From: an uncultured Gammaproteobacteria bacterium
GTDB lineage: Bacteria; Pseudomonadota; Gammaproteobacteria; Steroidobacterales; Foliamicaceae
Length of the DNA stretch: 64,000 nt
Reading direction: 5' to 3'
NCBI GenBank assembly: GCA_951828235.1
Contig: OX639965.1
Coordinates: 2,245,556-2,309,555, forward strand
Position numbers and translations under genes: made by a program
Shown here: in pieces, positions 1 through 64,000 of the stretch
How the letters are laid out: each line of letters opens with the position of its first letter
Position numbering within the stretch: position 1 is the stretch's first letter
The notes under the pieces: model-generated
What the model saw: the letters and a program-made list of their open reading frames with translations, nothing else
Databases searched by the model: none
Told to the model about the DNA's origin: nothing

Positions 1-2619
1 GGTTCACGGCTGCGCGATACGCTTGGCGGCGCACCCGTCTTCGTCCTGACCCGCGAAGAAATCAATCTGCGCGGGCTGGGTTCGGTGGAAGACGTGATCC
101 GCTCGCTGCCGCAGAACTTCAGCGAGGTCAACGCGGGCGCCGCGCGCGACAATTCGATCAACTCGGTGGATGCGATGGGTCAATCCATGGTCAACCTGCG
201 GGGTTTCGGCGAGGAAGCGACGCTGGTGCTGGTAAACGGGCGGCGCTGGCCGCAGGCCTCCAGCTTCGGTAACGGAGCGGTCAATATCAACGGGCTGCCA
301 TTCAGCGCCATCGAGCGCGTGGAAGTTCTCACCGATGGCGCCTCGGCCATCTATGGCGCAGACGCCCAGGCGGGCGTGGTGAATTTCATTCTCCGCGACG
401 ACTATCAGGGCGGCGAAACCATGGTCCGTTACGATATGGCCGCCCACGAAGGCGATGTCAGGCGTGTGGAGCAGAACCTGTCCACCAACTGGGAGGGAGG
501 ACGGGCAACCCTTTCGCTCAGTTATTCGGAGAACGAGGCGGTCGATAACCACAAGGCCGGCTATACGACCTCGGATTACAGTAGCCGTGGAGGCAGGGAC
601 AACCGCCTGCAGCCCGGCGGATTCGTCCATTTCGGGCAGCCGGGCGTAGTGGGCTACGGTATTCCGCTGGGTTTTTACAATTTACTGTTCGTTCCGCTGG
701 GCGCCTTGCCGCAGGGCGACGACGGTACGAACGGAGTCTTCTCCAAGCTGTCGCCCGCCAACCTGGTACCCTGGGACTCGGCCGCCATGAGCGCCGGCGA
801 GAACACGTCGCACAGCGAACGCACATCCGGACACCTGACGGTCACCCAGGAATTCCTGGATGGCTCAGTGGAGCTGTTCGGTGAATTCACCTTTGATTTT
901 TCGGACTCCTGGGCGCATCGTGGCGCCGAGAGGTATTTGGGCGCGGTGCCTGCGACCAACCCCTACAACGACATTCCGCCGCATCCCGCCTTTCAGACGG
1001 TTGTTGCCTATTCGTTTGCCGCGGAATATGCCGCGGGCCTGATGGACCCCATCAGCAACGACAGCGATCAGAACAATCGCCGGACCACACTGGGGCTTCG
1101 CGCGGAACTGCCGTTTCGGGACTGGATCGCCGATTTCACGGCCAGCCGCGGCAAGGAAGAGGCCTGGTACCTCTACTACAACGTTGACCGGGACCTGCTG
1201 GCTGAGCGGATCGCCGGCGTGGACTCCGCGGGCAACCCGCTTCCCATCGATCAGGTCATCAATCCCTTCGGCAACGGAGCGGCGCAAAGCCCCGCAGCGG
1301 TAGAGGGCCTGGTCCAGCCGATTATTGGTGTCGAAGGCCCGTCGAACGCCAACTGGAATTTCTCCCGCCAGGACGACTACAACCTTTCCGCCGACGGGAG
1401 TCTGTTCGGACTGCCGGGCGGTGATGTGCGGATGGCAATAGGCGCTGAGAGTCGCACGGAAACGCTGGACTATTCGGCCGATCAGTCGCGCGGTACGCTT
1501 TTCTCCGTAACAAGGCCGGAACGCGACATCATTTCCTATTTCGGTGAGGTGGGCGTCCCGCTGATAGGCGAGAAAAATCGCGTGGCCGGTGTTCATTCCC
1601 TGGGGATGAAGATGGCGTTGCGGAGCGATGAGTATTCCTTCTCCGGTCCGTTCGGAGGGCCGGGATCGCCCCATACCGAAAAGAAGTTTGACCGGGTTTC
1701 GCCGAAATTCGAGCTGGCCTGGTTCCCCGTATCCGAACTGAAGGTTCGCGCTTCCTGGGGCGAGTCCTTTGTTCCCCCGGCGTCTTCACGGCTATTCGGC
1801 GTCGAAAACGGTCCGTTCAACTGGATTGCCCTGGTGGACCCCGAAAACCCGCAGCTCGGTCTTCAATTCCCGGACGCGTATTTCACCGGCAATCCGGACC
1901 TTGATCCGGAGGTTTCCGAAACCCTGGCCGTGGGATTTGACTGGACGCCGGGCGGCATGCTGGAAGGACTGATCGTGAGAATCACATGGTTCGATACCGA
2001 GTTTGCCGACAAGTTCGGCAGGGGCTTTTCGCTGGCCTTCGACAATCCGGAACTGTTCTTCCAGATTCCCAACGCCGTAATCCGCGATGCGCAGGGAAAT
2101 ATTGCACGCGTCAACCTGTTTACCGTTAATCTCGCGCAACGGTTCAGCGAGTATCTGGACGCTTCGGCGCGATATCGGTTCGATACGGATCAATGGGGAG
2201 AGTTCACGGTAGGGGCGGACGCAACTTTCAACGCCAAACTTCAGGACGTCGCGGCCCCCGGCGCGGATCCCAACAACCTGCATGGCACACCCGCAGGACC
2301 GGAACGCTGGAAGGGATACGGCTACATCAACTGGGCGCAAGGGAATGCAACCGTGAACCTGACCGCCAACTATTCCAGCAGCTACGCAGGGCAGCGATTC
2401 TCGCCGCAGGAGCGGGTCGAGAACTACCTGACCTTTGACCTTACGGGCAGTTACGAGTTCGGCGACAGCGGCTGGAAGGTGTACGCGGGCGCGAGGAACA
2501 TCACCAACAAAGAGTTCCCGTTCTTTGACGGCTTCTCGGCGCCGTGGGACCCGCGCCGCGTGGACCCGAAGGGACGCATCGTGCACCTTGAGATCCGCAA
2601 GACCTACGACCTCTTCTAG
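1..2619 (+). CDS. TonB-dependent outer-membrane receptor (5' end lies outside the window)
   Basis: Frame 1 is open from base 1: GSRLRDTLGGAPVFVLTREEINLRGLGSVEDVIRSLP precedes the tracked GTG at 85. Plug-type motifs NLRGFG..ATLVLVNGRR and VEVLTDGASAIYGADAQAGVVNFIL. Long beta-barrel-like body ending in the aromatic terminus ...RKTYDLF. Confidence 0.85.
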   Translation, partial: GSRLRDTLGGAPVFVLTREEINLRGLGSVEDVIRSLPQNFSEVNAGAARDNSINSVDAMGQSMVNLRGFGEEATLVLVNGRRWPQASSFGNGAVNINGLPFSAIERVEVLTDGASAIYGADAQAGVVNFILRDDYQGGETMVRYDMAAHEGDVRRVEQNLSTNWEGGRATLSLSYSENEAVDNHKAGYTTSDYSSRGGRDNRLQPGGFVHFGQPGVVGYGIPLGFYNLLFVPLGALPQGDDGTNGVFSKLSPANLVPWDSAAMSAGENTSHSERTSGHLTVTQEFLDGSVELFGEFTFDFSDSWAHRGAERYLGAVPATNPYNDIPPHPAFQTVVAYSFAAEYAAGLMDPISNDSDQNNRRTTLGLRAELPFRDWIADFTASRGKEEAWYLYYNVDRDLLAERIAGVDSAGNPLPIDQVINPFGNGAAQSPAAVEGLVQPIIGVEGPSNANWNFSRQDDYNLSADGSLFGLPGGDVRMAIGAESRTETLDYSADQSRGTLFSVTRPERDIISYFGEVGVPLIGEKNRVAGVHSLGMKMALRSDEYSFSGPFGGPGSPHTEKKFDRVSPKFELAWFPVSELKVRASWGESFVPPASSRLFGVENGPFNWIALVDPENPQLGLQFPDAYFTGNPDLDPEVSETLAVGFDWTPGGMLEGLIVRITWFDTEFADKFGRGFSLAFDNPELFFQIPNAVIRDAQGNIARVNLFTVNLAQRFSEYLDASARYRFDTDQWGEFTVGADATFNAKLQDVAAPGADPNNLHGTPAGPERWKGYGYINWAQGNATVNLTANYSSSYAGQRFSPQERVENYLTFDLTGSYEFGDSGWKVYAGARNITNKEFPFFDGFSAPWDPRRVDPKGRIVHLEIRKTYDLF

Positions 2620-2652
2620 TCCGTTGCCTGGTTGCGATCAGGCATTGGCCAG

Positions 2653-3924
2653 ATGAACCGAATCTTCGCGGCCGTCTTCGGGTGCCTGGGCCCGGCCCTG
2701 GCCCTGGCCGGCGGCATACATTTCTTCGAGGGCAGCTTCGAAGAGGCGCTGGCGCGCGCCGAAGAGGACGGCAAACATGTCTTCGTGGACGTGTACGCGA
2801 CCTGGTGCGGCCCCTGCAAGGTCATGGATGCGGTCGTGTTTCCGCGCGATGACGTGGGCGAGCACTACAACACGCACTTCGTCAACGTGAAGCTCGACGC
2901 CGAGGACGAATCCATCAACGGACCGGCGATCTCGGAGCGCTACGACGTCGGGGCCTACCCCACCTACCTCTACCTCAATCCTGACGGATCGGTCGTGGGC
3001 CGCGCGCTTGGGGCGCTTCCGGCCAGCCTTTTCGTGCAGGTTGCGGAGCAATTGACCGGCGGTCTTGAATCCCCGTTTGCGGGACTTGAGGCCCGCTACT
3101 TACAGGGCGAGCGCGATCCGGAATTCGTTCAGGACTACCTTTGGGACGCGCAGGTTGAACTGGCGCTGTTCGACGGCGACCTCATGCAGCGCCACCGGCG
3201 CAAGTCTGCGCTCGAGGAGGAGGCGGACGAGTATTTTTCGTCTCGCGGCTATTCTTCGCTTGTCAATTCGCGGGACTTTGCGCTCATTGCCTGCTACAAG
3301 GAAAAGAAGCCGCGCGGCGATGCGCTGGTGGAGTACGTCATCGACAACTATGACGCGTTTGCGGACGTGGCGCCGGAGATATCACTGGCCCGATTCGTGC
3401 TGGAAATCAACTACTACGCAGCGCAGGGCGCGGCGCAGCAGGGTGACGAACAGTACCTGGCCTATCTCGATGACTTGAACGGATCGCTGAAGCGGGCCGC
3501 CGACTACATTGCGGAAACGGAACCGGACAGCGAGTTGCTGTACGACTCGATGGCTCCGCGGTTGCGAGGCGACTATCTCGCGGCCGCCGGGCGCTGGGAC
3601 GAACTGCTTGCGTATGTGCAGGATACGCTTGCCCAGCCTGACGCGGACAGGGTTCGGGCCCTGCGAATGGTAAGTCGCCTGCTTGGGCGGTCGCAGGAGC
3701 CGGAACACCAGGCGCTGGTGCTGGAATACGCGCGCGAGGCGTACGAATTGGCGCCGGACGACTGGAGCACCGTCTTTACCTACTCGTCACATCTGATTGC
3801 GGGCGGGGAAACGGCTCTGGCCCGGGAGATTCTGCAAGCGGCGCTGGACGGTCTCGAGGGCAGGGAAGGCGTAAGGAATTTTCGGGAAATACTGCGCGGG
3901 CAACTGGATCGAATCACGCAGTAG
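2653..3924 (+). CDS. Exported thioredoxin-fold protein with a helical C-terminal domain
   Basis: The ORF opens at TTG 2632. ATG 2653 gives the signal-like N-terminus MNRIFAAVFGCLGPALALAGG. Canonical thioredoxin motif YATWCGPCKVM, followed by about 300 aa of helical repeat-like sequence. Confidence 0.7.
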   Translation: MNRIFAAVFGCLGPALALAGGIHFFEGSFEEALARAEEDGKHVFVDVYATWCGPCKVMDAVVFPRDDVGEHYNTHFVNVKLDAEDESINGPAISERYDVGAYPTYLYLNPDGSVVGRALGALPASLFVQVAEQLTGGLESPFAGLEARYLQGERDPEFVQDYLWDAQVELALFDGDLMQRHRRKSALEEEADEYFSSRGYSSLVNSRDFALIACYKEKKPRGDALVEYVIDNYDAFADVAPEISLARFVLEINYYAAQGAAQQGDEQYLAYLDDLNGSLKRAADYIAETEPDSELLYDSMAPRLRGDYLAAAGRWDELLAYVQDTLAQPDADRVRALRMVSRLLGRSQEPEHQALVLEYAREAYELAPDDWSTVFTYSSHLIAGGETALAREILQAALDGLEGREGVRNFREILRGQLDRITQ

Positions 3925-4008
3925 CTTTGTGTTGCTATCGCCCGCGTGTCTCGGCGGCCAATAGGCTGTACACTTTGTAGCCACCAGTCGCAAGATTCTT
4001 GGTGTCCT

Positions 4009-5268
4009 ATGCGGGCTGCATTTTTGAAATATGCCGGGGCGCGCGTAATACCAGGGGGAACCAGAGCTTCCCACCGCCCGGCACTTCCTTCCTTAGCACT
4101 CCTGCTGCTGCTGGCGACCCTGATTGCGCCGGCAGCGCAGGCAGTGGATCTCGGTGAAGCTGTATCCGGCGGCAAGACCTCGCTGGGATTCCGCTACCGT
4201 CTGGAGTCCGTGTCGCAGGACGGGATCGACGAGGACGCGCTGGCGTCCACGGCCCGAGCCCGCCTGACTTGGAATTCGGCCGAGTCCGGTTCCCTGTCCT
4301 TCGGCGTCGAGACAGACTATTCGCTGATCCTGGGAATCGAGGACTTCAATTCCACTACAAACGGCAAGACGCATTACCCGGCAGTTGCCGATCCGGACGG
4401 ATTCGACCTGAACCAGGCCTTTCTCAAGTTCCAGGAGGACAATTTCACCATTACGGCGGGCCGTCAGCGCATAAACCACGGATCGCAGCGCTTCATCGGC
4501 GGCGTTGCTTACCGGCAGAACGAACAGACCTACGATGGCCTGCGCATACAGTCCGACTTCGGGGCGCTGAACCTGGACTACGCCTACATCCACAACATCA
4601 ACCGGATTTTCGGTCCGGGGGACGGGGCCCAGCCGGGCGACTGGTACGGCAATTCGCACGCATTCCGCGCCACTGTCACGGCCGCGCCCGGGCACACTTT
4701 CGCCGGCTACGCCTATCTCTGGGACCTGGAGAACGATAACGGGCCGGCCAATGCCAACGCCACCTACGGCGTCGAGTACCAGGGCAAATTCGATCCGCTG
4801 ACGGTAACGGCGATGGTCTCGGGGCAGAGCGATCATGGCGACAATCCGGTTTCGTATGACGCCATGCACTACCTGCTTCAGGGCGACCTCAAGCTGGGCG
4901 AGTTGAACGTGACCGCCGCCTATGAAGTGGTCGGCAGCGATGACGGCATGGCCCAGTTCCGCTTCCCGGCTGCGACGCTGCACAAGTTCCAGGGCTGGAC
5001 CGACAAGTTTCTGATCGCGCCCGCGACCGGCGTTCGCGACACCTGGCTGAGCGTTTCCGGCAACATCGCCGGGGCGACCGTGACCGGCGTTTTTCACGAC
5101 TTTCAGGCCGATTCGGGCGGCGCCGACTACGGACAGGAACTGGGCCTGGCAATTACCTACCCGCTACGGGACAATCTCTCGGTCCTGTTCAAGATAGCCA
5201 CCTATTCAGCGGATGATCACGCCACGGACACAACCAAGGCGTGGCTGATGTTCGACTGGAAGTGGTAA
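4009..5268 (+). CDS. Outer-membrane porin, alginate-export (AlgE-like) family candidate
   Basis: Signal peptide ...ALLLLLATLIAPAAQA|VD. Alternating beta-strand pattern (GFRYRLESVSQDG, ARLTWNSAESG, NLDYAYIHN) and aromatic C-terminus MFDWKW. The family call is from memory of the Alginate_exp profile, and the start (ATG 4009 vs 3946) is uncertain. Confidence 0.55.
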   Translation: MRAAFLKYAGARVIPGGTRASHRPALPSLALLLLLATLIAPAAQAVDLGEAVSGGKTSLGFRYRLESVSQDGIDEDALASTARARLTWNSAESGSLSFGVETDYSLILGIEDFNSTTNGKTHYPAVADPDGFDLNQAFLKFQEDNFTITAGRQRINHGSQRFIGGVAYRQNEQTYDGLRIQSDFGALNLDYAYIHNINRIFGPGDGAQPGDWYGNSHAFRATVTAAPGHTFAGYAYLWDLENDNGPANANATYGVEYQGKFDPLTVTAMVSGQSDHGDNPVSYDAMHYLLQGDLKLGELNVTAAYEVVGSDDGMAQFRFPAATLHKFQGWTDKFLIAPATGVRDTWLSVSGNIAGATVTGVFHDFQADSGGADYGQELGLAITYPLRDNLSVLFKIATYSADDHATDTTKAWLMFDWKW

Positions 5269-5271
5269 CGG

Positions 5272-7023
5272 CTAGCCGCTCCCTGAAGGCACCCTGATAC
5301 GACGCACCAGCGCCTGGATAGACTCCGGCGGCGCCGGCGTCAGCGCGCTGAGCGCAAGGGTCACTGCCAGGTTGATCGCGGCGCCCACTGCGCCTATGCC
5401 TTCCGGCGAAATCCCGAACAGCCAGTTCTCCGGCACGTTGGCGGCAAAAGGCTCCACGAACACGCCCTTGAAGTAGATGATGTAGCCGATCGTGAACAGC
5501 AGCCCGGTCAGCATGCCTGCGATCGCCCCCTGCTTGTTCACGCGCAGCGAAAGAATCCCCAGCAGGATGGCCGGGAACAGCGATGCGGCCGCCAGGCCGA
5601 AGGCCAGCGCCACCACTTCCGCCACGAAGCCGGGTGGGTTGTAACCGAGGTAACCCGCCAGCAGGACCGCCAGTCCGGCGCTTATCCGGCCGGCCCTCAG
5701 TTCGTTTCGCTCGGAAATATTGCGGGCGAACACGCTCTTGATGAGGTCATGCGACACCGCGGCCGATATGACCAGCAGCAGGCCCGCGGCAGTCGACAGC
5801 GCGGCGGCGATGCCGCCGGCCGCGACCAGTGCGATCACCCAGTTGGGCAGTCCGGCGATTTCGGGATTGGCGAGCACGATGATGTCGCGGTCCACCGTCA
5901 ATTCGTTGCCGCGCCAGCCGTTCGCCTGCGCCAGCCGCGCAAAGTCCGGGTTGGCGTCGTTGTAGTACTGGATCCGCCCGTCGCCGTTCTTGTCCTCGAA
6001 CCTGAGCAGGCCGGTCTCCTCCCAGGTCCTGAACCAGTCCGGCCGCTCTTCATAGGGCAGATTGGCGGTTTCCTCGAACACTTCGCCCGTCTGGATGGTG
6101 GTCGTCAGGTTCAGGCGGGCCAGTGCGCCCACCGCCGGGGCCGTCGTGTAGAGAATGGCGATGAAAAGCAGCGCATAGCCGGCCGAGGCCCGCGCATGGC
6201 GCACCTTGGGCACGGTGAAGAAGCGCACCAGCACATGCGGCAGTCCCGCGGTGCCGATCATCAGCGCCAGCGTGATGAAGAATACGTCCGCGGCGCCTTT
6301 CGACCCGCTGGTATACGCGGTAAAGCCGAGGTCCGTGACAATGCGGTCCAGTGTCGTCAGCAGACTGCCTCCGCCGTTGACCACGTCGCTGCCGAACGCG
6401 ACCTGCGGCACCCCCACGCCGGTGACCTGCAGCGAAATGAACACGGCCGGTACCGTGTAGGCGAAGATGAGCACGCAATATTGCGCAACCTGCGTATACG
6501 TGATTCCCTTCATGCCGCCCAGCACGGCATACAGGAACACCACGGCCATTCCGACTGCCAGCCCCACGCTGATGTCCACATTCAGGAAGCGCGAGAACAC
6601 GATGCCGACGCCGCGCATCTGGCCCGCAACGTAGGTGAACGAGATCACGATGAGGCAGATAACGGCCACCACGCGCGCGGCGTCGGAGCCATAGCGCTCC
6701 CCGATGAACTCCGGCACGGTGAACTTGCCGAAGCGGCGCAGGTACGGCGCCAGCAGCAGTGCAAGCAGCACGTATCCGCCGGTCCAGCCCATCAGGTACA
6801 CCGAACTGTCGTAGCCCAAAAACGCGATCAGCCCCGCCATGGAGATGAATGAAGCCGCGGACATCCAGTCGGCCGCGGTGGCCATGCCGTTGGCGACCGG
6901 ATGCACGTGCTTGCCGGCCACGTAGAAGTCGCCGGTGGTGCGCGCCTTGGACCAGAACGCGATGCCGATGTACAGCGCGAACGACAGCCCGACGACGATG
7001 TAGGTGAGCGTCTGAAGGTCCAT
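5272..7023 (-). CDS. Sodium:solute symporter, large subunit (ActP / VC_2705-like)
   Basis: SSF-family sequence from MDLQTLTYIVVGLSFALYIGIAFWSKARTTGDFYVAGKHVHPVANGMATAADWMSAASFISMAGL. The start at M64 of the tracked ORF (7023) overlaps the stop of the upstream small subunit (TGATG). Confidence 0.85.
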   Translation of the reverse strand: MDLQTLTYIVVGLSFALYIGIAFWSKARTTGDFYVAGKHVHPVANGMATAADWMSAASFISMAGLIAFLGYDSSVYLMGWTGGYVLLALLLAPYLRRFGKFTVPEFIGERYGSDAARVVAVICLIVISFTYVAGQMRGVGIVFSRFLNVDISVGLAVGMAVVFLYAVLGGMKGITYTQVAQYCVLIFAYTVPAVFISLQVTGVGVPQVAFGSDVVNGGGSLLTTLDRIVTDLGFTAYTSGSKGAADVFFITLALMIGTAGLPHVLVRFFTVPKVRHARASAGYALLFIAILYTTAPAVGALARLNLTTTIQTGEVFEETANLPYEERPDWFRTWEETGLLRFEDKNGDGRIQYYNDANPDFARLAQANGWRGNELTVDRDIIVLANPEIAGLPNWVIALVAAGGIAAALSTAAGLLLVISAAVSHDLIKSVFARNISERNELRAGRISAGLAVLLAGYLGYNPPGFVAEVVALAFGLAAASLFPAILLGILSLRVNKQGAIAGMLTGLLFTIGYIIYFKGVFVEPFAANVPENWLFGISPEGIGAVGAAINLAVTLALSALTPAPPESIQALVRRIRVPSGSG

Positions 7024-7271
7024 CAGTCCTCTCTCACCCCGTGCTTCCTGTCGATGCGCCCCATCAGGACGACGTAGACAAAGATCAGCACCAGAAAGCC
7101 GTACATGCTGCCCTGCTGCGCGAACCAGAACCCCAGCTGGAATCCGCCCAGCGTGAACTGGTTGAGCACGTCCACCAGCAGCACGCCGCAGCCGAAGGAG
7201 ATGGCGAACCACACCGCCAGAAGGATCGCGATCAGCCGGATGTTCTCGCCCCAGTACGACAGCTTTCTCAT
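7023..7271 (-). CDS. DUF4212-type small subunit of the sodium:solute symporter
   Basis: MRKLSYWGENIRLIAILLAVWFAISFGCGVLLVDVLNQFTLGGFQLGFWFAQQGSMYGFLVLIFVYVVLM is an 82-aa two-TM protein of the type that precedes VC_2705-like symporters. Start at M53 of the tracked ORF; its stop overlaps the symporter ATG. Confidence 0.8.
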   Translation of the reverse strand: MRKLSYWGENIRLIAILLAVWFAISFGCGVLLVDVLNQFTLGGFQLGFWFAQQGSMYGFLVLIFVYVVLMGRIDRKHGVRED

Positions 7272-7407
7272 ATCATTTGCCTCGCTCACCAGTCGCTCGA
7301 AGTGTACCGGCAACCGAGCCGCGTCAGCGGACCATCCGCGCCTTCGACCGCCCACCCGCTCGCCAAATGATCGCCAACGACCCATTGGCAGGCGACAGTT
7401 CTTCTTT

Positions 7408-7422
7408 ATGGATTCAATCCAT
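7408..7422. promoter_or_regulatory. Perfect 7+1+7 palindrome ATGGATTCAATCCAT upstream of abiEi (candidate operator)
   Basis: Read directly from the sequence. It lies 35 nt upstream of ATG 7457 and about 20 nt upstream of a GATAAT -10-like hexamer (7443-7448). AbiEi antitoxins are known autorepressors that bind inverted repeats. Confidence 0.35.
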
Positions 7423-7456
7423 GGCAATAAGTTGCGTGATCTGATAATGTAATCGC

Positions 7457-8107
7457 ATGAAGTTTGAGAACTTGCTCGCGATTGTTGAAGACGAGCCGGT
7501 GTTCGAGACCGGCTGGCTGATGACGGGACGGCCTGCGGATTCCAGCTTGCGGGCGCAGCTCAGCCGGTGGACCCGGGCAGGGCGTTTGCACCAGCTTCGT
7601 CGTGGTTTGTACGCTCTGGCGCCGCCGTATCGCAAGGTTATCGCCGATCCCTTTGTCATCGCCAACCGGCTGATGCCGGGTTCCTATGTGTCGACGCATT
7701 CGGCCCTGGCGTTTGCTGGCGTGATTCCCGAGCACGTGACAGCCACGACGAGTTGCGGGCCGGGCCGCCCATACAAGCGCGACACGTTTCTGGGCCGCTA
7801 TATTTTTCAGCACCTTCGCGCGGAGATGCTCGATCTTTCCGTTAGCGGCGCGGCAGGATACCGGCAGGTCGAACTGGTTCGCAACCAGCGCGCGCTCATT
7901 GCGACGCCGGAGAAAGCACTGCTGGACCTTGCCTATCTCACGGCCGGCGCCGATGATTTGCGCTGGGTCGAGGAAATGCGCTTTGACTGCCAAATGCTTG
8001 ATACGGAGTTTCTGCTGGCGCTGGCGAAAGCTTCGCGCAAGCCAAAGCTCGTGCGCTGCGCCCGGCTTGTAGCGGATGCGGCGCGACGGTTGCGTGAAGC
8101 TGCATGA
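7457..8107 (+). CDS. abiEi: Type IV toxin-antitoxin system antitoxin, AbiEi family
   Basis: N-terminal winged-helix-like region (LRAQLSRWTRAGRLHQLRRGLYAL) and a C-terminal domain (PEKALLDLAYL) typical of AbiEi. ATGA overlap with the downstream AbiEii gene. Confidence 0.8.
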   Translation: MKFENLLAIVEDEPVFETGWLMTGRPADSSLRAQLSRWTRAGRLHQLRRGLYALAPPYRKVIADPFVIANRLMPGSYVSTHSALAFAGVIPEHVTATTSCGPGRPYKRDTFLGRYIFQHLRAEMLDLSVSGAAGYRQVELVRNQRALIATPEKALLDLAYLTAGADDLRWVEEMRFDCQMLDTEFLLALAKASRKPKLVRCARLVADAARRLREAA

Positions 8108-8895
8108 AAGGATATCTCCGGCAACTCATTCGGGAGTCTGCTCCGCAGCACGGCCGTAACGCCGTGCGCGAATACCTGCAGGCGCGCATTCTTGAGGAAC
8201 TGATGCGCGTCGGCGCCATGTCGCCACTGGCTTTCGTGGGCGGAACGGCCCTGCGTTTCCTCTACTATATGCGACGCTATTCCGAAGATCTCGATTTCTC
8301 GCTGGAGGGCCCGAGCGAGCAATACGACCTGGATCGCTGGGTCAAGGCGGTGGCGCGGCAGTTTGAGCGCGAAAAGTACGCCATCGAGCACGTGATCCGG
8401 CGGCAGGGCGCCGTTCACGGAGTGTCGCTGAAGTTTCCCGGAATTCTCAATGAGATCGGGCTCTCGCCCCACCCAAGTGAAACTCTGATGATCCGCCTTG
8501 AAATCGACACAAGGCCCCCGGCGGGCGCTGTCACACATGCCAGCCGCGTGAACCGGCACGTGTCCTTGAGGCTGCACCATCACGACAAGGCTTCGCTCTT
8601 GGCGGGCAAACTACTCGCCGTGCTCAACCGCCAATGGGCCAAGGGCCGCGACTTCTACGATCTCGCCTGGTACCTCGGCCGCCGCGACTGGCCAGCGCCG
8701 AACCTGAAGATGCTGAACAACGGCCTTGAGCAAGCCAACGCTGCCCCGCTCACCCGCGAGACGTGGCGGGCGCACGTCGCAGCCCGCGTTGCGGAAGTCG
8801 CCTGGAAGGAAGTAGCCTCCGACATCGACCGATTCGTCGAAGACCCCGACGACACCCTCACCCAACAGGAACTTCTGACCCTGCTCGAATCATGA
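8104..8895 (+). CDS. abiEii: Nucleotidyltransferase toxin, AbiEii/AbiGii family
   Basis: Motifs FVGGTALRFLYYMRRYSEDLDFSLEG and RGRDFYDL are typical of AbiEii nucleotidyltransferases. Start overlaps the abiEi stop by 4 nt. Confidence 0.85.
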   Translation: MKGYLRQLIRESAPQHGRNAVREYLQARILEELMRVGAMSPLAFVGGTALRFLYYMRRYSEDLDFSLEGPSEQYDLDRWVKAVARQFEREKYAIEHVIRRQGAVHGVSLKFPGILNEIGLSPHPSETLMIRLEIDTRPPAGAVTHASRVNRHVSLRLHHHDKASLLAGKLLAVLNRQWAKGRDFYDLAWYLGRRDWPAPNLKMLNNGLEQANAAPLTRETWRAHVAARVAEVAWKEVASDIDRFVEDPDDTLTQQELLTLLES

Positions 8896-8911
8896 TCCAG
8901 GCCAGCGCTAC

Positions 8912-9139
8912 TCAAGCCAGACGGTGTTGTCCGTCGGGTCGGGCCCACGAGATTGCGTCGGATACATCGCTTTCCGTCAGCCCGGCTTCGGCAACTTTCA
9001 AGCGCACGGCGTCGGCGCGGTTGAGCTGAACAGGCGTGAGCACGATTCGGCCGTTTTCCGCCGTGACATCGAAATAGTCAGTGGCGTCTACCGCGTTGGT
9101 TACCGCCTTCGGCAGAGTCAACCGATTCCCGGATTTCAA
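8912..9139 (-). CDS. AbrB/SpoVT-fold (MazE/VapB-like) small protein, orphan
   Basis: SGNRLTLPKAVTNAV...DYFDVTAENGRIVLTPV resembles a SpoVT-AbrB swapped-hairpin domain. The tracked ORF (to 9268) has an N-terminus that is really the tail of the methyltransferase remnant. The only in-frame alternative start before the domain is TTG 9139, with GGGAGG about 17 nt upstream. Confidence 0.45.
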   Translation of the reverse strand: MKSGNRLTLPKAVTNAVDATDYFDVTAENGRIVLTPVQLNRADAVRLKVAEAGLTESDVSDAISWARPDGQHRLA

Positions 9140-9169
9140 TCTGACGAGTATGGGAGCCTCCCGCGCTGA

Positions 9170-9611
9170 CGATTGCAGCGACCAGCCGCCGTGCAATTCA
9201 ATCGCATGATCAATGCGCTGCATCATATCTCGGGGCACCGCATATGCGGCGGTAGCGTGTGATGTCATCGTATGAGAGTACGCGGTTTTTTCGGTCTTTA
9301 GTCCATTTCTCCGCAGGACGGTATCCGCCTACGGTGAACTCCCAAGTCGCTGAGTCCACGCCCTCGAAGCACAGTCTTCGGTTGATCCAAACATGGCTCG
9401 GCTCCGTTTCGGATGATGCAGGCACATACGGCGTGGCCACGCGGCTGCTGCCTGTGTGAGAAAAAGCGGGCAGACTCTTGGCAGGGCAAAAAAATGCCAA
9501 AATGCTAAAGATGTCGTGTGCAACGAGCTCCAGGAACGCCACTCCGCCGATTTTGAAGCGGCCCGGGGTCGGGCTAATCGCCGCCCTGTTTATTGCATCG
9601 ATAAGCGGCAT
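9170..9611 (-). pseudogene. C-terminal remnant of a large N6-DNA-methyltransferase / type ISP-like RM enzyme (frameshifted)
   Basis: WEFTVGGYRPAEKWTKDRKNRVLSYDDITRYRRI (ORF 9210-9611) continues in another frame as ...MMQRIDHAIELHGGW (top of ORF 8912-9268). This matches the conserved C-terminal GGYxxxEKWLKDRKGRxLSxDDIxHY...IDxxI..HGGW block of these enzymes as I remember it. Confidence 0.6.
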
Positions 9612-10998
9612 GTCTATAGCTGAATCATCTGTCGGGGGTAAGCCGCTGTTTGATGCGGCGAAGAACGGCGATGTCGAAGCGGTGCGCCGGTATCTAGACC
9701 GGGGAGCAAGCCCAAATGAGCGCGATAGGGCCGACGCACCCTTAATTCTCCGTGCGGCCTGTTATGGGCGGCTGGGTGTAATTCGGCTGCTAATCGAGAG
9801 GGGCGCGGAAGTAAACGCGAGGCAAGACGGTGATTGGACGGCTATCTTTTGCGCCGCCAGATACGACGAATTGGCTACCGTTGAGTTTCTGATCGAATCC
9901 GGCGCAGACCTTACTCTAAGAGCCGAAAACGGGAATTCAATCACGGATACGGCACGACAGGGCGAAGCTTGGAAAGTTGTCAGTCTCCTTGAGGGAGATG
10001 CCGCTCGATTGGCAACTCCCGAGCCCGCTGAACTCAGCTGCGACGAGTTGAGCCGCTACATTGAGAGCAAAACTACGGGTGCTTTCGCCGCCTCCATGGA
10101 AAGGGAATCAGACGCGGAAACAAAGGCGGTAGAAACGAACAGAAATTTTGTGCAGGCGGGCGCGTTTGGTGCGCGCGGGCTCATCAAGAATTGCACCGGC
10201 GAAGGGTTTAGCGCGGCCGCCCTGATCGACATCGACTCTCTATCCGCGCAGTCCTGCAGATACCTCCGCCTTGCCCATGCGTCGGGTGTCCTTGCTGCTG
10301 CCACAGACCAAATCGCCTTTGAGCGTGCAATGCGCGATGACGAAGACGAGGAAGGCGATGTTGCATTTGCTTCGTTGGGCACTTCCGCCAGGTTTCTTGG
10401 CGCGATTGAGGAGGTTTTGTCCGAGCGCCGTTGCCGCGCTGCATCATCCGCTGAAATACAGCTGCTTCTGGAAGCGCAGTTGAGATCGGACGATATTGAA
10501 AACTTCAATCTTGAGAAGGCATGGGACGCGATAGATCAAGGCGATGCTACTGCGCCAAAGGCTGCTGCACCAACGGCCCCCGCCGCAGAAACGGCATCCC
10601 GATGTCCTCGCAGGGGATTTCACGTTGAGGACGGCCATCTTCTGAGAGAGACGGGGCTTAGGTCAAAGATTGCCGACTTGGTTCGCGTCCGGTTACGTGC
10701 CGCCGGTTTGCACAAGCCCACGCCGGCATCATCGCGCCGGACGTCCCGACATCTTGCCGTGCGAGTCTCTCTGCCTTCGTTTCAAACTGACAACACCGCT
10801 TCGTCATTTGTTTTCGCCACCGAGGTCACTTTCTACAAACAACCCCCCGAAGCGGGCGGATCACCCGTCGAGGCCGCCTGGATTGGCGGGGACTCAGGCG
10901 TTGGGTCCACAAGCGAGATCGCAAACGAAGTGCTGAAACATGTGGATCGCTTCATAAGCGAATACAAGGCAGCCAATCCAAACTGCTCGGGATCATAG
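9502..10998 (+). CDS. Ankyrin-repeat protein with a predicted signal peptide and a ~330-aa unassigned C-terminal region
   Basis: ANK repeats: PLFDAAKNGDVEAVRRYLDRGASPNERD, LILRAACYGRLGVIRLLIERGAEVNARQ, TAIFCAARYDELATVEFLIESGADLTLR. N-terminus KRPGVGLIAALFIASISGMSIA|ES is Sec-signal-like. Start uncertain (TTG 9478, ATG 9502/9511/9610). Visibly lower GC than the flanks. Confidence 0.75.
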   Translation: MLKMSCATSSRNATPPILKRPGVGLIAALFIASISGMSIAESSVGGKPLFDAAKNGDVEAVRRYLDRGASPNERDRADAPLILRAACYGRLGVIRLLIERGAEVNARQDGDWTAIFCAARYDELATVEFLIESGADLTLRAENGNSITDTARQGEAWKVVSLLEGDAARLATPEPAELSCDELSRYIESKTTGAFAASMERESDAETKAVETNRNFVQAGAFGARGLIKNCTGEGFSAAALIDIDSLSAQSCRYLRLAHASGVLAAATDQIAFERAMRDDEDEEGDVAFASLGTSARFLGAIEEVLSERRCRAASSAEIQLLLEAQLRSDDIENFNLEKAWDAIDQGDATAPKAAAPTAPAAETASRCPRRGFHVEDGHLLRETGLRSKIADLVRVRLRAAGLHKPTPASSRRTSRHLAVRVSLPSFQTDNTASSFVFATEVTFYKQPPEAGGSPVEAAWIGGDSGVGSTSEIANEVLKHVDRFISEYKAANPNCSGS

Positions 10999-11048
10999 GG
11001 CTTAACTGAAAAGGGGCGGTAAGCAGATAGTGGAGGCAAGCATGAGGC

Positions 11049-11243
11049 TTACGGCCATTCTTTCGCCAAATGGGCCGTCTGCCGTCTCTCGCCATTCACG
11101 TACCAGCGGAACTCCAGGTAGTCGGTGAGGATCAGGTTTGGCAAACCCGGCCGGTAGCTGTGCTCGGTTCCGTGTCCCGTTGCATACGTACTTGCTACGT
11201 CTCGCCGGTAGGTGCGGAGCGCATTGCGCACAGTTGCATTCAT
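11049..11243 (-). pseudogene. N-terminal remnant of the same methyltransferase/RM gene (internally deleted)
   Basis: TGHGTEHSYRPGL directly abutting NLILTDYLEFRWYVNGE. In intact homologues, as I remember them, these two N-terminal motifs are separated by tens of residues. The ORF stops after 64 aa. Confidence 0.5.
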
Positions 11244-11442
11244 CAGGTTTTAGCGGTTTGCACGGTCAGGTAAGTTGACGGATTTTTCGATGCCGTCATC
11301 GGACTTGTCTGCTATCGGGTCCCACCAATTGGCTCTCCTCAAAGAACACCGCAGTTCGCCCATCCATCCCCGTAGAATAAGCACCTAATTTCCGGGCTGC
11401 CTGTTTGGTAGCCCTCGGCGTAGCCTACAAGATGAGGCGGCG

Positions 11443-11940
11443 ATGTCGAAGCCCATCGCGTACATCGAGACATCTGTCGTCAGTTATCTGACGGCAAGGC
11501 AGCCTCGGGATGTGATAGTCGCCGCCTATCAGGAAGTGACGCGTGAATGGTGGCGCGCAGCCTTGACAGCATTCGAGCTTGTCGCATCGGAACTTGTGAG
11601 AACGGAGGCGGGAGCCGGAAACGAGCGCGCAGCCCGCGCGAGGCTAAAGGCGCTGGAGTCCGCAACGCTACTCGACATCACCGAAGATGCGGAGGCTCTC
11701 ACCCGGCGTTTGCTGGACCAAGGCGCCTTGCCGCGCCAGGCCGCCGCGGATGCTGCGCACATCGCCATTGCCGTTACGAACGGGGTTGATTATCTGGTAA
11801 CGTGGAACTTTCGGCACATTGCTAATGCGGCTATGCGATCTCAAATCGAGCAAGTCTGCCGTGAGGCCGGTTACGAGCCGCCGGTGATCTGCACCCCTAA
11901 CGAGCTGATGGAGTCTGGTCATGCAGAAAAAACAGCCTGA
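11443..11940 (+). CDS. PIN-domain protein (VapC-like toxin family)
   Basis: MSKPIAYIETSVVSYL..., DAAHIAIAV and YLVTWNFRHI give a PIN-like arrangement of acidic residues and the N-terminus typical of this widespread PIN subgroup. Confidence 0.7.
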   Translation: MSKPIAYIETSVVSYLTARQPRDVIVAAYQEVTREWWRAALTAFELVASELVRTEAGAGNERAARARLKALESATLLDITEDAEALTRRLLDQGALPRQAAADAAHIAIAVTNGVDYLVTWNFRHIANAAMRSQIEQVCREAGYEPPVICTPNELMESGHAEKTA

Positions 11941-12118
11941 TCCGATTATCTCGGAAGTCTGGGCCAATCGAGACGAGTATGCCGCCCGTTTGCGATACGA
12001 CGTGGCAGCGATTTTTCAGGACATTCGAGTCCGGCAGAAAAAGTCCAACCGCGAGTATTTCACCTATCCTGCCCGCCATACGGTCCCAGAAGAAGATCAT
12101 TCAATCGCGCCGCAATAG
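11921..12118 (+). CDS. Small partner protein of the PIN gene (putative antitoxin)
   Basis: 65 aa, overlapping the PIN gene by 20 nt. IISEVWANRDEYAARLRYDVAAIFQDIRVRQKK resembles the small proteins found downstream of this PIN subgroup (recognition from memory). Confidence 0.45.
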   Translation: MQKKQPDPIISEVWANRDEYAARLRYDVAAIFQDIRVRQKKSNREYFTYPARHTVPEEDHSIAPQ

Positions 12119-12243
12119 AGCATTCCTGTCCAAGAACCGCTCGGACGAAACCCGGGGGGCTCTCGCTCGTTTGAGCAAATCAGCTTCCAAGGCAGCAAGA
12201 AGCCGCCAGACTTCGCGGTGGCGACTGATTATTGCGTCCTGAT

Positions 12244-13191
12244 TCAGGCGCTCGGCCGAGCCTGAGGCTGGGGCAGGCCGGCGCCGAGCGGTAGGAGTTC
12301 GCGGTAAATGGCGGTGTGCAGCGGCGTAGGCACGCCGGTTTCTTCGCCCATGCGGTGGATCGCGCCCGACAGCCATTCGATCTCCAGCCGGTTGCCGCGC
12401 TCAAGGTCCGTCAGCAGCGACGCCTTGCCGCCGAAGGCGAACACGTTTTTCAGCGTCGCGCGGGTCTCCGTTTCGATATCCCCGGGCAAGGGCACATCCA
12501 GCGCGCGCGCAACGCCAAGCGCCTCCTGCATGGCGATTTCCAACAGCCAGTGCATGGCCGGATTTCCGGCCAGGGCGTCGAATCCTCTCCCGGTAGCCGC
12601 ATTGATCGAGCTGGAGCAGGCCACCATCAGGAACTTGAGCCACAGCATGACCCGCATGTCCCGGTGCGCCTGGCCGGTCACACCGGCTTTCGAGAAAATC
12701 TCCGCGAACCGCCGAGTGCGTCGGCTTACGCCGTCCGCCGGTTCGGCGAGATTGATCATCAGCGTATCCCCTTCGCGCAGGACCACGGCCGGCGCGATGA
12801 GCTTCGCGACGACCTGTACCGTTCCGCCCACCACCTTGCCTGGCGGTAGCAGACGCGCGGCGACTGACGGAGCATCGAGACCGTTCTGCAAGGTGACTAC
12901 GCAGCCGCAGGAGGCAAGCCACTCCAGGTTTCCGCGGATGGCTCCCTTGAGGTCATAGCGCTTCATGCAAAGCAGTACGGCGTCGGCCGGCGGTCGTCCG
13001 GCCGGGTTTGCGGCGACGTCCACGCTGCGGGCACGGAAAGGTTGCAGCTCGTGCCGGACCTCAAGGCCGCGGTCGGCGAGGGCGCGCGCACTGCTTCCCC
13101 GCGCCACGAAAACTACGTCGTGTCCGGCACGCAACAGCGCCGCTCCGAGGCTGCCTCCCACGCCGCCGACGCCCATGATCGCAAATCGCAT
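12244..13191 (-). CDS. 2-dehydropantoate 2-reductase family (ApbA/PanE-like)
   Basis: Rossmann N-terminus [32 protein letters not shown] and C-terminal ...[21 protein letters not shown]. Start at M17 of the tracked ORF. Confidence 0.75.
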
Positions 13192-13240
13192 GCGGGCTAT
13201 ACTGCCCGTTTTGCCCGCGCAGGAACAACAATCGTTCACG

Positions 13241-15403
13241 ATGCCGACCGATGACCCACAAGCGGCGCCCCGAGAATTGCCGCCGGACTGGGCGGCCCGT
13301 GCTCAAAAGGAGCTCAAGGGCGTTGATGCCGCGAGCCTGATCTGGGACACGCCGGAAGGCATCCCGGTCAAGCCGCTGTACACGGTCGAAGACCTCGAGG
13401 GCCTTGAACACACGCGCAGCCTGCCCGGCGCGCCGCCGTACGTGCGCGGGCCGCGGTCCACGATGTATGCGGGCCGGCCCTGGACCGTGCGCCAGTATGC
13501 GGGGTTCTCCACCGCCGAGGAATCCAATGCGTTCTACCGGCGCAACATCGCCGCCGGCCAGACGGGCTTGAGCGTCGCCTTCGACCTGCCTACGCACCGC
13601 GGCTACGACTCGGACCATCCCCGCGCGCTGGGCGATATCGGCAAGGCCGGCGTCGCCATCGACACCGTCGAGGACATGAAACGCCTGTTCGACGGCATCT
13701 CTCTCAAGGACATGTCGGTTTCCATGACGATGAACGGGGCGGTCCTGCCGGTCATGGCCATGTACGTCGTGGCGGCGGAGGAGCAGGGCGCGCGCCTCAA
13801 AGACCTTGCCGGGACCATGCAGAACGACATTCTCAAGGAGTTCATGGTCCGCAACACCTACATCTATCCTCCTCAGCCGTCCATGCGGATCGTGGGCGAC
13901 ATCATCGCCTTCAGCGCCCGCAGCATGCCGCGCTTCAATCCGATCTCGATATCCGGCTACCACATGCTGGAGGCGGGGGCGACGGCGGTCCAGGAGCTGG
14001 GCTATACGCTGGCCGATGGCCTGGAGTACGTCCGCGCGGCCATGAACGCGGGTCTCGACGTGGACGAGTTCGCCCCGCGATTGAGTTTCTTCTTCGGGAT
14101 CGGCATGAATTTCTTCATGGAGGCGGCCAAGCTGCGCGCTGCCCGGCTGTTGTGGGCGGAGCTCATGCAGGAACGGTTTTCGCCGGGCAATCCCCGCTCG
14201 CTCATGCTGCGCACGCATTGCCAGACCTCGGGAGTGAGCCTCACCAGCCGGGACCCTTACAACAACGTCATTCGAACCACGGTGGAGGCGCTGGCGGCGG
14301 TTCTGGGAGGAACTCAGTCGCTGCACACCAACAGTTTCGACGAGGCCCTGGCGCTGCCGACCGACCATTCGGCCCATATCGCCCGCAACACCCAACTCGT
14401 CCTGCGCGAGGAAACCGGCGTGACCCGTGTTGCCGACCCGCTGGGCGGCTCATATTATGTGGAAAGCCTCACCGCCTCCTTGGCGGCGGGCGCCCGCGAA
14501 CTGATCCGCGAAGTGGAAGACCTGGGTGGCATGACGCGGGCCATCGAGGCGGGCGTTCCGAAGCTGCGCATCGAGGAAGCTGCGGCGCGCCGGCAGGCGC
14601 GCATGGAGCGCGGTGAGGACGTGGTGGTAGGAGTCAACCGGTACCAGCTTGCCGACGAATCCGAGGTTGAACTGCTTGACATCGACAATCGAAAGGTGCG
14701 GGACAGCCAGTTGCGGCGGATCGCCGAGGTACGGTCCCAGCGCGATGACAAAGCCTGCCGTTTGGTGCTTGATGCGTTGCGCCAGGCGGCCTCGCAGGAT
14801 GGGGCCGATCTCGTTGCTCCGGCGCTGGAAGCGGCCCGCCGCCGGGCCACGGTTGGGGAGATTTCAGTTGCCATGGAAGAGGTATTCGGCCGGCACCGGG
14901 CCGTTTCGCAGACCGTGAGCGGGGTGTATTCGCGAGCCTACGAAGGTGACGAGGCTTTCGCAGCCCTTCAGAAGCAGGTGCGCGAATTCGGAAAACGGAA
15001 AGGACGACGTCCGAGAATCCTGGTAGCCAAGCTGGGCCAGGACGGCCACGACCGCGGCGCCCGTGTGGTGGCCTCTGCGCTCGCGGACCTCGGCTTTGAC
15101 GTGGACATCGGTCCGCTGTTTCAGACTCCCGAGGAGGTCGCGCGCCAGGCCGTGGAGAACGACGTGCACCTGGTGGGCATTTCCTCGCAGGCGGCGGGAC
15201 ACCGGGAGCTGGCGCCGCTCATGATCGAGGCGCTGCGCGCCGAAGGCGCGGACGACGTGAGGGTGGTCATCGGAGGAATCATTCCCCGAAAGGACCGGAA
15301 GATGCTTATGGATGCCGGCGTGGCGCTGATATTCGAGCCCGGTTCCAACATTACCGCGGCAGCCGGCGAAATGCTGGCGCTGCTGGAGGGAGGTGAACAG
15401 TGA
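13241..15403 (+). CDS. Methylmalonyl-CoA mutase, single-chain form with a C-terminal B12-binding domain
   Basis: [61 protein letters not shown]; C-terminal [23 protein letters not shown] (DxHxxG B12 motif). Start at M93 of the tracked ORF. Confidence 0.95.
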
Positions 15404-16941
15404 GCGAGCGGGCCCGAAAGCTCAGGCGGCTGGAGGAAATGCGCGCGGCCTCGCGCGCCGGCGGCGGCGAGGCGCGGGTAAAGCGTCAACACGACCGCGG
15501 CAAGCTGACGGCGCGCGAACGCCTGGAAGTACTGCTCGATGCCGACAGCTTCGAGGAGTGGGACGCCTTCGTGGAACACCGCTGCAGCGATTTCGGCATG
15601 GACGAGCAGCGGATTCCCGGTGATGGCGTGATATCCGGTCACGGACGCATCAACGGCCGCCTGGTGTTCGTATTCAGCCAGGACTTCACCGTGTTCGGCG
15701 GCTCGCTTTCGGAGACCAATGCCCGCAAGATCTGCAAGGTGATGGAGCAGGCCGTAAAGGTTGGGGCGCCCATCATCGGCCTGAACGATTCCGGCGGGGC
15801 GCGCATTCAGGAAGGCGTGGCCTCGCTGGGCGGCTATGCCGACGTGTTCCAGCGCAATGTTCTCGCTTCCGGCGTGGTGCCGCAACTTTCGCTGGTGATG
15901 GGGCCCTGCGCCGGCGGCGCCGTTTATTCGCCCGCCATCACGGACTTCATTTTCATGGTGCGCGGAACCTCGTACATGTTCGTGACCGGGCCGGACGTGG
16001 TGAAGACGGTCACGGCCGAGGAAATCACCGCCGAGGAACTGGGCGGGGCGGACACGCACAATTCCCGCTCCGGCGTTGCCGACCGGGCCTTCGACGACGA
16101 CGTGGAAACACTGCGCATGGCGCGCCTGCTGACGGGATACCTGCCGTCCAGCAACCGCGAACGCGCCCCGGCAAGACCCACGGAGGACCCCGAGGACCGG
16201 GCCGAGCCGTCCCTCAACAGCCTGGTCCCCACCGACCCGGCCAAGCCCTACGACATCAAGGAACTGATCTACAAGGTGGCGGACGAGAGCGAGTTCTTCG
16301 AGCTGCAGCCGGACTTCGCGCGCAACATCGTGACCGGCTTCGTTCGGATCGCCGGGGAAACGGTGGGCGTGGTGGCCAACCAGCCCGCGGTGCTGGCCGG
16401 CTGCCTTGACATCGAAGCCTCCGTCAAGGGCGCGCGATTCGTTCGTTTTTGCGATGCTTTCTCGATTCCGCTGCTGACGCTGGTGGACGTGCCGGGCTTT
16501 ATGCCGGGATCGCAGCAGGAATACGGCGGCATCATCCGCCACGGCGCCAAGCTGCTCTACGCCTACGCCGAGGCCACCGTGCCCAAGGTCACCGTGATCA
16601 CGCGCAAGGCCTACGGCGGCGCTTACGACGTCATGTCGTCCAAGCACCTGCGCGGCGACGTGAATTTCGCCTGGCCCAGCGCCGAGATCGCCGTCATGGG
16701 CCCCCAGGGCGCTGTGGAAATCATTTTCCGCCAGGACATCGGCGATGCGGAGAAGATCGCCGCCCGCACCGAGGAGTACCGGCGCAAGTTCGCCCACCCC
16801 TACGTCGCGGCGGGACGCGGCTACATCGACGACGTCATTGAGCCGAGCGTTACCCGCGCTCACCTGTGCCGCTCCTTCGCCATGCTGCGCAACAAGCGCA
16901 TCAGGGACCCCTGGCGCAAACACGGCAACATCCCGCTTTGA
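15400..16941 (+). CDS. pccB: Propionyl-CoA carboxylase beta subunit (carboxyltransferase)
   Basis: [36 protein letters not shown] and [29 protein letters not shown] start overlaps the mutase stop (GTGA). Confidence 0.9.
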
Positions 16942-18953
16942 AAAAGCTGCTGATCGCCAACCGCGGGGAGATTGCCTGCCGCATCATGCGCGGCGCGCAA
17001 GCTCTGGGGATCCGCAGCGTGGCCGTCTATTCCGACGCCGACGCCGACGCGCTCCATACGCGCACCGCCGACGAGACGGTCTGCATAGGGGGCCTGACCG
17101 CGGCGGAGAGCTATCTCGACCTGGGAAAAATCATTGCGGCGTGCAAACAATCGGGCGCGGATGCCTTGCACCCCGGTTACGGCTTCCTGTCCGAGAATTC
17201 AGCGTTCGCCGCGGCGGTCGAGGAAGCGGGCATTACCTTCGTCGGACCGCCCGCGGAAGCGATTCGGCTTATGGGCGACAAGCTTCAAGCCAAGCGCATC
17301 GCGGCGAAGGCCGGCGTTCCCACCATACCCGGACGCCCCGAGGCGCTGGAGAGCGCCGACGGCGCCGCGGAAGCGGCTGCCGATATCGGCTACCCGGTAT
17401 TGCTGAAGGCCCAGGCCGGCGGCGGCGGGCGCGGCATGCGCATCGCGCGCGACGAAGCCGAGTGCCGCGCGGGCTTCGAGCAGGCCGTGCGGGAAGCCCA
17501 GGCGGCGTTCGGCGACGGCCGTGTCTTCGTGGAGAGATACCTCGAGCGTCCGCGCCATATCGAAGTCCAGGTGCTCGCCGACAGCCGCGGTTCGGTGGTG
17601 CACCTGGGCGAGCGCGAGTGTTCGATTCAGCGGCGCCACCAGAAGGTCATCGAAGAGGCGCCGTCGCCCTTCGTGACGCCGGAAATGCGCTCCGAAATGG
17701 GTCGGGCGGCCGTTTCGCTTGCAAAGGCGATCGGTTACCGCTCGGCGGGGACCGTCGAGTTCGTGGTGGACTCCTCGCGCAATTTCCACCTGCTCGAGAT
17801 GAACACCCGTCTGCAGGTGGAGCATCCGGTCAGCGAATGGATCACCGGCATCGACCTGGTGCAGTGGATGCTGCGCATTGCCGACGGCGAAGCGCTGGAT
17901 TTCACGCAGGAGGACGTGGAACTCAGGGGTTGGTCCATGGAGGCGAGGATCTGCGCCGAAGATCCGGAGCGGGACTTTCTGCCCGCTGCCGGGCGCCTGG
18001 TACGCTGGCTGCCTCCGTCCTCGGACAGTTCGGCGGACGGTGGAGCTTCCTGGCGGGAAAGCGGCTCGGCGCCGCGCCTGGACGCCGGGGTGGAGGAGGG
18101 CGACGAGGCTTCCGTCTACTACGATTCCCTGATCGCGAAGCTGGTGGTGTACGGAACGGACCGGGACCAGGCCGCCGCCCGGCTGGCTGCCGCGCTCGAC
18201 GATTTCGCCGTCGAGGGGCCGGCCACCAACGTCCTGTTTCTGGCTTCCCTGGCTCGCCATCCCCGGTTCGCCGCAGGAGATATCACCACTGCCTTTATCG
18301 CCGAAGAATATCCCGACGGATTTCAGCCCGCCGCGAATTGTTCCGACGCATTGGCGCAGTTGCTTGGTGCGGTGACCGTCATGGTCCAGGATCGCGCCGC
18401 CCGATCCATGCCGGGGGACTGGACCGAGGCCGTGCTTCTTTCCGACGGCGGCGAAGTGCCGCTCAAGAGGAAATGGGAAGGCGGACGTTTGAGCGTTCGA
18501 TTCGGAAGGCGCGTGTATCGGCTGGAGAGCGGCTGGCGTCCGTTCGAGCCCATTGCACGGTGCAAGGTGAAGGTTCCCGGGGCTTCCGGTTTGACCGGAG
18601 GCGATTTGTGTTTCGTCATTCAGCGCGACGGACTGCGGGTCGCCGTCTCGCATGCGGGCGTCAGGCTTGAGTACGTGTACCTTCCGCCGCGGTCCGCGCG
18701 GCTGAAGGGGCGCATGGCCGCCCGTCCGGCGCAACTGGGGGTCACGGCGCTCAATGCGCCGATGCCCGGCGTGCTGACGCAGCTGAGAGTCGATGAAGGC
18801 GAGGAGGTGAAGACCGGGCAGGAGATCGGCGTCATCGAGGCGATGAAGATGGAGAACAGCCTGCGCTCGCCCCGCGATGGCCGTATCCGTCATATCGCCG
18901 TGAACCCGGGCGACAATCTGGAAACCAACCAGCTGATCCTGAAGTACGAATGA
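16938..18953 (+). CDS. pccA: Propionyl/acetyl-CoA carboxylase alpha subunit (biotin carboxylase + BCCP)
   Basis: [31 protein letters not shown] and [14 protein letters not shown]; C-terminal biotinylation motif [12 protein letters not shown] 16938 overlaps the pccB stop (TTGA); the tracked ORF extension upstream is pccB sequence read in another frame. Confidence 0.9.
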
Positions 18954-20179
18954 GCGACCGGATCCAAGCCCTGGCCGACGGCGCACTGGCCGGCGATCGG
19001 CGCAGCCTGGCGCGCGCGCTGACCCTGGTTGAGTCGGAGCGCGGCGTTGACCGGGACGCGGCGCGCGAGTTGATTGCGCGGCTTGAAGCGGCCTCCAGCC
19101 CCGCCACCAGAATCGGGATCACGGGCCCGCCCGGAGCGGGAAAATCCACGCTGATCGAGCAGTTGGGCCTGCGCTTCGTCGACGGGGGCAAACGCGTGTG
19201 CGTGCTGGCGGTCGACCCTACGTCGTCGCGCACCGGCGGCTCGATACTGGGCGACAAGACCCGGATGTCCGAATTGACGCGCAAGGCAGGCGTATTCATC
19301 CGGCCCTCGCCCACCGGCGACGGCAGCGGCGCATTGAGCGGCCGCACGCGCCAGGCCCTGCAGGTCCTGGGCAGCGGGCCGTTCGATTACCTGCTGCTGG
19401 AAACGGCCGGCTCGGGACAGGCGGATACCGAGGTCGCCGGCCTGGTGGACGTGCTCGTTCTGGTGCTGGCGCCCGGCGGGGGAGACGAGTTGCAGGGGAT
19501 GAAGCGCGGCATACGGGAGCTTGCGGACCTGATCGTCGTCAACAAGGCGGACGGCGAGACGCGCCAGTTGGCGCAATCCACGGCGTCCGATTACGCGCGG
19601 TCGATCCCGGCGGCGGGTCGCGGCGCGGTGGTCAGTTGCTCGGCGCTGGAGGGAACCGGCCTGGACGAACTCGCCCGCCGGATCGGCGAACTGGCCGACT
19701 CCGCGCCGGACAGGGAAAAGGCGGGGCAGGCGCGCGAGCGCGATGCGTCGGGTGCGATCGGGCGGCTTAACCACGTGGCGCTGGCCACGACGAATGTCGA
19801 GGAGGCCGCCGCCTTCTATCGCGATGTCCTGGGCGCCGAGGTTTCCGAACCCAGGCCCATGCCCGAGCATGGCGTGACCACCGTGTTCGTTCGACTGCCC
19901 AACAGCGCGCTGGAACTGCTGGAACCGCTGGGCGAGGATTCGCCGGTGAGCGGTTTTCTCAAGCGCGCAACCGCCGGCGGGATGCACCATATCTGCTGCG
20001 AAGTGGACGACATTCTGGCGGCGCGCGACAGAGTGCGCGAGCAGGGCGTGCGCATACTGGGGGACGGCGAGCCCAGCATCGGCGCGCATGGCCTGCCGGT
20101 CCTGTTTCTGCACCCCAAGGACTGCTTCGGGGTGCTGATCGAATTGGAAGAACGTGCTAGCGTTGGATCCGAGAGTTAA
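18950..20179 (+). CDS. meaB: MeaB/ArgK-like G3E GTPase fused to methylmalonyl-CoA epimerase (VOC fold)
   Basis: Residues ~55-205: GITGPPGAGKSTLIE, DPTSSRTGGSILGDKTRM, ETAGSGQAD, VVNKADG. Residues ~270-402: NHVALATTNVEEAAAFY, LELLEPLGEDSPVSGFL, GGMHHICCEVDDI, GAHGLPVLFLHPKD. Single ORF; ATGA overlap with pccA. Confidence 0.85.
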   Translation: MSDRIQALADGALAGDRRSLARALTLVESERGVDRDAARELIARLEAASSPATRIGITGPPGAGKSTLIEQLGLRFVDGGKRVCVLAVDPTSSRTGGSILGDKTRMSELTRKAGVFIRPSPTGDGSGALSGRTRQALQVLGSGPFDYLLLETAGSGQADTEVAGLVDVLVLVLAPGGGDELQGMKRGIRELADLIVVNKADGETRQLAQSTASDYARSIPAAGRGAVVSCSALEGTGLDELARRIGELADSAPDREKAGQARERDASGAIGRLNHVALATTNVEEAAAFYRDVLGAEVSEPRPMPEHGVTTVFVRLPNSALELLEPLGEDSPVSGFLKRATAGGMHHICCEVDDILAARDRVREQGVRILGDGEPSIGAHGLPVLFLHPKDCFGVLIELEERASVGSES

Positions 20180-20203
20180 TCGGGCGCTGGCGAGGAGGTC
20201 CTG

Positions 20204-20584
20204 ATGCCGCTGTTATTTGTGCTTTTGGCGACGCTGCTGCTGGCGTCATCCGTCTTTCTGGGCGCCTACGGAACGCACGGTCTTTTTGAGGCGGGCGCCG
20301 CCGTTTCGGAAGTGCGGGCCTGGGACTGGGCGAACCAGTTACAGGTAGCGCATTCGCTGGGATTGCTGGCCGTCGGGCTGATGCTGCGCCGCAGCCCGGA
20401 CATCGTGTTCTACAAGGTCGCCGGCTGGCTGCTGATCGTGGGCATCGCGGTGTTTTCGGGCACGAACTACGTGAAACTGCTGGGCGGCCCCGACTTTGCC
20501 TCGCTGACTCCCTACGGCGGCATGGCGCTGGCGGTTGCCTGGCTCAGCGCCGCCGCGGGCGTCTGGCGCGACTTCCGCTCGTAA
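20204..20584 (+). CDS. DUF423 (YgdD/TMEM256-like) small membrane protein
   Basis: Four predicted TM segments; FLGAYGTHGL matches the GAxGAHGL-type motif of DUF423. Confidence 0.65.
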   Translation: MPLLFVLLATLLLASSVFLGAYGTHGLFEAGAAVSEVRAWDWANQLQVAHSLGLLAVGLMLRRSPDIVFYKVAGWLLIVGIAVFSGTNYVKLLGGPDFASLTPYGGMALAVAWLSAAAGVWRDFRS

Positions 20585-20586
20585 TC

Positions 20587-20613
20587 CCGGGAAATAGGGC
20601 GTCCCGCCCTCAC
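20587..20613. repeat. GC-rich hairpin repeat copy 1 (CCGGGAAATAGGGCGTCCCGCCCTCAC)
   Basis: 25 of 27 positions identical to 29850-29876. Core stem AGGGCG / CGCCCT with loop TCC. Begins 2 nt after the DUF423 stop codon. Confidence 0.7.
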
Positions 20614-21581
20614 TGAAGGCGAGACGCCTTCACTCCCTGGGCGTCGGCGGCATTGATGACGGCGCTGATTTCGGCATCGTGGCCCGCGACGCGGCAGTAT
20701 TTTCTCAGGATGCCCTGCAGGTTGGGCCGCTTCTCCGCTGGCGTGTCGCCGCGCCCGATCCCGCCCCCCAGTTCGAGGAATGACGAGGCGCCGTTCTCCA
20801 CCGCCCACTGCATGCATCCGATCCAGTTCACCGGGTTGATGAGCTGAAAGAACAGCCGGGTGCGGATGGCGTCCGGCGCCGGATCGTGCGGTCGGGCCGT
20901 GTAGTTGGACAGCACCGGGAAACGCGGGGCAAGGAATTCCGTGCGCTTGAGCACCTCGCGGAACTCCCGGGCCGCCGTCACCATCAGATAGGTGTGGAAT
21001 GCGCCCTCGGTGGCCAGCGGCGCCCCCCGCTTGCGCGGGTAGTTTTCCGCCAGGTCGGCCGCAAGTTGCTCCAGGTCCGCGTGCGCGCCGCCGACCACCG
21101 TCTGGGTCGGCAGGTTCAGGCCGGCGATCTGGCAGCAGTGCCGGTCGGCCAGCTGCCGCGCTTCGTCAGCGGCCATGGCAAGCGCCAGCATGCCGCCTTC
21201 GCCGTGTTCGCCCATCAGCCGGCCGCGCTCGCTGACCAGGTGAAGCGCATCCCGGAAGGAAAGGGCGCCGCCGGCGACCAGCGCGCTGTACTCGCCGAGA
21301 CTGTGTCCTGCAGCCGCCATTGGCGTCAATTCGCCGCCCAATTGCGCTTCTGCGACCCGCAGGCAGGCGATCGAATGGGTCAGCAGGGCGGGTTGCGTAT
21401 AGCGGGTCAGCCCGATCTTCCCTTCCGGGTCGCTGAAGCTGAGCTCCCGCATGTCGTAGCCGAGCGCCTCGCCGGCCTCGTCGTACACCCTTCGGGCCGC
21501 ATCGAAGGCCTCGTGGAGATCGCTGCCCATTCCGGCGTACTGGGCGCCCTGGCCGGGGAATACCAGCATTCCCGTATCCAT
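20610..21581 (-). CDS. Malonyl-CoA:ACP transacylase (FabD) family paralogue
   Basis: LVFPGQGAQYAGMG, active-site GHSLGEYSALVAGG, and EGAFHTYLM. Start at M38 (or M42) of the tracked ORF, 11 nt after the aminotransferase stop. No ACP or fab genes adjacent. Confidence 0.75.
   Translation of the reverse strand: MDTGMLVFPGQGAQYAGMGSDLHEAFDAARRVYDEAGEALGYDMRELSFSDPEGKIGLTRYTQPALLTHSIACLRVAEAQLGGELTPMAAAGHSLGEYSALVAGGALSFRDALHLVSERGRLMGEHGEGGMLALAMAADEARQLADRHCCQIAGLNLPTQTVVGGAHADLEQLAADLAENYPRKRGAPLATEGAFHTYLMVTAAREFREVLKRTEFLAPRFPVLSNYTARPHDPAPDAIRTRLFFQLINPVNWIGCMQWAVENGASSFLELGGGIGRGDTPAEKRPNLQGILRKYCRVAGHDAEISAVINAADAQGVKASRLQ
20615..20631. terminator. Second hairpin GAAGGCG-AGA-CGCCTTC in a convergent gene gap
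   Basis: 7-bp stem with a 3-nt loop, read directly. Overlaps the last codons of the minus-strand FabD-like gene. No U-tract. Confidence 0.3.
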
Positions 21582-21592
21582 GATATGCAGAC

Positions 21593-22849
21593 TCAGGCTG
21601 CCTTTGCTTGCAGGCGCGAGGCTTCCTCGCCGATGATTCTCAAGCCTTCGAAGACCGTATCCGCATCGCCGCACACATTGACGCGAATGCATTCGCGCTC
21701 GTGGGTCCAGGGCTTGCGCAGGCCGGGGAAGAATTCGTGGCCGGAAAGGATCATCACGCCGCGCGTCCTGAGGCGCCGGTAGAGGGCCTGGTTGTCATTA
21801 AGCCCGGGGAACCACAGCCAAAGAAACATCGAGCCTTCCGGCTTGTGAATGTAGTAGTCGCAGTTGGTGAGCGTTTCATGACAGAAGCCCACCGCGTCGC
21901 GGATCTTGCGCTGGTAGAACGGCCGGATCAGTTCGCGACTGATCCTCAGCAACTCGCGGTTTTCCAGCAGCGGCGCCACCAGCGCGGCGCCCGCGGCCCC
22001 CACCGCCAGCTGCGTGAGCGCGTTCACGCGCCCCATGATTTCCGTGACTTCCTCGTTGGCCACGACGATCCCCGTGCGCAGTGCGGGCAGGCCGATCTTG
22101 GACAGGCTCATCGTGAGAATGGTGTTCTCGTTCCACTCGGGGCGCTCATCTACGTAGATCATTCCCGGGAAGGGGAATCCATAGGCGTTGTCCACGATCA
22201 AGGGGACCTGCCGTTCCCGCGCTACCTCATCCAGCCGCGCGAGTTCCGACTGCCGAATCACGTTGCCGGTGGGATTGGTGGGTCTTGAAACGACAATCGC
22301 GCCGATGTCGGCGACTTCATCCAGCCCTTCCATGCGCAGTCCGTACTTGAACTGACGATTCGGAAGCTTGCGGATGATCGAGCGGCGCGAAACGACGTCC
22401 GCTTCGTCGGCGAGCAGGCCCTTGTAACCGATGTATTCCGGACACAGCGGAATAATGATCCGCCGCCGCTTGCCGCCGGGCCCCACGCCGCCGAAGAGAT
22501 TGAAAAGGTAGTAAAAGCAAAGTTGACTGCCGGGCGCCAGGGAGATGTTCCTGGCGGTCAGCGGCCAGCCGTATTCCTCGCGGAGCATATCGGCCAGGGC
22601 CTCGCGAAAACGCGTATCTCCCAGGGGCTCGGAGTAGATGGACGCCATGTTGTCGAACCGGTCCGGGTTGGCAGCAATTTGCGCCAGTTCGGCCCGGAAA
22701 ATTTCCCTGACTTCGGGAATAATTGCCGGGTTGCCGCCGCCCAGTCGATACACCTTGTCGATTCCGGGAATGGGGCACGACATGTCTTCCATCAATTCTT
22801 TCGCGCCGCTGTGGGCGTTGAAGGTCCTGACAAAATTGGAATACTGCAT
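21593..22849 (-). CDS. avtA: Class I/II aminotransferase, valine-pyruvate transaminase (AvtA)-like
   Basis: N-terminus FNAHSGAKELMEDM...LGGGNPAIIPEV...LREEYGWPLTARNISLAPGSQLCFYYLFNLFGG parallels E. coli AvtA as I remember it. SLSKIGLPALRTG carries the PLP lysine. Confidence 0.7.
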   Translation of the reverse strand: MQYSNFVRTFNAHSGAKELMEDMSCPIPGIDKVYRLGGGNPAIIPEVREIFRAELAQIAANPDRFDNMASIYSEPLGDTRFREALADMLREEYGWPLTARNISLAPGSQLCFYYLFNLFGGVGPGGKRRRIIIPLCPEYIGYKGLLADEADVVSRRSIIRKLPNRQFKYGLRMEGLDEVADIGAIVVSRPTNPTGNVIRQSELARLDEVARERQVPLIVDNAYGFPFPGMIYVDERPEWNENTILTMSLSKIGLPALRTGIVVANEEVTEIMGRVNALTQLAVGAAGAALVAPLLENRELLRISRELIRPFYQRKIRDAVGFCHETLTNCDYYIHKPEGSMFLWLWFPGLNDNQALYRRLRTRGVMILSGHEFFPGLRKPWTHERECIRVNVCGDADTVFEGLRIIGEEASRLQAKAA

Positions 22850-22918
22850 CGATTTGCCTTGCTTCGTGCGCTCGCTTGATTGACTTGAAGTGCGGAGTTT
22901 ACTTATTTACCTAAAGAA

Positions 22919-23635
22919 ATGGGCTTATTCAGGGGAAATTCAAGCATCGCGCCGCCGGGGAACAGCGCGCTCATACTGGTGTTTCGCCGGCCCCGCGAGC
23001 AGCACGGCAAACGGCGGCTGGCCGGGGCCCTCAACGAACAGGCCCTGGTGGAGCTCTGCCGGCTGATGCTGAACTGCGCGCTGGAAGACCTTCGAGCCTG
23101 GCGCGGACGGGTGGTTCTGGCTCCGGAAGGCGGCGAGGATCGCGACTGGGCGCTGTCCCTGCAGGCGACCCGCCCGGACGCCCGCAAACCGGCGAGAGTC
23201 CTGGCTCAGGGCGACGGCAACCTGGGCAGGCGCCTGGAGCGATTGGACCGGGCGCTCAACGGAATGCAACTTAAGCGCCGCATCTATATCGGCAGCGATG
23301 CGCCGGTACTCGGCGCCCGGCACTATCGGCGCGCCATTGCCGGGCTCGCTACCCACGACGTGGTGCTGGCGGCGGCGCGCGATGGCGGGGTAACCATGAT
23401 GGCCACCCGGCGGGTCTGGCCGCCGCTGGCGGGCCTTCCCTGGGGGTCGCCGGGACTGGCCCGGGCGTTGGGCGCCGCCTGCCGCAGGGCCGGCCAGACC
23501 GTGCTTCGGGTCCCCGGAGGTTTTGACGTCGACCGCCGGGCCGACCTGGTTCACCTGGACCGCGCGCTTCGCGGCGACGCGAGGCCTGCCCGCCGCGAGC
23601 TGCATCGCTGGCTTGAGTCGAATCGACCGGCGTGA
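22919..23635 (+). CDS. DUF2064 / TIGR04282-type transferase 1 (rSAM/selenodomain-associated family)
   Basis: LILVFRRPREQHGKRRL, QGDGNLGRRLERL, IYIGSDAPVL and GGVTMMA resemble DUF2064. Confidence 0.65.
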   Translation: MGLFRGNSSIAPPGNSALILVFRRPREQHGKRRLAGALNEQALVELCRLMLNCALEDLRAWRGRVVLAPEGGEDRDWALSLQATRPDARKPARVLAQGDGNLGRRLERLDRALNGMQLKRRIYIGSDAPVLGARHYRRAIAGLATHDVVLAAARDGGVTMMATRRVWPPLAGLPWGSPGLARALGAACRRAGQTVLRVPGGFDVDRRADLVHLDRALRGDARPARRELHRWLESNRPA

Positions 23636-24315
23636 TGCAGGTCTCCATCGTCATTCCCGTATTCCGCGACCGGCAGGCGCTGGAAACAATGCTTGAGGCG
23701 CTGGCCGCGCTTGATCCCCGGCCGTCGGAGGTCGTTGTCGTGGATGGAGCAGGCGATAAGGCAATCGAGGTGCTTTGCGCCGACGCCGGTTGCCGCTATC
23801 TGGCTTCCCGCGCATGCCGCGGCGAACAGATGGACCGTGGCGCGCGCGCGGCGGAAAAGGAAGTCTTGTGGTTTCTTCATGCCGACAACACGCCCCGGCC
23901 GGAGTCCATCGCGGTCATTCGCGCGCACCTGGCCCCGGGCGCCGTGGGGGGCTGGTTTCGGTTCGTATTCGACAACGAGAGTTGCTGGCAGGCGCACTTG
24001 CTGGCCCTCCTGATCAACCTGCGCGCACGAGTCGGCACTCCGTACGGCGATCAGGGGCTCTTCATGCGCAGCGACGCCTACCGGCGGGCCGGAGGATTCC
24101 CCCCTCGCGCGCTTTTCGAAGAGCCGCCGCTCGTGAAGCGTTTGCGGAGACTGGGCCGGTTTGCCCCCGTGCCGGCTGCCCTTGGGGTGTCCGCCCGGCG
24201 GTGGAAACGTGACGGTTGGTTCAGGCGCAGCCTCAGGAATCGGCTGCTTGCCCTCGCGTATATCTTGCGCCGTTCGCCGGACGACCTGGCGCGGAAGTAC
24301 TTTCGGCGCGGTTAG
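23632..24315 (+). CDS. Family-2 glycosyltransferase, TIGR04283-type transferase 2
   Basis: VSIVIPVFRDRQALETML, VLWFLHADNTP and GDQGLFMRSDAYRRAGGF. Start GTG 23632 or ATG 23635 overlaps the DUF2064 stop. Confidence 0.7.
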   Translation: MMQVSIVIPVFRDRQALETMLEALAALDPRPSEVVVVDGAGDKAIEVLCADAGCRYLASRACRGEQMDRGARAAEKEVLWFLHADNTPRPESIAVIRAHLAPGAVGGWFRFVFDNESCWQAHLLALLINLRARVGTPYGDQGLFMRSDAYRRAGGFPPRALFEEPPLVKRLRRLGRFAPVPAALGVSARRWKRDGWFRRSLRNRLLALAYILRRSPDDLARKYFRRG

Positions 24316-24322
24316 CCGGGAT

Positions 24323-25702
24323 TCATGTGCCCGGCTCGCAAACGCCGCCCAGAATCTGCGCATTCCGCCATTCGTCAGGCCATTCGGAAGGTCCCGGCGG
24401 CCCGATGAGTTCCGCGGTCGGCGTACCGGCAACGGACGGAATCGAATCGGGCGAACGGCCGGCAATCGGGTAGTCCAGCTCGTCAGGCGCTACCCATGCA
24501 CCGTCGGTTGATGCGATGGCCCTTTCCGGCTCCGGTAGTGGGGTTTTCTCCGGCCGGGGTGCGGACGATCCGGACCCGGCGGAGCTCGCCAGTTCTCCGG
24601 CTACATCCGCGGCCAACTTTGCTCCCTGAACTTCCGGTTTATCCCGTATGGAACTGACGGCCAGTTCCTTTGCGCCATCCAGCGCCACGTCCGTGAGCTT
24701 TTCCACGATCCTGCTTCCGAGTCCGGAACCGGCCGATTGATCCCCACTCGATTGCGGGTTCCCGGTCTCGGGCGTCACCCATGTTGCGGCTTCGGGCGCA
24801 AGGCTTGTTTCACGGGATGACAATATCCGGCCTTCCGGCGAAATCCAGCTTTCACCCGAGGCGTCGGGAGTCGCCGAGCCCTGCGTATCGGCCATGCCGC
24901 TTGAATCCTCGCCTGCAGTATCCTCCCGCGCGGATTCGGCCACGGATTCCGTGTCTTCATCGCCGGGGAAGCGCAGGTCCACATCCGAATAGCCTTCGCC
25001 GCTCTCCTGGTGCGATTCCGCCGAGACCGGCGGCACGGACTCGCCCAGAACGATTCGGAAGTGCTGTGCGACCGGCGGCAGCTCGACCTCCGTATCCTCA
25101 AGCAGGGTGCGGCCGTCCAGTCCGATCGCATCGTTGTAGAACTCCACGTTGGAGTCCTTCTCGATCCTGAGAACGCCACCCTCCAGCGCAACGCCCGCGA
25201 ACAGGCCCTTGGAGCGGGCCATCGCCACGATGCGGTTCTCCAGCTTGTTGTCCGTACCGGCGCTAGCACTGCCGCCCAGTTCGCCGGCCGCATAACCGGC
25301 GTCGGCGCCGATGGAGAACTGCCCGCCGGAGATCGCCTCAACGGCCTTGGGGTCCTTGAACACGATCAGGAGCTGCGACATGGACACGCCGAATTGCAGC
25401 CCGAAGCTGCCGCTGGTGATGCGAACGAAGGCGGGCTTGCTCCAGTTTCCGGACTCCAGCCGCGTCGCCAACACGCCTTGGCCATGCTTCACGCCGCCGA
25501 GCAGCCCGACTTGCACGAACTCGGGAAAAACTGCCACGGCGTAGGCATTTTCAAGCACGCGCGGGGCATCTTCTTCGAGGGGACCGCGGATTTCCTGCAG
25601 AATCGATGCGGCGTGCATCATTCTGTCGTTGAGTTTCTCGTCGGCGAGCAGTGGCGCCGCGAGCAGAAATAGAATGATTCCAACAACTGCTTTACGCATC
25701 AT
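24323..25702 (-). CDS. Exported SYLF (Ysc84/DUF500) lipid-binding-domain protein with a long acidic low-complexity tail
   Basis: Signal peptide MMRKAVVGIILFLLAAPLLA. SYLF-like block YAVAVFPEFVQVGLLGGVKHGQGVL...SGSFGLQFG...FSIGADAGYAAG...KGLFAGVALEGG (residues ~25-195). Residues 196-459 are Ser/Gly/Glu/Asp/Pro-rich. Confidence 0.75.
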   Translation of the reverse strand: MMRKAVVGIILFLLAAPLLADEKLNDRMMHAASILQEIRGPLEEDAPRVLENAYAVAVFPEFVQVGLLGGVKHGQGVLATRLESGNWSKPAFVRITSGSFGLQFGVSMSQLLIVFKDPKAVEAISGGQFSIGADAGYAAGELGGSASAGTDNKLENRIVAMARSKGLFAGVALEGGVLRIEKDSNVEFYNDAIGLDGRTLLEDTEVELPPVAQHFRIVLGESVPPVSAESHQESGEGYSDVDLRFPGDEDTESVAESAREDTAGEDSSGMADTQGSATPDASGESWISPEGRILSSRETSLAPEAATWVTPETGNPQSSGDQSAGSGLGSRIVEKLTDVALDGAKELAVSSIRDKPEVQGAKLAADVAGELASSAGSGSSAPRPEKTPLPEPERAIASTDGAWVAPDELDYPIAGRSPDSIPSVAGTPTAELIGPPGPSEWPDEWRNAQILGGVCEPGT

Positions 25703-25794
25703 CGTTGCCCTGAGGGTGGCGTTGTTGGTTCAGCAAATATACATTATTTCATGGGGTTGTCAATGATTTTTGCATCACATATCAAGCCGAATCA

Positions 25795-25871
25795 TGGTCG
25801 GGGTGACTGGATTTGAACCAGCGACTCCTGCCACCCGAAGACAGTGCTCTACCAGGCTGAGCTACACCCCG
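25795..25871 (-). tRNA. tRNA-Pro (anticodon CGG)
   Basis: Reverse complement CGGGGTG TA GCTC AGCCTGGTA GAGC A CTGTC TTCGGGT GGCAG GAGTC GCTGG TTCAAAT CCAGT CACCCCG A CCA folds into a full cloverleaf with encoded CCA. Confidence 0.93.
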
Positions 25872-25895
25872 ACCGAAGGACTGAATGCCCGGATG

Positions 25896-26894
25896 CTAGT
25901 AGCCGCGCTCCGCTGCGAACCGCGCCAGCGATGTCAAAACGTCGCGAAAGCGGTTTTCGGGCAGGGCGGACAAAGCATCCGCGGCGCGCTCGGAAGCTTC
26001 CCTTGCGCGCCCGGCGGCGTATTTTAGCGCCCCCGTGGACTGGATCGCTTCCATGACGCCGGGAAGATTGTCCAGGCTACCGCTACGGAGGGCGTCGCGC
26101 AGCACGGTTTGCTGGGCGGGAGACCCGACCTGCATGGCGCGGAGCAGGGGCAAGGTGGTCTTTCCCTCTTTCAGGTCCGTGCCGACGTTCTTGCCGAACG
26201 CTTCCTCGCCGCCGGAGTAATCCAGCACGTCGTCGGTAATCTGGTAGGCCATGCCGAGCTCGAGACCGTAGCGGGCGGCAGCGTCTTCGATGTTCCTTTC
26301 GCTGTGCGCCAGGATGGCGCCGATCCGCGCACAGGCTTCGAAGAGGGAGGCGGTCTTGCGCCTTATGACCTCGAGGTATTGCTCTTCGGTGACGGCCAGC
26401 TGATTCAAGTTCATCAACTGCATTACTTCGCCTTCGGCGATCTGATTGGTGGTTGAGGCCAGCACCTCCACGGCGCGTCGCTCCTCGAGCAGCTCGACGA
26501 TGAGCTGGAATGCGCGGGAGTAAAGGAAATCGCCCACCAGGACGCTGGCCGCGGGCCCGTGAAGCACGTTGGCCGCCGATGTCCCGCGGCGCATTTCCGC
26601 TTCGTCCACGACGTCGTCGTGCAGCAGCGTGGCCGAATGGATGTATTCCACGATGACGCCGGCCCGGACCTGCGTGCCTCCCGGGGCGCAGCCCAGCGCA
26701 CGGGCCACGATCATCAGCAGCATGGGCCGTATTCGCTTGCCCCCCGAATTCAGGAGGTACTGCGCTACCCGGCCGACCAGCGGAACATCGCTGCGCAAGT
26801 GGCTGTAGATGAGCCGGTTGAGGAGGTTGACATCCTTCCCCACCAGCCGCAAGGCCTGCCGGAATACCTCCGAATTGGACACCGCGCCAATCAT
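25896..26894 (-). CDS. ispB: Octaprenyl-diphosphate synthase (polyprenyl synthetase)
   Basis: GGKRIRPMLL, first DDxxD motif LLHDDVVDEAEMRRG, second motif GMAYQITDDVLDY. Start at M21 of the tracked ORF. Confidence 0.9.
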   Translation of the reverse strand: MIGAVSNSEVFRQALRLVGKDVNLLNRLIYSHLRSDVPLVGRVAQYLLNSGGKRIRPMLLMIVARALGCAPGGTQVRAGVIVEYIHSATLLHDDVVDEAEMRRGTSAANVLHGPAASVLVGDFLYSRAFQLIVELLEERRAVEVLASTTNQIAEGEVMQLMNLNQLAVTEEQYLEVIRRKTASLFEACARIGAILAHSERNIEDAAARYGLELGMAYQITDDVLDYSGGEEAFGKNVGTDLKEGKTTLPLLRAMQVGSPAQQTVLRDALRSGSLDNLPGVMEAIQSTGALKYAAGRAREASERAADALSALPENRFRDVLTSLARFAAERGY

Positions 26895-26968
26895 ATCAAT
26901 TCGCGGTCGGTCGGGGCCGTGCGAGCCAGGCCCTAAAATGCAGCCTCGCGCCAAGTGGGTTACCTTCG

Positions 26969-29092
26969 ATGCGTAGATTCAGCCTTCCGATTGCATTCGC
27001 CATCCTCGCCGCAAGTTGTTCTCCTTCCGGGGATGACGGGCTGGAATACCCGTCGGCCACGCGCTCCGAGCATCAGGACGACTATTTCGGCGTCCAGGTT
27101 GCCGACCCGTACCGCTGGATGGAGCAGATGGATGCTCCCGAAACCGCTGACTGGATAGCAGCCCAGAACGAGCTGGTCGAGCCGTACCTGACATCCATCC
27201 CGCTGAGAGAGCGCCTCAAGGACAGGCTTGCCGAGATCTGGAACTATCCGCGCCGCTCGGCGCCCTGGCGCCAAGGCCCCTGGTATTTCGAATTCCGCAA
27301 CGACGGGCTGCAGAACCACAGCGTGCTCTACGTGCGGGAGGGCCTGGACGGCGAAGCGCGGGTGCTGCTCGACCCCAACTCCTGGGCCGAGGACGGCACC
27401 ATCAGCCTGGCCGGCAATTCCGTCAGCCCCAACGGCCGCTACATCGCCTATGCCCGTTCCGACGGCGGTTCCGACTGGCGCGACTGGCACGTGTGCGAAG
27501 TCGAAACCGGCGAGGACCTTTCCGACCATCTGACCTACACTAAGTTCACCGGCGTTTCCTGGACTCCGGACGAGCGTGGCTTTTTCTACAGCCGCTACCC
27601 GGTGGGCAAGCAGGGCGCCGGCGACGACAAGAAGGCGGTGTCGATCTATTTTCACGAACTGGGGACGGACCAGGCCGAAGACCGGCTGGTGCTGCGGATG
27701 CCGCCGGATGAAGGCCGCAACGCATACGCAGCCGTCACCGAGGACGGCGCCTACCTGGTTGTGATCCTGCAGGAAGGCTACTTGAGCAATGCGGTGCACT
27801 ACCGGCGCATGGACGAACCGGATTCGGCCATCCGCCCTTTGCTCGATGAATGGGACGCCATTTACAGGTATCTCGCCAACGACGGCGAGACTTTCTTTTT
27901 CTCGACCAACAGGGACGCGCCGCGCCGCAAGGTGATTTCCCTGGACATCAACAGCCCGCAGGAGTGGACCGAGGTGATTCCCGAAGGCGAAAACACCATG
28001 CAGGGCATCAGCGCCGTCGGCGGGCGGTTGGTCGCCTCCTACCTGGAGGACGTCAAGCCGCTGGTGACGGTGTACGAGGCCGACGGCAGCCTGGTGGAAG
28101 AGATTGAGCTGCCCGGAATCGGCTCGGTGCGCGGGTTCGGCGGACGCTGGGACGATCCCGAGACGTTCTACAGCTTCTCAGGTTTTACCGATCCCGGCGC
28201 CGTCTACCGCTACGACGTCGGCACCGGCGAGAGCACGCTGCACTACCGTACTGAAACGCCGATAGACGGGACGCAGTTCGTGACCCGGCAGGTCTTCTAC
28301 AACAGCAAGGACGGCACACGGGTCCCGATGTTCCTTGTCCATCGCAAGGACCTGGAGACAACCGGCGAGCATCCCGCGCTGCTGTACGGCTACGGCGGTT
28401 TCAACATTTCGCTGACGCCGAACTACAGCAGCGGCCGCCTCGTGTGGCTGGAACTCGGCGGCATGATCGCCATCCCCAACCTGCGCGGCGGCGGGGAGTA
28501 CGGGCGCGAGTGGCACCTTGCCGGCACCCGCGAGCAAAAGCAGAACGTGTTCGACGACTTCATCGCCGCGGCGCAGTGGCTGATCGACAAGGGCTACACC
28601 ATGCCCTCGCGGCTCGTTATCCAGGGCAGCAGCAATGGCGGCCTGCTGGTGGGCGCCGTGATGACCCAGCGCCCGGACCTTTTCGGAGCGGCGCTTCCGG
28701 ACGTGGGCGTGCTCGACATGCTTCGCTATCACACGCCCAGCGCCAACGCCCGCGCCTGGGCGGACGATTACGGCCTGTCGGAGAACGAGGCGGATTTTCG
28801 CGCCCAGTACGCCTACTCGCCGGTGCATCGCGTCGCCGAGGGCGTCTGCTATCCGCCGACGCTGGTCACGACCGCCGATCATGACGATCGGGTCGTGCCG
28901 TGGCACAGCTACAAGTTCGCCGCCGCGCTGCAGCATGCCCAGGGGTGCTCGAAGCCGGTGCTGATCCGCATCGAGACGCGCGCGGGTCACGGCGCCGGCA
29001 CGCCCATCCGGATGCGGATCGAGGACGTCGCCAACCAGTTCGCGTTCGCCGCCGACGCGGTGGGGCTGGGCGCCGGCCGTGAGGGTGGATAG
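26969..29092 (+). CDS. Prolyl oligopeptidase (S9A), lipoprotein-type signal
   Basis: LAASCS lipobox-like N-terminus, DDYFGVQVADPYRWMEQ, catalytic IQGSSNGGLLVG, DHDDRVVPWHSYKF and RAGHGAG. Confidence 0.9.
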   Translation: MRRFSLPIAFAILAASCSPSGDDGLEYPSATRSEHQDDYFGVQVADPYRWMEQMDAPETADWIAAQNELVEPYLTSIPLRERLKDRLAEIWNYPRRSAPWRQGPWYFEFRNDGLQNHSVLYVREGLDGEARVLLDPNSWAEDGTISLAGNSVSPNGRYIAYARSDGGSDWRDWHVCEVETGEDLSDHLTYTKFTGVSWTPDERGFFYSRYPVGKQGAGDDKKAVSIYFHELGTDQAEDRLVLRMPPDEGRNAYAAVTEDGAYLVVILQEGYLSNAVHYRRMDEPDSAIRPLLDEWDAIYRYLANDGETFFFSTNRDAPRRKVISLDINSPQEWTEVIPEGENTMQGISAVGGRLVASYLEDVKPLVTVYEADGSLVEEIELPGIGSVRGFGGRWDDPETFYSFSGFTDPGAVYRYDVGTGESTLHYRTETPIDGTQFVTRQVFYNSKDGTRVPMFLVHRKDLETTGEHPALLYGYGGFNISLTPNYSSGRLVWLELGGMIAIPNLRGGGEYGREWHLAGTREQKQNVFDDFIAAAQWLIDKGYTMPSRLVIQGSSNGGLLVGAVMTQRPDLFGAALPDVGVLDMLRYHTPSANARAWADDYGLSENEADFRAQYAYSPVHRVAEGVCYPPTLVTTADHDDRVVPWHSYKFAAALQHAQGCSKPVLIRIETRAGHGAGTPIRMRIEDVANQFAFAADAVGLGAGREGG

Positions 29093-29093
29093 A

Positions 29094-29124
29094 TTCACCA
29101 GTTGTAGCCGGATGCGGATATAAT
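29094..29124 (+). promoter_or_regulatory. Candidate sigma70-type promoter for rplU-rpmA
   Basis: Perfect TATAAT at 29119-29124, with TTCACC at 29094-29099 (19-nt spacer, or TCACCA with 18 nt), 37 nt upstream of the rplU ATG. Sequence-only guess. Confidence 0.3.
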
Positions 29125-29160
29125 CGCGCCCCGGCCAGTCAGGTTCCCCGGAGAGTCCAG

Positions 29161-29586
29161 ATGTTTGCGGTGATCAGCACCGGCGGCAAGCAATATTGCG
29201 TTTCGGAAGGTCAGCGGGTGCGCGTTGAGCGCCTCAGCGCCGAGGTTGGCGACGAATTGAATTTCGACGCCATGCTGATCGGCGGACAGGAAGGCAAGGA
29301 AACGAGCATCGCGACCGCGGGCAAGCCGGTAGGCCAGGTGCGGGCTACCGTTAGTGAACATGGACGGGCAAAGAAGATCGAAGTGATCAAGTTCAAGCGG
29401 CGCAAGGACTACCGCCGCACGCTGGGGCACCGGCAGCAATACACCACCGTGGAGATCGCCGGCATCGATTTGCCGAAGGCGCCCGCGAAGAAGGCTGCCG
29501 AGAAGAAAGCCCCCGCGAAGAAAACTTCTGCAAAGAAGGCCCCGGCAAAGACGGCTGCGGCGGACAAGGCAGGCGAGGAGAGTTGA
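29161..29586 (+). CDS. rplU: 50S ribosomal protein L21 with a Lys/Ala/Pro-rich C-terminal extension
   Basis: [25 protein letters not shown]...[23 protein letters not shown] is the L21 core (about 102 aa). It is followed by [37 protein letters not shown]. Confidence 0.93.
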
Positions 29587-29589
29587 CTT

Positions 29590-29847
29590 ATGGCGCATAA
29601 AAAAGCAGCGGGCAGTTCCCGCAACGGCCGCGATTCCGAGTCCAAACGTCTGGGAATCAAGAAGTACGGCGGCGAGCAGGTGATGGCCGGCAACATCCTC
29701 GTGCGGCAGCGCGGGACGGCATTCCATCCGGGCGCCAACGTGGGCCTGGGACGCGATCACACCCTGTTCGCCATCAGCGACGGCGTCGTCAGGTACGAAC
29801 GCAAGGGTCCCGCAAACCGGCGCTTTGTCTCCGTAATCCCCTCTTAG
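29590..29847 (+). CDS. rpmA: 50S ribosomal protein L27
   Basis: [43 protein letters not shown]. Confidence 0.95.
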
Positions 29848-29849
29848 CA

Positions 29850-29876
29850 CCGGGAAAGAGGGCGTCCCGCCCTCAA
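29850..29876. repeat. GC-rich hairpin repeat copy 2 (CCGGGAAAGAGGGCGTCCCGCCCTCAA)
   Basis: Stem GAGGGCG / CGCCCTC with loop TCC. Begins 2 nt after the rpmA stop, the same offset as copy 1 after its gene. Confidence 0.7.
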
Positions 29877-29885
29877 ACGCTCTGA

Positions 29886-31302
<1,417 letters not shown>

Positions 31303-31304
31303 CC

Positions 31305-31352
31305 CCGGGAGTGACGGTGTCCCGCCGCTGGGAACGAGGGTGTCCCGGCCTC
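31305..31352. repeat. Two tandem degenerate copies of the GC-rich hairpin repeat
   Basis: CCGGGAGTGACGGTGTCCCGCCGCT matches 18/25 and CTGGGAACGAGGGTGTCCCGGCCTC matches 21/25 of the CCGGGAAAGAGGGCGTCCCGCCCTC form, by my hand alignment. Confidence 0.45.
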
Positions 31353-31371
31353 AGCCTGTACCTGAGGCTGG
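31345..31371. terminator. Hairpin between convergent ybjQ and rpsT (candidate bidirectional terminator)
   Basis: CCGGCCTCAG / CTGAGGCTGG forms a 10-bp stem (one G-U) around the 7-nt loop CCTGTAC. It ends 7 nt from the rpsT stop. No U-tract on either strand. Confidence 0.45.
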
Positions 31372-31377
31372 CGGTGC

Positions 31378-31647
31378 CTAGTCGGCGGTGAGGGCTTGCA
31401 GTCGCTTGTTGAGGCGGCTCTTGTGGCGGGCGGCCTTGTTGGCGTGGATGATGCCCTTGCCGACCATGGAATCGATGACCGGTCTGGCCTGCTCGTAGGC
31501 AGCCGCCGCCTGTTCGGCGTCGCCGGAGTCAATCGCGTGCGACGCCCTGGAAATCGCCGAGCGCAGCTTTGAGCGCGCCGACATGTTGCGCGAGCGGCGT
31601 TCCACGGCCTGGCGGGCGCGCTTGGCGGCTTGGGCTGAATTTGCCAT
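31378..31647 (-). CDS. rpsT: 30S ribosomal protein S20
   Basis: MANSAQAAKRARQAVERRSRNMSARSKLRSAI...HANKAARHKSRLNKRL. Confidence 0.95.
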   Translation of the reverse strand: MANSAQAAKRARQAVERRSRNMSARSKLRSAISRASHAIDSGDAEQAAAAYEQARPVIDSMVGKGIIHANKAARHKSRLNKRLQALTAD

Positions 31648-31759
31648 GGGCGCGCATTGTGTCCGAAGGCCCCGGGGGTGTCAACAAGAGCGGCGACACA
31701 AGAGCGGGCGCAAGAGCGGGCGACTCCGTGATTGCGCCAGGGCTTGGGGGGCTGCTATT

Positions 31760-32983
31760 GTGCCGCCTTGGCAATCGCCGGGACCGGCCATTCTTTCCGA
31801 CCTGCTCAGCCGCAACATCCTGATCCTGCTCCTTGCGCAGGCCGCTTCCGTTACCGGCACGGTCGCAATCGTTACGGTGGGAGGAATCCTGGGCCGGGAA
31901 CTGGCGGGAGATCCGGCGCTGGCGACTTTTCCGATTTCCATGCTCATAGTGGCCACGGCGGTTTCCACTGTCGTCGCCGCCTGGATCATGTCCCGCATAG
32001 GGCGGCCCCGGGGATTTGCCCTGGGCGCGGCCCTCGGCGCCGCGGGAGCGGCCTGCGCCTGGGGCGCTACCGCGGTGCAGAGCTTCGTCCTGCTCTGCGT
32101 GGGTTCGATACTCATAGGTTGCGCCACGGCCTTTTCGCAGCAGTACCGATTCGCCGCAACGGAGAGCGTCAGGGTCGCCGCGGCGCCGACAGCGGTCGCG
32201 GTGGTGTTGACGGGCTCCATGGCCGGCGCAATCCTGGGTCCCGGCCTGGTGGCGCGGGGCGAGTCCTGGATCGCCGGAGCGCAGTTCGGCGGCACCTTTG
32301 CGGCGATCGCAGGCTGCTATGTGCTGGCCGGCGCCGTCCTCCTGGGGCTGCGGCCCGTTTCGTCGCAGGCGCGGGAGAAACCGATAGGCGCCGCCCGTCC
32401 GCTGCGGACTATCGCCCGGGGCAGGCTGTTCGTCGTCGCCGTGGTTGGCGCGGCGATGGGGCAGGGCGTCATGGCCTTCATGATGACGGCGGCGCCTTTG
32501 GCGATGCATGTGGTTGACCGGCACTCTCTGGCGGTAACGGCGGCGATTATCCAGGGGCATGTGCTGGCGATGTATGCGCCTTCACTCGTCGCCGGGGGGC
32601 TGATTTCAAGGTTTGGAGCCGGGCGCATCATGATGGCCGGCGCCATCTTTCTTGGCGCAACGCTCTTGGTGGGTCTGTCGGGCCGGGAGGTTCTGCACTA
32701 TGGGGTGGCTATGGTGGCTCTCGGCGTCGGCTGGAACTTCCTCTACGTTGGCGGAACTACGCTGCTGGCGCGATCCCATCACCCGGAGGAGCGCTTCCGG
32801 GTGCAGGGCCTGAACGACTTCACCGTCTTGGGGTGTGCGGCATTGGGATCCTTGAGCGCCGGGGTGGTGATGCAGTTGCTGGGTTGGGATGCCGTGCTGT
32901 ACGCTTCCATGCCTGCAATACTGCTTGCAATAGCCGCGATACTGTGGGCCCGGCCGGATCGCGAAGACGTGGTTGCAGGCTGA
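31760..32983 (+). CDS. MFS transporter
   Basis: Twelve hydrophobic segments. The tracked ORF (from 31583) overlaps rpsT antisense, and its first ~59 residues are Arg-rich noise. GTG 31760 gives (M)PPWQSPGPAILSDLLSRNILILLLAQ. Start uncertain. Confidence 0.7.
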   Translation: MPPWQSPGPAILSDLLSRNILILLLAQAASVTGTVAIVTVGGILGRELAGDPALATFPISMLIVATAVSTVVAAWIMSRIGRPRGFALGAALGAAGAACAWGATAVQSFVLLCVGSILIGCATAFSQQYRFAATESVRVAAAPTAVAVVLTGSMAGAILGPGLVARGESWIAGAQFGGTFAAIAGCYVLAGAVLLGLRPVSSQAREKPIGAARPLRTIARGRLFVVAVVGAAMGQGVMAFMMTAAPLAMHVVDRHSLAVTAAIIQGHVLAMYAPSLVAGGLISRFGAGRIMMAGAIFLGATLLVGLSGREVLHYGVAMVALGVGWNFLYVGGTTLLARSHHPEERFRVQGLNDFTVLGCAALGSLSAGVVMQLLGWDAVLYASMPAILLAIAAILWARPDREDVVAG

Positions 32984-33038
32984 CTTGCTCACTCCCATTG
33001 GCCGAATGGATCCTCCCAGATTGACTATTTCCCTCGGA

Positions 33039-35060
33039 ATGACGCCACCAAGAGCATCCGCGCTCGCCGCAGTCCCAGGGCTGGTCGCGCTAGCCGCGGT
33101 ATTGTGCGGTTGCGCCGCATTGCCCTCCAGCGACCGGGCCGGCGATCCGGAGTCGGCGCCGTCATCGGCGGAAATGCCGGCCGGCGCGCTTGTGCGTTAC
33201 TCGGAACAACGCGATCCCTGCGCGAACCGGGATACTCATCGGAACGCTTATTTCGGCGATCTGCACGTACATACGTCCTACTCCTACGACGCGCGGCCTC
33301 TGGGCGTAACCACAGTCCCCGCCGACGCCTACCGCTACGCGCGCGGCGAGGAAATACTGCTGCCCCCCTATGCAGCCGGCGACGAGCCAACGCCGGTACG
33401 CAAGCTCGGCCCGCCTCTCGACTTTGCGGCGGTAACCGATCACGCTGAGTTCTTCGGCGAACTCTCGCTGTGCGCGGACCCGGAAAGCGGGGCCTACGCC
33501 ACGCGGAGTTGCGACGCGTTCCGCAAGGGCGGGCCGACGGCCATCCTGGTTCTGGTGCGGGGGCTGTCGAGGGACGTCCCGGCACGCAGCGCGGACATCT
33601 GTGGCGACGACGGCAGCCGCTGCCTTGAAGCCGCGCACAACTACTGGGAGCGCACCCGCGAGATGGCCGAAGCAGCCTACGACCGTTCTTCGAGCTGCAG
33701 CTTCACGACTTTCGTGGCCTACGAGCACAGCGGCACCTCGGACAGCAACGCCTACCACCGCAACGTCATCTTCCGCAACGCCGAGGTGCCGGCCCTGCCG
33801 ATCTCCAGCTTCGAGGCCCCCGCCGACACGGAACTCTGGGAGCGGCTGACCCGGGAATGCCTTGACGGCGTTCCGGGCTGCGACGCACTGGCCATTCCGC
33901 ACAGCTCGAATCTGAGTTCGGGCACCCTGTTTGCCTCCAGTCTGCCCGGATCCGACTCCGGGCAGGGTGCGGCTCTCCTGGCGCAGCGGCGCAACGCGCT
34001 GGAGCCGGTCATGGAGATCTTTCAGCACAAGGGCAGCGCCGAGTGTTTCAACGGCCTGCCCGGCATCCTGGGCGGGCCGGACGAGTTGTGCGACATGGAG
34101 GAAGTGCGCCGCTACTATCGCGGGCAGCCGGCGGAGAACAACCCGCCCCCGATCTGCGAAGAAGGCGAGACCGGCGTCGGGGGCAGTCTGAACGCCGGGT
34201 GCGTATCCAAAAACGATTTTTTCCGCAGCGTCCTGCTGAACGGCCTGCAAATCGGGCGCGAGGTTGGAGTCAATCCGTACAAGTTCGGTGTGATCGGCTC
34301 GACCGATTCGCACCTGGCGACCTCGGGGGACGTGGATGAGAGCGGTTGGCGCGGCCACAATGTGTCGGAAACCGATTTCGGCGAGCGCCTGTCTCCCAGC
34401 CCGGTCCATCCGATCGGGCTTTACACCAACCCGGGCGGCCTGGCGGGCGTGTGGGCGGTGGAAAATTCACGAGACGCGCTGTTCGATGCGCTGAAACGGC
34501 GCGAGGTATTCGGTACGTCCGGGACGCGCATCCGGCCGCGCTTATTCGGCGGCTGGAGCTACGCGGATAGCGCCTGCGCTTCGGTGGTGGAATCCGGCTA
34601 TGCGGGCGGCGTTCCCATGGGCGGTGACCTTCCCGCGCGATCAGCCCCCGGCGCCCCACGATTTGTCGTGGCCGCCGAGCGTGATCCGCGCAGTTCACCC
34701 TTGCAGCGGCTCCAGGTAATCAAGGGCTGGATCGCCAGTAGCGGCCGGGCTCATTACAAGGTGTATGACGCGGCCGGCGATGCGGATGCATCCGGCGAGA
34801 TTGATCTGCAAACCGGTGCCTGGAGCGGCCCGGGCCAAGATGCGCTTTGCGCCGTATTCGAGGATCCGGACTTCGATCCGGGGCAGCCGAGCTACTACTA
34901 CATGCGGGCCGTGGAAACGCCGTCGCTGCGCTGGAGCTGGCGGCAGTGCCTGGAACTGCCCGAGGCCCGGCGACCTTCCGAGTGTGACAATTCGGCTCCG
35001 AAGACAATCCAGGAACTGGCCTGGACCTCACCTATCTGGTACCTCCCCGAGGGTCAGTAG
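33039..35060 (+). CDS. DUF3604 domain protein, probable lipoprotein
   Basis: NAYFGDLHVHTSYSYDA (PHP-like metal motif typical of DUF3604) and C-terminal AWTSPIWY. Signal/lipobox ALAAVLCGC. Alternative starts at 32973 (TTG) and 33006. Confidence 0.7.
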   Translation: MTPPRASALAAVPGLVALAAVLCGCAALPSSDRAGDPESAPSSAEMPAGALVRYSEQRDPCANRDTHRNAYFGDLHVHTSYSYDARPLGVTTVPADAYRYARGEEILLPPYAAGDEPTPVRKLGPPLDFAAVTDHAEFFGELSLCADPESGAYATRSCDAFRKGGPTAILVLVRGLSRDVPARSADICGDDGSRCLEAAHNYWERTREMAEAAYDRSSSCSFTTFVAYEHSGTSDSNAYHRNVIFRNAEVPALPISSFEAPADTELWERLTRECLDGVPGCDALAIPHSSNLSSGTLFASSLPGSDSGQGAALLAQRRNALEPVMEIFQHKGSAECFNGLPGILGGPDELCDMEEVRRYYRGQPAENNPPPICEEGETGVGGSLNAGCVSKNDFFRSVLLNGLQIGREVGVNPYKFGVIGSTDSHLATSGDVDESGWRGHNVSETDFGERLSPSPVHPIGLYTNPGGLAGVWAVENSRDALFDALKRREVFGTSGTRIRPRLFGGWSYADSACASVVESGYAGGVPMGGDLPARSAPGAPRFVVAAERDPRSSPLQRLQVIKGWIASSGRAHYKVYDAAGDADASGEIDLQTGAWSGPGQDALCAVFEDPDFDPGQPSYYYMRAVETPSLRWSWRQCLELPEARRPSECDNSAPKTIQELAWTSPIWYLPEGQ

Positions 35061-35078
35061 CAGGGATAGAATCGCGCC

Positions 35079-36050
35079 ATGCCTAATGCAATCCGCGTTA
35101 CCGGGGCTGGCGGCCCGGAAGTTATGGAATGGTGCTCGGTCGAGGTCGGCGCTCCCGGCCCGGGCGAATTGCGAATACGCAATCAGGCCATCGGCTTCAA
35201 CTTCATTGACACCTACTTCCGCACGGGCGTCTATCCGCTGGAATATCCGAGCGGACTCGGCTCCGAAGGCGCGGGCGAGGTGCTGGCGGTAGGGGAGGGT
35301 GTCGACGGGTTTGCCCCGGGCGATCGGGTGGCCTACTGCACGCCGCCGATCGGCTCGTACTCGGAAGAGAGGATCTATCCGGCCGATCGGACCGTGCCGC
35401 TGCCGGATTCCGTCAGCTACGAGCAGGCCGCCGCCATGATGCTGAAAGGACTGACGAGCTGGTACCTGCTGCACCACAGCTACCCGGTGCAGAAAGGCGA
35501 CGATGTGCTGCTCTATGCGGCTGCCGGCGGCGTCGGTCAGATTGCCGCGCAGTGGGCGGCGCATCTGGGAGCGCGCGTCATCGGAATCGTGGGCAGCACC
35601 GCCAAGGTGGACGAGGCGCGCGAGGCGGGCTGCGCCGACGTCCTGCTGGCCGACGATCCGGACCTGGTGGCCAGGGTCCGGGATTTGAGCGGGGGCGGCG
35701 TGGCCGCGGTCTATGACTCGCTTGGCAAGGACACGTTCATGCAGTCGCTGGATTGCCTGCGTCCGCTCGGCACGATGGTGACCTTCGGCAACGCGACCGG
35801 CCTGGTCGAGCCGATCGCGCCCATCGATCTGGCGCGGCGCGGCTCATTGAAGCTCACTCGGCCGATCCTGTTCGATTTCGTTTCGACCACGGAACAATTG
35901 CGGGGCGCGGCCGCTACGCTGTTCGAGCAGGTAGGCTCCGGCGCGCTGTCGATCAAGATCGGGCAGCGCTATCCGCTGCGGGAAGTGGCTCAGGCGCACC
36001 GCGACGCCGAGGGGCGGCGCACCACCGGCTCGACTATCTTTCTTCCCTGA
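35079..36050 (+). CDS. qor: NADPH:quinone oxidoreductase (zeta-crystallin/MDR family)
   Basis: GGPEVMEW, IRNQAIGFNFIDTYFRTGVYP, GSEGAGEVLAVGEGV and LLYAAAGGVGQIA. Confidence 0.85.
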   Translation: MPNAIRVTGAGGPEVMEWCSVEVGAPGPGELRIRNQAIGFNFIDTYFRTGVYPLEYPSGLGSEGAGEVLAVGEGVDGFAPGDRVAYCTPPIGSYSEERIYPADRTVPLPDSVSYEQAAAMMLKGLTSWYLLHHSYPVQKGDDVLLYAAAGGVGQIAAQWAAHLGARVIGIVGSTAKVDEAREAGCADVLLADDPDLVARVRDLSGGGVAAVYDSLGKDTFMQSLDCLRPLGTMVTFGNATGLVEPIAPIDLARRGSLKLTRPILFDFVSTTEQLRGAAATLFEQVGSGALSIKIGQRYPLREVAQAHRDAEGRRTTGSTIFLP

Positions 36051-36056
36051 TCCCGT

Positions 36057-37052
36057 TCAGGCGTTGGGGAGGACGATGATCTTGCCGTCGCGGGCCGAGC
36101 CGGTTCGGCTGGCGCGGGCGAAGGCTGCCCGCCATTCATCGAGGGTGTAGCGGGCCGCGATCTTGGCGCTCAAGCGGCCGTCCGCCGCCATCAGCGCGAT
36201 TTCATTCTGCAGCTCGTCGACTTGCGCTTCGGTGCGCGTGGCGAAGCAGCGCGTCGTGGACATGCCGCACAGGCGGATGTCGTGCAGGAACATCTGCCAG
36301 AAGTCGATCTGGCAGGGTTGGTCGGTCAGGGTGCCGTAGTTCACGATCAGCCCGCCGTCGGCCAGGCAATTGGCCATGCGCATGACCGCCTCGCCGGCGA
36401 TTGCGTCGATTCCGAGACGAATGTCAGCCCCGCCCGTCGCCGCGCGTATGCGTTGGGGAAGGTCCGGTCCGTCGAGAACCACGGCGTTGGCGCCCAGATC
36501 CTTCAGTTCCTGAACAACCTCTTCCCGCCGCACAAGATTGACCGTGCGAAAGCCCCACTTCGCCGCGAGAACGATCAAATAACGCCCGACATTGGAATTG
36601 GCCGCATCCTGCAGCACCCATTCGCCTTGCTCAAGGTCGACGAAGTCCTGCAGCAGGGTCCAGGCCGTCGCGCCGTTGATATTCGACAAAACGAGCTGCT
36701 CCGCGTCGCCGGCCGGCGCGCGCCGCATGCCCATGTCGTTGCGGTGGACCCGCACGCATTCGGAAAAAGTCCCGCAGCCCAGCGGAAGAAACACGCGGTC
36801 GCCGGCCGCGTAGCCGGAATCGGCCCCGGTTTCCACGATTTCTCCCACGCCCTCGAAGCCGGGCGTGACGGGCAGGGGACGGCGCAGCGCGTCGATTCCC
36901 TGCACCAGCTTGATGTCGGCGATGTGCATCGCGCTGGCTTCCAGCCTGACGATGACTTCGCCCGGGCCGGGATCGCCGAGTTCAACCTCCTCCAGCCGTA
37001 CCACGTCGGCCGGTTCGCCGTTGTGGTCGAACCTAAGCCGGCGTGTCCGCAT
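36057..37052 (-). CDS. MDR-family zinc-independent enoyl/quinone reductase-like protein
   Basis: GEVIVRLEASAMHIADIKLVQG, GFEGVGEIVETG and VLQDAANSNVGRYLIVLAK. Resembles 2-enoyl thioester reductase-type MDRs (subfamily uncertain). Confidence 0.65.
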   Translation of the reverse strand: MRTRRLRFDHNGEPADVVRLEEVELGDPGPGEVIVRLEASAMHIADIKLVQGIDALRRPLPVTPGFEGVGEIVETGADSGYAAGDRVFLPLGCGTFSECVRVHRNDMGMRRAPAGDAEQLVLSNINGATAWTLLQDFVDLEQGEWVLQDAANSNVGRYLIVLAAKWGFRTVNLVRREEVVQELKDLGANAVVLDGPDLPQRIRAATGGADIRLGIDAIAGEAVMRMANCLADGGLIVNYGTLTDQPCQIDFWQMFLHDIRLCGMSTTRCFATRTEAQVDELQNEIALMAADGRLSAKIAARYTLDEWRAAFARASRTGSARDGKIIVLPNA

Positions 37053-37923
37053 CGGTGCGGTATCTGTCCAGCAGTTCCTCGCTGAGGCCGAATTCCCGGG
37101 CCAATCCTTCGAACAGCTTGCCGGTTACGGCGTTCTCGCCCCGATCACGGAGCGTGCCTTCCACCTGGCCCCTGACCATCTTCTGCAGGGCCTTGGGTAC
37201 CCCATTGAGCATGTCCTGCGCCTGGGCGTCCCACTCCATCGCCTCGGCCTCAACGGCCTCTTCCTCGGCCTCTTCAGCGACCGGTTCCACCTCGAAATCC
37301 GGCGGGTCGCCCAGCTCGTGCATGACCACGTCGTGGGTTGAGGTGTAGAAGTAATACTTGCGTTTTTCGTCGCCCAAGCCCACCGGCAGATTCATGGCCG
37401 GCAGGCGCTCGGCGCGGGGCAGGGCGGCCAGGCCCTTGTCCATCACGATGGCTTCCATCTTGCCGAGCACGTGGCCCTGGGTGCGGTCGAGTTCGTAGAT
37501 CTTGTCGACCGTGCATTCGATGATCTGCGGGCACTCGGCGATGCTCGGCGGCTTGACCTTGCGCGACGGAATCATCGTGTAGTTCGTGTAATCCAGTTCG
37601 TTGGCGCCCTCGGGATAGAAACGCCCGGTTTCCATCATGTCTTCCAGCGTGTCGTAGGAAGGGCAGTTGATCACGAATTCGCCGGTCTGGCGGATATTGT
37701 TGAAGGTGTCCGACGTGTTGCGGAAACCCAGCAGGATGCGCGGATTCTTGTGCATCACGTCGTGTTGCATGATGTGCGAATACGCTCCGGCGTTTATCCG
37801 GCCGTGCTTGTCCAGCGTGGTGACGATGGTGATGAGCTTGGGGAAGATCCAGTAATCCGAATACCAGAACGGACGGATACGCACTTCCTCCTTCTCGGGA
37901 AGATTGTTTACTTGGGTGTCCAT
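37033..37923 (-). CDS. Flavin-reductase-like (split-barrel) domain fused to a PCP_red-like C-terminal domain
   Basis: N-terminal LITIVTTLDKHGRINAGAYSHIM...GEFVINCP is flavin-reductase-like. An acidic linker (EVEPVAEEAEEEAVEAEA) is followed by MEWDAQAQDMLNGVPKALQKMVRGQVEGTLRDRGENAVTGKLFEGLAREFG. 20-nt overlap with the downstream MDR gene. Confidence 0.6.
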   Translation of the reverse strand: MDTQVNNLPEKEEVRIRPFWYSDYWIFPKLITIVTTLDKHGRINAGAYSHIMQHDVMHKNPRILLGFRNTSDTFNNIRQTGEFVINCPSYDTLEDMMETGRFYPEGANELDYTNYTMIPSRKVKPPSIAECPQIIECTVDKIYELDRTQGHVLGKMEAIVMDKGLAALPRAERLPAMNLPVGLGDEKRKYYFYTSTHDVVMHELGDPPDFEVEPVAEEAEEEAVEAEAMEWDAQAQDMLNGVPKALQKMVRGQVEGTLRDRGENAVTGKLFEGLAREFGLSEELLDRYRTDADTPA

Positions 37924-37988
37924 GTTTCGGGAGTATATCCGTCCTCAGGGCCGCGCGCAGCGGGCCCGCCGTTAAACTGCCTGCTCGA

Positions 37989-39554
37989 ATGAGCGAGGGG
38001 AAGAAAAAGCAGGGGCTGCTGGGGTCCTGGTCGCTGGTGGCGGGGCTTACCACCGTCTCCCGCGTGCTGGGACTGGCGCGCGAGATCGCCTTTGCCCGCT
38101 TCCTGGGCGCCGGCGTGGTCATGGACGCGTTCATCGTGGCCTTCCGCATCCCCAACCTGTTCCGGCACTTCTTCGCCGAGGGTGCGCTGACGCAGAGTTT
38201 CGTGCCGGTCTATTCCGAGCGCATGGAGGCCGGCGACAAGGAGGAGCTTGAGGACCTGCTGGGCCGGGTCATGGGCACGCTGGGGGCGGTCGTGGCGGTG
38301 GTGTCGCTGGTCGGCGTGATCTTCGCGCCGGCATTCGTCGGGCTTTGCGCGCCGGGCTTCGCGCTGGAGGGCGGGGAGTCGTACGAGCAGGCGGTGACGA
38401 TGCTGCGCCGCACCTTCCCGTACCTGTTCTTCATCTCGATTACCGCAATGCTTGCCGCGGCGCTGAATGCCCACCGCAAGTTCGCCGCGGCGGCCTTCAC
38501 CCCGGTGCTGATGAATGTCTGCCTGATCGCGGCGGCCGGCCTGTACGTCATGCAGGCGGACCCGCAGGGCACGGTGCTGGGCTGGGGCGTCTTCGCGGCC
38601 GGCCCCGCGCAGATGGCCTTTCTGCTGGTGTTCGCCCGCGCCACCTGCGGTTCCTTCCGCCCGCAATGGGGCTGGCGGGACTCGCGGGTGCGGCGCATCC
38701 TCACGCTGATGGTGCCGGTCATCATCGGCTCGTCGGCCGCCCAGGTGGGCGTGCTGCTGGACACGGTCCTGGCCAGCTTCCTGGCGTCCGGGAGCCTGAG
38801 CTGGCTGAACTTCTCGCAGCGCCTCATGGAGTTTCCGCTGGGCGTGTTCGGTGTCGCCCTGGCAACGGTGGCGCTGCCCAGGCTCTCCCGCCTGCATGCC
38901 GCGGGCGAGCGCGACGAATACCTGGCCTCCACGGGCTGGGCTATCCGTTCCGGGCTGGCCATTTCGCTGCCCTGCGCCGCCGGGCTCTTCATCCTGGCGG
39001 AGCCGATCATGGCCACGTTGTTCCTGGGCGGCAAGTTCAGCGTCGTGGACGTGGAAATGGCGGCCCTGAGCCTTCAGGCCTATGCCCTGGGATTGCCCGG
39101 CCTGGTGGGAATCAAGACGCTGGTTCCTTCGTTCTTCGCCCGCCAGGACATGAAGACCCCGGTCAAGGTGGCGTTGCTGGCCCTGGCCTGCAAGTTTGCG
39201 GTGACGCTGCCGCTGCTCTCGTACTGGGTGGCGCAGAACCTGCACGCGCCGCATGCGGTGCTGGCGGGCGGCACGGCGCTGGGCGCGACGATCAACGCGG
39301 CCGCCCTGTGGCTGCTGTTCAGGCGCCAGGATCCCGACGCCAAGCGGGGTGCGATGTTCAGGCCGCTATTGCGTATCGTCGTGGCGACGGGACTGATTTC
39401 GGTCCTGCTGATCGAATTCGCCCCGGCCCCCGCGCTCTGGCCGGAGGTTTCGCGGGTTGTCCGGGTGCTGTGGATACTGGCCTGCGTGGGCGGCGCCGCG
39501 GCGGCGTATTTCGTTGGTCTGTTCCTGACCGGTCACCGCTGGCGGGACGACTAG
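37989..39554 (+). CDS. murJ: Lipid II flippase MurJ (MviN)
   Basis: TVSRVLGLAREIAFARFLGAGVVMDAFIVAFRIPNLFRHFFAEGALTQSFVPVY. Confidence 0.93.
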   Translation: MSEGKKKQGLLGSWSLVAGLTTVSRVLGLAREIAFARFLGAGVVMDAFIVAFRIPNLFRHFFAEGALTQSFVPVYSERMEAGDKEELEDLLGRVMGTLGAVVAVVSLVGVIFAPAFVGLCAPGFALEGGESYEQAVTMLRRTFPYLFFISITAMLAAALNAHRKFAAAAFTPVLMNVCLIAAAGLYVMQADPQGTVLGWGVFAAGPAQMAFLLVFARATCGSFRPQWGWRDSRVRRILTLMVPVIIGSSAAQVGVLLDTVLASFLASGSLSWLNFSQRLMEFPLGVFGVALATVALPRLSRLHAAGERDEYLASTGWAIRSGLAISLPCAAGLFILAEPIMATLFLGGKFSVVDVEMAALSLQAYALGLPGLVGIKTLVPSFFARQDMKTPVKVALLALACKFAVTLPLLSYWVAQNLHAPHAVLAGGTALGATINAAALWLLFRRQDPDAKRGAMFRPLLRIVVATGLISVLLIEFAPAPALWPEVSRVVRVLWILACVGGAAAAYFVGLFLTGHRWRDD

Positions 39555-39620
39555 ACCCTCCTATAATTGCTCCACTGGAGCAACTATTCGTTCCACCACG
39601 GCCTTCCCGCTCAGCAAGCG

Positions 39621-40556
39621 ATGCTTCTCCTACGCCGAATTCCCCGCTTGCCGGCCTCCATCAACGACGGATGCGCCGTGACCATAGGCGGCTTCGACGG
39701 CATGCACATCGGTCACCAGGAGGTCCTGGGCCGGGTCCTCAAGGCGGCCCGCGAGCGCAACCTGGCGGCGGTCGTATTCAGTTTCGAGCCGTCTCCCAAG
39801 GAATTCATGGCGAGGGGAACGCCGCCGCCCCGACTGATGACCCTGCGCGAAAAATGTGCCGCGCTGAACGCCGCGGGCCTGGACGCCCTCTATTGCCCAC
39901 CGTTCAACGATGCGATTCGCACACTTTCTCCGAATGACTTCATGCGCAGGCTGTTGTCCGGACTGCTGAACGCGCGGCACGTGATCCAGGGGCCGGGCTT
40001 CCGGTTCGGCTACAGGCGAGGCGGCGGCATGGATGAGCTCGAGGCCGGTGGCAGGCAGCTCGGCTTCAGCGTGGAGCAGGCGCCGCCCGTGAGCGTCGAC
40101 GGCGAGCGCGTTTCGAGCACCGGCGTGCGGCGGGCGCTGGCGGCTTCCGACCTGGCGCGCGCCGCGAAGCTGCTGGGCCGCCGCTACAGCATGGGCGGGC
40201 GCGTCATTCACGGTCTCAACATCGGCGCCGCAAAGCTGGGCTATCCCACGGCCAATATTCCGCTCAAGGGCCGCGTCAGTCCGCTGGACGGCATCTTCGC
40301 CGTGCGCGTGCATCGCGTGGAGGAAGAGCCGCTGGCGGGCGTGGCCAGCATCGGCTACCGGCCCACGGTGGGTGGCACCGAGAAAATCCTCGAAGCGCAT
40401 ATCTTCGATTTCAGCGGCGACCTGTACGGACGTTTCCTGGACGTCGAGCCGGTGGCGAAGTTGCGCGACGAAGTGCACTTCAAGAATCTTGACGAACTGC
40501 GCGTGCAGATGGATCGCGACGCCGACGAGGCCCGCGCGCTCTTGCGCGCCGCGTAG
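39621..40556 (+). CDS. ribF: Bifunctional riboflavin kinase / FMN adenylyltransferase
   Basis: CAVTIGGFDGMHIGHQEVL, GPGFRFGYRRGG, GYPTANI and LEAHIFDFSGDLYG. Start at M19 of the tracked ORF. Confidence 0.9.
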   Translation: MLLLRRIPRLPASINDGCAVTIGGFDGMHIGHQEVLGRVLKAARERNLAAVVFSFEPSPKEFMARGTPPPRLMTLREKCAALNAAGLDALYCPPFNDAIRTLSPNDFMRRLLSGLLNARHVIQGPGFRFGYRRGGGMDELEAGGRQLGFSVEQAPPVSVDGERVSSTGVRRALAASDLARAAKLLGRRYSMGGRVIHGLNIGAAKLGYPTANIPLKGRVSPLDGIFAVRVHRVEEEPLAGVASIGYRPTVGGTEKILEAHIFDFSGDLYGRFLDVEPVAKLRDEVHFKNLDELRVQMDRDADEARALLRAA

Positions 40557-40598
40557 CGGTTCGCCACACTTCCGTTTTCGAGCACACTTCACGCTGAC

Positions 40599-43373
40599 AT
40601 GCCCGACTACCGCGACACCCTGAACCTGCCGCGTACGGCTTTCCCGATGCGGGCCAACCTGGCGCGCCGCGAGCCGGACATGCTGCGCGAATGGGAGAAC
40701 GGTGGCCGCTACAGGCGCATCCGCGAGCGCATGGCCGGGCGCAGGAAGTTCACGCTGCTGGACGGTCCGCCGTACGCCAACGGCTCGATCCACATCGGCC
40801 ATGCCTACAACAAGGTGCTCAAGGACATCATCGTGAAATCGAAGATTCTCGACGGCTACGACGCGCCCTACGTTCCGGGCTGGGATTGCCACGGCCTGCC
40901 GATCGAGGTGCGGGTGGAGCGGGAACTGGGCCACGAGGCCGCCGCCCTCGACGGCGCAGCCTTTCGCGAGGCCTGCCGGCGCTATGCGGCTGGCCAGATC
41001 GAAGGCCAGCGCGAGGATTTCCGCCGGCTTGGCGTGCTGGGCGAGTGGGAACGGCCGTACCTGACCATGGCGTCGCGTTACGAGGCCAACCAGATCCGGG
41101 CGTTCGCCGAAATCTTCGCCCGCGGCCACGTCTATCGCGGCCAGAAGCCGGTCCACTGGTGCCTGGACTGCGGGTCGGCCCTGGCGGAAGCGGAGGTCGA
41201 ATACGAAGACAAGACCTCGATTGCCGTAGACGTGCGATTCGTCGCCGACGATCCCGCCGATTTCCACGCCCGCGTACCGGGCCTGGAGGCAAGCGATGCG
41301 CCGCTGTGCGTCCCAATCTGGACGACCACGCCGTGGACCCTGCCGGCCAACCGCGCGGTGGTCCTCAGCGACACTTTCGACTACGTTCTTACGGAGGCGG
41401 AGATCGACGGACGGGTCGAGCGCCTGGTGCTGGCGCGCGCGCTTGCCGGCGACGCCCTGGAGCGCTTCGGCGCGAGCGGCGCGCGCGAGCTGGCCGCGCT
41501 GAAAGGCGCGCAACTCGCCGGCGTAAACCTGCGGCATCCCTTCTATGATCGCCTGGCGCCCGTGCTCACCGCCGATTACGTCACGCTGGAAGCCGGCACC
41601 GGCGCCGTGCACACCGCGCCCGCGCACGGGCTGGACGACTTTGCGACCTGCCGCAAGGCGGGTCTGCCGGTGGACAATCCGCTCGGCATCGACGGCCATT
41701 TCCTCAAGGACACGGGCCTGGTGGGCGGGCTGCACGTCGAAGAGGCCGACAGGCGCATTCCTGACCTGCTGGCGGATCGCGGCATGCTGCTTTGCCGGGA
41801 AAGCTACCGGCACAGCTATCCGCACTGCTGGCGGCACCATCGCCCGCTTCTGTTTACCGCGACCCCGCAGTGGTTCGTGGGCCTGGACCGGGAGGGATTG
41901 CGCGCCAGGGCCGCCGAAGCCATCGGGCAAGTGGACTGGTATCCGGGCTGGGCCGAGGAGCGTATTGCTTCAATGGTCGAAACCCGCCCGGACTGGTGCA
42001 TCTCGCGCAGCCGCGCCTGGGGCGTGCCGCTGCCGCTGCTGGTGGATCGCGAAACCGGCGAACCGCACCCGGACTCGGCGCGGCTGATGGCGAAGATCGC
42101 CGGGCGCATGGACGAGAAGGGCATCGAGGCGTGGTTCACGCTCGACCCGGCCGAGCTGCTGGGAGACGAGGCGGAGCGCTACCGCAAGGTCACGGACGTG
42201 ATGGACGTGTGGATGGATTCCGGACTGGTGCATCGTTGCGTGGGCGCCGAGCATCCGGAGATCGAGGACCCCGCCGACCTCTACGTGGAAGGCTCCGATC
42301 AGCATCGCGGCTGGTTCCAGTCGTCGTTGCTGACGTCGGTGGCCATCGACGGCCGGGCGCCGTACCGGGCCGTGCTGACGCACGGTTTCGCCGTGGACGA
42401 GGAGGGCCGCAAGCAGTCCAAGTCGCGAGGCAACGTAGTGGACCCGCGCGAAGTGGTCGACAAGCTGGGCGCGGACGTGCTCAGGCTTTGGGTGATGACT
42501 ACCGACTACCGGCGCGAAATGAGCATTTCCCCGGACATCCTCACGCGCGTATCGGACGCGTACCGCCGCCTGAGGAATACGGCGCGCTTCCTGCTCGGCA
42601 ACCTGAGCGACTTCGATCCCGACCGGCACGCGGTGGCGCCGGAGAACGCCGTGGACCTGGACCTTTGGGCGTTGCAGCGGACCGGGGAGCTGAACGATGC
42701 GGTGTGGAAGCACTACCGAAACTACGAGTTCCACCCGATATTCCAGCAGGTACACAACTTCTGTGTTGTCGACATGGGCAATTTCTACCTGGACGTGATC
42801 AAGGACCGCCTCTATACAATGCCGGCGGACAGCCACGGCAGGCGTTCGGCGCAGACCGCGCTCTGGCACATCGGCGAATGCCTGGCGCGCTGGCTTGCTC
42901 CGGTGCTCAGCTTCACGATCGAGGAATTCTGGAAGGAGTTCGCCGGGGACCGCCCGGAATCCGTATTCATGTGCGGACCGCACGAACTGCCCGATCTGCC
43001 CGCGTGCCGGGCCGACTGGGACACGCTGCGCGAAGCGCGCGCTCAGGTCCTGGGCGTAATGGAGGAAGCGCGCAAGGCCGGGCAGGTGGGTTCGTCGCTG
43101 GAGGCGGAACTTACTGTGCCCGCGGACGACGCCACCCTGACCGCCCTGCGGCAACTCGGTGACGAATTGCGCTTTGTGTTTATTTCCGCGGCGGTGGAGC
43201 TTGAGCCGGGGGAGGCGGGGCAGGCGCCTGTATGCGGCGCGAGCGAGCAGCTGAAATGCGAACGTTGCTGGCACCGCGTGTCCGTGCGCCCGGAAGGCGA
43301 AGACCATGCCGGTTTGTGCGAGCGTTGCGTGCTGAATATTGAAGGCGCGGGCGAAACGCGGGTCTGGGCATGA
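40599..43373 (+). CDS. ileS: Isoleucine--tRNA ligase
   Basis: [16 protein letters not shown] (HIGH), KQSKSRGN (KMSKS), and C-terminal zinc cysteines CERCWHR...CERC. Confidence 0.97.
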
Positions 43374-43852
43374 AGGCGCCGCGGTTCAGCGTGTTGCTCG
43401 CGGTGTCGGCCTGCGTTGCGGTGGCGGACCAGGTGGTGAAGTGGATTGTGGCCGCACGCCTGGACGAGCTGCAGCGCATCGTGGTGCTGCCGTTTTTCGA
43501 CCTGGTGCGCTGGCACAACACGGGCGCCGCATTCGGCATGCTTTCGGGCGCGTCAGGCTGGCAGAACGGCATGTTTCTCGTGCTGGGGCTGGTGCTTGTG
43601 GGGGTCCTGGGGTGGATGATGCGCAGCGCCTCCAAAGCCGAGGACACGCTGTGGGGGCTTGGACTGTCACTGATGACCGGGGGAGCGGTGGGCAATCTCA
43701 TCGATCGCGTGGCGCGCGGATACGTGCTCGACTTCGTGTCGCTGCACTACGGGGGCTGGTACTTCCCGGCTTTCAACGTCGCCGATTCCGCGATCACCGT
43801 CGGCGTGACCCTGGTGCTTCTGCACGTCATTCTCCAAAGCCGCTCGACTTAA
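43370..43852 (+). CDS. lspA: Lipoprotein signal peptidase II
   Basis: [27 protein letters not shown] and [15 protein letters not shown] overlap with ileS. Its stop overlaps the convergent pilE-like stop (TTAA). Confidence 0.93.
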
Positions 43853-44340
43853 GGCCAGCAGGCGTCCGTGCTGTCCTCGCCGCCGGCGCTCTCCGCCGTG
43901 CGGCGGCCGGTGGAATCCACGGCAAGAACGCGGCACCGCTCGTCACCGCCCTGAGGACCCTCCGGATCGGCCACCGCCTCTGCCCGGAAACCGCCGGCTA
44001 AACCGCCTTCAGGCGCGCGCAGCCGAAGTTCGTAATAGCCGCGCTCGGTGCCGCTCACGCCCAGGCCGGCGGGCGGCGGAACCGCCAGTTCATCCGCGCG
44101 CGCATAGCGTCCGTTCTCGAAGAAGAAGCGCTCCTGCAGGACGGCGACACGCAGCAGCGCGTCGGTGGCGTCCAGGCGCCGCGTGCGTTCGAGCTGTCCG
44201 GTCCAAAGCGGCGTGGTCGCCGCGGCCAGCAATGCGAGTATGGCCAGCGCCACCAGCAATTCCGTCAGACTGAACCCCCGCGAGCGAGGGCGTCCCCGCC
44301 CTCCAATGACACTTGCCCGAAGAATCCCGGCGATTCTCAT
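43849..44340 (-). CDS. pilE: Type IV minor pilin, PilE-like
   Basis: Prepilin motif G|FSLTELLVALAILALLAA after an unusually long 22-aa leader. ATGA overlap with the upstream pilX-like gene. Confidence 0.75.
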   Translation of the reverse strand: MRIAGILRASVIGGRGRPRSRGFSLTELLVALAILALLAAATTPLWTGQLERTRRLDATDALLRVAVLQERFFFENGRYARADELAVPPPAGLGVSGTERGYYELRLRAPEGGLAGGFRAEAVADPEGPQGGDERCRVLAVDSTGRRTAESAGGEDSTDACWP

Positions 44341-44870
44341 TCCAGACCCTCACGCCAATAGCGTCGGACCGGCGGCTGCGCAGCATCCTCCGGACAGTCG
44401 CCATCAACCTGGCAAATCTCGATTTCTTCGGGCAAGGCAGCGTCCGATTCGCCCGGCGCCAGCAACATGAAACCGACCACCACCGGTGCCCGCGCCCGGG
44501 GTCCGGCCGTTCCCAGGGAGCGCACCTCGAAATGCAGAGCGCGTTTCGGCGCGTCCGGTTCTTCAAAGCCTGGCGGGGGCGCGGTCGTTTCCACGAAACG
44601 CATGCTCCACTCCACGCATCGGGAAGCGATTCGGCAATAGCGCCCGTCTTGCGGCGCATCCAGGCGGAAGCGCCGGGCGGACAGCGCCATGCCGACTCCG
44701 GTTTCCGCCAGTCGGACCGCCTCGGCATATTCCCTTGCATTGCGGACCTGCAGCCATTGCAGCGCGGCGTCCCCGTGGCCGGCCGTAGCCAGCAGCGACA
44801 GGGCCGCGAGCACCATCAGCACCACGGCCAGCACAACGCCGCGCTCGGAATTCTCAGCCCTCCCGCGCAT
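44337..44870 (-). CDS. pilX: Type IV pilus assembly protein, PilX-like
   Basis: MRGRAENSERGVVLAVVLMVLAALSLLATAG is a PilX N-terminal-type hydrophobic segment. Start at M55 of the tracked ORF, overlapping the pilW-like end by 17 nt. Confidence 0.6.
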   Translation of the reverse strand: MRGRAENSERGVVLAVVLMVLAALSLLATAGHGDAALQWLQVRNAREYAEAVRLAETGVGMALSARRFRLDAPQDGRYCRIASRCVEWSMRFVETTAPPPGFEEPDAPKRALHFEVRSLGTAGPRARAPVVVGFMLLAPGESDAALPEEIEICQVDGDCPEDAAQPPVRRYWREGLE

Positions 44871-45780
44871 TCGCCACCATCTCGCTTCCGGCCACGAGCA
44901 GGCGGCGCCTTGAGTCGTCGAAACTTCGCACGGCGCGGTCCGCATAGGCGTAGGTCTTCGCGTCCACGTAGCCCGTTTCGGCCCTGTAGTGGCGCAGGAG
45001 CAGCCAGAAACGCACTGCCACGACACGCGCACCGGGCGCTTCCGGCGCGACCGGATCGATTACGCGGTCGGCCCGCCCGTCGCCGTCAACATCAAGCGCC
45101 AGACGAACCTGAAAGTCTTCTACGCCGGAAAGGATCTCCTCGTCGCGCAAGGATCCACCCCTGACCAGGGTCTTGCGCCGCAACGAAGGTTCCCCGGGCT
45201 CGTGACTGGAGCGGGCGGCGACATACCAGGCGTGCACCAGGAGATCGCGAATCTCGGTTTCGCCTTCCAGCGCGGGTGGCGAATTGGCGGAAAACACGAC
45301 TCCTTCGCGGCGCGACGAATGCACCTGCAATCGCCGCGAATCCACGCCCGTAGTTGCCGGGCCCGCCCGGCGGATTTCCAGCACGTCGGTTCCGGCCTGC
45401 CGCGCGTTCCGGTATGGGGGACAGGGCAGCGGCCAGGAGTCGGCGGCGGCCACGTAGCTTTCAAACCGAAAGGCCCAGTTGCCAACGTTTGTGCCGCCAC
45501 AGCGGATCGACGTCCCCGCGGCTACCCGGAGCGCCCCGGGGTCGGAACTCAGTCCCCAGAAGCCTGCCGAGCGCACGTCGGCGCGCAGCAGGTCCAGCAC
45601 GAAGCGCGCCTTTTCCTCAAGACTGTGCAGGTTGTCCGCCGCCCGGCTCGACTGGCGCAGCTGCTGCACGGCGCCGAAGACGCCCAGCAGCAACAGGCTC
45701 GAGATGGCGAGCGACACGAGGAGTTCGGCCAGACTGCTGCCCCGCTGGCCGTCCCAATGAGGTGCTATCGGCCTACCCAC
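44854..45780 (-). CDS. pilW: Type IV minor pilin, PilW-like
   Basis: QRGSSLAELLVSLAISSLLLLGVFGAV is a prepilin-like N-terminus. GTG 45780 is the nearest in-frame start and overlaps the pilV-like end by 16 nt. Confidence 0.6.
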   Translation of the reverse strand: MGRPIAPHWDGQRGSSLAELLVSLAISSLLLLGVFGAVQQLRQSSRAADNLHSLEEKARFVLDLLRADVRSAGFWGLSSDPGALRVAAGTSIRCGGTNVGNWAFRFESYVAAADSWPLPCPPYRNARQAGTDVLEIRRAGPATTGVDSRRLQVHSSRREGVVFSANSPPALEGETEIRDLLVHAWYVAARSSHEPGEPSLRRKTLVRGGSLRDEEILSGVEDFQVRLALDVDGDGRADRVIDPVAPEAPGARVVAVRFWLLLRHYRAETGYVDAKTYAYADRAVRSFDDSRRRLLVAGSEMVANAREG

Positions 45781-46151
45781 AGCACCAGCCGTGCGGTGTC
45801 GCGGGCGCCCGCGGGCCAGCGCATTTCGACCTGATATGCCGGCGGTCCGCCGCCCAGCGCCCTCACTTCGCATTGCAGACCCGGCAGGGCGGCCGAAGCC
45901 TGCCTTTGCCAGGAACGCAATTCATCGCCGCCACTTGCCGAGGGGTTCGCGGCAATACGGGCGACGAGGTCCTGCCCCATCATTTCGGCGAGGAAGTAAC
46001 TGTGCGCGGCGCGGCTCTCCTGCAGGCGCCCGGTGATCAGGGCGCCGGTGCCGAGCAGCCCCAGGCTGAAGAGCGCCAGTGCAAGCAGGCATTCGGCGAG
46101 ACTGAAGCCCCGCTCGCGCTTACCCCGGCGGGCAGGAAAGCGGGTCGCCAT
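45765..46151 (-). CDS. pilV: Type IV pilus modification protein PilV-like minor pilin
   Basis: RERG|FSLAECLLALALFSLGLLG. Start at ATG 46151 or 46169. Confidence 0.65.
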   Translation of the reverse strand: MATRFPARRGKRERGFSLAECLLALALFSLGLLGTGALITGRLQESRAAHSYFLAEMMGQDLVARIAANPSASGGDELRSWQRQASAALPGLQCEVRALGGGPPAYQVEMRWPAGARDTARLVLWVGR

Positions 46152-46644
46152 TGCTGGCCTTGGCGGCAAGTCGCGGCCTGCCGATATTGTTGATGATGAT
46201 CGCGCGCGCCGCGCCGCTTCCGCGCCGGTCGCAAACGATCAGGGTGCCGTTGGTGGAGCGCCCGCGGAACGGCCGGAACACGAACCGGGTGCGATTCGAG
46301 CGAATGGACAGACCGGCCTGGCCCCGCGATCGGTAGAGGATCGAACCCGGCGGCGGCGCGTGCGGCGCCGAAGCAATAGGGCCGTCGTGGACAATCCAAC
46401 CGGCGTCCCAATCCTCCGCGGCGCCGCAGCGCCATCCGTCCGGGCTGGAACACACAATCGTGTCCCGGCCCCTCTCGGCGGCCGTGCGGCGCGCGAAGTG
46501 CAGGCTGCGGATCAATCCGTTGATCGTCGTGCTCCGCTGCAGATTGAGCATTCCGGTCGCGATAAGGGGCTGGGTCAGGACGACTGCAATTGCGCTGACG
46601 GTCAATGCAACCAGAATTTCCAAAAGCGTAAAGCCACGCATCAT
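46120..46644 (-). CDS. fimT: GspH/FimT-family minor pilin
   Basis: MMRG|FTLLEILVALTVSAIAVVL, then INGLIRSLHFARRTAAERG (FimT/GspH-like). Start at M30 of the tracked ORF. Confidence 0.7.
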   Translation of the reverse strand: MMRGFTLLEILVALTVSAIAVVLTQPLIATGMLNLQRSTTINGLIRSLHFARRTAAERGRDTIVCSSPDGWRCGAAEDWDAGWIVHDGPIASAPHAPPPGSILYRSRGQAGLSIRSNRTRFVFRPFRGRSTNGTLIVCDRRGSGAARAIIINNIGRPRLAAKASNGDPLSCPPG

Positions 46645-46800
46645 GCGATCCCTTGCGTGCGCCGATCCCGCGGGCGCAGAGGGCAAATTACCTGCTTGCC
46701 TGACGCGGCTGAAGACAGCTATTGCACGCATTCGCCGAAAAATCCGGCAAATGGCGTTTGCGATACAATCCGGCGCTTCTGGTGCTCAAGGCACGACCCG

Positions 46801-46876
<76 letters not shown>

Positions 46877-46879
46877 CCT

Positions 46880-47467
46880 ATGAATCTTATGCGGCTCATC
46901 ATTGGAATCTCCGGCGCCAGCGGCGTCATTTACGGCATCCGGCTGCTGCAGGCGCTGCGCGAGACTGACGGCGTGGAAACGCACCTCGTCATCAGCAATG
47001 GCGGCAAGGTCAATATCGCGCTGGAGACGGACTGGAAGGTGCGCGACGTCGAGGCGCTGGCGGATGTCGTGTATTCCGACAGCGATGTGGCGGCGACGAT
47101 TGCCAGCGGTTCCTTTCGAACCGGAGGCATGATCGTGGCGCCCTGTTCCATGAAGACGCTGGGCGCAATCGTGAATTCGTATGCGGCCAACCTGCTCGCG
47201 CGCGCGGCCGACGTAACGCTGAAGGAGGGCCGGAGGCTGGTGCTGGCGCCGCGCGAAACGCCGCTGCATGCCGGCCATCTGCGGCTGATGCACGAAGCGG
47301 CGCTGATGGGCGCGATCGTCGCCCCGCCAGTACCGGGTTTCTACGCCAAGCCGGACACGGTGGAAGACATCGTCAACCACACCGTCGGAAGGCTGATGGA
47401 CCTGTTCGGCCTGGAAACGGACCTGGTGCGCCGCTGGCCAGGCGGCAAGGCGGCAGCGAAGAACTAG
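46880..47467 (+). CDS. ubiX: Flavin prenyltransferase UbiX
   Basis: RLIIGISGASGVIYGIRLL, MIVAPCSMKTLGAI and RETPLHAGHLRLM. ATG 46880 lies only 3 nt after the tRNA, so ATG 46889 is an equally plausible start. Confidence 0.9.
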   Translation: MNLMRLIIGISGASGVIYGIRLLQALRETDGVETHLVISNGGKVNIALETDWKVRDVEALADVVYSDSDVAATIASGSFRTGGMIVAPCSMKTLGAIVNSYAANLLARAADVTLKEGRRLVLAPRETPLHAGHLRLMHEAALMGAIVAPPVPGFYAKPDTVEDIVNHTVGRLMDLFGLETDLVRRWPGGKAAAKN

Positions 47468-47946
47468 GTGGTTGGCGGGCGTCGGGCGCAGGTGGTCCAG
47501 TGGCGAATGCGCCAGTCGCCATTTATTTTTTCGGCCACCAGGGTGCCCATGCCTTCCTTGGTGCGCCTTTGCCCGTCCCTGACGGCGGAGGCGCGGAAAA
47601 CGAACACGCCGTAGGACAGATCGCCGTTTCCGAAGGCGTGCACCAGCTGCGCCTTGTATTCCATGTCCTTGAGCATGCCCAGTTCGAGGCTGAGGTGATT
47701 CTGGTCATAGTCCGCCCAGCCGTAATTGGGATAGCTGGATTCGACACTCAGGAACTCTTCATCCGTGCGCATGCAGGCCTCGACTTCGGAAAGCTCCGCC
47801 GACTCGACGCCCTTCGCGTAACGGTCAAGCAGTTCCTGCAGCTCCTTCTGGATTCCGCTCAGCGTTTCTGCGGGGCCGAGCACGGGCATGTCGGAAATGG
47901 GGCGCGTGACCCATGCCGGCATTTCTCTTCCACCTGGTGCGGCCAT
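47464..47946 (-). CDS. NTF2-fold (SnoaL/DUF4440-like) protein
   Basis: LLDRYAKGVESAELSEVEACM...GVFVFRASAVRDGQRRTKEGMGTLVAEKINGDWRIRHW follows the pattern of NTF2-like cone proteins. Weak, fold-level call. Confidence 0.45.
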   Translation of the reverse strand: MAAPGGREMPAWVTRPISDMPVLGPAETLSGIQKELQELLDRYAKGVESAELSEVEACMRTDEEFLSVESSYPNYGWADYDQNHLSLELGMLKDMEYKAQLVHAFGNGDLSYGVFVFRASAVRDGQRRTKEGMGTLVAEKINGDWRIRHWTTCARRPPTT

Positions 47947-48012
47947 GACGATGTCTCCTGCGGTTGATAAGCGGGGGGCAACTTTACCGCAGTCTCGCTG
48001 TACCGGCTAGAA

Positions 48013-48816
48013 TTGCGCGCCATGAAAGAGAGGAAGACCGCCATCGTGACCGGCTCGGCCACCGGTGTTGGCGCTGCGACGGCCGAGTTGCTGGCAGCCC
48101 GCGGCTGCAATGTCGTGGTGAATTACACCCGCAGCGAAAAGGAAGCGAAGGAGACCGCCGCTCGCTGCGAAGCGGCAGGCGCCGAAACGAGGGTGGTGCA
48201 GGCGGACGTTTCCGAAGACGCCGACTGCAAGTCCATGGCCGCCGCCGCCATGGATGCCTGGGGGCGGATCGACTACCTGGTGAACAATGCCGGGCGCACC
48301 AAGTTCAACCCCTTCGCCAATCTCCACGGCATCGAAAAGCAGGACTTCCTCGACATCTACGCGGTCAACGTGGTGGGCACCTACCAGATGATCCGCGCCG
48401 TGGAACCGCACATGCGGGCCGTCGGCAGCGGCGCCGTGGTCAACAACTCGTCGATCGGCGGCATTACGGGCATCGCGTCGTCGATCCCGTACGCCGCATC
48501 CAAGGCCGCGCTGAACCTGATGACCAAGTCGCTGGCGCATGTGCTGGGGCCTGAAATCCGCATCAACAGCGTCGCGCCCGGTTTGATCCAGACCCGCTGG
48601 CTGAAGGGCGGAATGGGCGATGAGGCGTATGAGGCCATGCTGGAAATGGCACGCGAGGGACTGCCGCTGAAGCAGGTCGCCGAGCCGCAGGATGTCGCCG
48701 AGGTCATCGTCTGGTTCCTGGAAGGCGCGCCGCTCGTCACCGGGGAGACCCTGATTGCCGACAGCGGCGTGCACCTGGGGCAGTTGCCCACGTTGGCAAC
48801 CGGCGACAAGGAATGA
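48013..48816 (+). CDS. Short-chain dehydrogenase/reductase (FabG-like)
   Basis: TAIVTGSATGVGAA (TGxxxGxG), NNAG, and catalytic YAASKAAL. Confidence 0.85.
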   Translation: MRAMKERKTAIVTGSATGVGAATAELLAARGCNVVVNYTRSEKEAKETAARCEAAGAETRVVQADVSEDADCKSMAAAAMDAWGRIDYLVNNAGRTKFNPFANLHGIEKQDFLDIYAVNVVGTYQMIRAVEPHMRAVGSGAVVNNSSIGGITGIASSIPYAASKAALNLMTKSLAHVLGPEIRINSVAPGLIQTRWLKGGMGDEAYEAMLEMAREGLPLKQVAEPQDVAEVIVWFLEGAPLVTGETLIADSGVHLGQLPTLATGDKE

Positions 48817-48847
48817 CGCGCTCGCTCCCGGAACAAACCTGATCACG

Positions 48848-49816
48848 TTGAGTCCGGGGGCGAAAAAGAACGCCACTCTGGCGCAACTCAGGGCGCGGCT
48901 GCGGCTGCCCGCGTTCGCCGCGCCCATGTTCCTGGTCTCGGGTCCCGAACTCGTGATCGAGGCCTGCAGGGCGGGCGTTATCGGCGCGTTCCCGTCCCTT
49001 AACGCCCGTCCTCTCGAGACGCTGGAGGATTGGCTCAAGCAGATTTCGGCGACGCTGGCCGAAGCAGAGCGGGCAAACCCCGGTAGGATCGCTCCCTGGG
49101 CGGTGAACCTGATCGTGCACCGCAGCAACAAGCGGCTGGCCGAAGACCTCGACCTCACGGTGAAATACCAGGCGCCAATGGTCATCAGTTCGCTGGGCAG
49201 TCCGAAGCTGGTGCGCGAGCAGGTGCACTCCTACGGCGGCCTGCTGTATAGCGATGTCAACAGTTTGTTCTACGCACGCAAGGCCGCCGATGCGGGCGCC
49301 GACGGCCTGATCCTGGTGGCGGCCGGCGCCGGCGGGCATACGGGCATGATCACGCCGTTTGCGTTTCTGGCCGAGGTACGCAAGTTTTTCGATGGCGCCA
49401 TCGTGCTTGCCGGCGGAATCTCCTCGGGAGCGGACATAGCGGCCGCTATTGCGATGGGCGCCGATCTTGCCTATGTGGGAACACGTTTCATCGCCGCGCG
49501 TGAGAGTCTGGCTTCGGATTCGTACAAGCAGATGCTGGTGGACAGCGGGGCGGATGACCTGGTTCTGACGCCGTACTTCACGGGTGTTCCCGCAAACTAC
49601 TTGAAAAAGAGCGTCGCAAATGCAGGCATTGATCCGGAGGAATTGCGAAAGGCAAACCCTGAAATCCAGTTTGACAATGAGGAAAAGCGCTCGCGCGCCT
49701 GGCGAGACATTTGGTCGGCGGGGCAGGGAGTAGGGGCAGTGGAACGGGTGCAATCCACCGCGGAACTCGTGTCCGAACTGAAAGAAGGATACCAAAGGGC
49801 TATCGGAAGGCTTTGA
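48848..49816 (+). CDS. Nitronate monooxygenase / NPD-family FMN oxidoreductase
   Basis: LPAFAAPMFLVSGPELVIEACRAGVIGAFP, ADGLILVAAGAGGHTG and GADLAYVGTRFIA. There is no ATG upstream of the conserved N-terminus, so TTG 48848 is chosen and the start is uncertain. Confidence 0.75.
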   Translation: MSPGAKKNATLAQLRARLRLPAFAAPMFLVSGPELVIEACRAGVIGAFPSLNARPLETLEDWLKQISATLAEAERANPGRIAPWAVNLIVHRSNKRLAEDLDLTVKYQAPMVISSLGSPKLVREQVHSYGGLLYSDVNSLFYARKAADAGADGLILVAAGAGGHTGMITPFAFLAEVRKFFDGAIVLAGGISSGADIAAAIAMGADLAYVGTRFIAARESLASDSYKQMLVDSGADDLVLTPYFTGVPANYLKKSVANAGIDPEELRKANPEIQFDNEEKRSRAWRDIWSAGQGVGAVERVQSTAELVSELKEGYQRAIGRL

Positions 49817-49855
49817 CCGCAATCCGGTCGCTAAACGAAGACGAATGAAGATCAT

Positions 49856-49864
49856 ATTTGGTTT
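49856..49864. repeat. Left target-site duplication ATTTGGTTT
   Basis: Identical 9-mer at 51202-51210, immediately outside the two IS ends. Confidence 0.7.
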
Positions 49865-51201
49865 CACTACTGTCCCAACAATATCGGTTTGAGTCTGCAT
49901 AAGGTATTGTTTTGACGAGATAAATATGGGATTTTCGAGGGGCATCGATTTGAACGCCGGGCCGTGCATGCCGGAGTCGGCCTCCCTTATTGTGGCGGTT
50001 TATCCGTTGGGGGAGGCAGGTTATGCATTCCGGACGATACGTGTTTTCGCAGCTCATGGAGCATCTACCGGCCAAGACCTTTCGCCGGTGTGTGCGTCGA
50101 TACCACGGCGACCGGCATGTCCAGTCGTTCACTTGCCTGGACCAGTTCTTGTGCCTGACGTTCGCGCAATTGACCCACCGCGAAAGCTTGCGCGACATCG
50201 AGGTTTGCTTGCGCGCGCATCGCGAGAAGCTCTATCACATGGGGATCCGCGGCGGCATGGCCCGCAACACGCTGGCCAATGCGAACCGGAAACGGGACTG
50301 GCGCATTCACGCGGACTTCGCGCAAGCCTTGATTCGCATCGCGCGCCCACTGTACGCCGAGGAGGATCTCGGGAACGCGACAACACCGTCTACGCGCTCG
50401 ATTCCTCCACCGTCGATCTGTTCTGTCCGTGTTTCCCTGGGCCTTGTTTCGCTCCACCAAGTCCGGCGTCAATCTGCGTACGCTACTGGACCTGCGCGGC
50501 AACATCCCGGCGTTCATCCAAGTGTCCAATGCCAAGTTGCACGATGTCAACGTGCTGGACCTGCTGGTGCCCGAACCCGGCGCGTTCTACATCATGGACC
50601 GAGGGTATGTGGACTTCGAACGTCTGTTTCTACTGCACCGCCTGGGCGCGTTCTTCGTCGTGCGCGCCAAGTCCAACATCCAGTTCCGGCGCCGCTACTC
50701 CGCCGCCGCGGACAAGTCCGCGGGCGTGCGCTGCGACCAAACCATCGTGCTGACCGGCATCGAGACCCGCAAGCGCTATCCTCAGCCGCTGCGCCGAGTC
50801 GGGTATTACGATGCACAATCGGACCGGCGATTCAACTTTCTTACCAACCACTTCGCCGTGCCGGCGGCAACCGTCGCCGAACTGTACCGCCATCGGTGGC
50901 AGGTGGAATTGTTCTTCAAGTGGATCAAGCACCACCTGCGCATCAAGTCCTTTTTCGGCGCCTCGGAGAATGCGGTGAAAACCCAACTCTGGAGCGCCGT
51001 CTCCGTGTATGTGCTGGTGGCCATCGTCAAGAAACGGCTCAACATCTCCGCCGACCTCTACACAATTCTGCAGATACTGAGCCTCACCCTGATCGAAAAA
51101 CTCCCATTGAATCATCTACTTGCAAAAACCCAATACATCCCAGAAAATCAGCACTCAATGAACTAACTGAATTTGTTCACATAATTGTTGGGACACTACT
51201 G
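49865..51201 (+). mobile_element. IS4-family insertion sequence (1337 bp) with an inactivated transposase
   Basis: Ends CACTACTGTCCCAACAAT (49865-49882) and ATTGTTGGGACACTACTG (51184-51201) form an 18-bp inverted repeat matching at 16/18. Flanked by the 9-bp direct repeat ATTTGGTTT. The interior encodes a DUF4372 + DDE (IS4-type) transposase. Confidence 0.8.
50023..51166 (+). pseudogene. IS4-family transposase, disrupted by two frameshifts
   Basis: N-terminal MHSGRYVFSQLMEHLPAKTFRRCVRRYHGDRHVQSFTCLDQF... in frame 1 up to ~50375. NTVYALDSSTVDLF in a second frame (~50380-50425). FPWALFRSTKSGVNL...YRHRWQVELFFKWIKHHLRIKSF (DDE C-terminal block) in a third frame to 51166. Confidence 0.8.
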
Positions 51202-51210
51202 ATTTGGTTT
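51202..51210. repeat. Right target-site duplication ATTTGGTTT
   Basis: Identical 9-mer at 49856-49864. Confidence 0.7.
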
Positions 51211-51284
51211 ATACTCGTTCCTTAAACTTTCAGTTTCTTCCAAAAAAAGACCTTACTCTGGAAGTCCTATAGGAGGGGTGTGAA

Positions 51285-54200
51285 ATGCGTAAATTCCTGG
51301 TAACTGCGCTGTTCCTGACCATGGCGCTCGGTGACGCCGCCTTCGCTCAATCGGCGCAAGATGAAGAAGAAGACGCGGAGGAAATAACACAGGAGGCACC
51401 GGGAGAGGTACCGGAGCAGGTGCCGGAAGAGGAAGCGATGGATGAAATCGTCGTGACCGGCTCCCGAATCCGGCGCGACGAGTTCACCAGCGCAGCGCCG
51501 GTCCAGATCATCGACGGCCAGGTCTCCCGCGAACTGGGCCTGATTGACACGGCGGCATTGTTGCAGAGCGCAACCCAGGCAACGGGCACCCAGATTGACA
51601 GCACCTTTACGGCCTTCGTCGTGGACAACGGCCCGGGCGCTGCTCAGATCAATCTCCGCGGGCTGGGCGTCCAGCGCGTTCTGATACTGCTCAACAGCAG
51701 GCGGGTCGCTCCGGGCGGCGTGGGCGGCGCGCCTACCTCGCCGGACATCTCGACCATACCGAACGTGATGATCGACCGGATCGAGTTACTGCTGGACGGC
51801 GCATCGTCCATCTACGGCTCGGACGCCGTGGCGGGCGTGGCCAACGTAATCATGAGAAAGGACTTCGAAGGGTTCGAATTCGAGGGCGTGTTCGAAGCGA
51901 CGGACCACCCAGGGGGTGGAGAACAGACGATGGGCCTGGCCTGGGGCAGGACCGCCGATAACTGGACGCTCGGAGTGGCCGCCGAGGTCTATGATCGTAA
52001 GCGGGTCCGATTGCGTGACCGCCCCTACACCGAGCAGTGCAACCGCCTCTTTTACGAGGATGAGAACGGCAATCCCTTGAGCAATTACCTGGGTCTGGTG
52101 CCCGGCACCACCTTGAGTCCCTGCGCGCTCAGAACCATGAACCGGGTGTTCATACCGGTCGGTTTCGGCAACGTCTGGTACACGCCGGGCACAACCAATA
52201 TCGGCATTCCCAATTTCTCGGAGACGGAAGTTCCCGTGGGATTCACCGGGTTCAACCCCGCGGCCATCGTGCCGATTGATACCGATGGCGACGGCATCCC
52301 GGACACGGGCCTGGTGGATCCGGACCGCAACGGCGTCTCGGAGATTGACCTGCAGACGGACGCCTACAACTACAACGGTTCGGACCGGGACCGCGCCGGC
52401 GACCTGCTTCCCAACTCCCGGCGTGTCAATCTGTACGCGTACGGTGAGCACGACCTGGGCAATGCGAGCAACTCGCAGGCGTACTTCGAGTTCCTGTACG
52501 CGAACCGGAAGACGGAAGTCTTCTCGCCCGGGGCCAGCATCTTCCCGGACGTTCCACCCAACAACCCCTACAATCCCTGCAACCAGTTCCAGCCCAACGG
52601 GGCCAACTGCCTTGGGTTCTTCGGCTTCAATTTCGGGAATTTCGAGGTGACTCCGATCGTCCACATTCGCGGCGACCGGGACAACAATGACGTAGAAGTC
52701 GAGCAGGTTCGCATGGTGGCGGGAATGCGCGGCGACCTTCCCGGATGGCGGAACAACTCGGGTTTCGGCAACTGGGGATACGATTTCTACTTCAGTCATT
52801 CGTCCTCGCGGGGCACCGATTTCCAGACCGGCATTCTGGAGCGGGAACTGACCCTGTCTCTGGAGACTTCGGTCATGGATCCCGCAACCGGAGAGATCAC
52901 CTGCGGCAATGGTCAGCCGTGCGTGCCGGTGAACATGTTCGCGGACTCGATCTATCAGCCGGGCGGGGGTGATTTCGCTACCCCGGAGGAGCGCGACTTT
53001 GTCTTCGGCCTGCGCAGCTTCGATACGAAAATCTACCAGTCCATATTCAGCGGCGTTCTGCAAGGTGATGTGGCGACCTTGCCCTGGAACAACACCTCTA
53101 TCCCGCTGGTGGTGGGTGTCGAATACCGGGAGGACGAGATCAACTCGATACCGAACGACGTGGCCCGCGAAGGCCTGCTGATCGCCTTCTTCCGCGACGG
53201 CGGGGCGGTGGGCAAGCGGGACATCACAGAGCTGTTCATGGAAACCGAACTGCAGTTGCTGGAGGGTGTCACCCTGGCGCAGGACCTTTCCCTGAATCTC
53301 GCGGTTCGCTGGACCGAAGAGAGCACCTACGGAAGTGATACCACCTACAGTGTCAAGAGCGTCTATTCGCCTTTCGAAGGCATTACGTTCCGCGGCACTT
53401 ACGGCACTTCGTTCCGCGCGCCGAACACGCACGAGCAGTTCCTGGCCGGAACTTCCGGCTTTGCGACCATTTTCGACCCCTGCGTAGTCCCCATCTCTGC
53501 CCGGGATGCGTCGTTGAATCCGAATGAACCGGCGACCTACAATTCGGACGAGGACCTGCGGGAGCAGGCCACGCTCGACAACTGCCGGGCGAACGGCGTG
53601 GACCCGACAACGCTGGGACTGGACGGTCTGAACACGACCTATTCCGTGGAACGATTGCGCAAGGGCGGGCAGCAGGTTCAGCTGGACATCGATCCGGAAA
53701 CCTCGACCTCCTATACCTACGGCATCGTACTGGACCAGCCGTTCTGGGACACCTTCACGCTGCGCGCCGGGGTGACCTATTACGACATCAATGTGGAGAA
53801 CACGATCAGCCAGTTGGGCACGGGCTTCATCGTTAATGACTGCTACGTGGAACAAGCGAACAACGCCAGCGCCTTTTGCCGGTTCATCAACCGGGGCGCC
53901 AATGGCCTGATCGAGCTGGTTGAAGCCAGCTTCATCAACATCAACGCCATTACGTCGCGGGGCATCGACTACAACGTGTACTTTCAGCGTGACTTCATCG
54001 TTGCCGACCGGAACCTGAATATTGACGTGGACTTCAGGGTTTCGCGCCTATTGGAGAACAACTTCATTTTCCGCGACGCCGAGGAGGACGACGCCGGCAC
54101 CCCGGTTGCGCCCGAGTGGGAAGGCACTGCCCTGCTGGTTGCGACCTACGGCAGATACCGCTTCAACTGGCGAGCGAACTATATCCACGGCGAGGAAGAC

Positions 54201-54476
54201 GACCCTGGCGATTTCTTTGTTGGAGCGCCCTGCGCCACGCTGGACGTGATGTGCCGGCCGATTGCGAGGACCGATTCATACTGGACGCATTCCGCCTCGC
54301 TGACCTGGATCCCCCGCGACTGGGAGATCACACTGGGGATAGTGAACCTGTTCGACGAAGAGCCGCCCCTGATGGATAACGGCGCGCCGGAAGTACAGTT
54401 GAACAACATTCCGCTGGGAGCGGGTTACGATCTGCTGGGGCGGCGCGTCTTCCTGTCGGTGAGAAAACAGTTCTAG
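51285..54476 (+). CDS. TonB-dependent outer-membrane receptor (1063 aa)
   Basis: AGGAGG RBS. Signal peptide MRKFLVTALFLTMALGDAAFA, acidic spacer, plug DEIVVTGSRIRR...NLRGLGVQRVLILLNSRR...LLLDGASSIYGSDAVAGVANVIM. Aromatic C-terminus LSVRKQF. Confidence 0.9.
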   Translation: MRKFLVTALFLTMALGDAAFAQSAQDEEEDAEEITQEAPGEVPEQVPEEEAMDEIVVTGSRIRRDEFTSAAPVQIIDGQVSRELGLIDTAALLQSATQATGTQIDSTFTAFVVDNGPGAAQINLRGLGVQRVLILLNSRRVAPGGVGGAPTSPDISTIPNVMIDRIELLLDGASSIYGSDAVAGVANVIMRKDFEGFEFEGVFEATDHPGGGEQTMGLAWGRTADNWTLGVAAEVYDRKRVRLRDRPYTEQCNRLFYEDENGNPLSNYLGLVPGTTLSPCALRTMNRVFIPVGFGNVWYTPGTTNIGIPNFSETEVPVGFTGFNPAAIVPIDTDGDGIPDTGLVDPDRNGVSEIDLQTDAYNYNGSDRDRAGDLLPNSRRVNLYAYGEHDLGNASNSQAYFEFLYANRKTEVFSPGASIFPDVPPNNPYNPCNQFQPNGANCLGFFGFNFGNFEVTPIVHIRGDRDNNDVEVEQVRMVAGMRGDLPGWRNNSGFGNWGYDFYFSHSSSRGTDFQTGILERELTLSLETSVMDPATGEITCGNGQPCVPVNMFADSIYQPGGGDFATPEERDFVFGLRSFDTKIYQSIFSGVLQGDVATLPWNNTSIPLVVGVEYREDEINSIPNDVAREGLLIAFFRDGGAVGKRDITELFMETELQLLEGVTLAQDLSLNLAVRWTEESTYGSDTTYSVKSVYSPFEGITFRGTYGTSFRAPNTHEQFLAGTSGFATIFDPCVVPISARDASLNPNEPATYNSDEDLREQATLDNCRANGVDPTTLGLDGLNTTYSVERLRKGGQQVQLDIDPETSTSYTYGIVLDQPFWDTFTLRAGVTYYDINVENTISQLGTGFIVNDCYVEQANNASAFCRFINRGANGLIELVEASFININAITSRGIDYNVYFQRDFIVADRNLNIDVDFRVSRLLENNFIFRDAEEDDAGTPVAPEWEGTALLVATYGRYRFNWRANYIHGEEDDPGDFFVGAPCATLDVMCRPIARTDSYWTHSASLTWIPRDWEITLGIVNLFDEEPPLMDNGAPEVQLNNIPLGAGYDLLGRRVFLSVRKQF

Positions 54477-54533
54477 GGAGTTTGCGGGAATTCTGCAGCG
54501 GACCGGCCCGATGAAGAAGAAAAGGAGTGGCCG

Positions 54534-56519
54534 ATGAAGATCAGAATCCGTTTTCTGGCGGGCGTATGTCTCGCGCTGCCTCTGTTTGCCATGGCGCAGG
54601 AACAACAGGCGCTGTCCGGGTATGAGGCGTTTGCCCAGGAGCCCGCGATGAGCTCCGCGGCGGTCTCGCCTGACGGCGGGCACCTGGCCACGCTGCAACG
54701 GTTCGCCAAGGACGGCAAGCAGTTCCTGCTGATCTACGACCTGGGCGATATGGCGAAGAAGCCCGTTACGATGGGCTCGGACCGCATGGATATCGTTTCC
54801 GCCGGCTGGGCCAACAATGAGCGGCTTATTGTGCGGTTCCGGCAGGACGTGGACACGCTGCAGAGGCTGGGTGCGGATACCCGTCAGGTCAGCAAGCTGG
54901 CCACCGTGGACCGGCAAGGCAAGCGGTGGCTGGAAATTCCCCGCAGACGCGCCGACCGGCGAAGCGAGTTCTCCAAGACCGTACAGCAATTCGGCGGCGC
55001 GGCCGTTTTTGACCGCTTGCCCAAGGACGACGACCACATCCTGATTTACTACGACGACGATCAGAATTTCGTGGCGGACATCTTCCGGGTCAATGTCGAG
55101 ACAGGCTCGGCCCAGCGGGTGGCGAAGAACAGCGACCGGATCACGATCACCTATATGGACGATGACGGGGATCCCAGGCTTGCCTCCCGTTTTGACGAGA
55201 GCGCAGAGGCCATCATCGAACTGGCCCGGCTGAAGGGAGAAACGGAGTGGATCGAGATCGGCCGCACCCAGGCCAATGTGGACAGCGCCAGCTCGGTATT
55301 CAACGCCTTTCGGGTTGTGGGACCGCCATCAAGCAACGAGTTCTATGTTCTCTCCAACCACGAGACGGACACCGCCGCGATCTACACCTTTGATCTGGAG
55401 ACCCGGGAATTCGGCGAAATGCAGTTCATGCATCCGCAATACGACGCGACCGGAGTCAGGACCCGACTGGACGAAGAGAAAAACGATGTGATTATCGGGT
55501 TCACGTTCACGGGAAAGGGGGGCGATGTCTTTCTGGTGGATCCGAAGGAAAAGGCGCTTTACGAGGCGCTCAACGGGATATTGCCGGACACGGCGAACAG
55601 CATCGTATCCCGTTCGCTCGACGGCAACACGATGGTCATTCGCGCCGAAGGCCCCCGAATGCCGCCGTCCTGGTATCTGCTCAAGGACGGCCGCCTGGAT
55701 ATGCTTGGCCGTTCGATGCCGTTCCTGACCGAGGACATGCTGGCCGACGTGGAGTGGGTCCGCTATAAGGCGCGTGACGGTATGGAGATTCCGGCGCTGG
55801 TGACGGTACCGCAGGGGGACGGTCCTTTCCCGCTAGTGGTCCTGCCCCACGGCGGGCCGGTTGCGCGGGACTATTGGGGCTTCGACGTCTGGGCGCAGCT
55901 GCTGGCCTTCCACGGCTACGTGGTGATTCAGCCGCAGTTCCGTATCTCGTCGGGTCTTGGCCGGAAGCACCTGGAGGCGGGCTACGGGCGCTGGGGCCAC
56001 GAAATGCAGGACGATCTCGAAGACGCGATCGGCTATCTGACGGACCGGGGTTTGGGCGATCCGGGCCGTGCCGCCATATTCGGCTGGAGTTACGGCGGAT
56101 ACGCTGCTTTTGTCGGCTCCTTCCGGGACCCGAATCCGTTTCGCTGCGCTATCTCAGGGGCCGGTGTCGCCGACCTGCCGTACTTCAGGGCCTGGCTGGC
56201 CGATTCCGGGACCCTGCTGGAAAAGGCGTATCGGCCCACCGTGGACGGCCTGAGCCCTCTCGAGCACGTGGACAGCGTCGATGTCCCCATCCTGGTCATC
56301 CACGGCGACATTGACGAGCGCGTGCCGGTGGCGGAGAGCCGAAAATTCGTGGACAAACTCAAGCAGTACGACAAGCAGCACAAGTACATCGAGCTTGAGG
56401 ACGCGAACCACTTCTTCGGCACGATCTACTACCGCCACTTCATGCAAATGTATCCGGCCATGATCGACTGGCTGGACAACACCTGCAGCCTCAAGGCCCC
56501 CGCGACGGCCGCAAACTAG
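54534..56519 (+). CDS. S9-family serine peptidase (prolyl oligopeptidase/dipeptidyl peptidase type), exported
   Basis: Signal peptide MKIRIRFLAGVCLALPLFAMA, beta-propeller-like N-terminal half, catalytic FGWSYGGYAAF, HGDIDERVP and DANHFF. Confidence 0.85.
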   Translation: MKIRIRFLAGVCLALPLFAMAQEQQALSGYEAFAQEPAMSSAAVSPDGGHLATLQRFAKDGKQFLLIYDLGDMAKKPVTMGSDRMDIVSAGWANNERLIVRFRQDVDTLQRLGADTRQVSKLATVDRQGKRWLEIPRRRADRRSEFSKTVQQFGGAAVFDRLPKDDDHILIYYDDDQNFVADIFRVNVETGSAQRVAKNSDRITITYMDDDGDPRLASRFDESAEAIIELARLKGETEWIEIGRTQANVDSASSVFNAFRVVGPPSSNEFYVLSNHETDTAAIYTFDLETREFGEMQFMHPQYDATGVRTRLDEEKNDVIIGFTFTGKGGDVFLVDPKEKALYEALNGILPDTANSIVSRSLDGNTMVIRAEGPRMPPSWYLLKDGRLDMLGRSMPFLTEDMLADVEWVRYKARDGMEIPALVTVPQGDGPFPLVVLPHGGPVARDYWGFDVWAQLLAFHGYVVIQPQFRISSGLGRKHLEAGYGRWGHEMQDDLEDAIGYLTDRGLGDPGRAAIFGWSYGGYAAFVGSFRDPNPFRCAISGAGVADLPYFRAWLADSGTLLEKAYRPTVDGLSPLEHVDSVDVPILVIHGDIDERVPVAESRKFVDKLKQYDKQHKYIELEDANHFFGTIYYRHFMQMYPAMIDWLDNTCSLKAPATAAN

Positions 56520-56537
56520 CCCCCGGCCGGCGGGCCC

Positions 56538-56550
56538 GGGCGGGACGCCC
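56538..56550. repeat. Core of the GC-rich hairpin repeat (GGGCG-GGA-CGCCC) in a convergent gap
   Basis: Same 5-bp stem as the GGGCG-TCC-CGCCC core of copies 1 and 2, with the loop in the opposite sense. Lies between the peptidase stop (56519) and the MFS stop (56555). Confidence 0.4.
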
Positions 56551-56554
56551 CCGA

Positions 56555-57955
56555 TCAGCCCGTCGGCCAGCGCGGGTGGTGCAGGTCGATCACGTAGTCG
56601 TGCGAGTGCCGCTTGGGATCGTGGCGGTGCGGATGGCTGTGCGGTTCCTCGCCTTCGCCGCCTTCGTGGGCGTGCTGGTGATGTCGGTCGTGGAAGTGCT
56701 TGTGGGTGTGCTCCACCGCCTCGTGCTCGTGCAGGACTTCCTCGTGGTCCTCGCGTGGCCAGAGCCGGGCGCCCGCTGCCGCCAGCACGATGCAGATCAG
56801 TCCCAGGATCAGGCCTGCCGTGGAGAGTCCCAGCGTCGTTCCCAGCCATCCCGCCAGCGGATAGCCGACCAGCCAGGCGCAATGCGACAGCGAAAAGTGA
56901 GCCGAGAAGTACGCCGGCAAATCGGCCGGGCTGGAGGAGCGGTTGATTACCCGGCCCGAGGGTGTGTAGACCCAGGAGCCGCCCGCTCCCATGACCGCCC
57001 ACAGCACGAGTACCGGTATGAGTCCTGGGGACAGGATCATGAACAGGGCCGCCGAACCCGCCAGCAATGCGCCGCGTGAGATTAGCTGACGGCTCTTGAT
57101 GCGGCTCAGGATCAAGGGGGTGGTCAGGGCCGCGGCCATGGAACCGGCGCCGTAGGCCAGCATGGTCACGGCTACCAGGAATTCCGCGCCGCCCAGTTCG
57201 GTGCGCACGTAGTCGACGTTGTTCACCAGCACCGCGCCGCTGACCATGGCGGCGCCAAAATAGAGCACCAGCAGCGCCCGCAGCCTGGGCGTGGCCATGT
57301 AGGAACGCAAGCCGAAGGTCACGTCGTCCAGCACCCGCCCGGTGCGCTCCACAGGGGCGATGGCGGGAAGCCGAGTGACGATGATCAGCAGCGCCGAGAT
57401 CAGGAACGCGGCGGAATTCAGCTCGAACAGCAGCTCGAAGCCGCCTCCGGCGGCCATCAGCGTAATCGCCAGCATCATGCTGCCGACCGTTTCCAGATCG
57501 TAGGCCATACGGGTCCAGGAAAGCGCCCGGGTGTACGTGGCATTGTCGGGCAGGACGGTCGGAATGATGGCCTGGAACACTGGCTTGAACGCCGCCGACA
57601 ACCCCTGCACGGCGAAGATGAGCAGGTAGATTTGCCATTCCGTGGTGACGAAGGGCAGCAGCAATACGAGGCCCGCCCGTATGACGTCGCTCGTCACCAG
57701 GATGGACTTGCGCGATGTGCGATGCGCCAGGCCGCCGCAGATCGGCGCCAGGAAAACGTAAGCGATCATCTTGATCGACAGGGCCGTGGCCAGCACCGGC
57801 GCCGCCTGGCCGCCGGTCAGCCGGTAGGCCAGCAGCTGCAGGCCGACGGTGCTCAGGCCCGTTCCCACCAGCGCGATGACCTGGGCCGCGAACAGCCGCC
57901 GGAAAGCCGCGTAGCGGAACGGGTTGTCCTGCATGGGCAGCGCGCTCTTGTTCAT
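56555..57955 (-). CDS. MFS transporter (EntS/MFS_3-like) with a His-rich cytoplasmic tail
   Basis: FRRLFAAQVIALVGTGLSTVGL plus about 12 TM segments. The last 66 residues contain 19 His (HEEVLHEHEAVEHTHKHFHDRHHQHAHEGGEGEEPHSHPHRHDPKRHSHDYVIDLHH). The ATG overlaps the stop of the upstream acyl-CoA synthetase (ATGA). Confidence 0.8.
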   Translation of the reverse strand: MNKSALPMQDNPFRYAAFRRLFAAQVIALVGTGLSTVGLQLLAYRLTGGQAAPVLATALSIKMIAYVFLAPICGGLAHRTSRKSILVTSDVIRAGLVLLLPFVTTEWQIYLLIFAVQGLSAAFKPVFQAIIPTVLPDNATYTRALSWTRMAYDLETVGSMMLAITLMAAGGGFELLFELNSAAFLISALLIIVTRLPAIAPVERTGRVLDDVTFGLRSYMATPRLRALLVLYFGAAMVSGAVLVNNVDYVRTELGGAEFLVAVTMLAYGAGSMAAALTTPLILSRIKSRQLISRGALLAGSAALFMILSPGLIPVLVLWAVMGAGGSWVYTPSGRVINRSSSPADLPAYFSAHFSLSHCAWLVGYPLAGWLGTTLGLSTAGLILGLICIVLAAAGARLWPREDHEEVLHEHEAVEHTHKHFHDRHHQHAHEGGEGEEPHSHPHRHDPKRHSHDYVIDLHHPRWPTG

Positions 57956-59472
57956 CCCTCGGAGCCCGCATAGAGCCGGCGCAGTTCCGTTTTCTGGAGC
58001 TTGCCCTGCGGGCTGATCGGCAATTCGCTCACGATCTTCACCTGTTTGGGAATCTTATAGCGCGCCAGGTTGGCCCGGCATTGTTCCAGGACTTCCCCGG
58101 CGGTCACCCGCCTGCCCTTGCGCGGCAGGACCAGCGCCATCCCGACCTCGCCCCACTTGGAATCCGGCACGCCGATCACGCCCGCCATGCTGACCGCCGG
58201 CATCTTCACGATCACGTTCTCGATCTCGGTCGGATAGACGTTCTCGCCGCCGGAAATGAACATGTCCTTGATCCGGTCCACCATGAAAAGCGTTCCGTCC
58301 TCGTCCATGCGGGCCCCGTCGCCGGTCCGAAACCAGCTGTTGACCCGGGACGCGGCCGTGAGCTCCGGATCGCGCCAGTATCCCGGCGTTACGCCCGGAC
58401 CCCGCAGCTGAATCTCGCCCACCTCGCCGGGAGGCAGCTCCTTGCCCTGGTCGTCGCCGACCTGCAGCTCCACGTGCATCATCGGCTGGCCCGCCGAACC
58501 CAGCATCTCGCGGGCGCGGTGGGGCGGCGTCAGCGTGACGCTGAAACACTCGGTCAGCCCGTAGGACTGGGCCAGGGCCACGCCCTTCGCTTCCCAGGTT
58601 CGCAGCAGTTGCATGGATACGGGAGCGCTGCCCACGCCCAGGCAAACCAGCGTCGGAAACCTGGCGCTTTCGAATTCCGGCAGCTCGCTCATCATCAGGT
58701 AATGCGTGGGCACGCCGATGCAATGCGTAATCCCCATTTCGGCATCGACCAGGTAGCTCAGGCATTTCTCCGCGTCCCAGCGCGGCATCACATAAAGGCA
58801 TCCCCCGTAGTGGAACAGCGGTGTGCCCGCCCCGTTCAAACCGGCGGTATGAAACAGCGGGGCGTAAGTCAGGCTTACGGAATCCCGCGACATGCCGGCG
58901 TGCAATGCAGCGCACAGCACCGTGTTGTGGGTCATGCGGTAGTTGTATGCCACGCCCTTGGGCCTGCCGGTGGTCCCGGAGGTGTACAGGAGACAGTTGA
59001 GATCATCGCCGGCGAGTTCCGGCATGACCGTCTCCGAGCCGTGGCCGGCAATCAGTTTCTCGTAATCCGAATTGCTGCCGGCGCGGCGGATGAGCATCGC
59101 CCCTTGTTCCCAGCCTTCCGCCAGCGAGGCGTATTCCTCGTCGCAGAACAGCACCTTCGGCTCGCCGTGCGCGAGCAGGGCGGCAATTTCCACCGGGTGC
59201 AGCCGCCAGTTCAGCGGCACGAAGATCGCGCCCAGCTTCCAGCAGGCAAACATGAGTTCGTAGAAATCGGTGCTGTTGGCGGCGATGATGGCCACGCGGT
59301 CGCCTTTGCCCACGTCGTGCTCCGCGGCCAGACCGGTAGCAAGCCGCGCACTGCGGTCGTTGATTTGCGTGTACGTGAAGCGCCGGCCGGTTCCCAGGTC
59401 CACGCAGGCCGGCAAATCGCCGTTGTAGCGGGCGTGGTAGGCCAGCCAGTCGTAGACCCTGTCGCTGCTCAA
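57952..59472 (-). CDS. AMP-dependent acyl-CoA synthetase/ligase
   Basis: LLYTSGTTGRPKGV (AMP-binding motif), YGLTEC, WFRTGDGARMDEDG and ISGGENVYPTEIE, with C-terminal lysine PQGKLQK. Confidence 0.9.
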   Translation of the reverse strand: MSSDRVYDWLAYHARYNGDLPACVDLGTGRRFTYTQINDRSARLATGLAAEHDVGKGDRVAIIAANSTDFYELMFACWKLGAIFVPLNWRLHPVEIAALLAHGEPKVLFCDEEYASLAEGWEQGAMLIRRAGSNSDYEKLIAGHGSETVMPELAGDDLNCLLYTSGTTGRPKGVAYNYRMTHNTVLCAALHAGMSRDSVSLTYAPLFHTAGLNGAGTPLFHYGGCLYVMPRWDAEKCLSYLVDAEMGITHCIGVPTHYLMMSELPEFESARFPTLVCLGVGSAPVSMQLLRTWEAKGVALAQSYGLTECFSVTLTPPHRAREMLGSAGQPMMHVELQVGDDQGKELPPGEVGEIQLRGPGVTPGYWRDPELTAASRVNSWFRTGDGARMDEDGTLFMVDRIKDMFISGGENVYPTEIENVIVKMPAVSMAGVIGVPDSKWGEVGMALVLPRKGRRVTAGEVLEQCRANLARYKIPKQVKIVSELPISPQGKLQKTELRRLYAGSEG

Positions 59473-59571
59473 TTGGCGCTCCTCATGCGCTGGCTAACCC
59501 CTGCCCGTGGAAAGAGAGGGTAAATTGCATTAGGCTGCCCCTTTACGCAAGTGCCGACGGGAGGATTGTTC

Positions 59572-61068
59572 ATGGCATACGAGGATTTTCGGGCCTTCCT
59601 TGATCTGCTGGAGGAGCGCGGCGACTTGCGCCGCATCACGGAACCGCTGTCCGCGGCGCTGAACGAATCCGATCTGCAGCCGCTTATGGCGCTTCTGCAC
59701 AGCGGCGCCAACCGCGCCCTGATCCTGGAGAACCTGATCGGCTACAACACGCCGGACGTTCCCGTCGCATTCAATCCCTACGGCTCGCGCGAACGCACCG
59801 CGCTGTGTATCGACGAGGAGGACGTGCTCGAAGCCAAGCGCAAGCTGGCCCGCGTGCTGGCGGACCCCGCAGGCTGGCACAAGCCGGTGATGGTGGACCG
59901 TGAGAAAGCACCCTGCAAGGACGTGGTGATTCCCGAGGAAGAAGTGTCGCTGGGTAAGAACATTCCGCACGTGTGGTTCGGAAAGGAGGGGCCGGCCTAC
60001 ATCACCAACGGCATCGCGATCACAAAGGACCCGGAGACCGGCGCCCGCAACGTGGGCTGGTACCGCCATACCCAGCTCTGGAACGCCCAGCATCCGGCCG
60101 GCGGCGAGTATTCGCAGCACAACCAGGACCGCTCCCTGGCGGTCTTCGTGTACTGGAACCCGCCGATGAACCACGGCGGCCTGCACCTGGCCAAGGCCAT
60201 AGCCGCCGGCAAGACCCTGGAAATCGCGATTGCCTGCAACTGCGACCCGGCGGTGCACCTGGCGTCGGCCACCGGCCTGCCGTTCGGCCAGGACGAGTAC
60301 GACTTTGCCGGCGGTTTGCGCGGGGCGCCGGTCAAGCTGGTGAAGTGCGACACGGTGGACATCGAAGTGCCCGCCTCCGCCGAATACGTGCTGGAAGGCG
60401 AGTTCCTCCCTGGCCAGCAGGAGCAGATCGGCTGGCACTCCAATCCGCTCGGCTATTACGACAAGGTGCAGGTGTTCCCGCTGATGCAGGTCAACCACAT
60501 CACCCATCGAAGGAACCCTATCTGGCACTCCACCATGGAGATGGTGCCGCCGTTCGATCACAACTACCTGGCGTTGCTGCCGGTGGAAGGCGAAGTCTTA
60601 AGCGACCTGGGGCGCAAGATTCCCGAGGTCAAGGATGTGGTGGTAACGCCCAACATGACCTATATCGTGCAACTGAGCGTGGACGGCGCCACCAAGCCGC
60701 ACTCGGAATTCGGCAAGTACGTGCTGCACGCCGTGTGGGGCGCGGCCGGGCGTTGGGGGCGCACCGCCAAGCTGGTAATCGTGGTGGGCCCGGACGTCGA
60801 TCCGTACGATCTGAAATCGGTGGAATGGGCGATCATGACCCGGGTGCAGCCGGTCTCGGACATCATCATGAACCCCTCCGGCCAGGCCTTCGTGCTGGAT
60901 CCCTCGGCGCCGAAGTCGGCCCAGGGCGTGCCGGTGCAGTCCGAGCAGATGGGCATCGACGCCACGGTGAAGATTCCGGAACGGTTCACGGACTACCCGG
61001 AGGTCAGCCAGGCCGATCCCGCGGACGTGGCGGCGCTGGCCGAGCGGCTGGGCGACGCCGTCGACTAG
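59572..61068 (+). CDS. UbiD-family (prFMN-dependent decarboxylase-like) protein, atypical active-site motif
   Basis: Collinear with E. coli UbiD as I remember it: DFRAFLDLLEERGDLRRI, NVGWYRH, EYDFAGGLRGAPVKLVKC, VPASAEYVLEG, HITHRRNPIWHST, WAIMTRVQP, MGIDAT. GGGAGGA RBS precedes ATG 59572. Confidence 0.85.
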   Translation: MAYEDFRAFLDLLEERGDLRRITEPLSAALNESDLQPLMALLHSGANRALILENLIGYNTPDVPVAFNPYGSRERTALCIDEEDVLEAKRKLARVLADPAGWHKPVMVDREKAPCKDVVIPEEEVSLGKNIPHVWFGKEGPAYITNGIAITKDPETGARNVGWYRHTQLWNAQHPAGGEYSQHNQDRSLAVFVYWNPPMNHGGLHLAKAIAAGKTLEIAIACNCDPAVHLASATGLPFGQDEYDFAGGLRGAPVKLVKCDTVDIEVPASAEYVLEGEFLPGQQEQIGWHSNPLGYYDKVQVFPLMQVNHITHRRNPIWHSTMEMVPPFDHNYLALLPVEGEVLSDLGRKIPEVKDVVVTPNMTYIVQLSVDGATKPHSEFGKYVLHAVWGAAGRWGRTAKLVIVVGPDVDPYDLKSVEWAIMTRVQPVSDIIMNPSGQAFVLDPSAPKSAQGVPVQSEQMGIDATVKIPERFTDYPEVSQADPADVAALAERLGDAVD

Positions 61069-61086
61069 CGTTTACAGGCCCTGACA

Positions 61087-61494
61087 TTGGCGGAGCCGGT
61101 CGATCTTTCGCAGCTTCCGAGGCTGACGAGCCGCGAGGCGGTCGGCGGCGAACTGGTTTCGGTGGACGCCGACGCCGGCGCCGTCACGGCACGCTACAGG
61201 CCTCCGCCGGAATTGGCCAACCCGATCGGTTCGCTGCAGGGCGGCTTTGCGCTGGCCATTCTGGACGATGTCAGCGGCTCCACCACCTGGTTCGGCGGAG
61301 GCGGACGTCCGTTCACCACGGCGCAGATATCCGCCAATTTCCTCAAGGCCGTGCCCATGGGCGAACCACTCGTGGGTGAGGGCCGGATCGTGCACAACGG
61401 GCGCCGCCAGTGTGTGGTCGAGGCGGAGCTGAAGCGCGAGAAGGACGGCGCCGTGCTGGTCCGTGCCACGGTGATGAACGTATACCTCAAATAG
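61087..61494 (+). CDS. PaaI/hotdog-fold thioesterase
   Basis: NPIGSLQGGFALAILDDVSG and GRIVHNGRRQCVVEAEL are typical of the PaaI/4HBT-II family. TTG start. Confidence 0.75.
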   Translation: MAEPVDLSQLPRLTSREAVGGELVSVDADAGAVTARYRPPPELANPIGSLQGGFALAILDDVSGSTTWFGGGGRPFTTAQISANFLKAVPMGEPLVGEGRIVHNGRRQCVVEAELKREKDGAVLVRATVMNVYLK

Positions 61495-61518
61495 GGGACG
61501 GCGCCCCTCCTTGAGCTG

Positions 61519-62379
61519 ATGGTGGACATGAAAAACCTCACCGCACCTGCCCAGGCGGTGCGCGCGGACGTGCGCCGGGCGCTGCGCGAAGACTTGGGCG
61601 CCGGCGACGTGTCAGCCGATTTGCTGCCCGGCGATTCTCATGCAGCGGCGGTGGTCGTGGTGCGTGAAGAGTGCGTGCTGTGCGGACGCGACTGGTTCGA
61701 GGAGGCGTTTCGCGCCTGCGACGAGCGCATCGTCGTGCGCTGGCGGGTTGCCGAGGGCGCGGTCACGGCGGCGGGCGAGTCCGTCTGCGAGCTTGAGGGA
61801 CCGGTGCGGGGACTGCTGAGCGGCGAACGGTCGGCCCTGAATTTTCTGCAGATGCTGTCGGCCGTAGCGACGCATACGCGCGCCATGGTGAAGGCGCTGG
61901 AAGGCTCTCGAGCGGTCCTCCTGGATACCCGCAAGACGCTGCCCGGTCTGCGCGCGGCGCAGAAATACGCGGTGCGCGTGGGCGGCGGAAGCAATCACCG
62001 CATGGGCCTGTACGACGCCGTATTGCTGAAGGAAAACCATATCGCAGCCGCGGGAAGTGTTCGTGCAGCGCTCAAGGCCGCCTCGGGCATCGAGGCGGCC
62101 CTCCCGATCACGGTGGAAGTGCAGGACCTCGAGGAGTTTGCCGAGGCCTTGGACGCCGGTGCACGGTGGGTAATGCTGGACAACTTCACCCTGGATCAAT
62201 TGGCTGCGGCCGTCAGCGCACGCGACCGCCGGGGGTTGGAAGTGTCATTGGAAGCTTCAGGCGGAATCGGGCCGGAAAACGTTGCCGAAGTCGCCGCCAC
62301 CGGCGTGGACCGTATCTCCTGCGGCGCCCTGACCAAAAACATCAGGGCGTGCGATTTCTCCATGCGGATCACGGCCTGA
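61519..62379 (+). CDS. nadC: Nicotinate-nucleotide diphosphorylase (quinolinate phosphoribosyltransferase)
   Basis: ERSALNFLQMLSAVAT, LLDTRKTLPGLRAAQKYAVRVGGGSNHRMGLYDAVLLKENHI and LEASGGI. Confidence 0.92.
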   Translation: MVDMKNLTAPAQAVRADVRRALREDLGAGDVSADLLPGDSHAAAVVVVREECVLCGRDWFEEAFRACDERIVVRWRVAEGAVTAAGESVCELEGPVRGLLSGERSALNFLQMLSAVATHTRAMVKALEGSRAVLLDTRKTLPGLRAAQKYAVRVGGGSNHRMGLYDAVLLKENHIAAAGSVRAALKAASGIEAALPITVEVQDLEEFAEALDAGARWVMLDNFTLDQLAAAVSARDRRGLEVSLEASGGIGPENVAEVAATGVDRISCGALTKNIRACDFSMRITA

Positions 62380-62463
62380 CTCCGGAAACAGGACCTCGCC
62401 CCGCCATAGTCGCTGGATTCCTATAGAATCGGAAGCCAATCCTGCGTCTTCAAGGTTGCCTGC

Positions 62464-62892
62464 ATGTCCTGGTGGTTGTGGATCGTTTTCGGCGTGGTTC
62501 TGCTGGTGGCCGAGGTTTCCATAGACGCGGCCTTCTGGCTGCTTTTCATCGGATTGAGCGCCGTCCTGGTGGGACTCGGCGGCTTTTTCGGCCTGACTGG
62601 CGACCCGGTGGCGCAATGGCTCTTGTTTGCCGGCCTTTCGCTTGTGCTTCTGTATTTCTTCCGGGGCCGCTTGCGGGCCGCTGCCATGCGCCGCCAGGGC
62701 GCACCGGTCGATGCGGTAGTCGGGGAAGACGCCATTGCGGTATCGGCCATGGCCGCAGGCGCCCTGGGCAAGGCAACGCTGCGCGGCGCCGAATGGGATG
62801 CCCGCAACGTCGGTTCATCGGAAATACCCCGGGGTGCGCGGGTGCGCGTCGCGCGCGTCAATCAACTGGTTCTTGAACTGAAGCAGGACTAG
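62464..62892 (+). CDS. NfeD-family membrane protein
   Basis: Three N-terminal TM segments plus a C-terminal OB-like domain (GKATLRGAEWDARN...ARVRVARV). Immediately upstream of an SPFH gene, the usual pairing. Confidence 0.8.
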   Translation: MSWWLWIVFGVVLLVAEVSIDAAFWLLFIGLSAVLVGLGGFFGLTGDPVAQWLLFAGLSLVLLYFFRGRLRAAAMRRQGAPVDAVVGEDAIAVSAMAAGALGKATLRGAEWDARNVGSSEIPRGARVRVARVNQLVLELKQD

Positions 62893-62943
62893 CGGCTGGA
62901 CACTACACTAGCCTCGGCATACGCAAACTTCGAGCCCTGATTT

Positions 62944-63888
62944 ATGGAAACAACAACGATTTTCAGCTTGATCGTGGCTGGCGCCGTGGCCATCCTGATC
63001 ATCGTAGTCATCGCCAGGACTGCCGTGGTGGTGCCGCAACAGTCCGCCTACGTGGTGGAAACCCTCGGGCGCTACAGCAACACGATGCGGGCGGGATTTC
63101 ACATTCTCATCCCTTTCATTCAGCGAGTGGCCTACAGACACACGCTCAAGGAGCAGGCGGTCGATATACCGGAGCAGATCTGCATTACCCGCGACAATGT
63201 GCAGGTGGGCGTGGACGGCGTGCTGTATCTGCAGGTTCTTGAGGCCAGGGACGCCTCCTACGGGATTACCGACTACCTGTTCGCCATCTCGCAACTGGCC
63301 CAGACCACCTTGCGGAGCGAGGTCGGAAAACTCGACCTGGACCGCACCTTCGAGGAACGGGCCGCAATCAATTCCTCGGTCGTTTCGGAACTGGACAAGG
63401 CCACCAGCGCGTGGGGGATCAAGGTTCTCCGTTACGAGATCAAGAACATCAATCCTCCCAGAGACGTGCTGGCCGCAATGGAAAAGCAGATGCGGGCCGA
63501 GCGTGAGAAACGCGCCGTGGTGCTGACATCCGAAGGCGAGCGGGATGCGCAGATCAATAACGCCGAAGGCGACAAGCAGCGCGTCATCAAGGAGTCGGAG
63601 GCGGCCAAGCAGAAGCAGATCAACGAGGCCGAAGGCGAGGCAGAGGCGATTCTGGCTGTTGCCACAGCCACCGCCGAGGGTTTGCGGCGAGTGGCCGAAG
63701 CGGTACACGCAGAGGGAGGCGAAAGCGCCATGCGCCTGCGCGTCGCCGAGCAGTACGTGGAGCAGTTCGGACGGCTGGGCCAGGAGGGCAACACATTCGT
63801 CGTGCCCGCAGACATGGGCAATATGGCCTCGATGTTCACGCTCGCAACCTCCATCCTCAAGGGCAGCGGCAAGCAGGACGAAAATTAG
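62944..63888 (+). CDS. SPFH/band-7 (stomatin/paraslipin-like) protein
   Basis: VVVPQQSAYVVETLGRY, GFHILIPFI, ITRDNVQVGVDGVLYLQV, IKVLRYEIKNINPP and AEREKRA. Confidence 0.9.
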   Translation: METTTIFSLIVAGAVAILIIVVIARTAVVVPQQSAYVVETLGRYSNTMRAGFHILIPFIQRVAYRHTLKEQAVDIPEQICITRDNVQVGVDGVLYLQVLEARDASYGITDYLFAISQLAQTTLRSEVGKLDLDRTFEERAAINSSVVSELDKATSAWGIKVLRYEIKNINPPRDVLAAMEKQMRAEREKRAVVLTSEGERDAQINNAEGDKQRVIKESEAAKQKQINEAEGEAEAILAVATATAEGLRRVAEAVHAEGGESAMRLRVAEQYVEQFGRLGQEGNTFVVPADMGNMASMFTLATSILKGSGKQDEN

Positions 63889-64000
63889 CCGGTCTTGCCG
63901 GCCGCGCGCGCCACCAGGCGCAAGCGGACATTCGCGGGTGTTGAGGTGCGAGCGTAATCGCGTGGACTACATTGATCTTGGATTACCGGTTGCCGCAGAT

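Follow-up and report, generated by a model that had tools for sequence, protein, structure and literature searches.

Does the open reading frame at 18950..20179 on the plus strand of this 64-kb window (the whole stretch of DNA that was analysed) encode a genuine two-domain protein, a MeaB chaperone joined to a methylmalonyl-CoA epimerase, and if so, what stands in for the arm through which MeaB dimerises? MeaB and MMAA serve as the models for G-protein chaperones in B12 delivery, and defects in MMAA lead to methylmalonic aciduria. Current models of these proteins make the C-terminal arm central, as the hinge of an obligate dimer, and here the arm appears to have been deleted, with a dimeric pathway enzyme in its place.

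The reading frame starts with ATG and runs for 409 codons without an internal stop, as the initial annotation had described, and profile searches find both domains within it, in frame, with Pfam and NCBIfam matches well past chance level. Each of the G3E and VOC motifs that had been reported was located in its given place: GPPGAGKST at residues 59-67, DPTSSRTGGSILGDKTRM at 89-106, ETAGSGQAD at 151-159 and NKAD at 198-201 in the MeaB part, and NHVALAT at 274-280, ELLEPLGEDSPVSGFL at 322-337, GGMHHICCEVDDI at 343-355 and GAHGLPVLFLHPKD at 378-391 in the epimerase part. Curated profiles together with structure matches establish the identities of the two domains. The exact sequence of the window protein is absent from database records, and a 99%-identical relative (P0001) was used instead. 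In the AlphaFold2 model of the fusion both domains are confident, and the model is weak only at the switch loops, the loop at 122-128, the linker and the C-terminal tail. We also considered a separate epimerase product from an internal start and rejected it; no ATG, GTG or TTG lies in frame between residues 228 and 275, which means that the epimerase could not be translated on its own, and an ATG at 19743 is out of frame with the fusion.

We found an uninterrupted fusion ORF of 403-441 aa in about 63 protein clusters at 90% identity. It is also one ORF in five species-level genomes (L001-L005, from Candidatus Foliamicus and related Gammaproteobacteria), four of which have it on a contig of 2.4-3.2 Mb with the label 'chromosome: 1', and in an independent assembly that is 99% identical (L083), and the mutase-pccB-pccA operon holds the fusion in six genomes. 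When these genomes were checked for a stop codon or frameshift between the two halves, as had been advised, none was found. Two public homologues (P0064 and P0081) have frameshift-like garbage tails, so errors do occur in this gene family, and one could suspect that the single ORF is itself an artefact of a lost stop, a frameshift or a misassembly in the window. However, the ORF is conserved across independent genomes, and what is missing from the MeaB half is about 70 codons rather than a point change. We regard the artefact as effectively refuted, with a probability that is close to negligible.

The gene sits at the downstream end of three others on the plus strand: a single-chain methylmalonyl-CoA mutase of 720 aa with a substrate barrel and a B12-binding domain (13241..15403), the beta (carboxyltransferase) subunit of propionyl-CoA carboxylase, pccB (15400..16941, GTG start, Pfam Carboxyl_trans E 6e-201), and the alpha subunit, pccA (16938..18953, TTG start), with its biotin carboxylase and biotin carrier domains. 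The three 4-nt start/stop overlaps previously said to couple these genes are all present in the sequence, GTGA at 15400-15403 between the mutase gene and pccB, TTGA at 16938-16941 between pccB and pccA, and ATGA at 18950-18953 between pccA and the fusion. The mutase matches Pfam MM_CoA_mutase (E 2e-233) and B12-binding and scores 1193 bits with NF006944 (cutoff 876). Its start was set at 13241 because an ORF extended to 12965 would run into a divergent ApbA/PanE gene. The pccA product matches Biotin_carb_N, CPSase_L_D2, Biotin_carb_C and Biotin_lipoyl, and with the start at 16938 the profile aligns from residue 2. The mutase, three genes upstream of the fusion in the coupled unit, is presumably the client of the chaperone half, and this genomic link to an adenosylcobalamin-dependent mutase is kept in L001-L005. 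A tblastn search of the 64-kb window found no second meaB or mce. No cobalamin riboswitch or other RNA element was found near the operon, the Rfam matches in the window being two tRNAs only, and a promoter and terminator scan of 12800-21000 gave matches no more numerous than in shuffled sequence.

The MeaB part covers residues 1-254 (18950..19711, plus strand) and consists of an N-terminal helical extension, the G domain and a residual helix. Pfam MeaB (PF03308) matches residues 20-261 (E 2.3e-75, 253.6 bits against a cutoff of 23.1), TIGR00750 scores 240.9 bits, barely above its cutoff of 240.75, and NF006958 scores 285.6 bits, below its cutoff of 329, a shortfall that arises because the C-terminus is missing. 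Besides the P-loop (59-67), we located switch I (89-106), switch II (151-155), switch III (174-185), NKAD (198-201) and CSAL (230-233). Foldseek aligns this half to M. extorquens MeaB at 42-46% identity (E 9e-61 in the sequence search) and gives TM-scores normalised to the target of 0.68-0.71 against the MeaB structures 2QM7, 4JYB and 8DPB. With free-standing MeaB and human MMAA (2QM7, 8DPB, 2WWW, 8GJU) it shares the N-terminal extension, P-loop, switches I to III, NKAD, the G5 motif and a place in a mutase operon; unlike them, it has no dimerisation arm and carries an added epimerase. Alignments of 17-79 sequences show no variation at the Mg/catalytic residues (S66, D89, E151), the switch III residues (D179, Q182, K185) or NKAD (K199).

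Some positions that are otherwise conserved in MeaB have changed in the short clade, including the window's protein. In switch II, where V to A and V to S substitutions occur, ETAGSGQAD replaces ETVGVGQSE; the loop at 122-130 reads GDGSGALS instead of GGTLGGVA; and the segment following the 'wedge' helix is shorter in the alignment than in other MeaB. The chaperone function could be altered or weakened as a result. Taken to the extreme, the MeaB half would be a decaying remnant, the protein would be an epimerase only, and the mutase would be served by another chaperone or by none. The lost arm, the changed positions, the one NCBIfam equivalog score under its cutoff (NF006958) and the NCBI records that call some members of the architecture simply 'methylmalonyl-CoA epimerase' speak for such decay, but the nucleotide-binding, Mg-binding and switch III residues are all invariant, and the G domain has a dN/dS of 0.10-0.16, similar to that of the epimerase half (0.04-0.14), over lineages that are 69-90% identical in the fusion protein (dS up to about 1.2). 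The ratios indicate purifying selection on both halves. In addition, pccA, a gene of the same operon, has diverged to a similar degree as the G domain: the window and L007 are 53% identical in MeaB and 52% in pccA, and L007 and L043 are 62% and 60% identical. We consider a remnant very unlikely. Whether the MeaB half evolved faster once the arm was lost was looked at as well; the effect is modest and comparable to pccA, and we do not claim an acceleration.

The methylmalonyl-CoA epimerase domain occupies residues 270-402 (19757..20155, plus strand) and is complete from ancestral residue 2 (IGRLNHVA). TIGR03081 matches residues 272-401 over model positions 1-129 of 129 (166.7 bits, cutoff 114.95), which agrees with the full VOC-fold epimerase described in the initial annotation, and Pfam Glyoxalase_4 matches residues 274-386 (E 3.8e-20). 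In the model comparison, the domain is 59-60% identical to human MCEE, with a TM-score of 0.92-0.95 and an rmsd of 1.2-1.6 A. As in the free-standing epimerases (MCEE, 3RMU and 6QH4; P. shermanii, 1JC4; S. coelicolor, 6WF6), it is full length, with a paired beta-alpha-beta-beta-beta fold and four metal ligands, H275, E322, H347 and E398, conserved in at least 90% of sequences in the alignment of homologues; it differs from them in being joined to MeaB and in having Ala in place of the initiator Met. E322 aligns with Q60 of the S. coelicolor epimerase, and the fusion, with T311 at that position, and human MCEE both lack a glutamate aligning to S. coelicolor E43.

G3E GTPases deliver metals, and the epimerase is a metalloenzyme. 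With a member of this metal-delivery class and a metalloenzyme on one chain, and with clade-specific changes in switch II and the nearby loop, the G3E half might have been re-targeted to the epimerase itself, supplying the fused VOC domain with its divalent metal as a metallochaperone instead of serving the mutase. Against this, switch I, which forms the interface with the mutase and contacts its B12 domain (PMC9974510), is conserved and nearly matches its counterpart in M. extorquens MeaB, the gene remains in the mutase operon, inspection by eye of the translation and alignment showed no CobW-, HypB- or UreG-like Cys/His motif for metal binding, and the long-form fusions described below are ordinary full MeaB proteins. 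We find re-targeting extremely improbable.

The initial annotation had suggested that the MeaB arm was shortened, and this is borne out. About 70 residues of the C-terminal dimerisation arm are missing in alignments with free-standing MeaB and with long-form fusions. The MeaB profile alignments end early, at position 247 of 273 in the Pfam model and 280 of 333 in PRK09435, which confirms that the arm is missing, and in the arm region the AlphaFold2 model has only one residual helix (238-258), where the MeaB arm would begin, and then disorder. The place of the arm is taken by a linker, residues 255-269 (19712..19756, plus strand), with pLDDT below 50 at residues 255-265. The dN/dS of residues 245-270 is 0.25-0.97 and L005 has a low-complexity insertion of 32 residues in the linker, which in these comparisons is unconstrained in both length and sequence. 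In our sample, every armless MeaB in the alignments is fused to an epimerase. Four armless forms distant from the window's clade (P0122, P0138, P0160 and P0248) are singletons on contigs of 2-7 kb and hint weakly that arm loss may have recurred outside that clade.

The relatives suggest how the short form arose. In distant Gammaproteobacteria the operon is the same as in the window, yet a full-arm meaB and mce are separate adjacent genes; in L007, L041, L043, L058, L078 and L051, a full-length meaB is followed by a separate mce, often with overlapping stop and start. The free-standing mce of relatives begins with MIGRLNHVA, exactly where the fusion resumes. Given these separate full-arm genes, the window's fusion most likely originated by a deletion of about 70 arm codons together with the meaB stop codon.

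Fusions that keep the arm also exist. These long forms (466-496 aa), from Acidobacteriota, Methylomirabilia and others, have the same domain order as the window's protein and are 41-57% identical to it, but they keep a complete arm and linker, and at least one of them (L081) lies in a mutase-pccB-pccA-fusion operon identical to the window's. Both domains are present in at least 114 of the 120 top database matches, and a figure legend in Hausmann et al. (ISME J 2018) lists "MeaB+Mce" as a bifunctional fusion (PMC6018796). The novelty implied earlier thus stands only in part: the architecture is common and has been named in print, while the literature searched gave that legend as the only mention, and no biochemical characterisation, of a MeaB-epimerase fusion. 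A literature search for 'Foliamicus' returned no match. Judging from the sequences compared, a MeaB-epimerase fusion as such is not new, and the window's form would be an arm-deleted derivative of this architecture, the variant of this lineage.

Another armless G domain is found in IcmF (isobutyryl-CoA mutase fused; 4XC6), where a MeaB-like domain is likewise fused to a protein of its own pathway, although there the partner is the mutase itself and not an epimerase. We found no mutase domain in the fusion ORF (NF045497, the IcmF model, reaches 110 bits, with its cutoff at 1500), and a gene of its own encodes the mutase. Free MeaB and MMAA dimerise and hinge through the arm, and their active site is incomplete without switch III of the second protomer (PMC9974510, PMC10356863). 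In IcmF the G domain lacks the arm but likewise requires pairing with a second G domain for activity, and it functions by dimerising through other means (PMC10481361).

We believe that the protein is probably bifunctional, with both activities predicted from its domains and residues. The C-terminal domain would convert (S)-methylmalonyl-CoA from the co-encoded propionyl-CoA carboxylase to the (R)-isomer for the mutase, and the N-terminal part would act as a MeaB-type G3E GTPase that gates both the loading of the co-encoded single-chain mutase with adenosylcobalamin and the removal of its damaged cofactor. Within the Candidatus Foliamicus lineage, meaB and mce would have been adjacent and translationally coupled before the deletion of the last ~70 meaB codons and the stop codon fused them. 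Free-standing epimerases are dimeric in solved structures. Given that free MeaB needs two protomers, with switch III of one completing the GTP site of the other, the epimerase dimer could have taken over from the arm in holding the G domains together, through its flexible linker of about 15 residues. Taken by itself, this replacement step is close to an even call and we hold it tentatively; the whole reading, a chaperone-epimerase with a dimeric epimerase where the arm was, is the one we favour, with modest confidence. A side effect would be expression of the halves at a 1:1 ratio, possibly with the epimerase co-located with the mutase.

The fusion might instead be a neutral or merely regulatory accident, in which a deletion at the junction fixed a 1:1 polypeptide, the halves work independently, the epimerase plays no structural part, and the G domains pair only for a short time on the mutase, as in IcmF. 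Neighbouring meaB and mce genes whose stop and start overlap are frequent, which makes a fusion mechanistically easy, and fused and unfused forms interleave on the neighbour-joining tree. Many fusions keep the arm, which shows that fusion is of use, or is tolerated, where nothing replaces the arm, and counts against arm replacement as a necessity. The unconstrained linker and the armless G domains of IcmF, which dimerise upon GTP binding while untethered (PMC10481361), point the same way. On the other hand, free MeaB and MMAA are obligate dimers with the arm as hinge (PMC9974510, PMC10356863), and within our sample arm loss occurs only in proteins fused to an epimerase, which would be unexpected if the epimerase added nothing. 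An accident is a serious possibility, though on balance an unlikely one.

The replacement reading can be extended, more doubtfully, to an epimerase dimer that takes over the role of the arm and also docks the epimerase on the mutase-chaperone assembly, forming a natural mutase-chaperone-epimerase complex. If so, (R)-methylmalonyl-CoA would be made at the mutase, G-protein gating would be physically coupled to substrate supply, and arm loss would be a repeatable evolutionary outcome after fusion to an epimerase. The idea in the initial annotation, that the fusion would tie repair of the mutase to supply of the (R)-isomer, is likewise a conjecture. The fusion is a candidate physical link between epimerase and mutase, and its armless form has been maintained by purifying selection over a whole bacterial lineage. 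It allows a test of whether any dimerising tether suffices, as the armless IcmF domain also suggests. The public names 'MeaB' and 'methylmalonyl-CoA epimerase' each hide half of the function, so a step that is present may be counted as absent when the pathway is reconstructed.

Although the four genes are coupled as the initial annotation described, the fusion does not clearly close the unit in the way it had stated, as a conserved co-directional gene adjoins it on the 3' side. This gene encodes a small DUF423 protein (20204..20584, plus strand; Pfam DUF423 E 3.6e-18), begins 24 nt past the fusion stop and is preceded by a Shine-Dalgarno-like GAGGAGG. It was not detected after mce in L007, L043 and L058. 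Its position after the fusion is kept in the five close relatives (L001-L005) and on the 99%-identical contig (L083), and it may be the fifth gene of the coupled unit.

The gene at 18950-20179 (+) of the window is a single 409-aa ORF with an ATG start and no interruption, and the motifs quoted in the initial annotation were all found at their positions. Profile searches matched Pfam MeaB to residues 20-261 (E 2.3e-75), Glyoxalase_4 to residues 274-386, and the NCBIfam methylmalonyl-CoA epimerase model TIGR03081 to residues 272-401 over its full length (166.7 bits; cutoff 115), so its annotation as a MeaB-epimerase fusion is correct. Among the sequences of solved structures, M. extorquens MeaB was matched at E 9e-61 and human MCEE at E 9e-49. 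An AlphaFold2 model built from a 79-sequence alignment has both domains folded (mean pLDDT 79.8), with low confidence at switch I (90-104), loop 122-128, switch III (179-186), 255-265 and 405-409. With Foldseek, MeaB/MMAA structures align at TM-scores of 0.64-0.71 (normalised to target), and human MCEE aligns to the epimerase half at TM 0.92-0.95, rmsd 1.2-1.6 A and 59-60% identity. Given this identity and the presence of all four metal ligands, the epimerase half is probably active. The suspicion that the C-terminal dimerisation arm of MeaB was shortened or replaced also proved right: MeaB profiles end prematurely on the fusion (Pfam at 247/273, PRK09435 at 280/333), and the arm is present in the separate MeaB of relatives.

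Profile searches identified the preceding genes as a single-chain methylmalonyl-CoA mutase (13241-15403, +) and the propionyl-CoA carboxylase beta (pccB; 15400-16941, +) and alpha (pccA; 16938-18953, +) subunits, and the 4-nt overlaps at the three junctions (GTGA, TTGA, ATGA) are as first described. A divergent ApbA/PanE gene lies upstream. The fusion was said to close this operon, and it is the last of the four coupled genes, but a DUF423 gene (20204-20584, +) with GAGGAGG ahead of it begins 24 nt past its stop and keeps this position in all close relatives, so the fusion is not clearly the final gene of the unit. DUF423 is a membrane-protein gene, found at about 11230-11720 in the loci of the five close relatives (L001-L005) and always after the fusion in Foliamicus-type genomes. 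In the more distant relatives L007, L043 and L058, no DUF423 gene was detected behind the epimerase gene (mce), so its link to the operon is clade-specific. In two close relatives, pccB and pccA lie ~190-420 nt apart (L003 7763-7956, L005 7558-7974) instead of overlapping by 4 nt as in the window; tight coupling of these genes is thus not universal within the clade.

An artefact is ruled out as the source of the single ORF. An independent 367-kb contig encodes a 99% identical protein (P0001) flanked by the same genes, and the 403-441-aa architecture is common to about 63 clusters at 90% identity. Our scan of one genome per species found the fusion in five Gammaproteobacteria, of which some carry the label Candidatus Foliamicus (order Ca. 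Foliamicales); all five have the order mutase-pccB-pccA-fusion-DUF423, and in four the locus is on a 2.4-3.2 Mb contig labelled 'chromosome: 1'. Between the window and these relatives, residues 1-244 have a dN/dS of 0.10-0.16 and the epimerase one of 0.04-0.14, as against 0.25-0.97 in residues 245-270, and the L005 linker has 32 additional low-complexity residues; these values and this insertion indicate purifying selection on both halves, joined by a free linker. Two public homologues, P0064 (397 aa) and P0081 (544 aa), have garbage-like tails that fit frameshifts within the epimerase or arm; the probable explanation is sequencing error or pseudogene formation rather than a naturally split form.

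More distant Gammaproteobacteria (L007; L041, Porticoccaceae; L043; L058; L078, Acidiferrobacteraceae) have the same operon, and a Neomarinimicrobiota genome (L051) has a related one. These six genomes all encode MeaB and the epimerase in two neighbouring ORFs that differ in frame or have a stop between them, frequently with stop/start overlap, and their MeaB has the full helical arm at its C-terminus. Their epimerases begin MIGRLNHVA where the window protein reads ...SGAIGRLNHVA, so the fused epimerase is complete from native residue 2. Relative to the separate genes, the fusion is without the arm and without the stop codon, and the simplest history would be that the Foliamicus lineage underwent a single deletion across the boundary between meaB and mce. 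The L051 layout (5534-13042) differs: a pair of mutase-like ORFs, which share 28% and 62% identity with the mutase of the window and suggest a two-subunit enzyme, is followed by meaB, separate mce and then pccB.

The fusion class as such is not a discovery, because databases already contain it and it is mentioned in print: as 'MeaB+Mce', it figures among the 'bifunctional fusion genes/proteins' that Hausmann et al. (ISME J 2018, PMC6018796) list for peatland Acidobacteria. We found no biochemical study of a MeaB-epimerase fusion in the searchable literature. Among the best 120 matches in a 5.8-billion-protein collection, 114 have both Pfam domains, about 49 of these belonging to a long class (466-496 aa) that keeps the arm. 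One long form is named Methylomirabilia, one is from Acidobacteriota, and that of L081 lies in the same mutase-pccB-pccA-fusion operon. In a 50%-identity representative library, the window's clade is one cluster, and the top 150 include at least 15 other clusters of the long form. Four short forms without the arm, from a different MeaB subfamily, also occur there; they are singletons on short contigs and thus weak evidence. Fused and unfused forms are intermixed on a neighbour-joining tree without support values. What is new is the variant without the arm, which a single lineage of Gammaproteobacteria has conserved. NCBI names for the one two-domain architecture vary between 'MeaB' and 'methylmalonyl-CoA epimerase' (P0021/P0023 versus P0053/P0058); since each name covers one domain only, one function is always hidden from name-based pathway reconstruction. 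Other unusually long MeaB-domain proteins, P0128 (1918 aa; MeaB at, for example, 532-793), P0131 (729 aa) and P0123 (561 aa), may be further, different fusions.

Several features speak for a chaperone half that still functions. In homologue alignments, the fusion's Mg/nucleotide ligands S66, D89 and E151 (MMAA Ser157, Asp193 and Glu242; PMC10356863), switch III residues D179, Q182 and K185 (MeaB D182, Q185 and K188; PMC9974510), and NKAD and G5 motifs are invariant. Switch I, described as contacting the mutase B12 domain (PMC9974510), differs from that of M. extorquens MeaB at just two positions. Clade-specific changes occur in switch II (residues 151-159, window 19400-19426), where conserved ETVGVGQSE is ETAGSGQAD, and in the loop at residues 122-130 (19313-19339), where GGTLGGVA is GDGSGALS and 122-128 have low pLDDT; the segment after the mutase-opening wedge helix is also shorter than in other MeaB. 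Divergence of the G domain is comparable to that of pccA.

Free-standing epimerases are dimers (1JC4 and 3RMU structures). The MeaB/MMAA arm is described as a dimerisation and hinge element, with switch III of the second protomer required for an active GTP site (PMC9974510, PMC10356863), and the armless G domain of IcmF as reaching the same interface via oligomerisation (PMC10481361). On these grounds we propose that the fused epimerase dimer would now tether two G domains via the flexible linker. Arm loss is confined to epimerase-fused proteins in the sample examined, and separate translation of the epimerase from the fusion gene is impossible, which support the tether indirectly. A point against the tether is that the arm persists in many fusions, which means that joining the two domains is in itself of some benefit or neutral. 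The arm-deleted fusion provides a useful natural experiment for learning how the chaperone dimer works.

Coding is sparse immediately upstream of the operon, at 8.9-12.2 kb. Here we noted a 506-aa ankyrin-repeat protein (9478-10998, +; Pfam Ank/Ank_2, E about 1e-13), with an AbiEi/AbiEii toxin-antitoxin pair (7457-8895, +) and a PIN-domain ORF (11443-11940, +) on either side. Eukaryote-like ankyrin proteins are typical of host-associated bacteria, and the 8.9-12.2 kb region looks like a small accessory island.

Follow-up and report, generated by a model that had tools for sequence, protein, structure and literature searches.

A genus-specific acyl-CoA synthetase and thioesterase pair around an older, atypical UbiD-family gene in an uncultured gammaproteobacterium

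The 64,000-nucleotide stretch analysed here (the window), from an uncultured gammaproteobacterium, carries an atypical UbiD-family gene flanked by genes for an acyl-CoA synthetase (the ligase) and a hotdog thioesterase. We propose, with a probability of about one half, that this locus is composite and consists of an old UbiD/SDR/ubiX core joined at the genus level by an optional ligase/thioesterase branch. The original prediction, an acid-activation/decarboxylation module of the phthaloyl-CoA type, is unlikely because the pair is genus-specific and has twice disappeared from beside a UbiD-like gene that is much older and whose product is without the usual catalytic acids.

Profile matches assigned the four predicted genes to the expected families and positions. 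The minus strand encodes a major facilitator superfamily (MFS) transporter (56555–57955; PF07690, 88 bits; PF05977, 36.7 bits) and an ANL-family acyl-CoA synthetase (57952–59472; PF00501, 268 bits, with PF13193). The plus strand encodes the 498-aa UbiD-like protein (59572–61068; PF01977, PF20695 and PF20696; TIGR00148, 267.8 bits, cut-off 244.85), a PaaI/THEM2-type hotdog thioesterase (61087–61494; PF03061, 50.5 bits; TIGR00369, 37.1 vs 36.6) and nadC, quinolinate phosphoribosyltransferase (61519–62379; TIGR00078, 299.9 bits, cut-off 198.4). The predicted junctions were also confirmed by reading the sequence: a minus-strand ATGA (57955–57952) is shared by the stop of the ligase and the start of the MFS gene, 99 bp separate the divergent ligase and UbiD genes, and 18 nt lie between the UbiD stop (61066–61068) and the thioesterase TTG at 61087. 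The ligase starts with TTG at 59472, 6 nt 3' of GAGGAG, and UbiD with ATG at 59572, 7 nt 3' of GGAGG; a longer UbiD frame from GTG 59551 is an over-extension, because alignment with the orthologues and with E. coli UbiD begins at the Met at 59572. Just 5' of this start is a conserved element of ~63 nt (59503–59565, plus strand) that includes TTGCAT-N14-ACGCAA. It is nearly invariant over 12 loci of the genus, three of them without the ligase, has no occurrence beyond the genus and no match in Rfam, and likely represents the UbiD promoter/operator region.

The distribution of this arrangement was examined in tblastn maps of 74 UbiD loci. The order MFS, ligase (both minus strand), UbiD, thioesterase, nadC (all plus strand) was found again in 13 more related genomes (14 with the window), and this four-gene layout within the genus is not due to chance. 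It occurred only at UbiD identities of at least 88%, and the expected conservation of the neighbourhood among UbiD homologues broke down beyond the genus, with no ligase, thioesterase or MFS gene nearby at any of the 55 loci with 60–73% identical UbiD orthologues. The genus comprises “Ca. Foliamicus”-like MAGs from sponge metagenomes. In families f3, f12, f16, f19 and f22, SDR and UbiD occurred together at 16 of 20 loci, usually with UbiX; none of the 20 had an adjacent ligase, thioesterase or MFS gene, and two had a weak ligase-like match (27–29% identical) 1.3–6.4 kb from UbiD. MFS was kept at all loci of the genus, including the ligase-less ones, and nadC followed UbiD or the thioesterase at all of them and at none of the distant loci.

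Ligase and thioesterase co-occurred at 14/14 complete loci having either, window included, and none had one alone. Both are gone at four loci (L016, L018, L020 and L021) that keep MFS, UbiD and nadC; traces of the lost genes persist as a ligase 3' end in L016, L018 and L021 and, in L020, as a thioesterase fragment (E 4.5e-10). These losses fall at two separate, fully supported places on the concatenated tree, and the two independent joint losses therefore tie ligase and thioesterase to each other. To this extent the predicted acid-activation module stands: the two behave as a functional pair around UbiD. The link to UbiD itself does not hold up in the same way. The UbiD frame is open and intact in the pair-less genomes G043, G075 and G088, and UbiD is therefore not dependent on this ligase for its substrate. 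The pair-less genomes are smaller (about 2.5–2.8 Mb) and have lost other genes too, with UbiD paralogue A missing in G075 and G088, so part of the joint loss could reflect general genome reduction. Another ligase or CoA transferase elsewhere could also feed thioesters to UbiD in the ligase-less genomes, and the placement of the pair on both sides of UbiD, with the shared 99-bp divergent region, would also be compatible with direct participation in the UbiD reaction.

The UbiD-like protein has orthologues of 59–98% identity in six families of the order. Its alignment to E. coli UbiD places Ile286 at E285 and Asn291 at D290, within a loop IGWHSN (60427–60444, plus strand) at the position of the canonical E-G-P-(F/Y)-G-(E/D), and 26 orthologues show no variation at I286, G287, H289, S290 and N291. 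Judged from these alignments, the loop is altered and the orthogroup is without the usual catalytic acids. The genome encodes five UbiD paralogues, none canonical; the other four have (E/D)GP(F/Y)(G/A)E at the loop, with EGP in A, B and C and DGPFAE in E. The orthogroup also carries an insertion of about 20 residues after the YR motif (21 in the window protein, where E. coli UbiD has 7). The equivalents of E. coli N175, R180 and E241 are conserved, and since the protein retains the metal and phosphate ligands, it most likely still binds prFMN. An AF2 model (pTM 0.83) with HmfF, E. coli UbiD and VdcC as top Foldseek matches indicates that the protein has the UbiD fold. Among PDB sequences, E. 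coli UbiD (174.7 bits) and HmfF (165 bits) ranked first and second. Phthaloyl-CoA decarboxylase matched over one local stretch of 48 residues (58 bits) and is missing from the listed top Foldseek matches; this and the missing E..(E/D) catalytic loop argue against the predicted phthaloyl-CoA decarboxylase-type system.

The prFMN synthase gene ubiX (46880–47467, plus strand; NF004685, 271 bits, cut-off 188) lies about 12 kb from UbiD, as originally noted, and is the single UbiX gene of the genome; the only further PF02441 match is within a 415-aa open frame (C1:1212507–1213019), presumably Dfp/CoaBC. This distance is artefactual: a local insertion pushed ubiX away, and in close relatives, which do not have it, ubiX precedes the UbiD start by ~4 kb. 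The insertion (49856–56519; ~6.7 kb) has a GC content of 0.57–0.62 vs 0.65–0.67 in the flanking genes and contains an IS remnant with a DUF4372 transposase domain (up to 51210) and, by Pfam match, a TonB-dependent receptor (51285–54476, plus strand) and an S9 peptidase (54534–56519, plus strand). A 97%-identical relative (L006/L083) is without it at the junction between MFS and the NMO/FabK-like FMN oxidoreductase gene (NMO), which are spaced by 45 nt.

Between ubiX and the insertion lie a small minus-strand ORF (47464–47946), weakly SnoaL/NTF2-like (SnoaL_3, 18.8 bits, under cut-off), and plus-strand genes for an SDR oxidoreductase (48013–48816; PF13561, 187 bits) and NMO (48848–49816; PF03060, 92.8 bits; TIGR03151, 87 bits, under cut-off). 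The order ubiX-x-SDR-NMO recurs in close relatives, NMO abuts the MFS gene in L083, L086, L087 and L091, and NMO is also found at some f16 loci. The SnoaL-like ORF takes the slot of a PNPOx-like split-barrel gene of other families; its comparison with the L066 PNPOx-like gene revealed no homology, and it gave no sequence match in the PDB. A plus-frame ORF at 47500–47967 was rejected as a gene owing to its wrong-frame composition and a stop in L088. The SDR is the most constant partner of the UbiD orthogroup, with orthologues of 66–88% identity directly beside UbiD, mostly divergent, in families f3, f12, f16, f19 and f22; in most other families ubiX adjoins the orthologous UbiD gene.

The ligase is FadD13/feruloyl-CoA-synthetase-like, with intact core motifs (TSGTTGRPKG at 164, YGLTE at 304, TGD at 383 and GK near 490). 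Its best PDB matches are 8weu/8wev (313 bits) and FadD13 (288 bits), and it is most closely related to fatty-acyl and feruloyl-CoA synthetases, with scoring matches to MatB and MenE as well. Beyond the genus its orthologues do not exceed 58% identity, and the nearest relatives there (58% and 44%) adjoin WS/DGAT or acyl-CoA dehydrogenase and CoA transferase genes, not UbiD, fatty-acyl contexts that weaken the predicted module further. The thioesterase, likewise genus-specific, has an intact NPIGSLQGG...LDD motif (Asn/Asp) and 2pim, a PaaI-related protein, as its best PDB match (44 bits). The MFS protein (TIGR00900, 220 bits, under cut-off) has a His-rich C-terminal tail with 19 His in its last 66 residues and by sequence resembles exporters of the DHA3/EntS type; it is no obvious acid importer.

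In the composite locus we propose, the old core common to at least six families would be the atypical UbiD with the divergent SDR, usually accompanied by the genome's only ubiX. The UbiD-like enzyme would act without a CoA ligase of its own, via a different loop in its active site, IGWHSN, in which the His is invariant. An efflux-type MFS, the acyl-CoA synthetase, the PaaI-type thioesterase and nadC would have come to surround this core in the genus ancestor. The ligase may adenylate and then thioesterify a hydrophobic or aryl-acrylic carboxylic acid, and the hotdog enzyme may hydrolyse the same class of thioester, either for product release or as a safety valve freeing CoA, like PaaI. The pair would then be an optional accessory branch supplying UbiD with no obligatory CoA-thioester substrate; from the gene order, it plausibly acts on an acid pool made or consumed by the UbiD enzyme.

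Spelled out as a pathway, the original prediction would have an acid imported, CoA-activated by the ligase, decarboxylated as a thioester by UbiD, like the substrate of phthaloyl-CoA decarboxylase, and released by the thioesterase, a logic of ligase, on-CoA step and hotdog thioesterase shared with the 4-chlorobenzoate pathway. The order ligase, UbiD, thioesterase, the shared divergent control region and the 18-nt gap are consistent with this; the joint presence or absence of the pair is expected of CoA as a transient handle, and an active site that has lost two acidic residues could fit a different, bulkier substrate. We nevertheless consider this sequence of steps distinctly unlikely, as UbiD stays intact in two independent lineages after pair loss and in all the other families, which never had the pair, phthaloyl-CoA decarboxylase matches far less well (58 bits/48 residues) than E. 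coli UbiD (175) or HmfF (165), the MFS is exporter-like, and the ligase, despite scoring matches to MatB and MenE, is nearer to fatty-acyl/feruloyl-CoA synthetases than to known ligases of dicarboxylates. Less probable still is that the UbiD-like protein is a non-decarboxylase prFMN-binding helper (carrier, store or maturation factor) for canonical UbiD paralogues, with ligase and thioesterase unrelated. Such a role would suit a protein that keeps cofactor-binding residues, has lost both catalytic acids, is usually encoded near the single ubiX, and tracks the expanded A-type UbiD paralogues in distribution (f1, f12, f16, part of f19, and f22) in genomes with 3 to ~13 UbiD paralogues. The replacement loop (I, G, H, S, N) is, however, invariant, as in a functional active site, a complete UbiD with its three domains would be an expensive chaperone, and G007 has the orthogroup although an A-type paralogue was not found there (82% complete). 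We know of no prFMN helper with the UbiD fold; the accessory prFMN proteins LpdD and PhdC have been described (PMC10865409, PMC13040415).

A ubiquinone role is possible, though doubtful: the orthogroup would be the lineage's ubiquinone decarboxylase, a displaced form of canonical UbiD acting with the adjacent ubiX, and the ligase, thioesterase and MFS would be unrelated or at most form a ring-precursor side route. The orthogroup is present in every sampled genome of f1 (10/10), f16 (9/9) and f22 (9/9), including genomes of 1.3–1.5 Mb. These families have UbiA and lack canonical UbiD, their best E. coli UbiD match being 30–35% identical vs 58–79% in ten other families. Canonical UbiD accompanies the orthogroup in only two of 32 orthogroup-positive genomes; the orthogroup usually lies by the only ubiX and has E. 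coli UbiD as its best PDB sequence match, and UbiC was not found in this genome, leaving the precursor route open. Against this, the equivalents of E285 and D290 are Ile and Asn in every member, and the constant partner is an SDR and no ubi gene. The two genomes with both forms (G007 and G016), whose orthogroup copies are the closest outgroups (72–73% identity) and already have IGWHSN, speak for a distinct function. UbiA without any UbiD match occurs in at least five families of this order, and the complementary distribution comes from few families and may be inherited. UbiB-dependent, UbiD-independent decarboxylation has also been reported, with ~28% of UQ-producing Pseudomonadota lacking UbiX/UbiD (preprint 10.64898/2026.03.05.709815).

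Compared with known systems, the locus resembles that of phthaloyl-CoA decarboxylase (Pcd, PDB 8OZ5 and 8PMK, which is accompanied by UbiX and either a CoA transferase or a ligase) in having a UbiD-family gene beside a CoA-activating enzyme and, in relatives, UbiX in the same region. It differs in the short match, the IGWHSN loop, a ligase linkage that is genus-only and dispensable, and the presence of a thioesterase, which the Pcd pathway does not need; that system is known from anaerobic aromatic degraders, whereas the present DNA is from uncultured MAGs in sponge metagenomes. HmfF (PDB 6H6V/6H6X) is the top structural match (TMt 0.82). In the furfural/HMF pathway, HmfF is the 2,5-furandicarboxylate decarboxylase, HmfG the UbiX and HmfD the 2-furoyl-CoA synthetase; a free acid is decarboxylated and the product then CoA-ligated, a logic that would fit the window's gene set. 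HmfF, however, keeps the canonical acidic loop and is ~27–30% identical to the UbiD-like protein, the ligase here is optional, and the annotated genes of the locus and its surroundings include no other hmf gene. The joint encoding and inheritance of an ANL ligase and a 4HBT/PaaI-type hotdog enzyme recall the 4-chlorobenzoate pathway, with its on-CoA dehalogenase between a ligase and a 4HBT hotdog thioesterase, and PaaI, the safety valve of phenylacetate catabolism, to which the thioesterase's best PDB match is related. That match is weak, TIGR00369 is barely over its cut-off, and the middle enzyme here is a UbiD homologue that persists without the pair, with no dehalogenase or paa genes. To E. 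coli UbiD (3-octaprenyl-4-hydroxybenzoate decarboxylase; PDB 2IDB/5M1B-E) the protein is collinear over its full length, with the same fold (TM about 0.75) and N175, R180 and E241 kept, in a host with UbiA and UbiX; it is only ~30% identical, vs 58–79% for the order's canonical UbiDs, scores 191.5 against an NF008175 cut-off of 788, and differs in both acids and the longer insertion. Although the genus has a minus-strand SnoaL-like ORF in place of the PNPOx-like gene, the orthologous loci of f12, f16 and f22, with UbiX, a small FMN-binding split-barrel (PNPOx-like) protein, SDR and UbiD, resemble in arrangement the phdABC-type operons, which encode UbiD, UbiX and PhdC, a prFMN maturase with an HpaC-like flavin-reductase fold (PMC13040415).

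The original prediction had proposed an acid-activation/decarboxylation module, and ORF lists and family scans confirmed its four genes in place: an MFS transporter (56555–57955, minus strand), an AMP-binding ligase (57952–59472, minus strand, starting at TTG 59472 behind GAGGAG), a UbiD-family gene (59572–61068, plus strand, starting at ATG 59572 behind GGAGG) and a 4HBT hotdog thioesterase (61087–61494, plus strand, TTG start), with nadC (61519–62379) following the thioesterase. Direct reading of the DNA also bore out the start/stop coupling of ligase and MFS (ATGA at 57955–57952, minus strand), the divergent gap of 99 bp between ligase and UbiD, and the 18 nt between UbiD and the thioesterase TTG. 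A GTG at 59551 was rejected as the UbiD start, as it gives an over-extended ORF, and ATG 59572 was preferred. The closest records were MAGs of uncultured Gammaproteobacteria, several called Candidatus Foliamicus (the genus, hereafter); the sequencing runs listed as containing 56555–62379 were of DNA or contigs, a number of them labelled sponge metagenome, with no RNA run among them. Directly 5' of the UbiD start, approximately 63 nt (59503–59565), including TTGCAT-N14-ACGCAA, were near-invariant in the genus, also at loci that had lost the ligase, and this element was not found outside the genus. The divergent intergenic region had no match in Rfam, and a promoter and terminator scan gave counts no higher than those in shuffled sequence. 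A sigma-54 promoter reading of TGGAAAG...TTGCAT 5' of UbiD was dropped because the spacing is 18 nt and not the 12 needed.

The ligase matched PF00501 (268 bits) and PF13193 (67 bits) and carries the core motifs TSGTTGRPKG, YGLTE, TGD and GK, which place it in the ANL superfamily. It scored below every NCBIfam equivalog cut-off (best PRK06187, 425 versus 476), so its substrate class was left unassigned. Its nearest PDB entries were the feruloyl-CoA/fatty-acyl-CoA synthetases 8weu and 8wev (313 bits) and FadD13 (288 bits), followed by MatB and MenE (approximately 230–243 bits). The thioesterase matched PF03061 (50.5 bits) and, marginally, TIGR00369 (37.1 versus 36.6); its NPIGSLQGG and subsequent LDD aligned with the best PDB match, the PaaI-related 2pim, and the PaaI/THEM2-type NxxGxxQGG...D motif identifies it as a PaaI/4HBT hotdog protein, in which the motif Asp is putatively catalytic. 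The transporter exceeded the cut-offs of PF07690 and PF05977 (MFS_3), fell below that of TIGR00900 (220 versus 319.6), and is predicted to be a DHA3/EntS-like, efflux-type MFS. Its C-terminal tail (56558–56755) is rich in His, Glu and Asp, and the final 66 residues include 19 His; this is unusual for such transporters and suggests metal binding.

The window proteins were mapped onto 74 loci retrieved around relatives of the UbiD-like protein. The arrangement of MFS and ligase diverging from UbiD, thioesterase and nadC was found only where UbiD was ≥88% identical, whereas none of MFS, ligase, thioesterase or nadC lay beside UbiD in any of the loci with 60–73% identical orthologues (55/55). Conservation of the four-gene neighbourhood, the check named with the original prediction, was thus seen within the genus but not beyond it. 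The genus arrangement was likewise absent from 20 further loci from five other families of the order, two of which showed a weak ligase-like match (27–29% identical) 1.3–6.4 kb from UbiD. Ligase orthologues at 80–95% identity were confined to the genus; the next relatives (58% and 44% identity) adjoin a WS/DGAT acyltransferase gene, or acyl-CoA dehydrogenase and CoA transferase genes, and had no UbiD, hotdog or MFS gene nearby. The 58%-identical homologue, the nearest outside the genus (L093:4986–6522), is broken across two reading frames on a MAG chromosome from long reads; the gene after it encodes a WS/DGAT wax-ester synthase. A locus search from the thioesterase side returned one close relative and one 34% match, and no homologue of the ligase, thioesterase, MFS or SDR lay within 12 kb of any of the other four UbiD paralogues of the genome. 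On comparison beyond the genus, the gene-order case for the module fails.

Within the genus, four loci (L016, L018, L020 and L021) kept MFS, UbiD and nadC and had lost both ligase and thioesterase. Approximately 50 nt of the ligase 3' end was left in the MFS–UbiD gap of L016, L018 and L021, and the UbiD–nadC gap of L020 held a decayed thioesterase fragment (residues 6–65, E 4.5e-10). In a maximum-likelihood tree of concatenated UbiD, MFS and NadC, L016, L018 and L021 formed one clade (100/100), and L020 was the sister of L019 (100/100), which retains both genes. Ligase and thioesterase were therefore deleted together at least twice independently, on opposite sides of UbiD; no genome kept just one of them, and the UbiD frame was uninterrupted in the genomes without the pair. 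It follows from this repeated joint loss beside an intact UbiD that ligase and thioesterase are functionally tied to each other and that UbiD is independent of them. A caution is that the pair-less genomes are of smaller size and that UbiD paralogue A is missing from two of them; part of the joint loss may therefore reflect general genome reduction. As the repeated joint loss marks one functional unit, the pair is worth testing.

The locus is a composite of an old SDR/atypical UbiD (/UbiX) unit and a genus-specific, dispensable part comprising the ligase–thioesterase pair, the predicted efflux-type MFS and nadC. When the ORFs of all loci were clustered and their representatives scanned for families, the one constant partner of UbiD was an SDR (66–88% identity, mostly divergent from UbiD). 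Directly beyond the SDR, most families encode UbiX and a small split-barrel protein of PNPOx-like type, sometimes with an NMO/FabK-like oxidoreductase. The window carries ubiX (46880–47467, the sole UbiX in the 3.11-Mb genome), the SDR gene (48013–48816) and an NMO-like gene (48848–49816). In a 97%-identical relative and three further ones, 45 nt separate the end of the NMO gene from the MFS gene; at this junction the window carries 6.7 kb more (49856–56519), comprising an IS remnant (DUF4372 transposase domain), a TonB-dependent receptor of 1063 aa and an S9 peptidase, each lower in GC (0.57–0.62) than the flanking genes (0.65–0.67). The predicted distance of about 12 kb between ubiX and UbiD was correct but does not represent the native layout, because it results from a local insertion absent at the same junction in relatives. 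L085, L090 and L097 have 1.3–1.45 kb of different DNA at the junction, and L019 and L092 have an S9 peptidase gene there; with inserts so varied, insertion at this site is recurrent. The slot that separates ubiX from the SDR gene (47464–47967 in the window) is plausibly filled, in the genus, by a minus-strand ORF of 160 aa that is weakly SnoaL/NTF2-like; in other families it carries the PNPOx-like split-barrel gene on the same strand as ubiX, which could encode a PhdC/YclD-type prFMN maturase. A PNPOx-like identity of the slot gene in the window was rejected: it had no BLAST or profile similarity, no such gene was found in the genome, and the plus-strand frame looks non-coding. PDB matches for the SDR and the small slot ORF were uninformative.

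The 498-aa UbiD-like protein matched the three UbiD domains PF20695, PF01977 and PF20696 above cut-off and TIGR00148 at 267.8 (cut-off 244.85), which places it in the UbiD family; its AF2 model (pTM 0.83) had HmfF, E. coli UbiD and VdcC as top Foldseek matches (TM 0.7–0.8). In the alignment, N175, R180 and E241 of E. coli UbiD are conserved, and the N of RNVGWYR and the E of DEYDFAG, at metal/prFMN-phosphate ligand positions, are invariant. The His of PPMNHGG corresponds approximately to that of E. coli SHRGG, in a region where the alignment is uncertain and pLDDT is low (196–199). From these motifs, the metal and prFMN-phosphate ligands are predicted to be present. The catalytic R-E-(E/D) triad comprises R180, E285 and D290 in E. 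coli UbiD and R173, E277 and E282 in Fdc1. Here the Arg is kept, and E285 and D290 are replaced by Ile286 and Asn291, invariant in 26 orthologues; the E. coli loop E285-G-P-Y-G-D290 reads IGWHSN (60427–60444, residues 286–291), of which I, G, H, S and N are invariant in the same 26. The other four paralogues in the genome have (E/D)GP(F/Y)(G/A)E at this loop, with EGP in A, B and C and DGPFAE in E. An insertion after the YR motif (residues ~166–188) spans approximately 20 residues in the orthogroup formed by the UbiD-like protein and its orthologues, 21 in the window protein versus seven in E. coli UbiD. Among 1.84 billion representatives searched, about six 50%-identity clusters lay at 42–66% identity, followed by a drop to ≤39%, and the insertion and non-canonical loop are common to that group. 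Sister clusters (P0003–P0006) also lack the acidic loop and keep a His.

The UbiD family is strongly expanded alongside a single UbiX, with five paralogues here (the others on contig C1 at 425677–427140, 905820–907328, ~1740540–1741889 and 1761033–1762472), approximately 9–13 in related 3.5-Mb genomes (G001–G003) and 3–6 even in 1.4-Mb genomes, which leaves ubiX with many clients. Paralogue E has no equivalent of E241. In f16 and f22, two families of the order, a genuine PEP mutase–nucleotidyltransferase fusion (TIGR02320, 379 bits; L066:6060–10466, and L165, L167, L170, L173, L174, L176 and L177) comes after the UbiD orthologue, often together with both subunits, large and small, of a homoaconitase-like enzyme and a PrpB/CPEP-mutase-like gene, a neighbourhood that looks like a phosphonate biosynthesis cluster. 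Of the 13 genomes having both PEP mutase and UbiD, 10 had the two side by side. It occurred in 0/10 genomes of the genus, and a phosphonate role was therefore dropped for the genome studied here.

With a view to the question of which enzymes serve as ubiquinone decarboxylases where bacteria lack canonical UbiD/UbiX, the orthogroup was sought in 121 sampled genomes of the order. The orthogroup was present in f1 (10/10), f16 (9/9), f22 (9/9; 1.3–1.5-Mb genomes), f3 (1/1), f12 (1/1) and f19 (2/9): in three families, very small genomes included, all sampled members retain a small conserved UbiD subfamily that lacks both catalytic acids. Canonical UbiD, 58–79% identical to that of E. coli, occurred in ten other families and not in f1, f16 or f22 (the tally for f17, 3/3, includes the unpublished genome G021, used for no other claim), and UbiA in 115/121 genomes. 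This complementarity across families speaks for the orthogroup being the ubiquinone-pathway decarboxylase, and if it complements ubiD, ubiquinone synthesis in these lineages would be explained. We nevertheless regard this as unlikely. The closest outgroup copies, in G007 and G016, already have IGWHSN in genomes that also carry canonical UbiD; UbiA occurs without any UbiD match in several families; and both catalytic acids are absent from the orthogroup. The protein itself scored 191.5 bits against NF008175 (cut-off 788) and is ~30% identical to E. coli UbiD. A 2026 preprint moreover describes UbiB-dependent decarboxylation without UbiD/UbiX, both being absent from ~28% of ubiquinone-producing Pseudomonadota (10.64898/2026.03.05.709815). 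In agreement with such reported UbiD/UbiX-independent decarboxylation, f2, f8, f11, f14 and f23 had a proteobacterial UbiA and no UbiD-family match with either query in this order-level sample. Chorismate lyase UbiC (PF04345) was not found in the genome; supply of 4-hydroxybenzoate by ligase and thioesterase was considered and rejected, as nothing positive favoured it. An ORF start/stop-coupled 5' of ubiA (L080:2358–3662) had no NCBIfam match.

The boldest reading, to which we give roughly a one-in-four chance, is that the IGWHSN UbiD forms with the SDR and ubiX a new class of prFMN enzyme, His- rather than Glu-based. It may be the missing ubiquinone ring decarboxylase where canonical UbiD was lost or, in Ca. 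Foliamicus, act on the CoA thioester of the adjacent ligase, a second independent origin of UbiD-family acyl-CoA decarboxylation. UbiD enzymes are studied for biocatalysis as reversible (de)carboxylases, and the subfamily, if active, would widen known prFMN enzyme chemistry.

In the most likely working model for the genus-specific part, the ligase would thioesterify a hydrophobic or aryl-acrylic acid and the hotdog enzyme would hydrolyse thioesters of the class made by the ligase, as an optional branch drawing on the pool of acids that the UbiD enzyme handles. Decarboxylation on the CoA ester itself, as in phthaloyl-CoA decarboxylase (Pcd), is possible and disfavoured, with only a small chance in our estimate. 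The linkage of decarboxylase and ligase expected of a Pcd-type system was not conserved, being confined to UbiD identities of ≥88%, absent at 60–73% (0/55) and lost twice in the genus. The predicted likeness to Pcd also did not stand: the Pcd structures 8oz5 and 8pmk ranked 34th–35th among the PDB matches, at 58 bits over query residues 243–290 only, so that the likeness of the UbiD-like protein to Pcd is confined to this short, 48-residue match.

Follow-up and report, generated by a model that had tools for sequence, protein, structure and literature searches.

In all the mechanistic models of UbiD and Fdc enzymes known to us, the second acidic residue of the active site carries out proton transfer, and the Glu-Arg-Glu/Asp network is regarded as a hallmark of the family. 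The window analyzed here, a stretch of 64,000 nucleotides from contig OX639965.1 of an uncultured Gammaproteobacteria bacterium (assembly GCA_951828235.1), encodes a UbiD-like protein in which a preliminary description was unable to recognize this acidic motif. The locus raises the question of whether the motif is truly absent and, if so, what such a protein could do.

59572..61068, plus strand: UbiD-family protein of 498 amino acids, a member of the "IGWHSN" clade (Pfam, TIGR00148 and AF2 model)

Membership in the UbiD family is supported by both sequence and predicted structure. The reading frame begins with an ATG at 59572, which lies 7 nt downstream of a GGGAGG Shine-Dalgarno sequence and agrees with the N-termini of homologues. 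Its product exceeds the gathering scores of the UbiD_N (33.4 bits, PF20695), UbiD (168.7 bits, PF01977), and UbiD_C (76.7 bits, PF20696) domains, and scores 267.9 bits with TIGR00148 against a cut-off of 244.85. The collinearity with Escherichia coli UbiD given in the preliminary description was borne out by phmmer, in which this enzyme is a full-length match in the PDB (E=4e-50). In the AF2 model (pLDDT 80.6, pTM 0.84), the loop of residues 292-294 has a pLDDT below 50, and Foldseek identifies a UbiD fold, matching E. coli UbiD, HmfF, VdcC, and Fdc1 with E values between 1e-30 and 1e-36 and a TM of ~0.7 (~0.72 for UbiD, HmfF, and VdcC). E. coli UbiD (PDB 2IDB/5M1C-E), the 4-hydroxy-3-polyprenylbenzoate decarboxylase, is the best match in both sequence and structure, with ~31% identity and a TM of ~0.72-0.74. 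The two proteins share three domains, the Asn, Arg, and Glu residues of the cofactor site, the G-Y-Y motif, and a UbiX partner, while the query differs by an insertion of ~20 residues after the Arg (~166-204) that contains the clade-invariant residues Y180 and W195.

Despite this clear family membership, assignment to a named UbiD subfamily was ruled out, as all NCBIfam equivalogs score far below their cut-offs for the query and likewise for 10 sister representatives. The query reaches 190.7 bits with the UbiD equivalog NF008175 (cut-off 788), 235 with VdcC (650), 192 with the MqnL-type model TIGR03701 (SCO4490; 496), and 89 and 78 with the phenylphosphate carboxylase models phenyl_P_beta (469) and phenyl_P_alpha (565). 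A search for solved structures inside the clade or its sister groups returned none, and the annotated plasmids searched contained no relative above 31% identity.

The region that sets this protein apart is the catalytic loop, which lies directly before the conserved G-Y-Y.

60421..60459, plus strand: catalytic-loop region EQIGWHSNPLGYY, residues 284-296 (translation and alignment)
60427-60429, plus strand: I286, in place of Fdc1 E277
60436-60438, plus strand: H289, in place of the canonical Phe
60442-60444, plus strand: N291, in place of Fdc1 E282 or the Asp of UbiD

At the position of EQIGWHSNPLGYY, ordinary UbiD proteins carry the pattern (E/D)-G-P-(F/Y)-G-(E/D)-x-x-G-Y-Y. Between the anchors ...VPASAE-VLEG... 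and ...GYY, phmmer aligns the query with E. coli UbiD without gaps. The Gly of LEG and the Gly of GYY have a spacing of 18 residues in UbiD and query alike, and the two proteins share an internal Gly (G287). This register places E-G-P-Y-G-D-H-T-G-Y-Y of UbiD over I-G-W-H-S-N-P-L-G-Y-Y of the query, and the EGPFGEYPRYY loop of HmfF falls in the same register. The replacements proposed in the preliminary description, Glu by Ile (I286) and Asp/Glu by Asn (N291), are thus confirmed in an ungapped alignment anchored on both sides. Fdc1 numbering was transferred by the phmmer offset (query 215 corresponds to Aspergillus niger Fdc1 206), giving I286=277, N291=282, and E242=233 provided that this stretch is ungapped. 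A shift of one or two residues that would restore the motif, for example by way of E284, was considered and rejected because the anchor spacing equals that of UbiD and no neighboring position is conserved as acidic: within the clade, positions 282-285 are acidic in 2-52% of members, and positions 286-296 never are.

The same change extends throughout a clade of 122 proteins from uncultured Gammaproteobacteria, which are 62-99% identical and all carry a nearly invariant (I/V)-G-(W/N)-H-S-N motif. In a family-wide alignment, none of these members is acidic at either catalytic site, in comparison to 126 ordinary UbiD representatives, of which 95% are acidic at the first site and 98% at the second, 118 at both, and none at neither. 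Loop frequencies in the clade are I 91%, G 100%, W 82%, H 99%, S 100%, and N 98%, against E/D 95%, G 96%, P 95%, F 82%, G 88%, and E/D 98% in canonical representatives. Sequencing error and pseudogene formation were rejected, given that orthologues carry the identical motif and that dN/dS lies between 0.09 and 0.12 in comparisons with four orthologues, a sign of purifying selection; the loss of both acids is not decay. Neighbor-joining unites the clade with four sister groups in a single branch in 27 of 30 bootstraps, so that replacement of the acids is a derived, inherited feature; the new invariant histidines H289 and H330 are common to this branch. Paralogues are found within single genomes or contigs, including those of loci L012 and L016, which shows that its members do not all have the same function. 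Literature searches for UbiD homologues without the catalytic acids turned up no account of a clade of this kind.

Around the altered loop, several active-site residues are retained and others are new.

60049..60066, plus strand: N160...R165 (NVGWYR), both retained, the Asn as metal/phosphate ligand and the conserved Arg as part of the E-R-E network (alignment)
60295..60297, plus strand: E242, equivalent of the Fdc1 metal ligand E233, retained (alignment)
60460..60462, plus strand: D297 of GYYD, acidic (alignment)
60559..60561, plus strand: H330, a histidine characteristic of the clade and its sister groups, at the substrate-recognition position held by His296/297 in HmfF and N318 in HudA (alignment)

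The Arg that had been described as conserved is indeed so (RNVGWYRH in the query, QNLGIYRQ in UbiD). N160 and R165 do not vary within the clade, and their conservation among canonical representatives is 90-96%, with the higher figure belonging to R165, the equivalent of Fdc1 R173. Among the ligands corresponding to Fdc1 N168, H191, and E233, N160 and E242 match the canonical columns, and H205 falls in a mostly-His column, an assignment that is less certain because of the nearby insertion. E242 is invariant in the clade and present in 88% of canonical representatives, and is related to Fdc1 E233 by the same -9 offset that relates I286 to E277. The new residues are equally constant. The D297 column is Asp in 100% of the clade and acidic in 6% of canonical representatives, while each of the four sister representatives has His in the H289 column. 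H330, which aligns with the His of the ...REH... motif of HmfF, is invariant in the clade and in 4/4 sister representatives, and is His in 7% of canonical ones.

Comparison with characterized enzymes indicates what the changes may mean. Fdc1, the ferulic acid decarboxylase of A. niger and Saccharomyces cerevisiae and the mechanistic model of the family, has the same fold as the query (Foldseek E ~1e-30) and shares R173 and, by the inferred offset, E233 as R165 and E242. The two acids of its E(D)-R-E network are described as conserved family-wide and necessary for activity (PMC8988006; PMC5818171). In Fdc1, the E282Q variant has no activity and E277Q almost none, and both positions need an acidic residue (PMC5818171). 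In the query these positions are Ile286 and Asn291; the canonical mechanism therefore cannot run as such in this protein. HmfF (PDB 6H6V), a 2,5-furandicarboxylate decarboxylase, and HudA/PA0254, a pyrrole-2-carboxylate decarboxylase, keep the canonical E...E pair (EGPFGE in HmfF, E278 in HudA), unlike the query. In HmfF, the His aligned with H330 sets furan specificity and corresponds to HudA N318, which hydrogen-bonds the ligand bound beside prFMN (PMC7976604), suggesting a polar or heteroatom-bearing substrate for the query. The aromatic residue that follows the catalytic Glu in HudA (Y279) is replaced by a small residue (S/P/V/T) in the clade. XCDC (LA1_0150), the xanthine-8-carboxylate decarboxylase of Cupriavidus sp. 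LA-1, compared here by description, shows that active decarboxylases of heteroaromatic acids can occur on deep UbiD branches.

The genes surrounding the UbiD-like gene bear on its cofactor and substrate.

46880..47467, plus strand: UbiX flavin prenyltransferase, which makes prFMN (Pfam Flavoprotein; NF004685, 271 bits against a cut-off of 188)
47464..47946, minus strand: 160-amino-acid ORF of unassigned family between UbiX and SDR (no match in Pfam or NCBIfam)
48013..48816, plus strand: short-chain dehydrogenase/reductase, SDR (Pfam adh_short)
48878..49816, plus strand: NMO/FabK-like FMN oxidoreductase (Pfam NMO)
49990..56519, plus strand: probable insertion between the UbiX-SDR-NMO genes and the UbiD-like gene (comparison with locus L003)
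49990-51225, plus strand: DUF4372/IS4-like transposase, in the probable insertion
51285-54476, plus strand: TonB-dependent receptor, in the probable insertion
54534-56519, plus strand: S9 peptidase, in the probable insertion
56555..57955, minus strand: MFS transporter (Pfam MFS_1)
57952..59472, minus strand: acyl-CoA ligase, divergent from the UbiD-like gene and 100 bp upstream (Pfam AMP-binding)
61087..61494, plus strand: hotdog-fold (4HBT) thioesterase, 19 bp downstream of the UbiD-like gene (Pfam 4HBT; TIGR00369)

Of the 33 clade loci, 16 encode a UbiX orthologue within 7 kb of the UbiD-like gene. The most conserved partner is the SDR, found in 28 of the 33, mostly in divergent orientation at 137-390 bp from the UbiD-like gene; the SDR of the window is 70-88% identical to those of other clade loci. 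The NMO/FabK-like gene is conserved in L001, L002, L003, L017, and L019, and the MFS transporter in the first three of these and L017. Locus L003 has the genes that flank the probable insertion within 5 kb, and lacks the transposase, TonB receptor, and S9 peptidase. The slot of the minus-strand ORF holds a 160-amino-acid ORF on the same strand in L003 and L017, and a PNPOx-like protein in other clade loci. A PDB search with this PNPOx-like neighbor gave no sequence-level match to the prFMN maturase PhdC, only general split-barrel (PNPOx-like) flavoprotein relatives, and the link to PhdC is for this reason speculative. Neighborhoods vary between subclades. Across the clade and its sisters they contain many organic-acid transporters (MFS, TRAP, TonB receptor) and aromatic-type oxygenases. 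Within 8 kb on either side, no clade locus encodes a second, canonical UbiD.

The earlier suggestion of a different mechanism or substrate is supported by the nearly invariant IGWHSN motif, the new active-site histidines, the retained cofactor ligands, and the linkage to UbiX. With moderate confidence, the gene product is proposed to be a functional prFMN enzyme that belongs to a UbiD subfamily of its own and is probably a (de)carboxylase, its acid-base machinery having been rebuilt. The substitutions, their conservation, purifying selection, the retained Arg and ligands, and the linkage to UbiX and the SDR are direct results of the analysis, while the use of prFMN, the decarboxylase chemistry, the role of a histidine as the acid-base residue, and the class of substrate are inferred. 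UbiX would supply the prFMN cofactor, the phosphate and metal of which would still be held by N160 and E242, and R165 would still hold the carboxylate or CO2. New invariant polar residues would line the site: the catalytic loop would contribute H289, S290, and N291, the substrate-recognition position would contribute H330, and D297 may also take part. One of the histidines (H289 or H330) would perform the proton transfer normally carried out by Fdc1 E282. The enzyme may reversibly decarboxylate an organic acid that the cell imports, probably a (hetero)aromatic or alpha,beta-unsaturated one, and the conserved SDR would act alongside it.

A broader and more tentative proposal concerns the whole branch. 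It is possible that this branch of the UbiD family, having given up a Glu-Arg-Glu/Asp network considered indispensable, runs prFMN chemistry on a histidine-based site (H289/N291, H330, D297), as either a new catalytic solution to (de)carboxylation or the first prFMN reaction that is not a decarboxylation. Most members would do so with a dedicated SDR, and many with the PNPOx-like flavoprotein, which may mature or deliver the cofactor.

Among the alternatives, the preliminary description had raised a CoA thioester substrate, as used by phthaloyl-CoA decarboxylase (Pcd; PDB 8OZ5/8PMK), a UbiD enzyme that has a neighboring ligase/transferase, much as the window has an adjoining ligase. In such a pathway, the ligase would activate the acid, the UbiD-like protein would decarboxylate or otherwise transform the acyl-CoA, and the thioesterase would free the product, so that the motif change would reflect the substrate. 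The idea has local support in the window and its nearest counterparts, where ligase and thioesterase flank the UbiD-like gene: orthologues of the two genes are confined to L001, L002, and L017, and L003 lacks both, a joint gain or loss on the two sides of the gene that suggests a functional unit. Distant homologues of AMP-ligases also lie close to clade members in L012 and L018. This support does not extend to the clade as a whole, since the UbiD-like protein of L003 is 90% identical and carries the same motif without either gene, and any ligase is found in only 5 of 33 clade loci whereas the motif is clade-wide. The ligase itself is a generic acyl-CoA synthetase that falls below all equivalog cut-offs, and the query is no closer to Pcd than to other UbiD enzymes, with weak, partial similarity (E ~5e-15) whose best stretch covers 48 residues (236-283) and which ranks below UbiD, HmfF, VdcC, AroY, and Fdc1 in the PDB search. 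A CoA thioester substrate is accordingly considered rather improbable.

Equally improbable is prFMN chemistry other than (de)carboxylation, such as an isomerization, a cycloaddition/elimination, or a redox step. Chemistry of this kind would need no Glu for acid-base catalysis and would explain the loss of both acids, in line with the absence of residues indispensable for decarboxylation by Fdc1 while the cofactor ligands are kept, and the tight pairing with an SDR and the PNPOx-like flavoprotein of many loci also fit. On the other hand, the carboxylate/CO2-binding R165 is invariant, carboxylate transporters occur in the neighborhoods, and no UbiD that is not a decarboxylase is known from the literature searched.

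The possibility, also raised earlier, that the protein is non-catalytic, acting as a pseudoenzyme, as a carrier or chaperone of prFMN, or as a regulatory subunit, appears unlikely from the sequences. Both catalytic acids are gone, and one sister representative, P0124, lacks the Asn, Arg, His, and Glu of the cofactor site as well, evidence that drift towards non-catalytic forms can happen in this branch. However, the substituted loop motif does not vary, nor do several of the new polar residues, dN/dS is ~0.1, and the Arg and metal ligands are retained, although a dedicated carrier would also be expected to show conservation. Furthermore, UbiX lies nearby, and each locus has a single UbiD-like gene, leaving no canonical UbiD within 8 kb to be assisted.

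Finally, a divergent housekeeping 4-hydroxy-3-polyprenylbenzoate decarboxylase of ubiquinone synthesis, which would suit gammaproteobacterial hosts expected to make ubiquinone and a gene beside UbiX and close to housekeeping genes (ileS, lspA, nadC), is very improbable given the score far below the UbiD equivalog cut-off, the 33% identity to gammaproteobacterial UbiD, the presence of two paralogues in single genomes or contigs (e.g. L012, L016), the variable, catabolic-looking neighborhoods, and a conserved substrate that gives no reason for a new catalytic motif.

The annotation "UbiD / 3-polyprenyl-4-hydroxybenzoate decarboxylase" on genes of this clade is almost certainly wrong. As a natural, strongly conserved, and UbiX-linked clade that lacks both acids, these proteins offer a direct test of whether the acid-base network is essential to the family, and they could reveal either new prFMN chemistry or an alternative acid-base arrangement of use in (de)carboxylase engineering.

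The gene at 59572-61068 (+) encodes a 498-residue UbiD-like protein, and its ATG start at 59572, with GGGAGG 7 nt upstream, agrees with the N-termini of homologues. All three UbiD domains are present, and the protein scores above the cut-off of TIGR00148, the general UbiD-family model (267.9 bits against 244.85). Among all PDB sequences, its best phmmer match is Escherichia coli UbiD over the full length (E=4e-50), followed by HmfF and then ShVdcC, and an AlphaFold2 model (pLDDT 80.6, pTM 0.84) gives a TM of ~0.7 against the structures of UbiD, HmfF, VdcC, HudA and Fdc1. Its scores are far below the cut-offs of all named subfamilies, at 190.7 bits against 788 for UbiD proper, 235 against 650 for VdcC and 192 against 496 for the SCO4490 type, and likewise for the phenylphosphate carboxylase subunits. 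Its architecture, fold, conserved Arg, cofactor ligands and linkage to UbiX, the flavin prenyltransferase that makes prFMN, place it in the UbiD superfamily; it lacks the family's one catalytic hallmark and is in none of the named subfamilies.

In A. niger Fdc1, R173, E277 and E282 form a conserved ionic network (PMC5818171), and the E(D)-R-E triad has been described as "conserved in the UbiD family" (PMC8988006). The preliminary description could not recognize the acidic motif at 60421-60459, which translates to EQIGWHSNPLGYY (residues 284-296), and alignment confirms its absence. Between the anchors VPA-AE-VLEG and GYY, the LEG Gly and the GYY Gly are 18 residues apart in both this protein and E. 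coli UbiD, which also share an internal Gly, thus placing E-G-P-Y-G-D-H-T-G-Y-Y of UbiD over I-G-W-H-S-N-P-L-G-Y-Y without a gap. The HmfF loop, E-G-P-F-G-E-Y-P-R-Y-Y, falls in the same register. Taking Fdc1 equivalences from the phmmer offset (residue 215 = Fdc1 206) rather than from a displayed alignment, I286 corresponds to position 277 (site 1), N291 to 282 (site 2) and E242 to 233. The Arg comparison made in the same description also holds, as phmmer aligns RNVGWYRH with QNLGIYRQ of UbiD.

The best 120 homologues in a collection of 5.8 billion proteins are 62-99% identical, ~498 amino acids long and mostly from uncultured Gammaproteobacteria, and all carry (I/V)-G-(W/N)-H-S-(N/S)-x-x-G-Y-Y. 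In one joint alignment of the clade, its sisters and ordinary UbiD proteins, site 1 is acidic in 95% and site 2 in 98% of the 126 ordinary representatives (both in 118, neither in 0), compared with 0% at each site in the 122 clade members, all of which lack both. Since no neighboring position is conserved as acidic, the motif cannot be rescued by a register shift. The replacement loop is itself strongly conserved (I 91%, G 100%, W 82%, H 99%, S 100%, N 98%), and judging from these homologues the altered motif is a feature of the clade and no accident.

Searching 1.84 billion cluster representatives with a profile recovered the clade, then four sister representatives (P0121, P0123, P0124 and P0125) at 495-576 bits, then a few irregular representatives at ~300 bits, followed by ordinary UbiDs. 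The sister loops read D-G-P-H-G-N, N-W-G-H-S-H, D-Y-K-H-A-N and D-G-P-H-A-; all four have His in place of the canonical Phe, and the second acid is lost in three, with a gap at that position in the fourth. In a simple neighbor-joining distance tree, rather than a maximum-likelihood one, bootstrap support over 30 replicates was 30/30 for the clade, 27/30 for clade plus sisters and 24/30 for the wider irregular-motif group. In P0124 (locus L089, 4310-5824), encoded after a TRAP DctPQM transporter, the cofactor-site Asn, Arg, His and Glu columns read H, L, I and K and the second acid is also lost, so that this member of the branch is a candidate for a true pseudoenzyme or a binding protein.

Further residues distinguish the clade. 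Every clade member and all four sisters have H330, at a position that is His in 7% of ordinary representatives. In HmfF the residue aligned with it is the His of ...REH..., which sets furan specificity and is equivalent to HudA N318, a residue that hydrogen-bonds the bound ligand beside prFMN (PMC7976604); it is therefore very probable that H330 sits in the active site. Three more changes specific to the clade fall in the active-site region. D297 of GYYD (60460-60462) is Asp in 100% of the clade versus 6% acidic in ordinary representatives, and N223 (60238-60240) is Gln or Asn where ordinary representatives have 100% Gly. At the position following the lost second acid (P292, 60445-60447), the clade has a small residue and ordinary UbiDs usually an aromatic one; the HudA counterpart after the catalytic Glu, Y279, contacts the ligand. 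Model confidence is low at residues 292-294, immediately after the motif.

The surrounding genes of the window are as follows.

Genes around the UbiD-like gene (coordinates, strand, feature)
40599-43373, +, ileS
43370-43852, +, lspA
43849-46731, -, minor type IV pilin operon (ComP/PilE-like, PilW, GspH/FimU-like)
46880-47467, +, UbiX (NF004685, 271 bits against a cut-off of 188)
47464-47946, -, 160-aa ORF between UbiX and SDR, no Pfam or NCBIfam match
48013-48816, +, short-chain dehydrogenase/reductase (SDR)
48878-49816, +, NMO/FabK-like oxidoreductase
49990-51225, +, DUF4372/IS4-like transposase
51285-54476, +, TonB-dependent receptor, 1063 aa
54534-56519, +, S9 peptidase
56555-57955, -, MFS transporter
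57952-59472, -, acyl-CoA ligase
59572-61068, +, UbiD-like gene
61087-61494, +, hotdog thioesterase
61519-62379, +, nadC

The preliminary description proposed a different mechanism or substrate, such as a CoA thioester, or loss of catalysis, and this interpretation finds partial support. The CoA-ester reading has local support only: the ligase and thioesterase occur together in the window, in L001 (OY762933.1; 98% identical and syntenic) and in the related loci L002 and L017, but both are absent from L003 (90% identical), in which the UbiD-like gene is flanked directly by the divergent MFS gene and, downstream, by nadC. Joint presence or absence of this pair amounts to two separate indels flanking one gene. 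The segment 49990-56519 separates the UbiX-SDR-NMO genes from the MFS, ligase and UbiD-like genes; because its flanks are contiguous in L003, an insertion in the window's lineage is suggested.

When one genome per species was scanned, the clade occurred in ~42 loci, all from MAGs (labeled Steroidobacteraceae, Acidibacter, Nevskiaceae, "Chromatiaceae" and others), beyond which identity falls to 33% (true UbiD). In the 33 clade loci for which 3 kb or more of sequence is available upstream, neighbors include SDR (28, mostly divergent and 137-390 bp away), UbiX (16), a PNPOx-like 160-aa protein (13), a LeuC-like aconitase-family subunit (9), an ICL/PEP-mutase-family protein (8), an SGL-like protein (8), an FAD monooxygenase (6) and an AMP-ligase of any kind (5). 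Gene calls made independently for L086 (CP054183.1) give FUR, UbiX, PNPOx, SDR (-), UbiD-like, ApbA, Aconitase, Aconitase_C and PEP_mutase/ICL, then phosphonate genes. Its UbiD-like protein is only 65% identical, and at 1-6259 a minor-pilin operon (PilY1, PilX, PilW, GspH-like) precedes UbiX, as in the window; the comparison with 40599-46731 covers the part from the pilin operon to UbiX, ileS-lspA lying beyond the L086 portion examined. This recurrence therefore points to a stable chromosomal location of the module, and the window lineage looks like a rearranged version with transposase, receptor and peptidase inserted.

In one subclade (L086 10557-19497, also L019, L021, L031 and L036), the genes downstream of the UbiD-like gene encode LeuC/LeuD-like dehydratase subunits, an ICL/PEP-mutase-family protein and an ApbA-like reductase, and further on a PhyH dioxygenase, a PEP mutase-nucleotidyltransferase fusion and a phosphonopyruvate decarboxylase-like TPP enzyme, a phosphonate biosynthesis module beside a possible substituted-maleate/malate pathway. 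The PNPOx-like split-barrel protein (L006-L009, L011, L014, L019, L024, L032, L033, L036, L038, L039, L086 at 7579-8073 and L085 at 1120-1638) directly follows UbiX in the 13 loci, and is also encoded upstream of the P0123 gene. By analogy with PhdC or LpdD, a role as prFMN maturase or chaperone is conceivable; the protein shows no sequence match to PhdC, and in PDB it matches general stress protein 26 and Rv2991 best. Its slot is occupied in the window by the 160-aa ORF at 47464-47946, which judging by sequence alone may be NTF2/SnoaL-like, and L003 and L017 carry a minus-strand 160-aa ORF there as well. Sister contexts comprise an FAD monooxygenase, MFS transporter, S58 peptidase and TonB receptor (P0121), a molybdopterin oxidoreductase with the PNPOx protein (P0123) and a TRAP carboxylate transporter (P0124).

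It is possible that the enzyme uses prFMN for chemistry other than decarboxylation. A role as pseudoenzyme or cofactor carrier is improbable, and with it the non-catalytic option of the preliminary description: N160, R165 and E242 do not vary within the clade, and dN/dS against orthologues is 0.107 (L001), 0.086 (L017), 0.105 (L002) and 0.118 (L003). It is also unlikely to be a divergent housekeeping UbiD, because single genomes can carry paralogues, contexts vary and the equivalog score is low; the paralogues have different neighborhoods, which speaks for diversification within accessory metabolism and against one housekeeping role. Paralogue pairs include P0046 and P0100 on one 3,573,947-bp chromosome, P0042 and P0115 on one 149,277-bp contig, and L012 and L016 in the same MAG.

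The clade has kept the Arg, the cofactor ligands and the UbiX linkage, has exchanged the acids for an equally constrained motif and has gained active-site histidines. The most economical reading of these sequence features is a working prFMN enzyme in which proton transfer may have moved to another residue. In Fdc1, cofactor maturation is independent of E282 and dependent on R173 (PMC5818171). Candidate residues for proton transfer would be H289 or H330, possibly assisted by D297, and the substrate would be an imported carboxylic acid; we infer prFMN binding, (de)carboxylation and the identity of the acid-base residue. Neither PDB nor NCBIfam holds a solved structure or equivalog for the clade or its sisters, and the open-access full texts searched contain no description of UbiD homologues without both acids, which does not prove absence. 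A xanthine-8-carboxylate decarboxylase has recently been characterized as a "distantly related" UbiD (PMC12391406). The UbiD-like clade represents a variant with an altered catalytic motif inside the UbiD superfamily.
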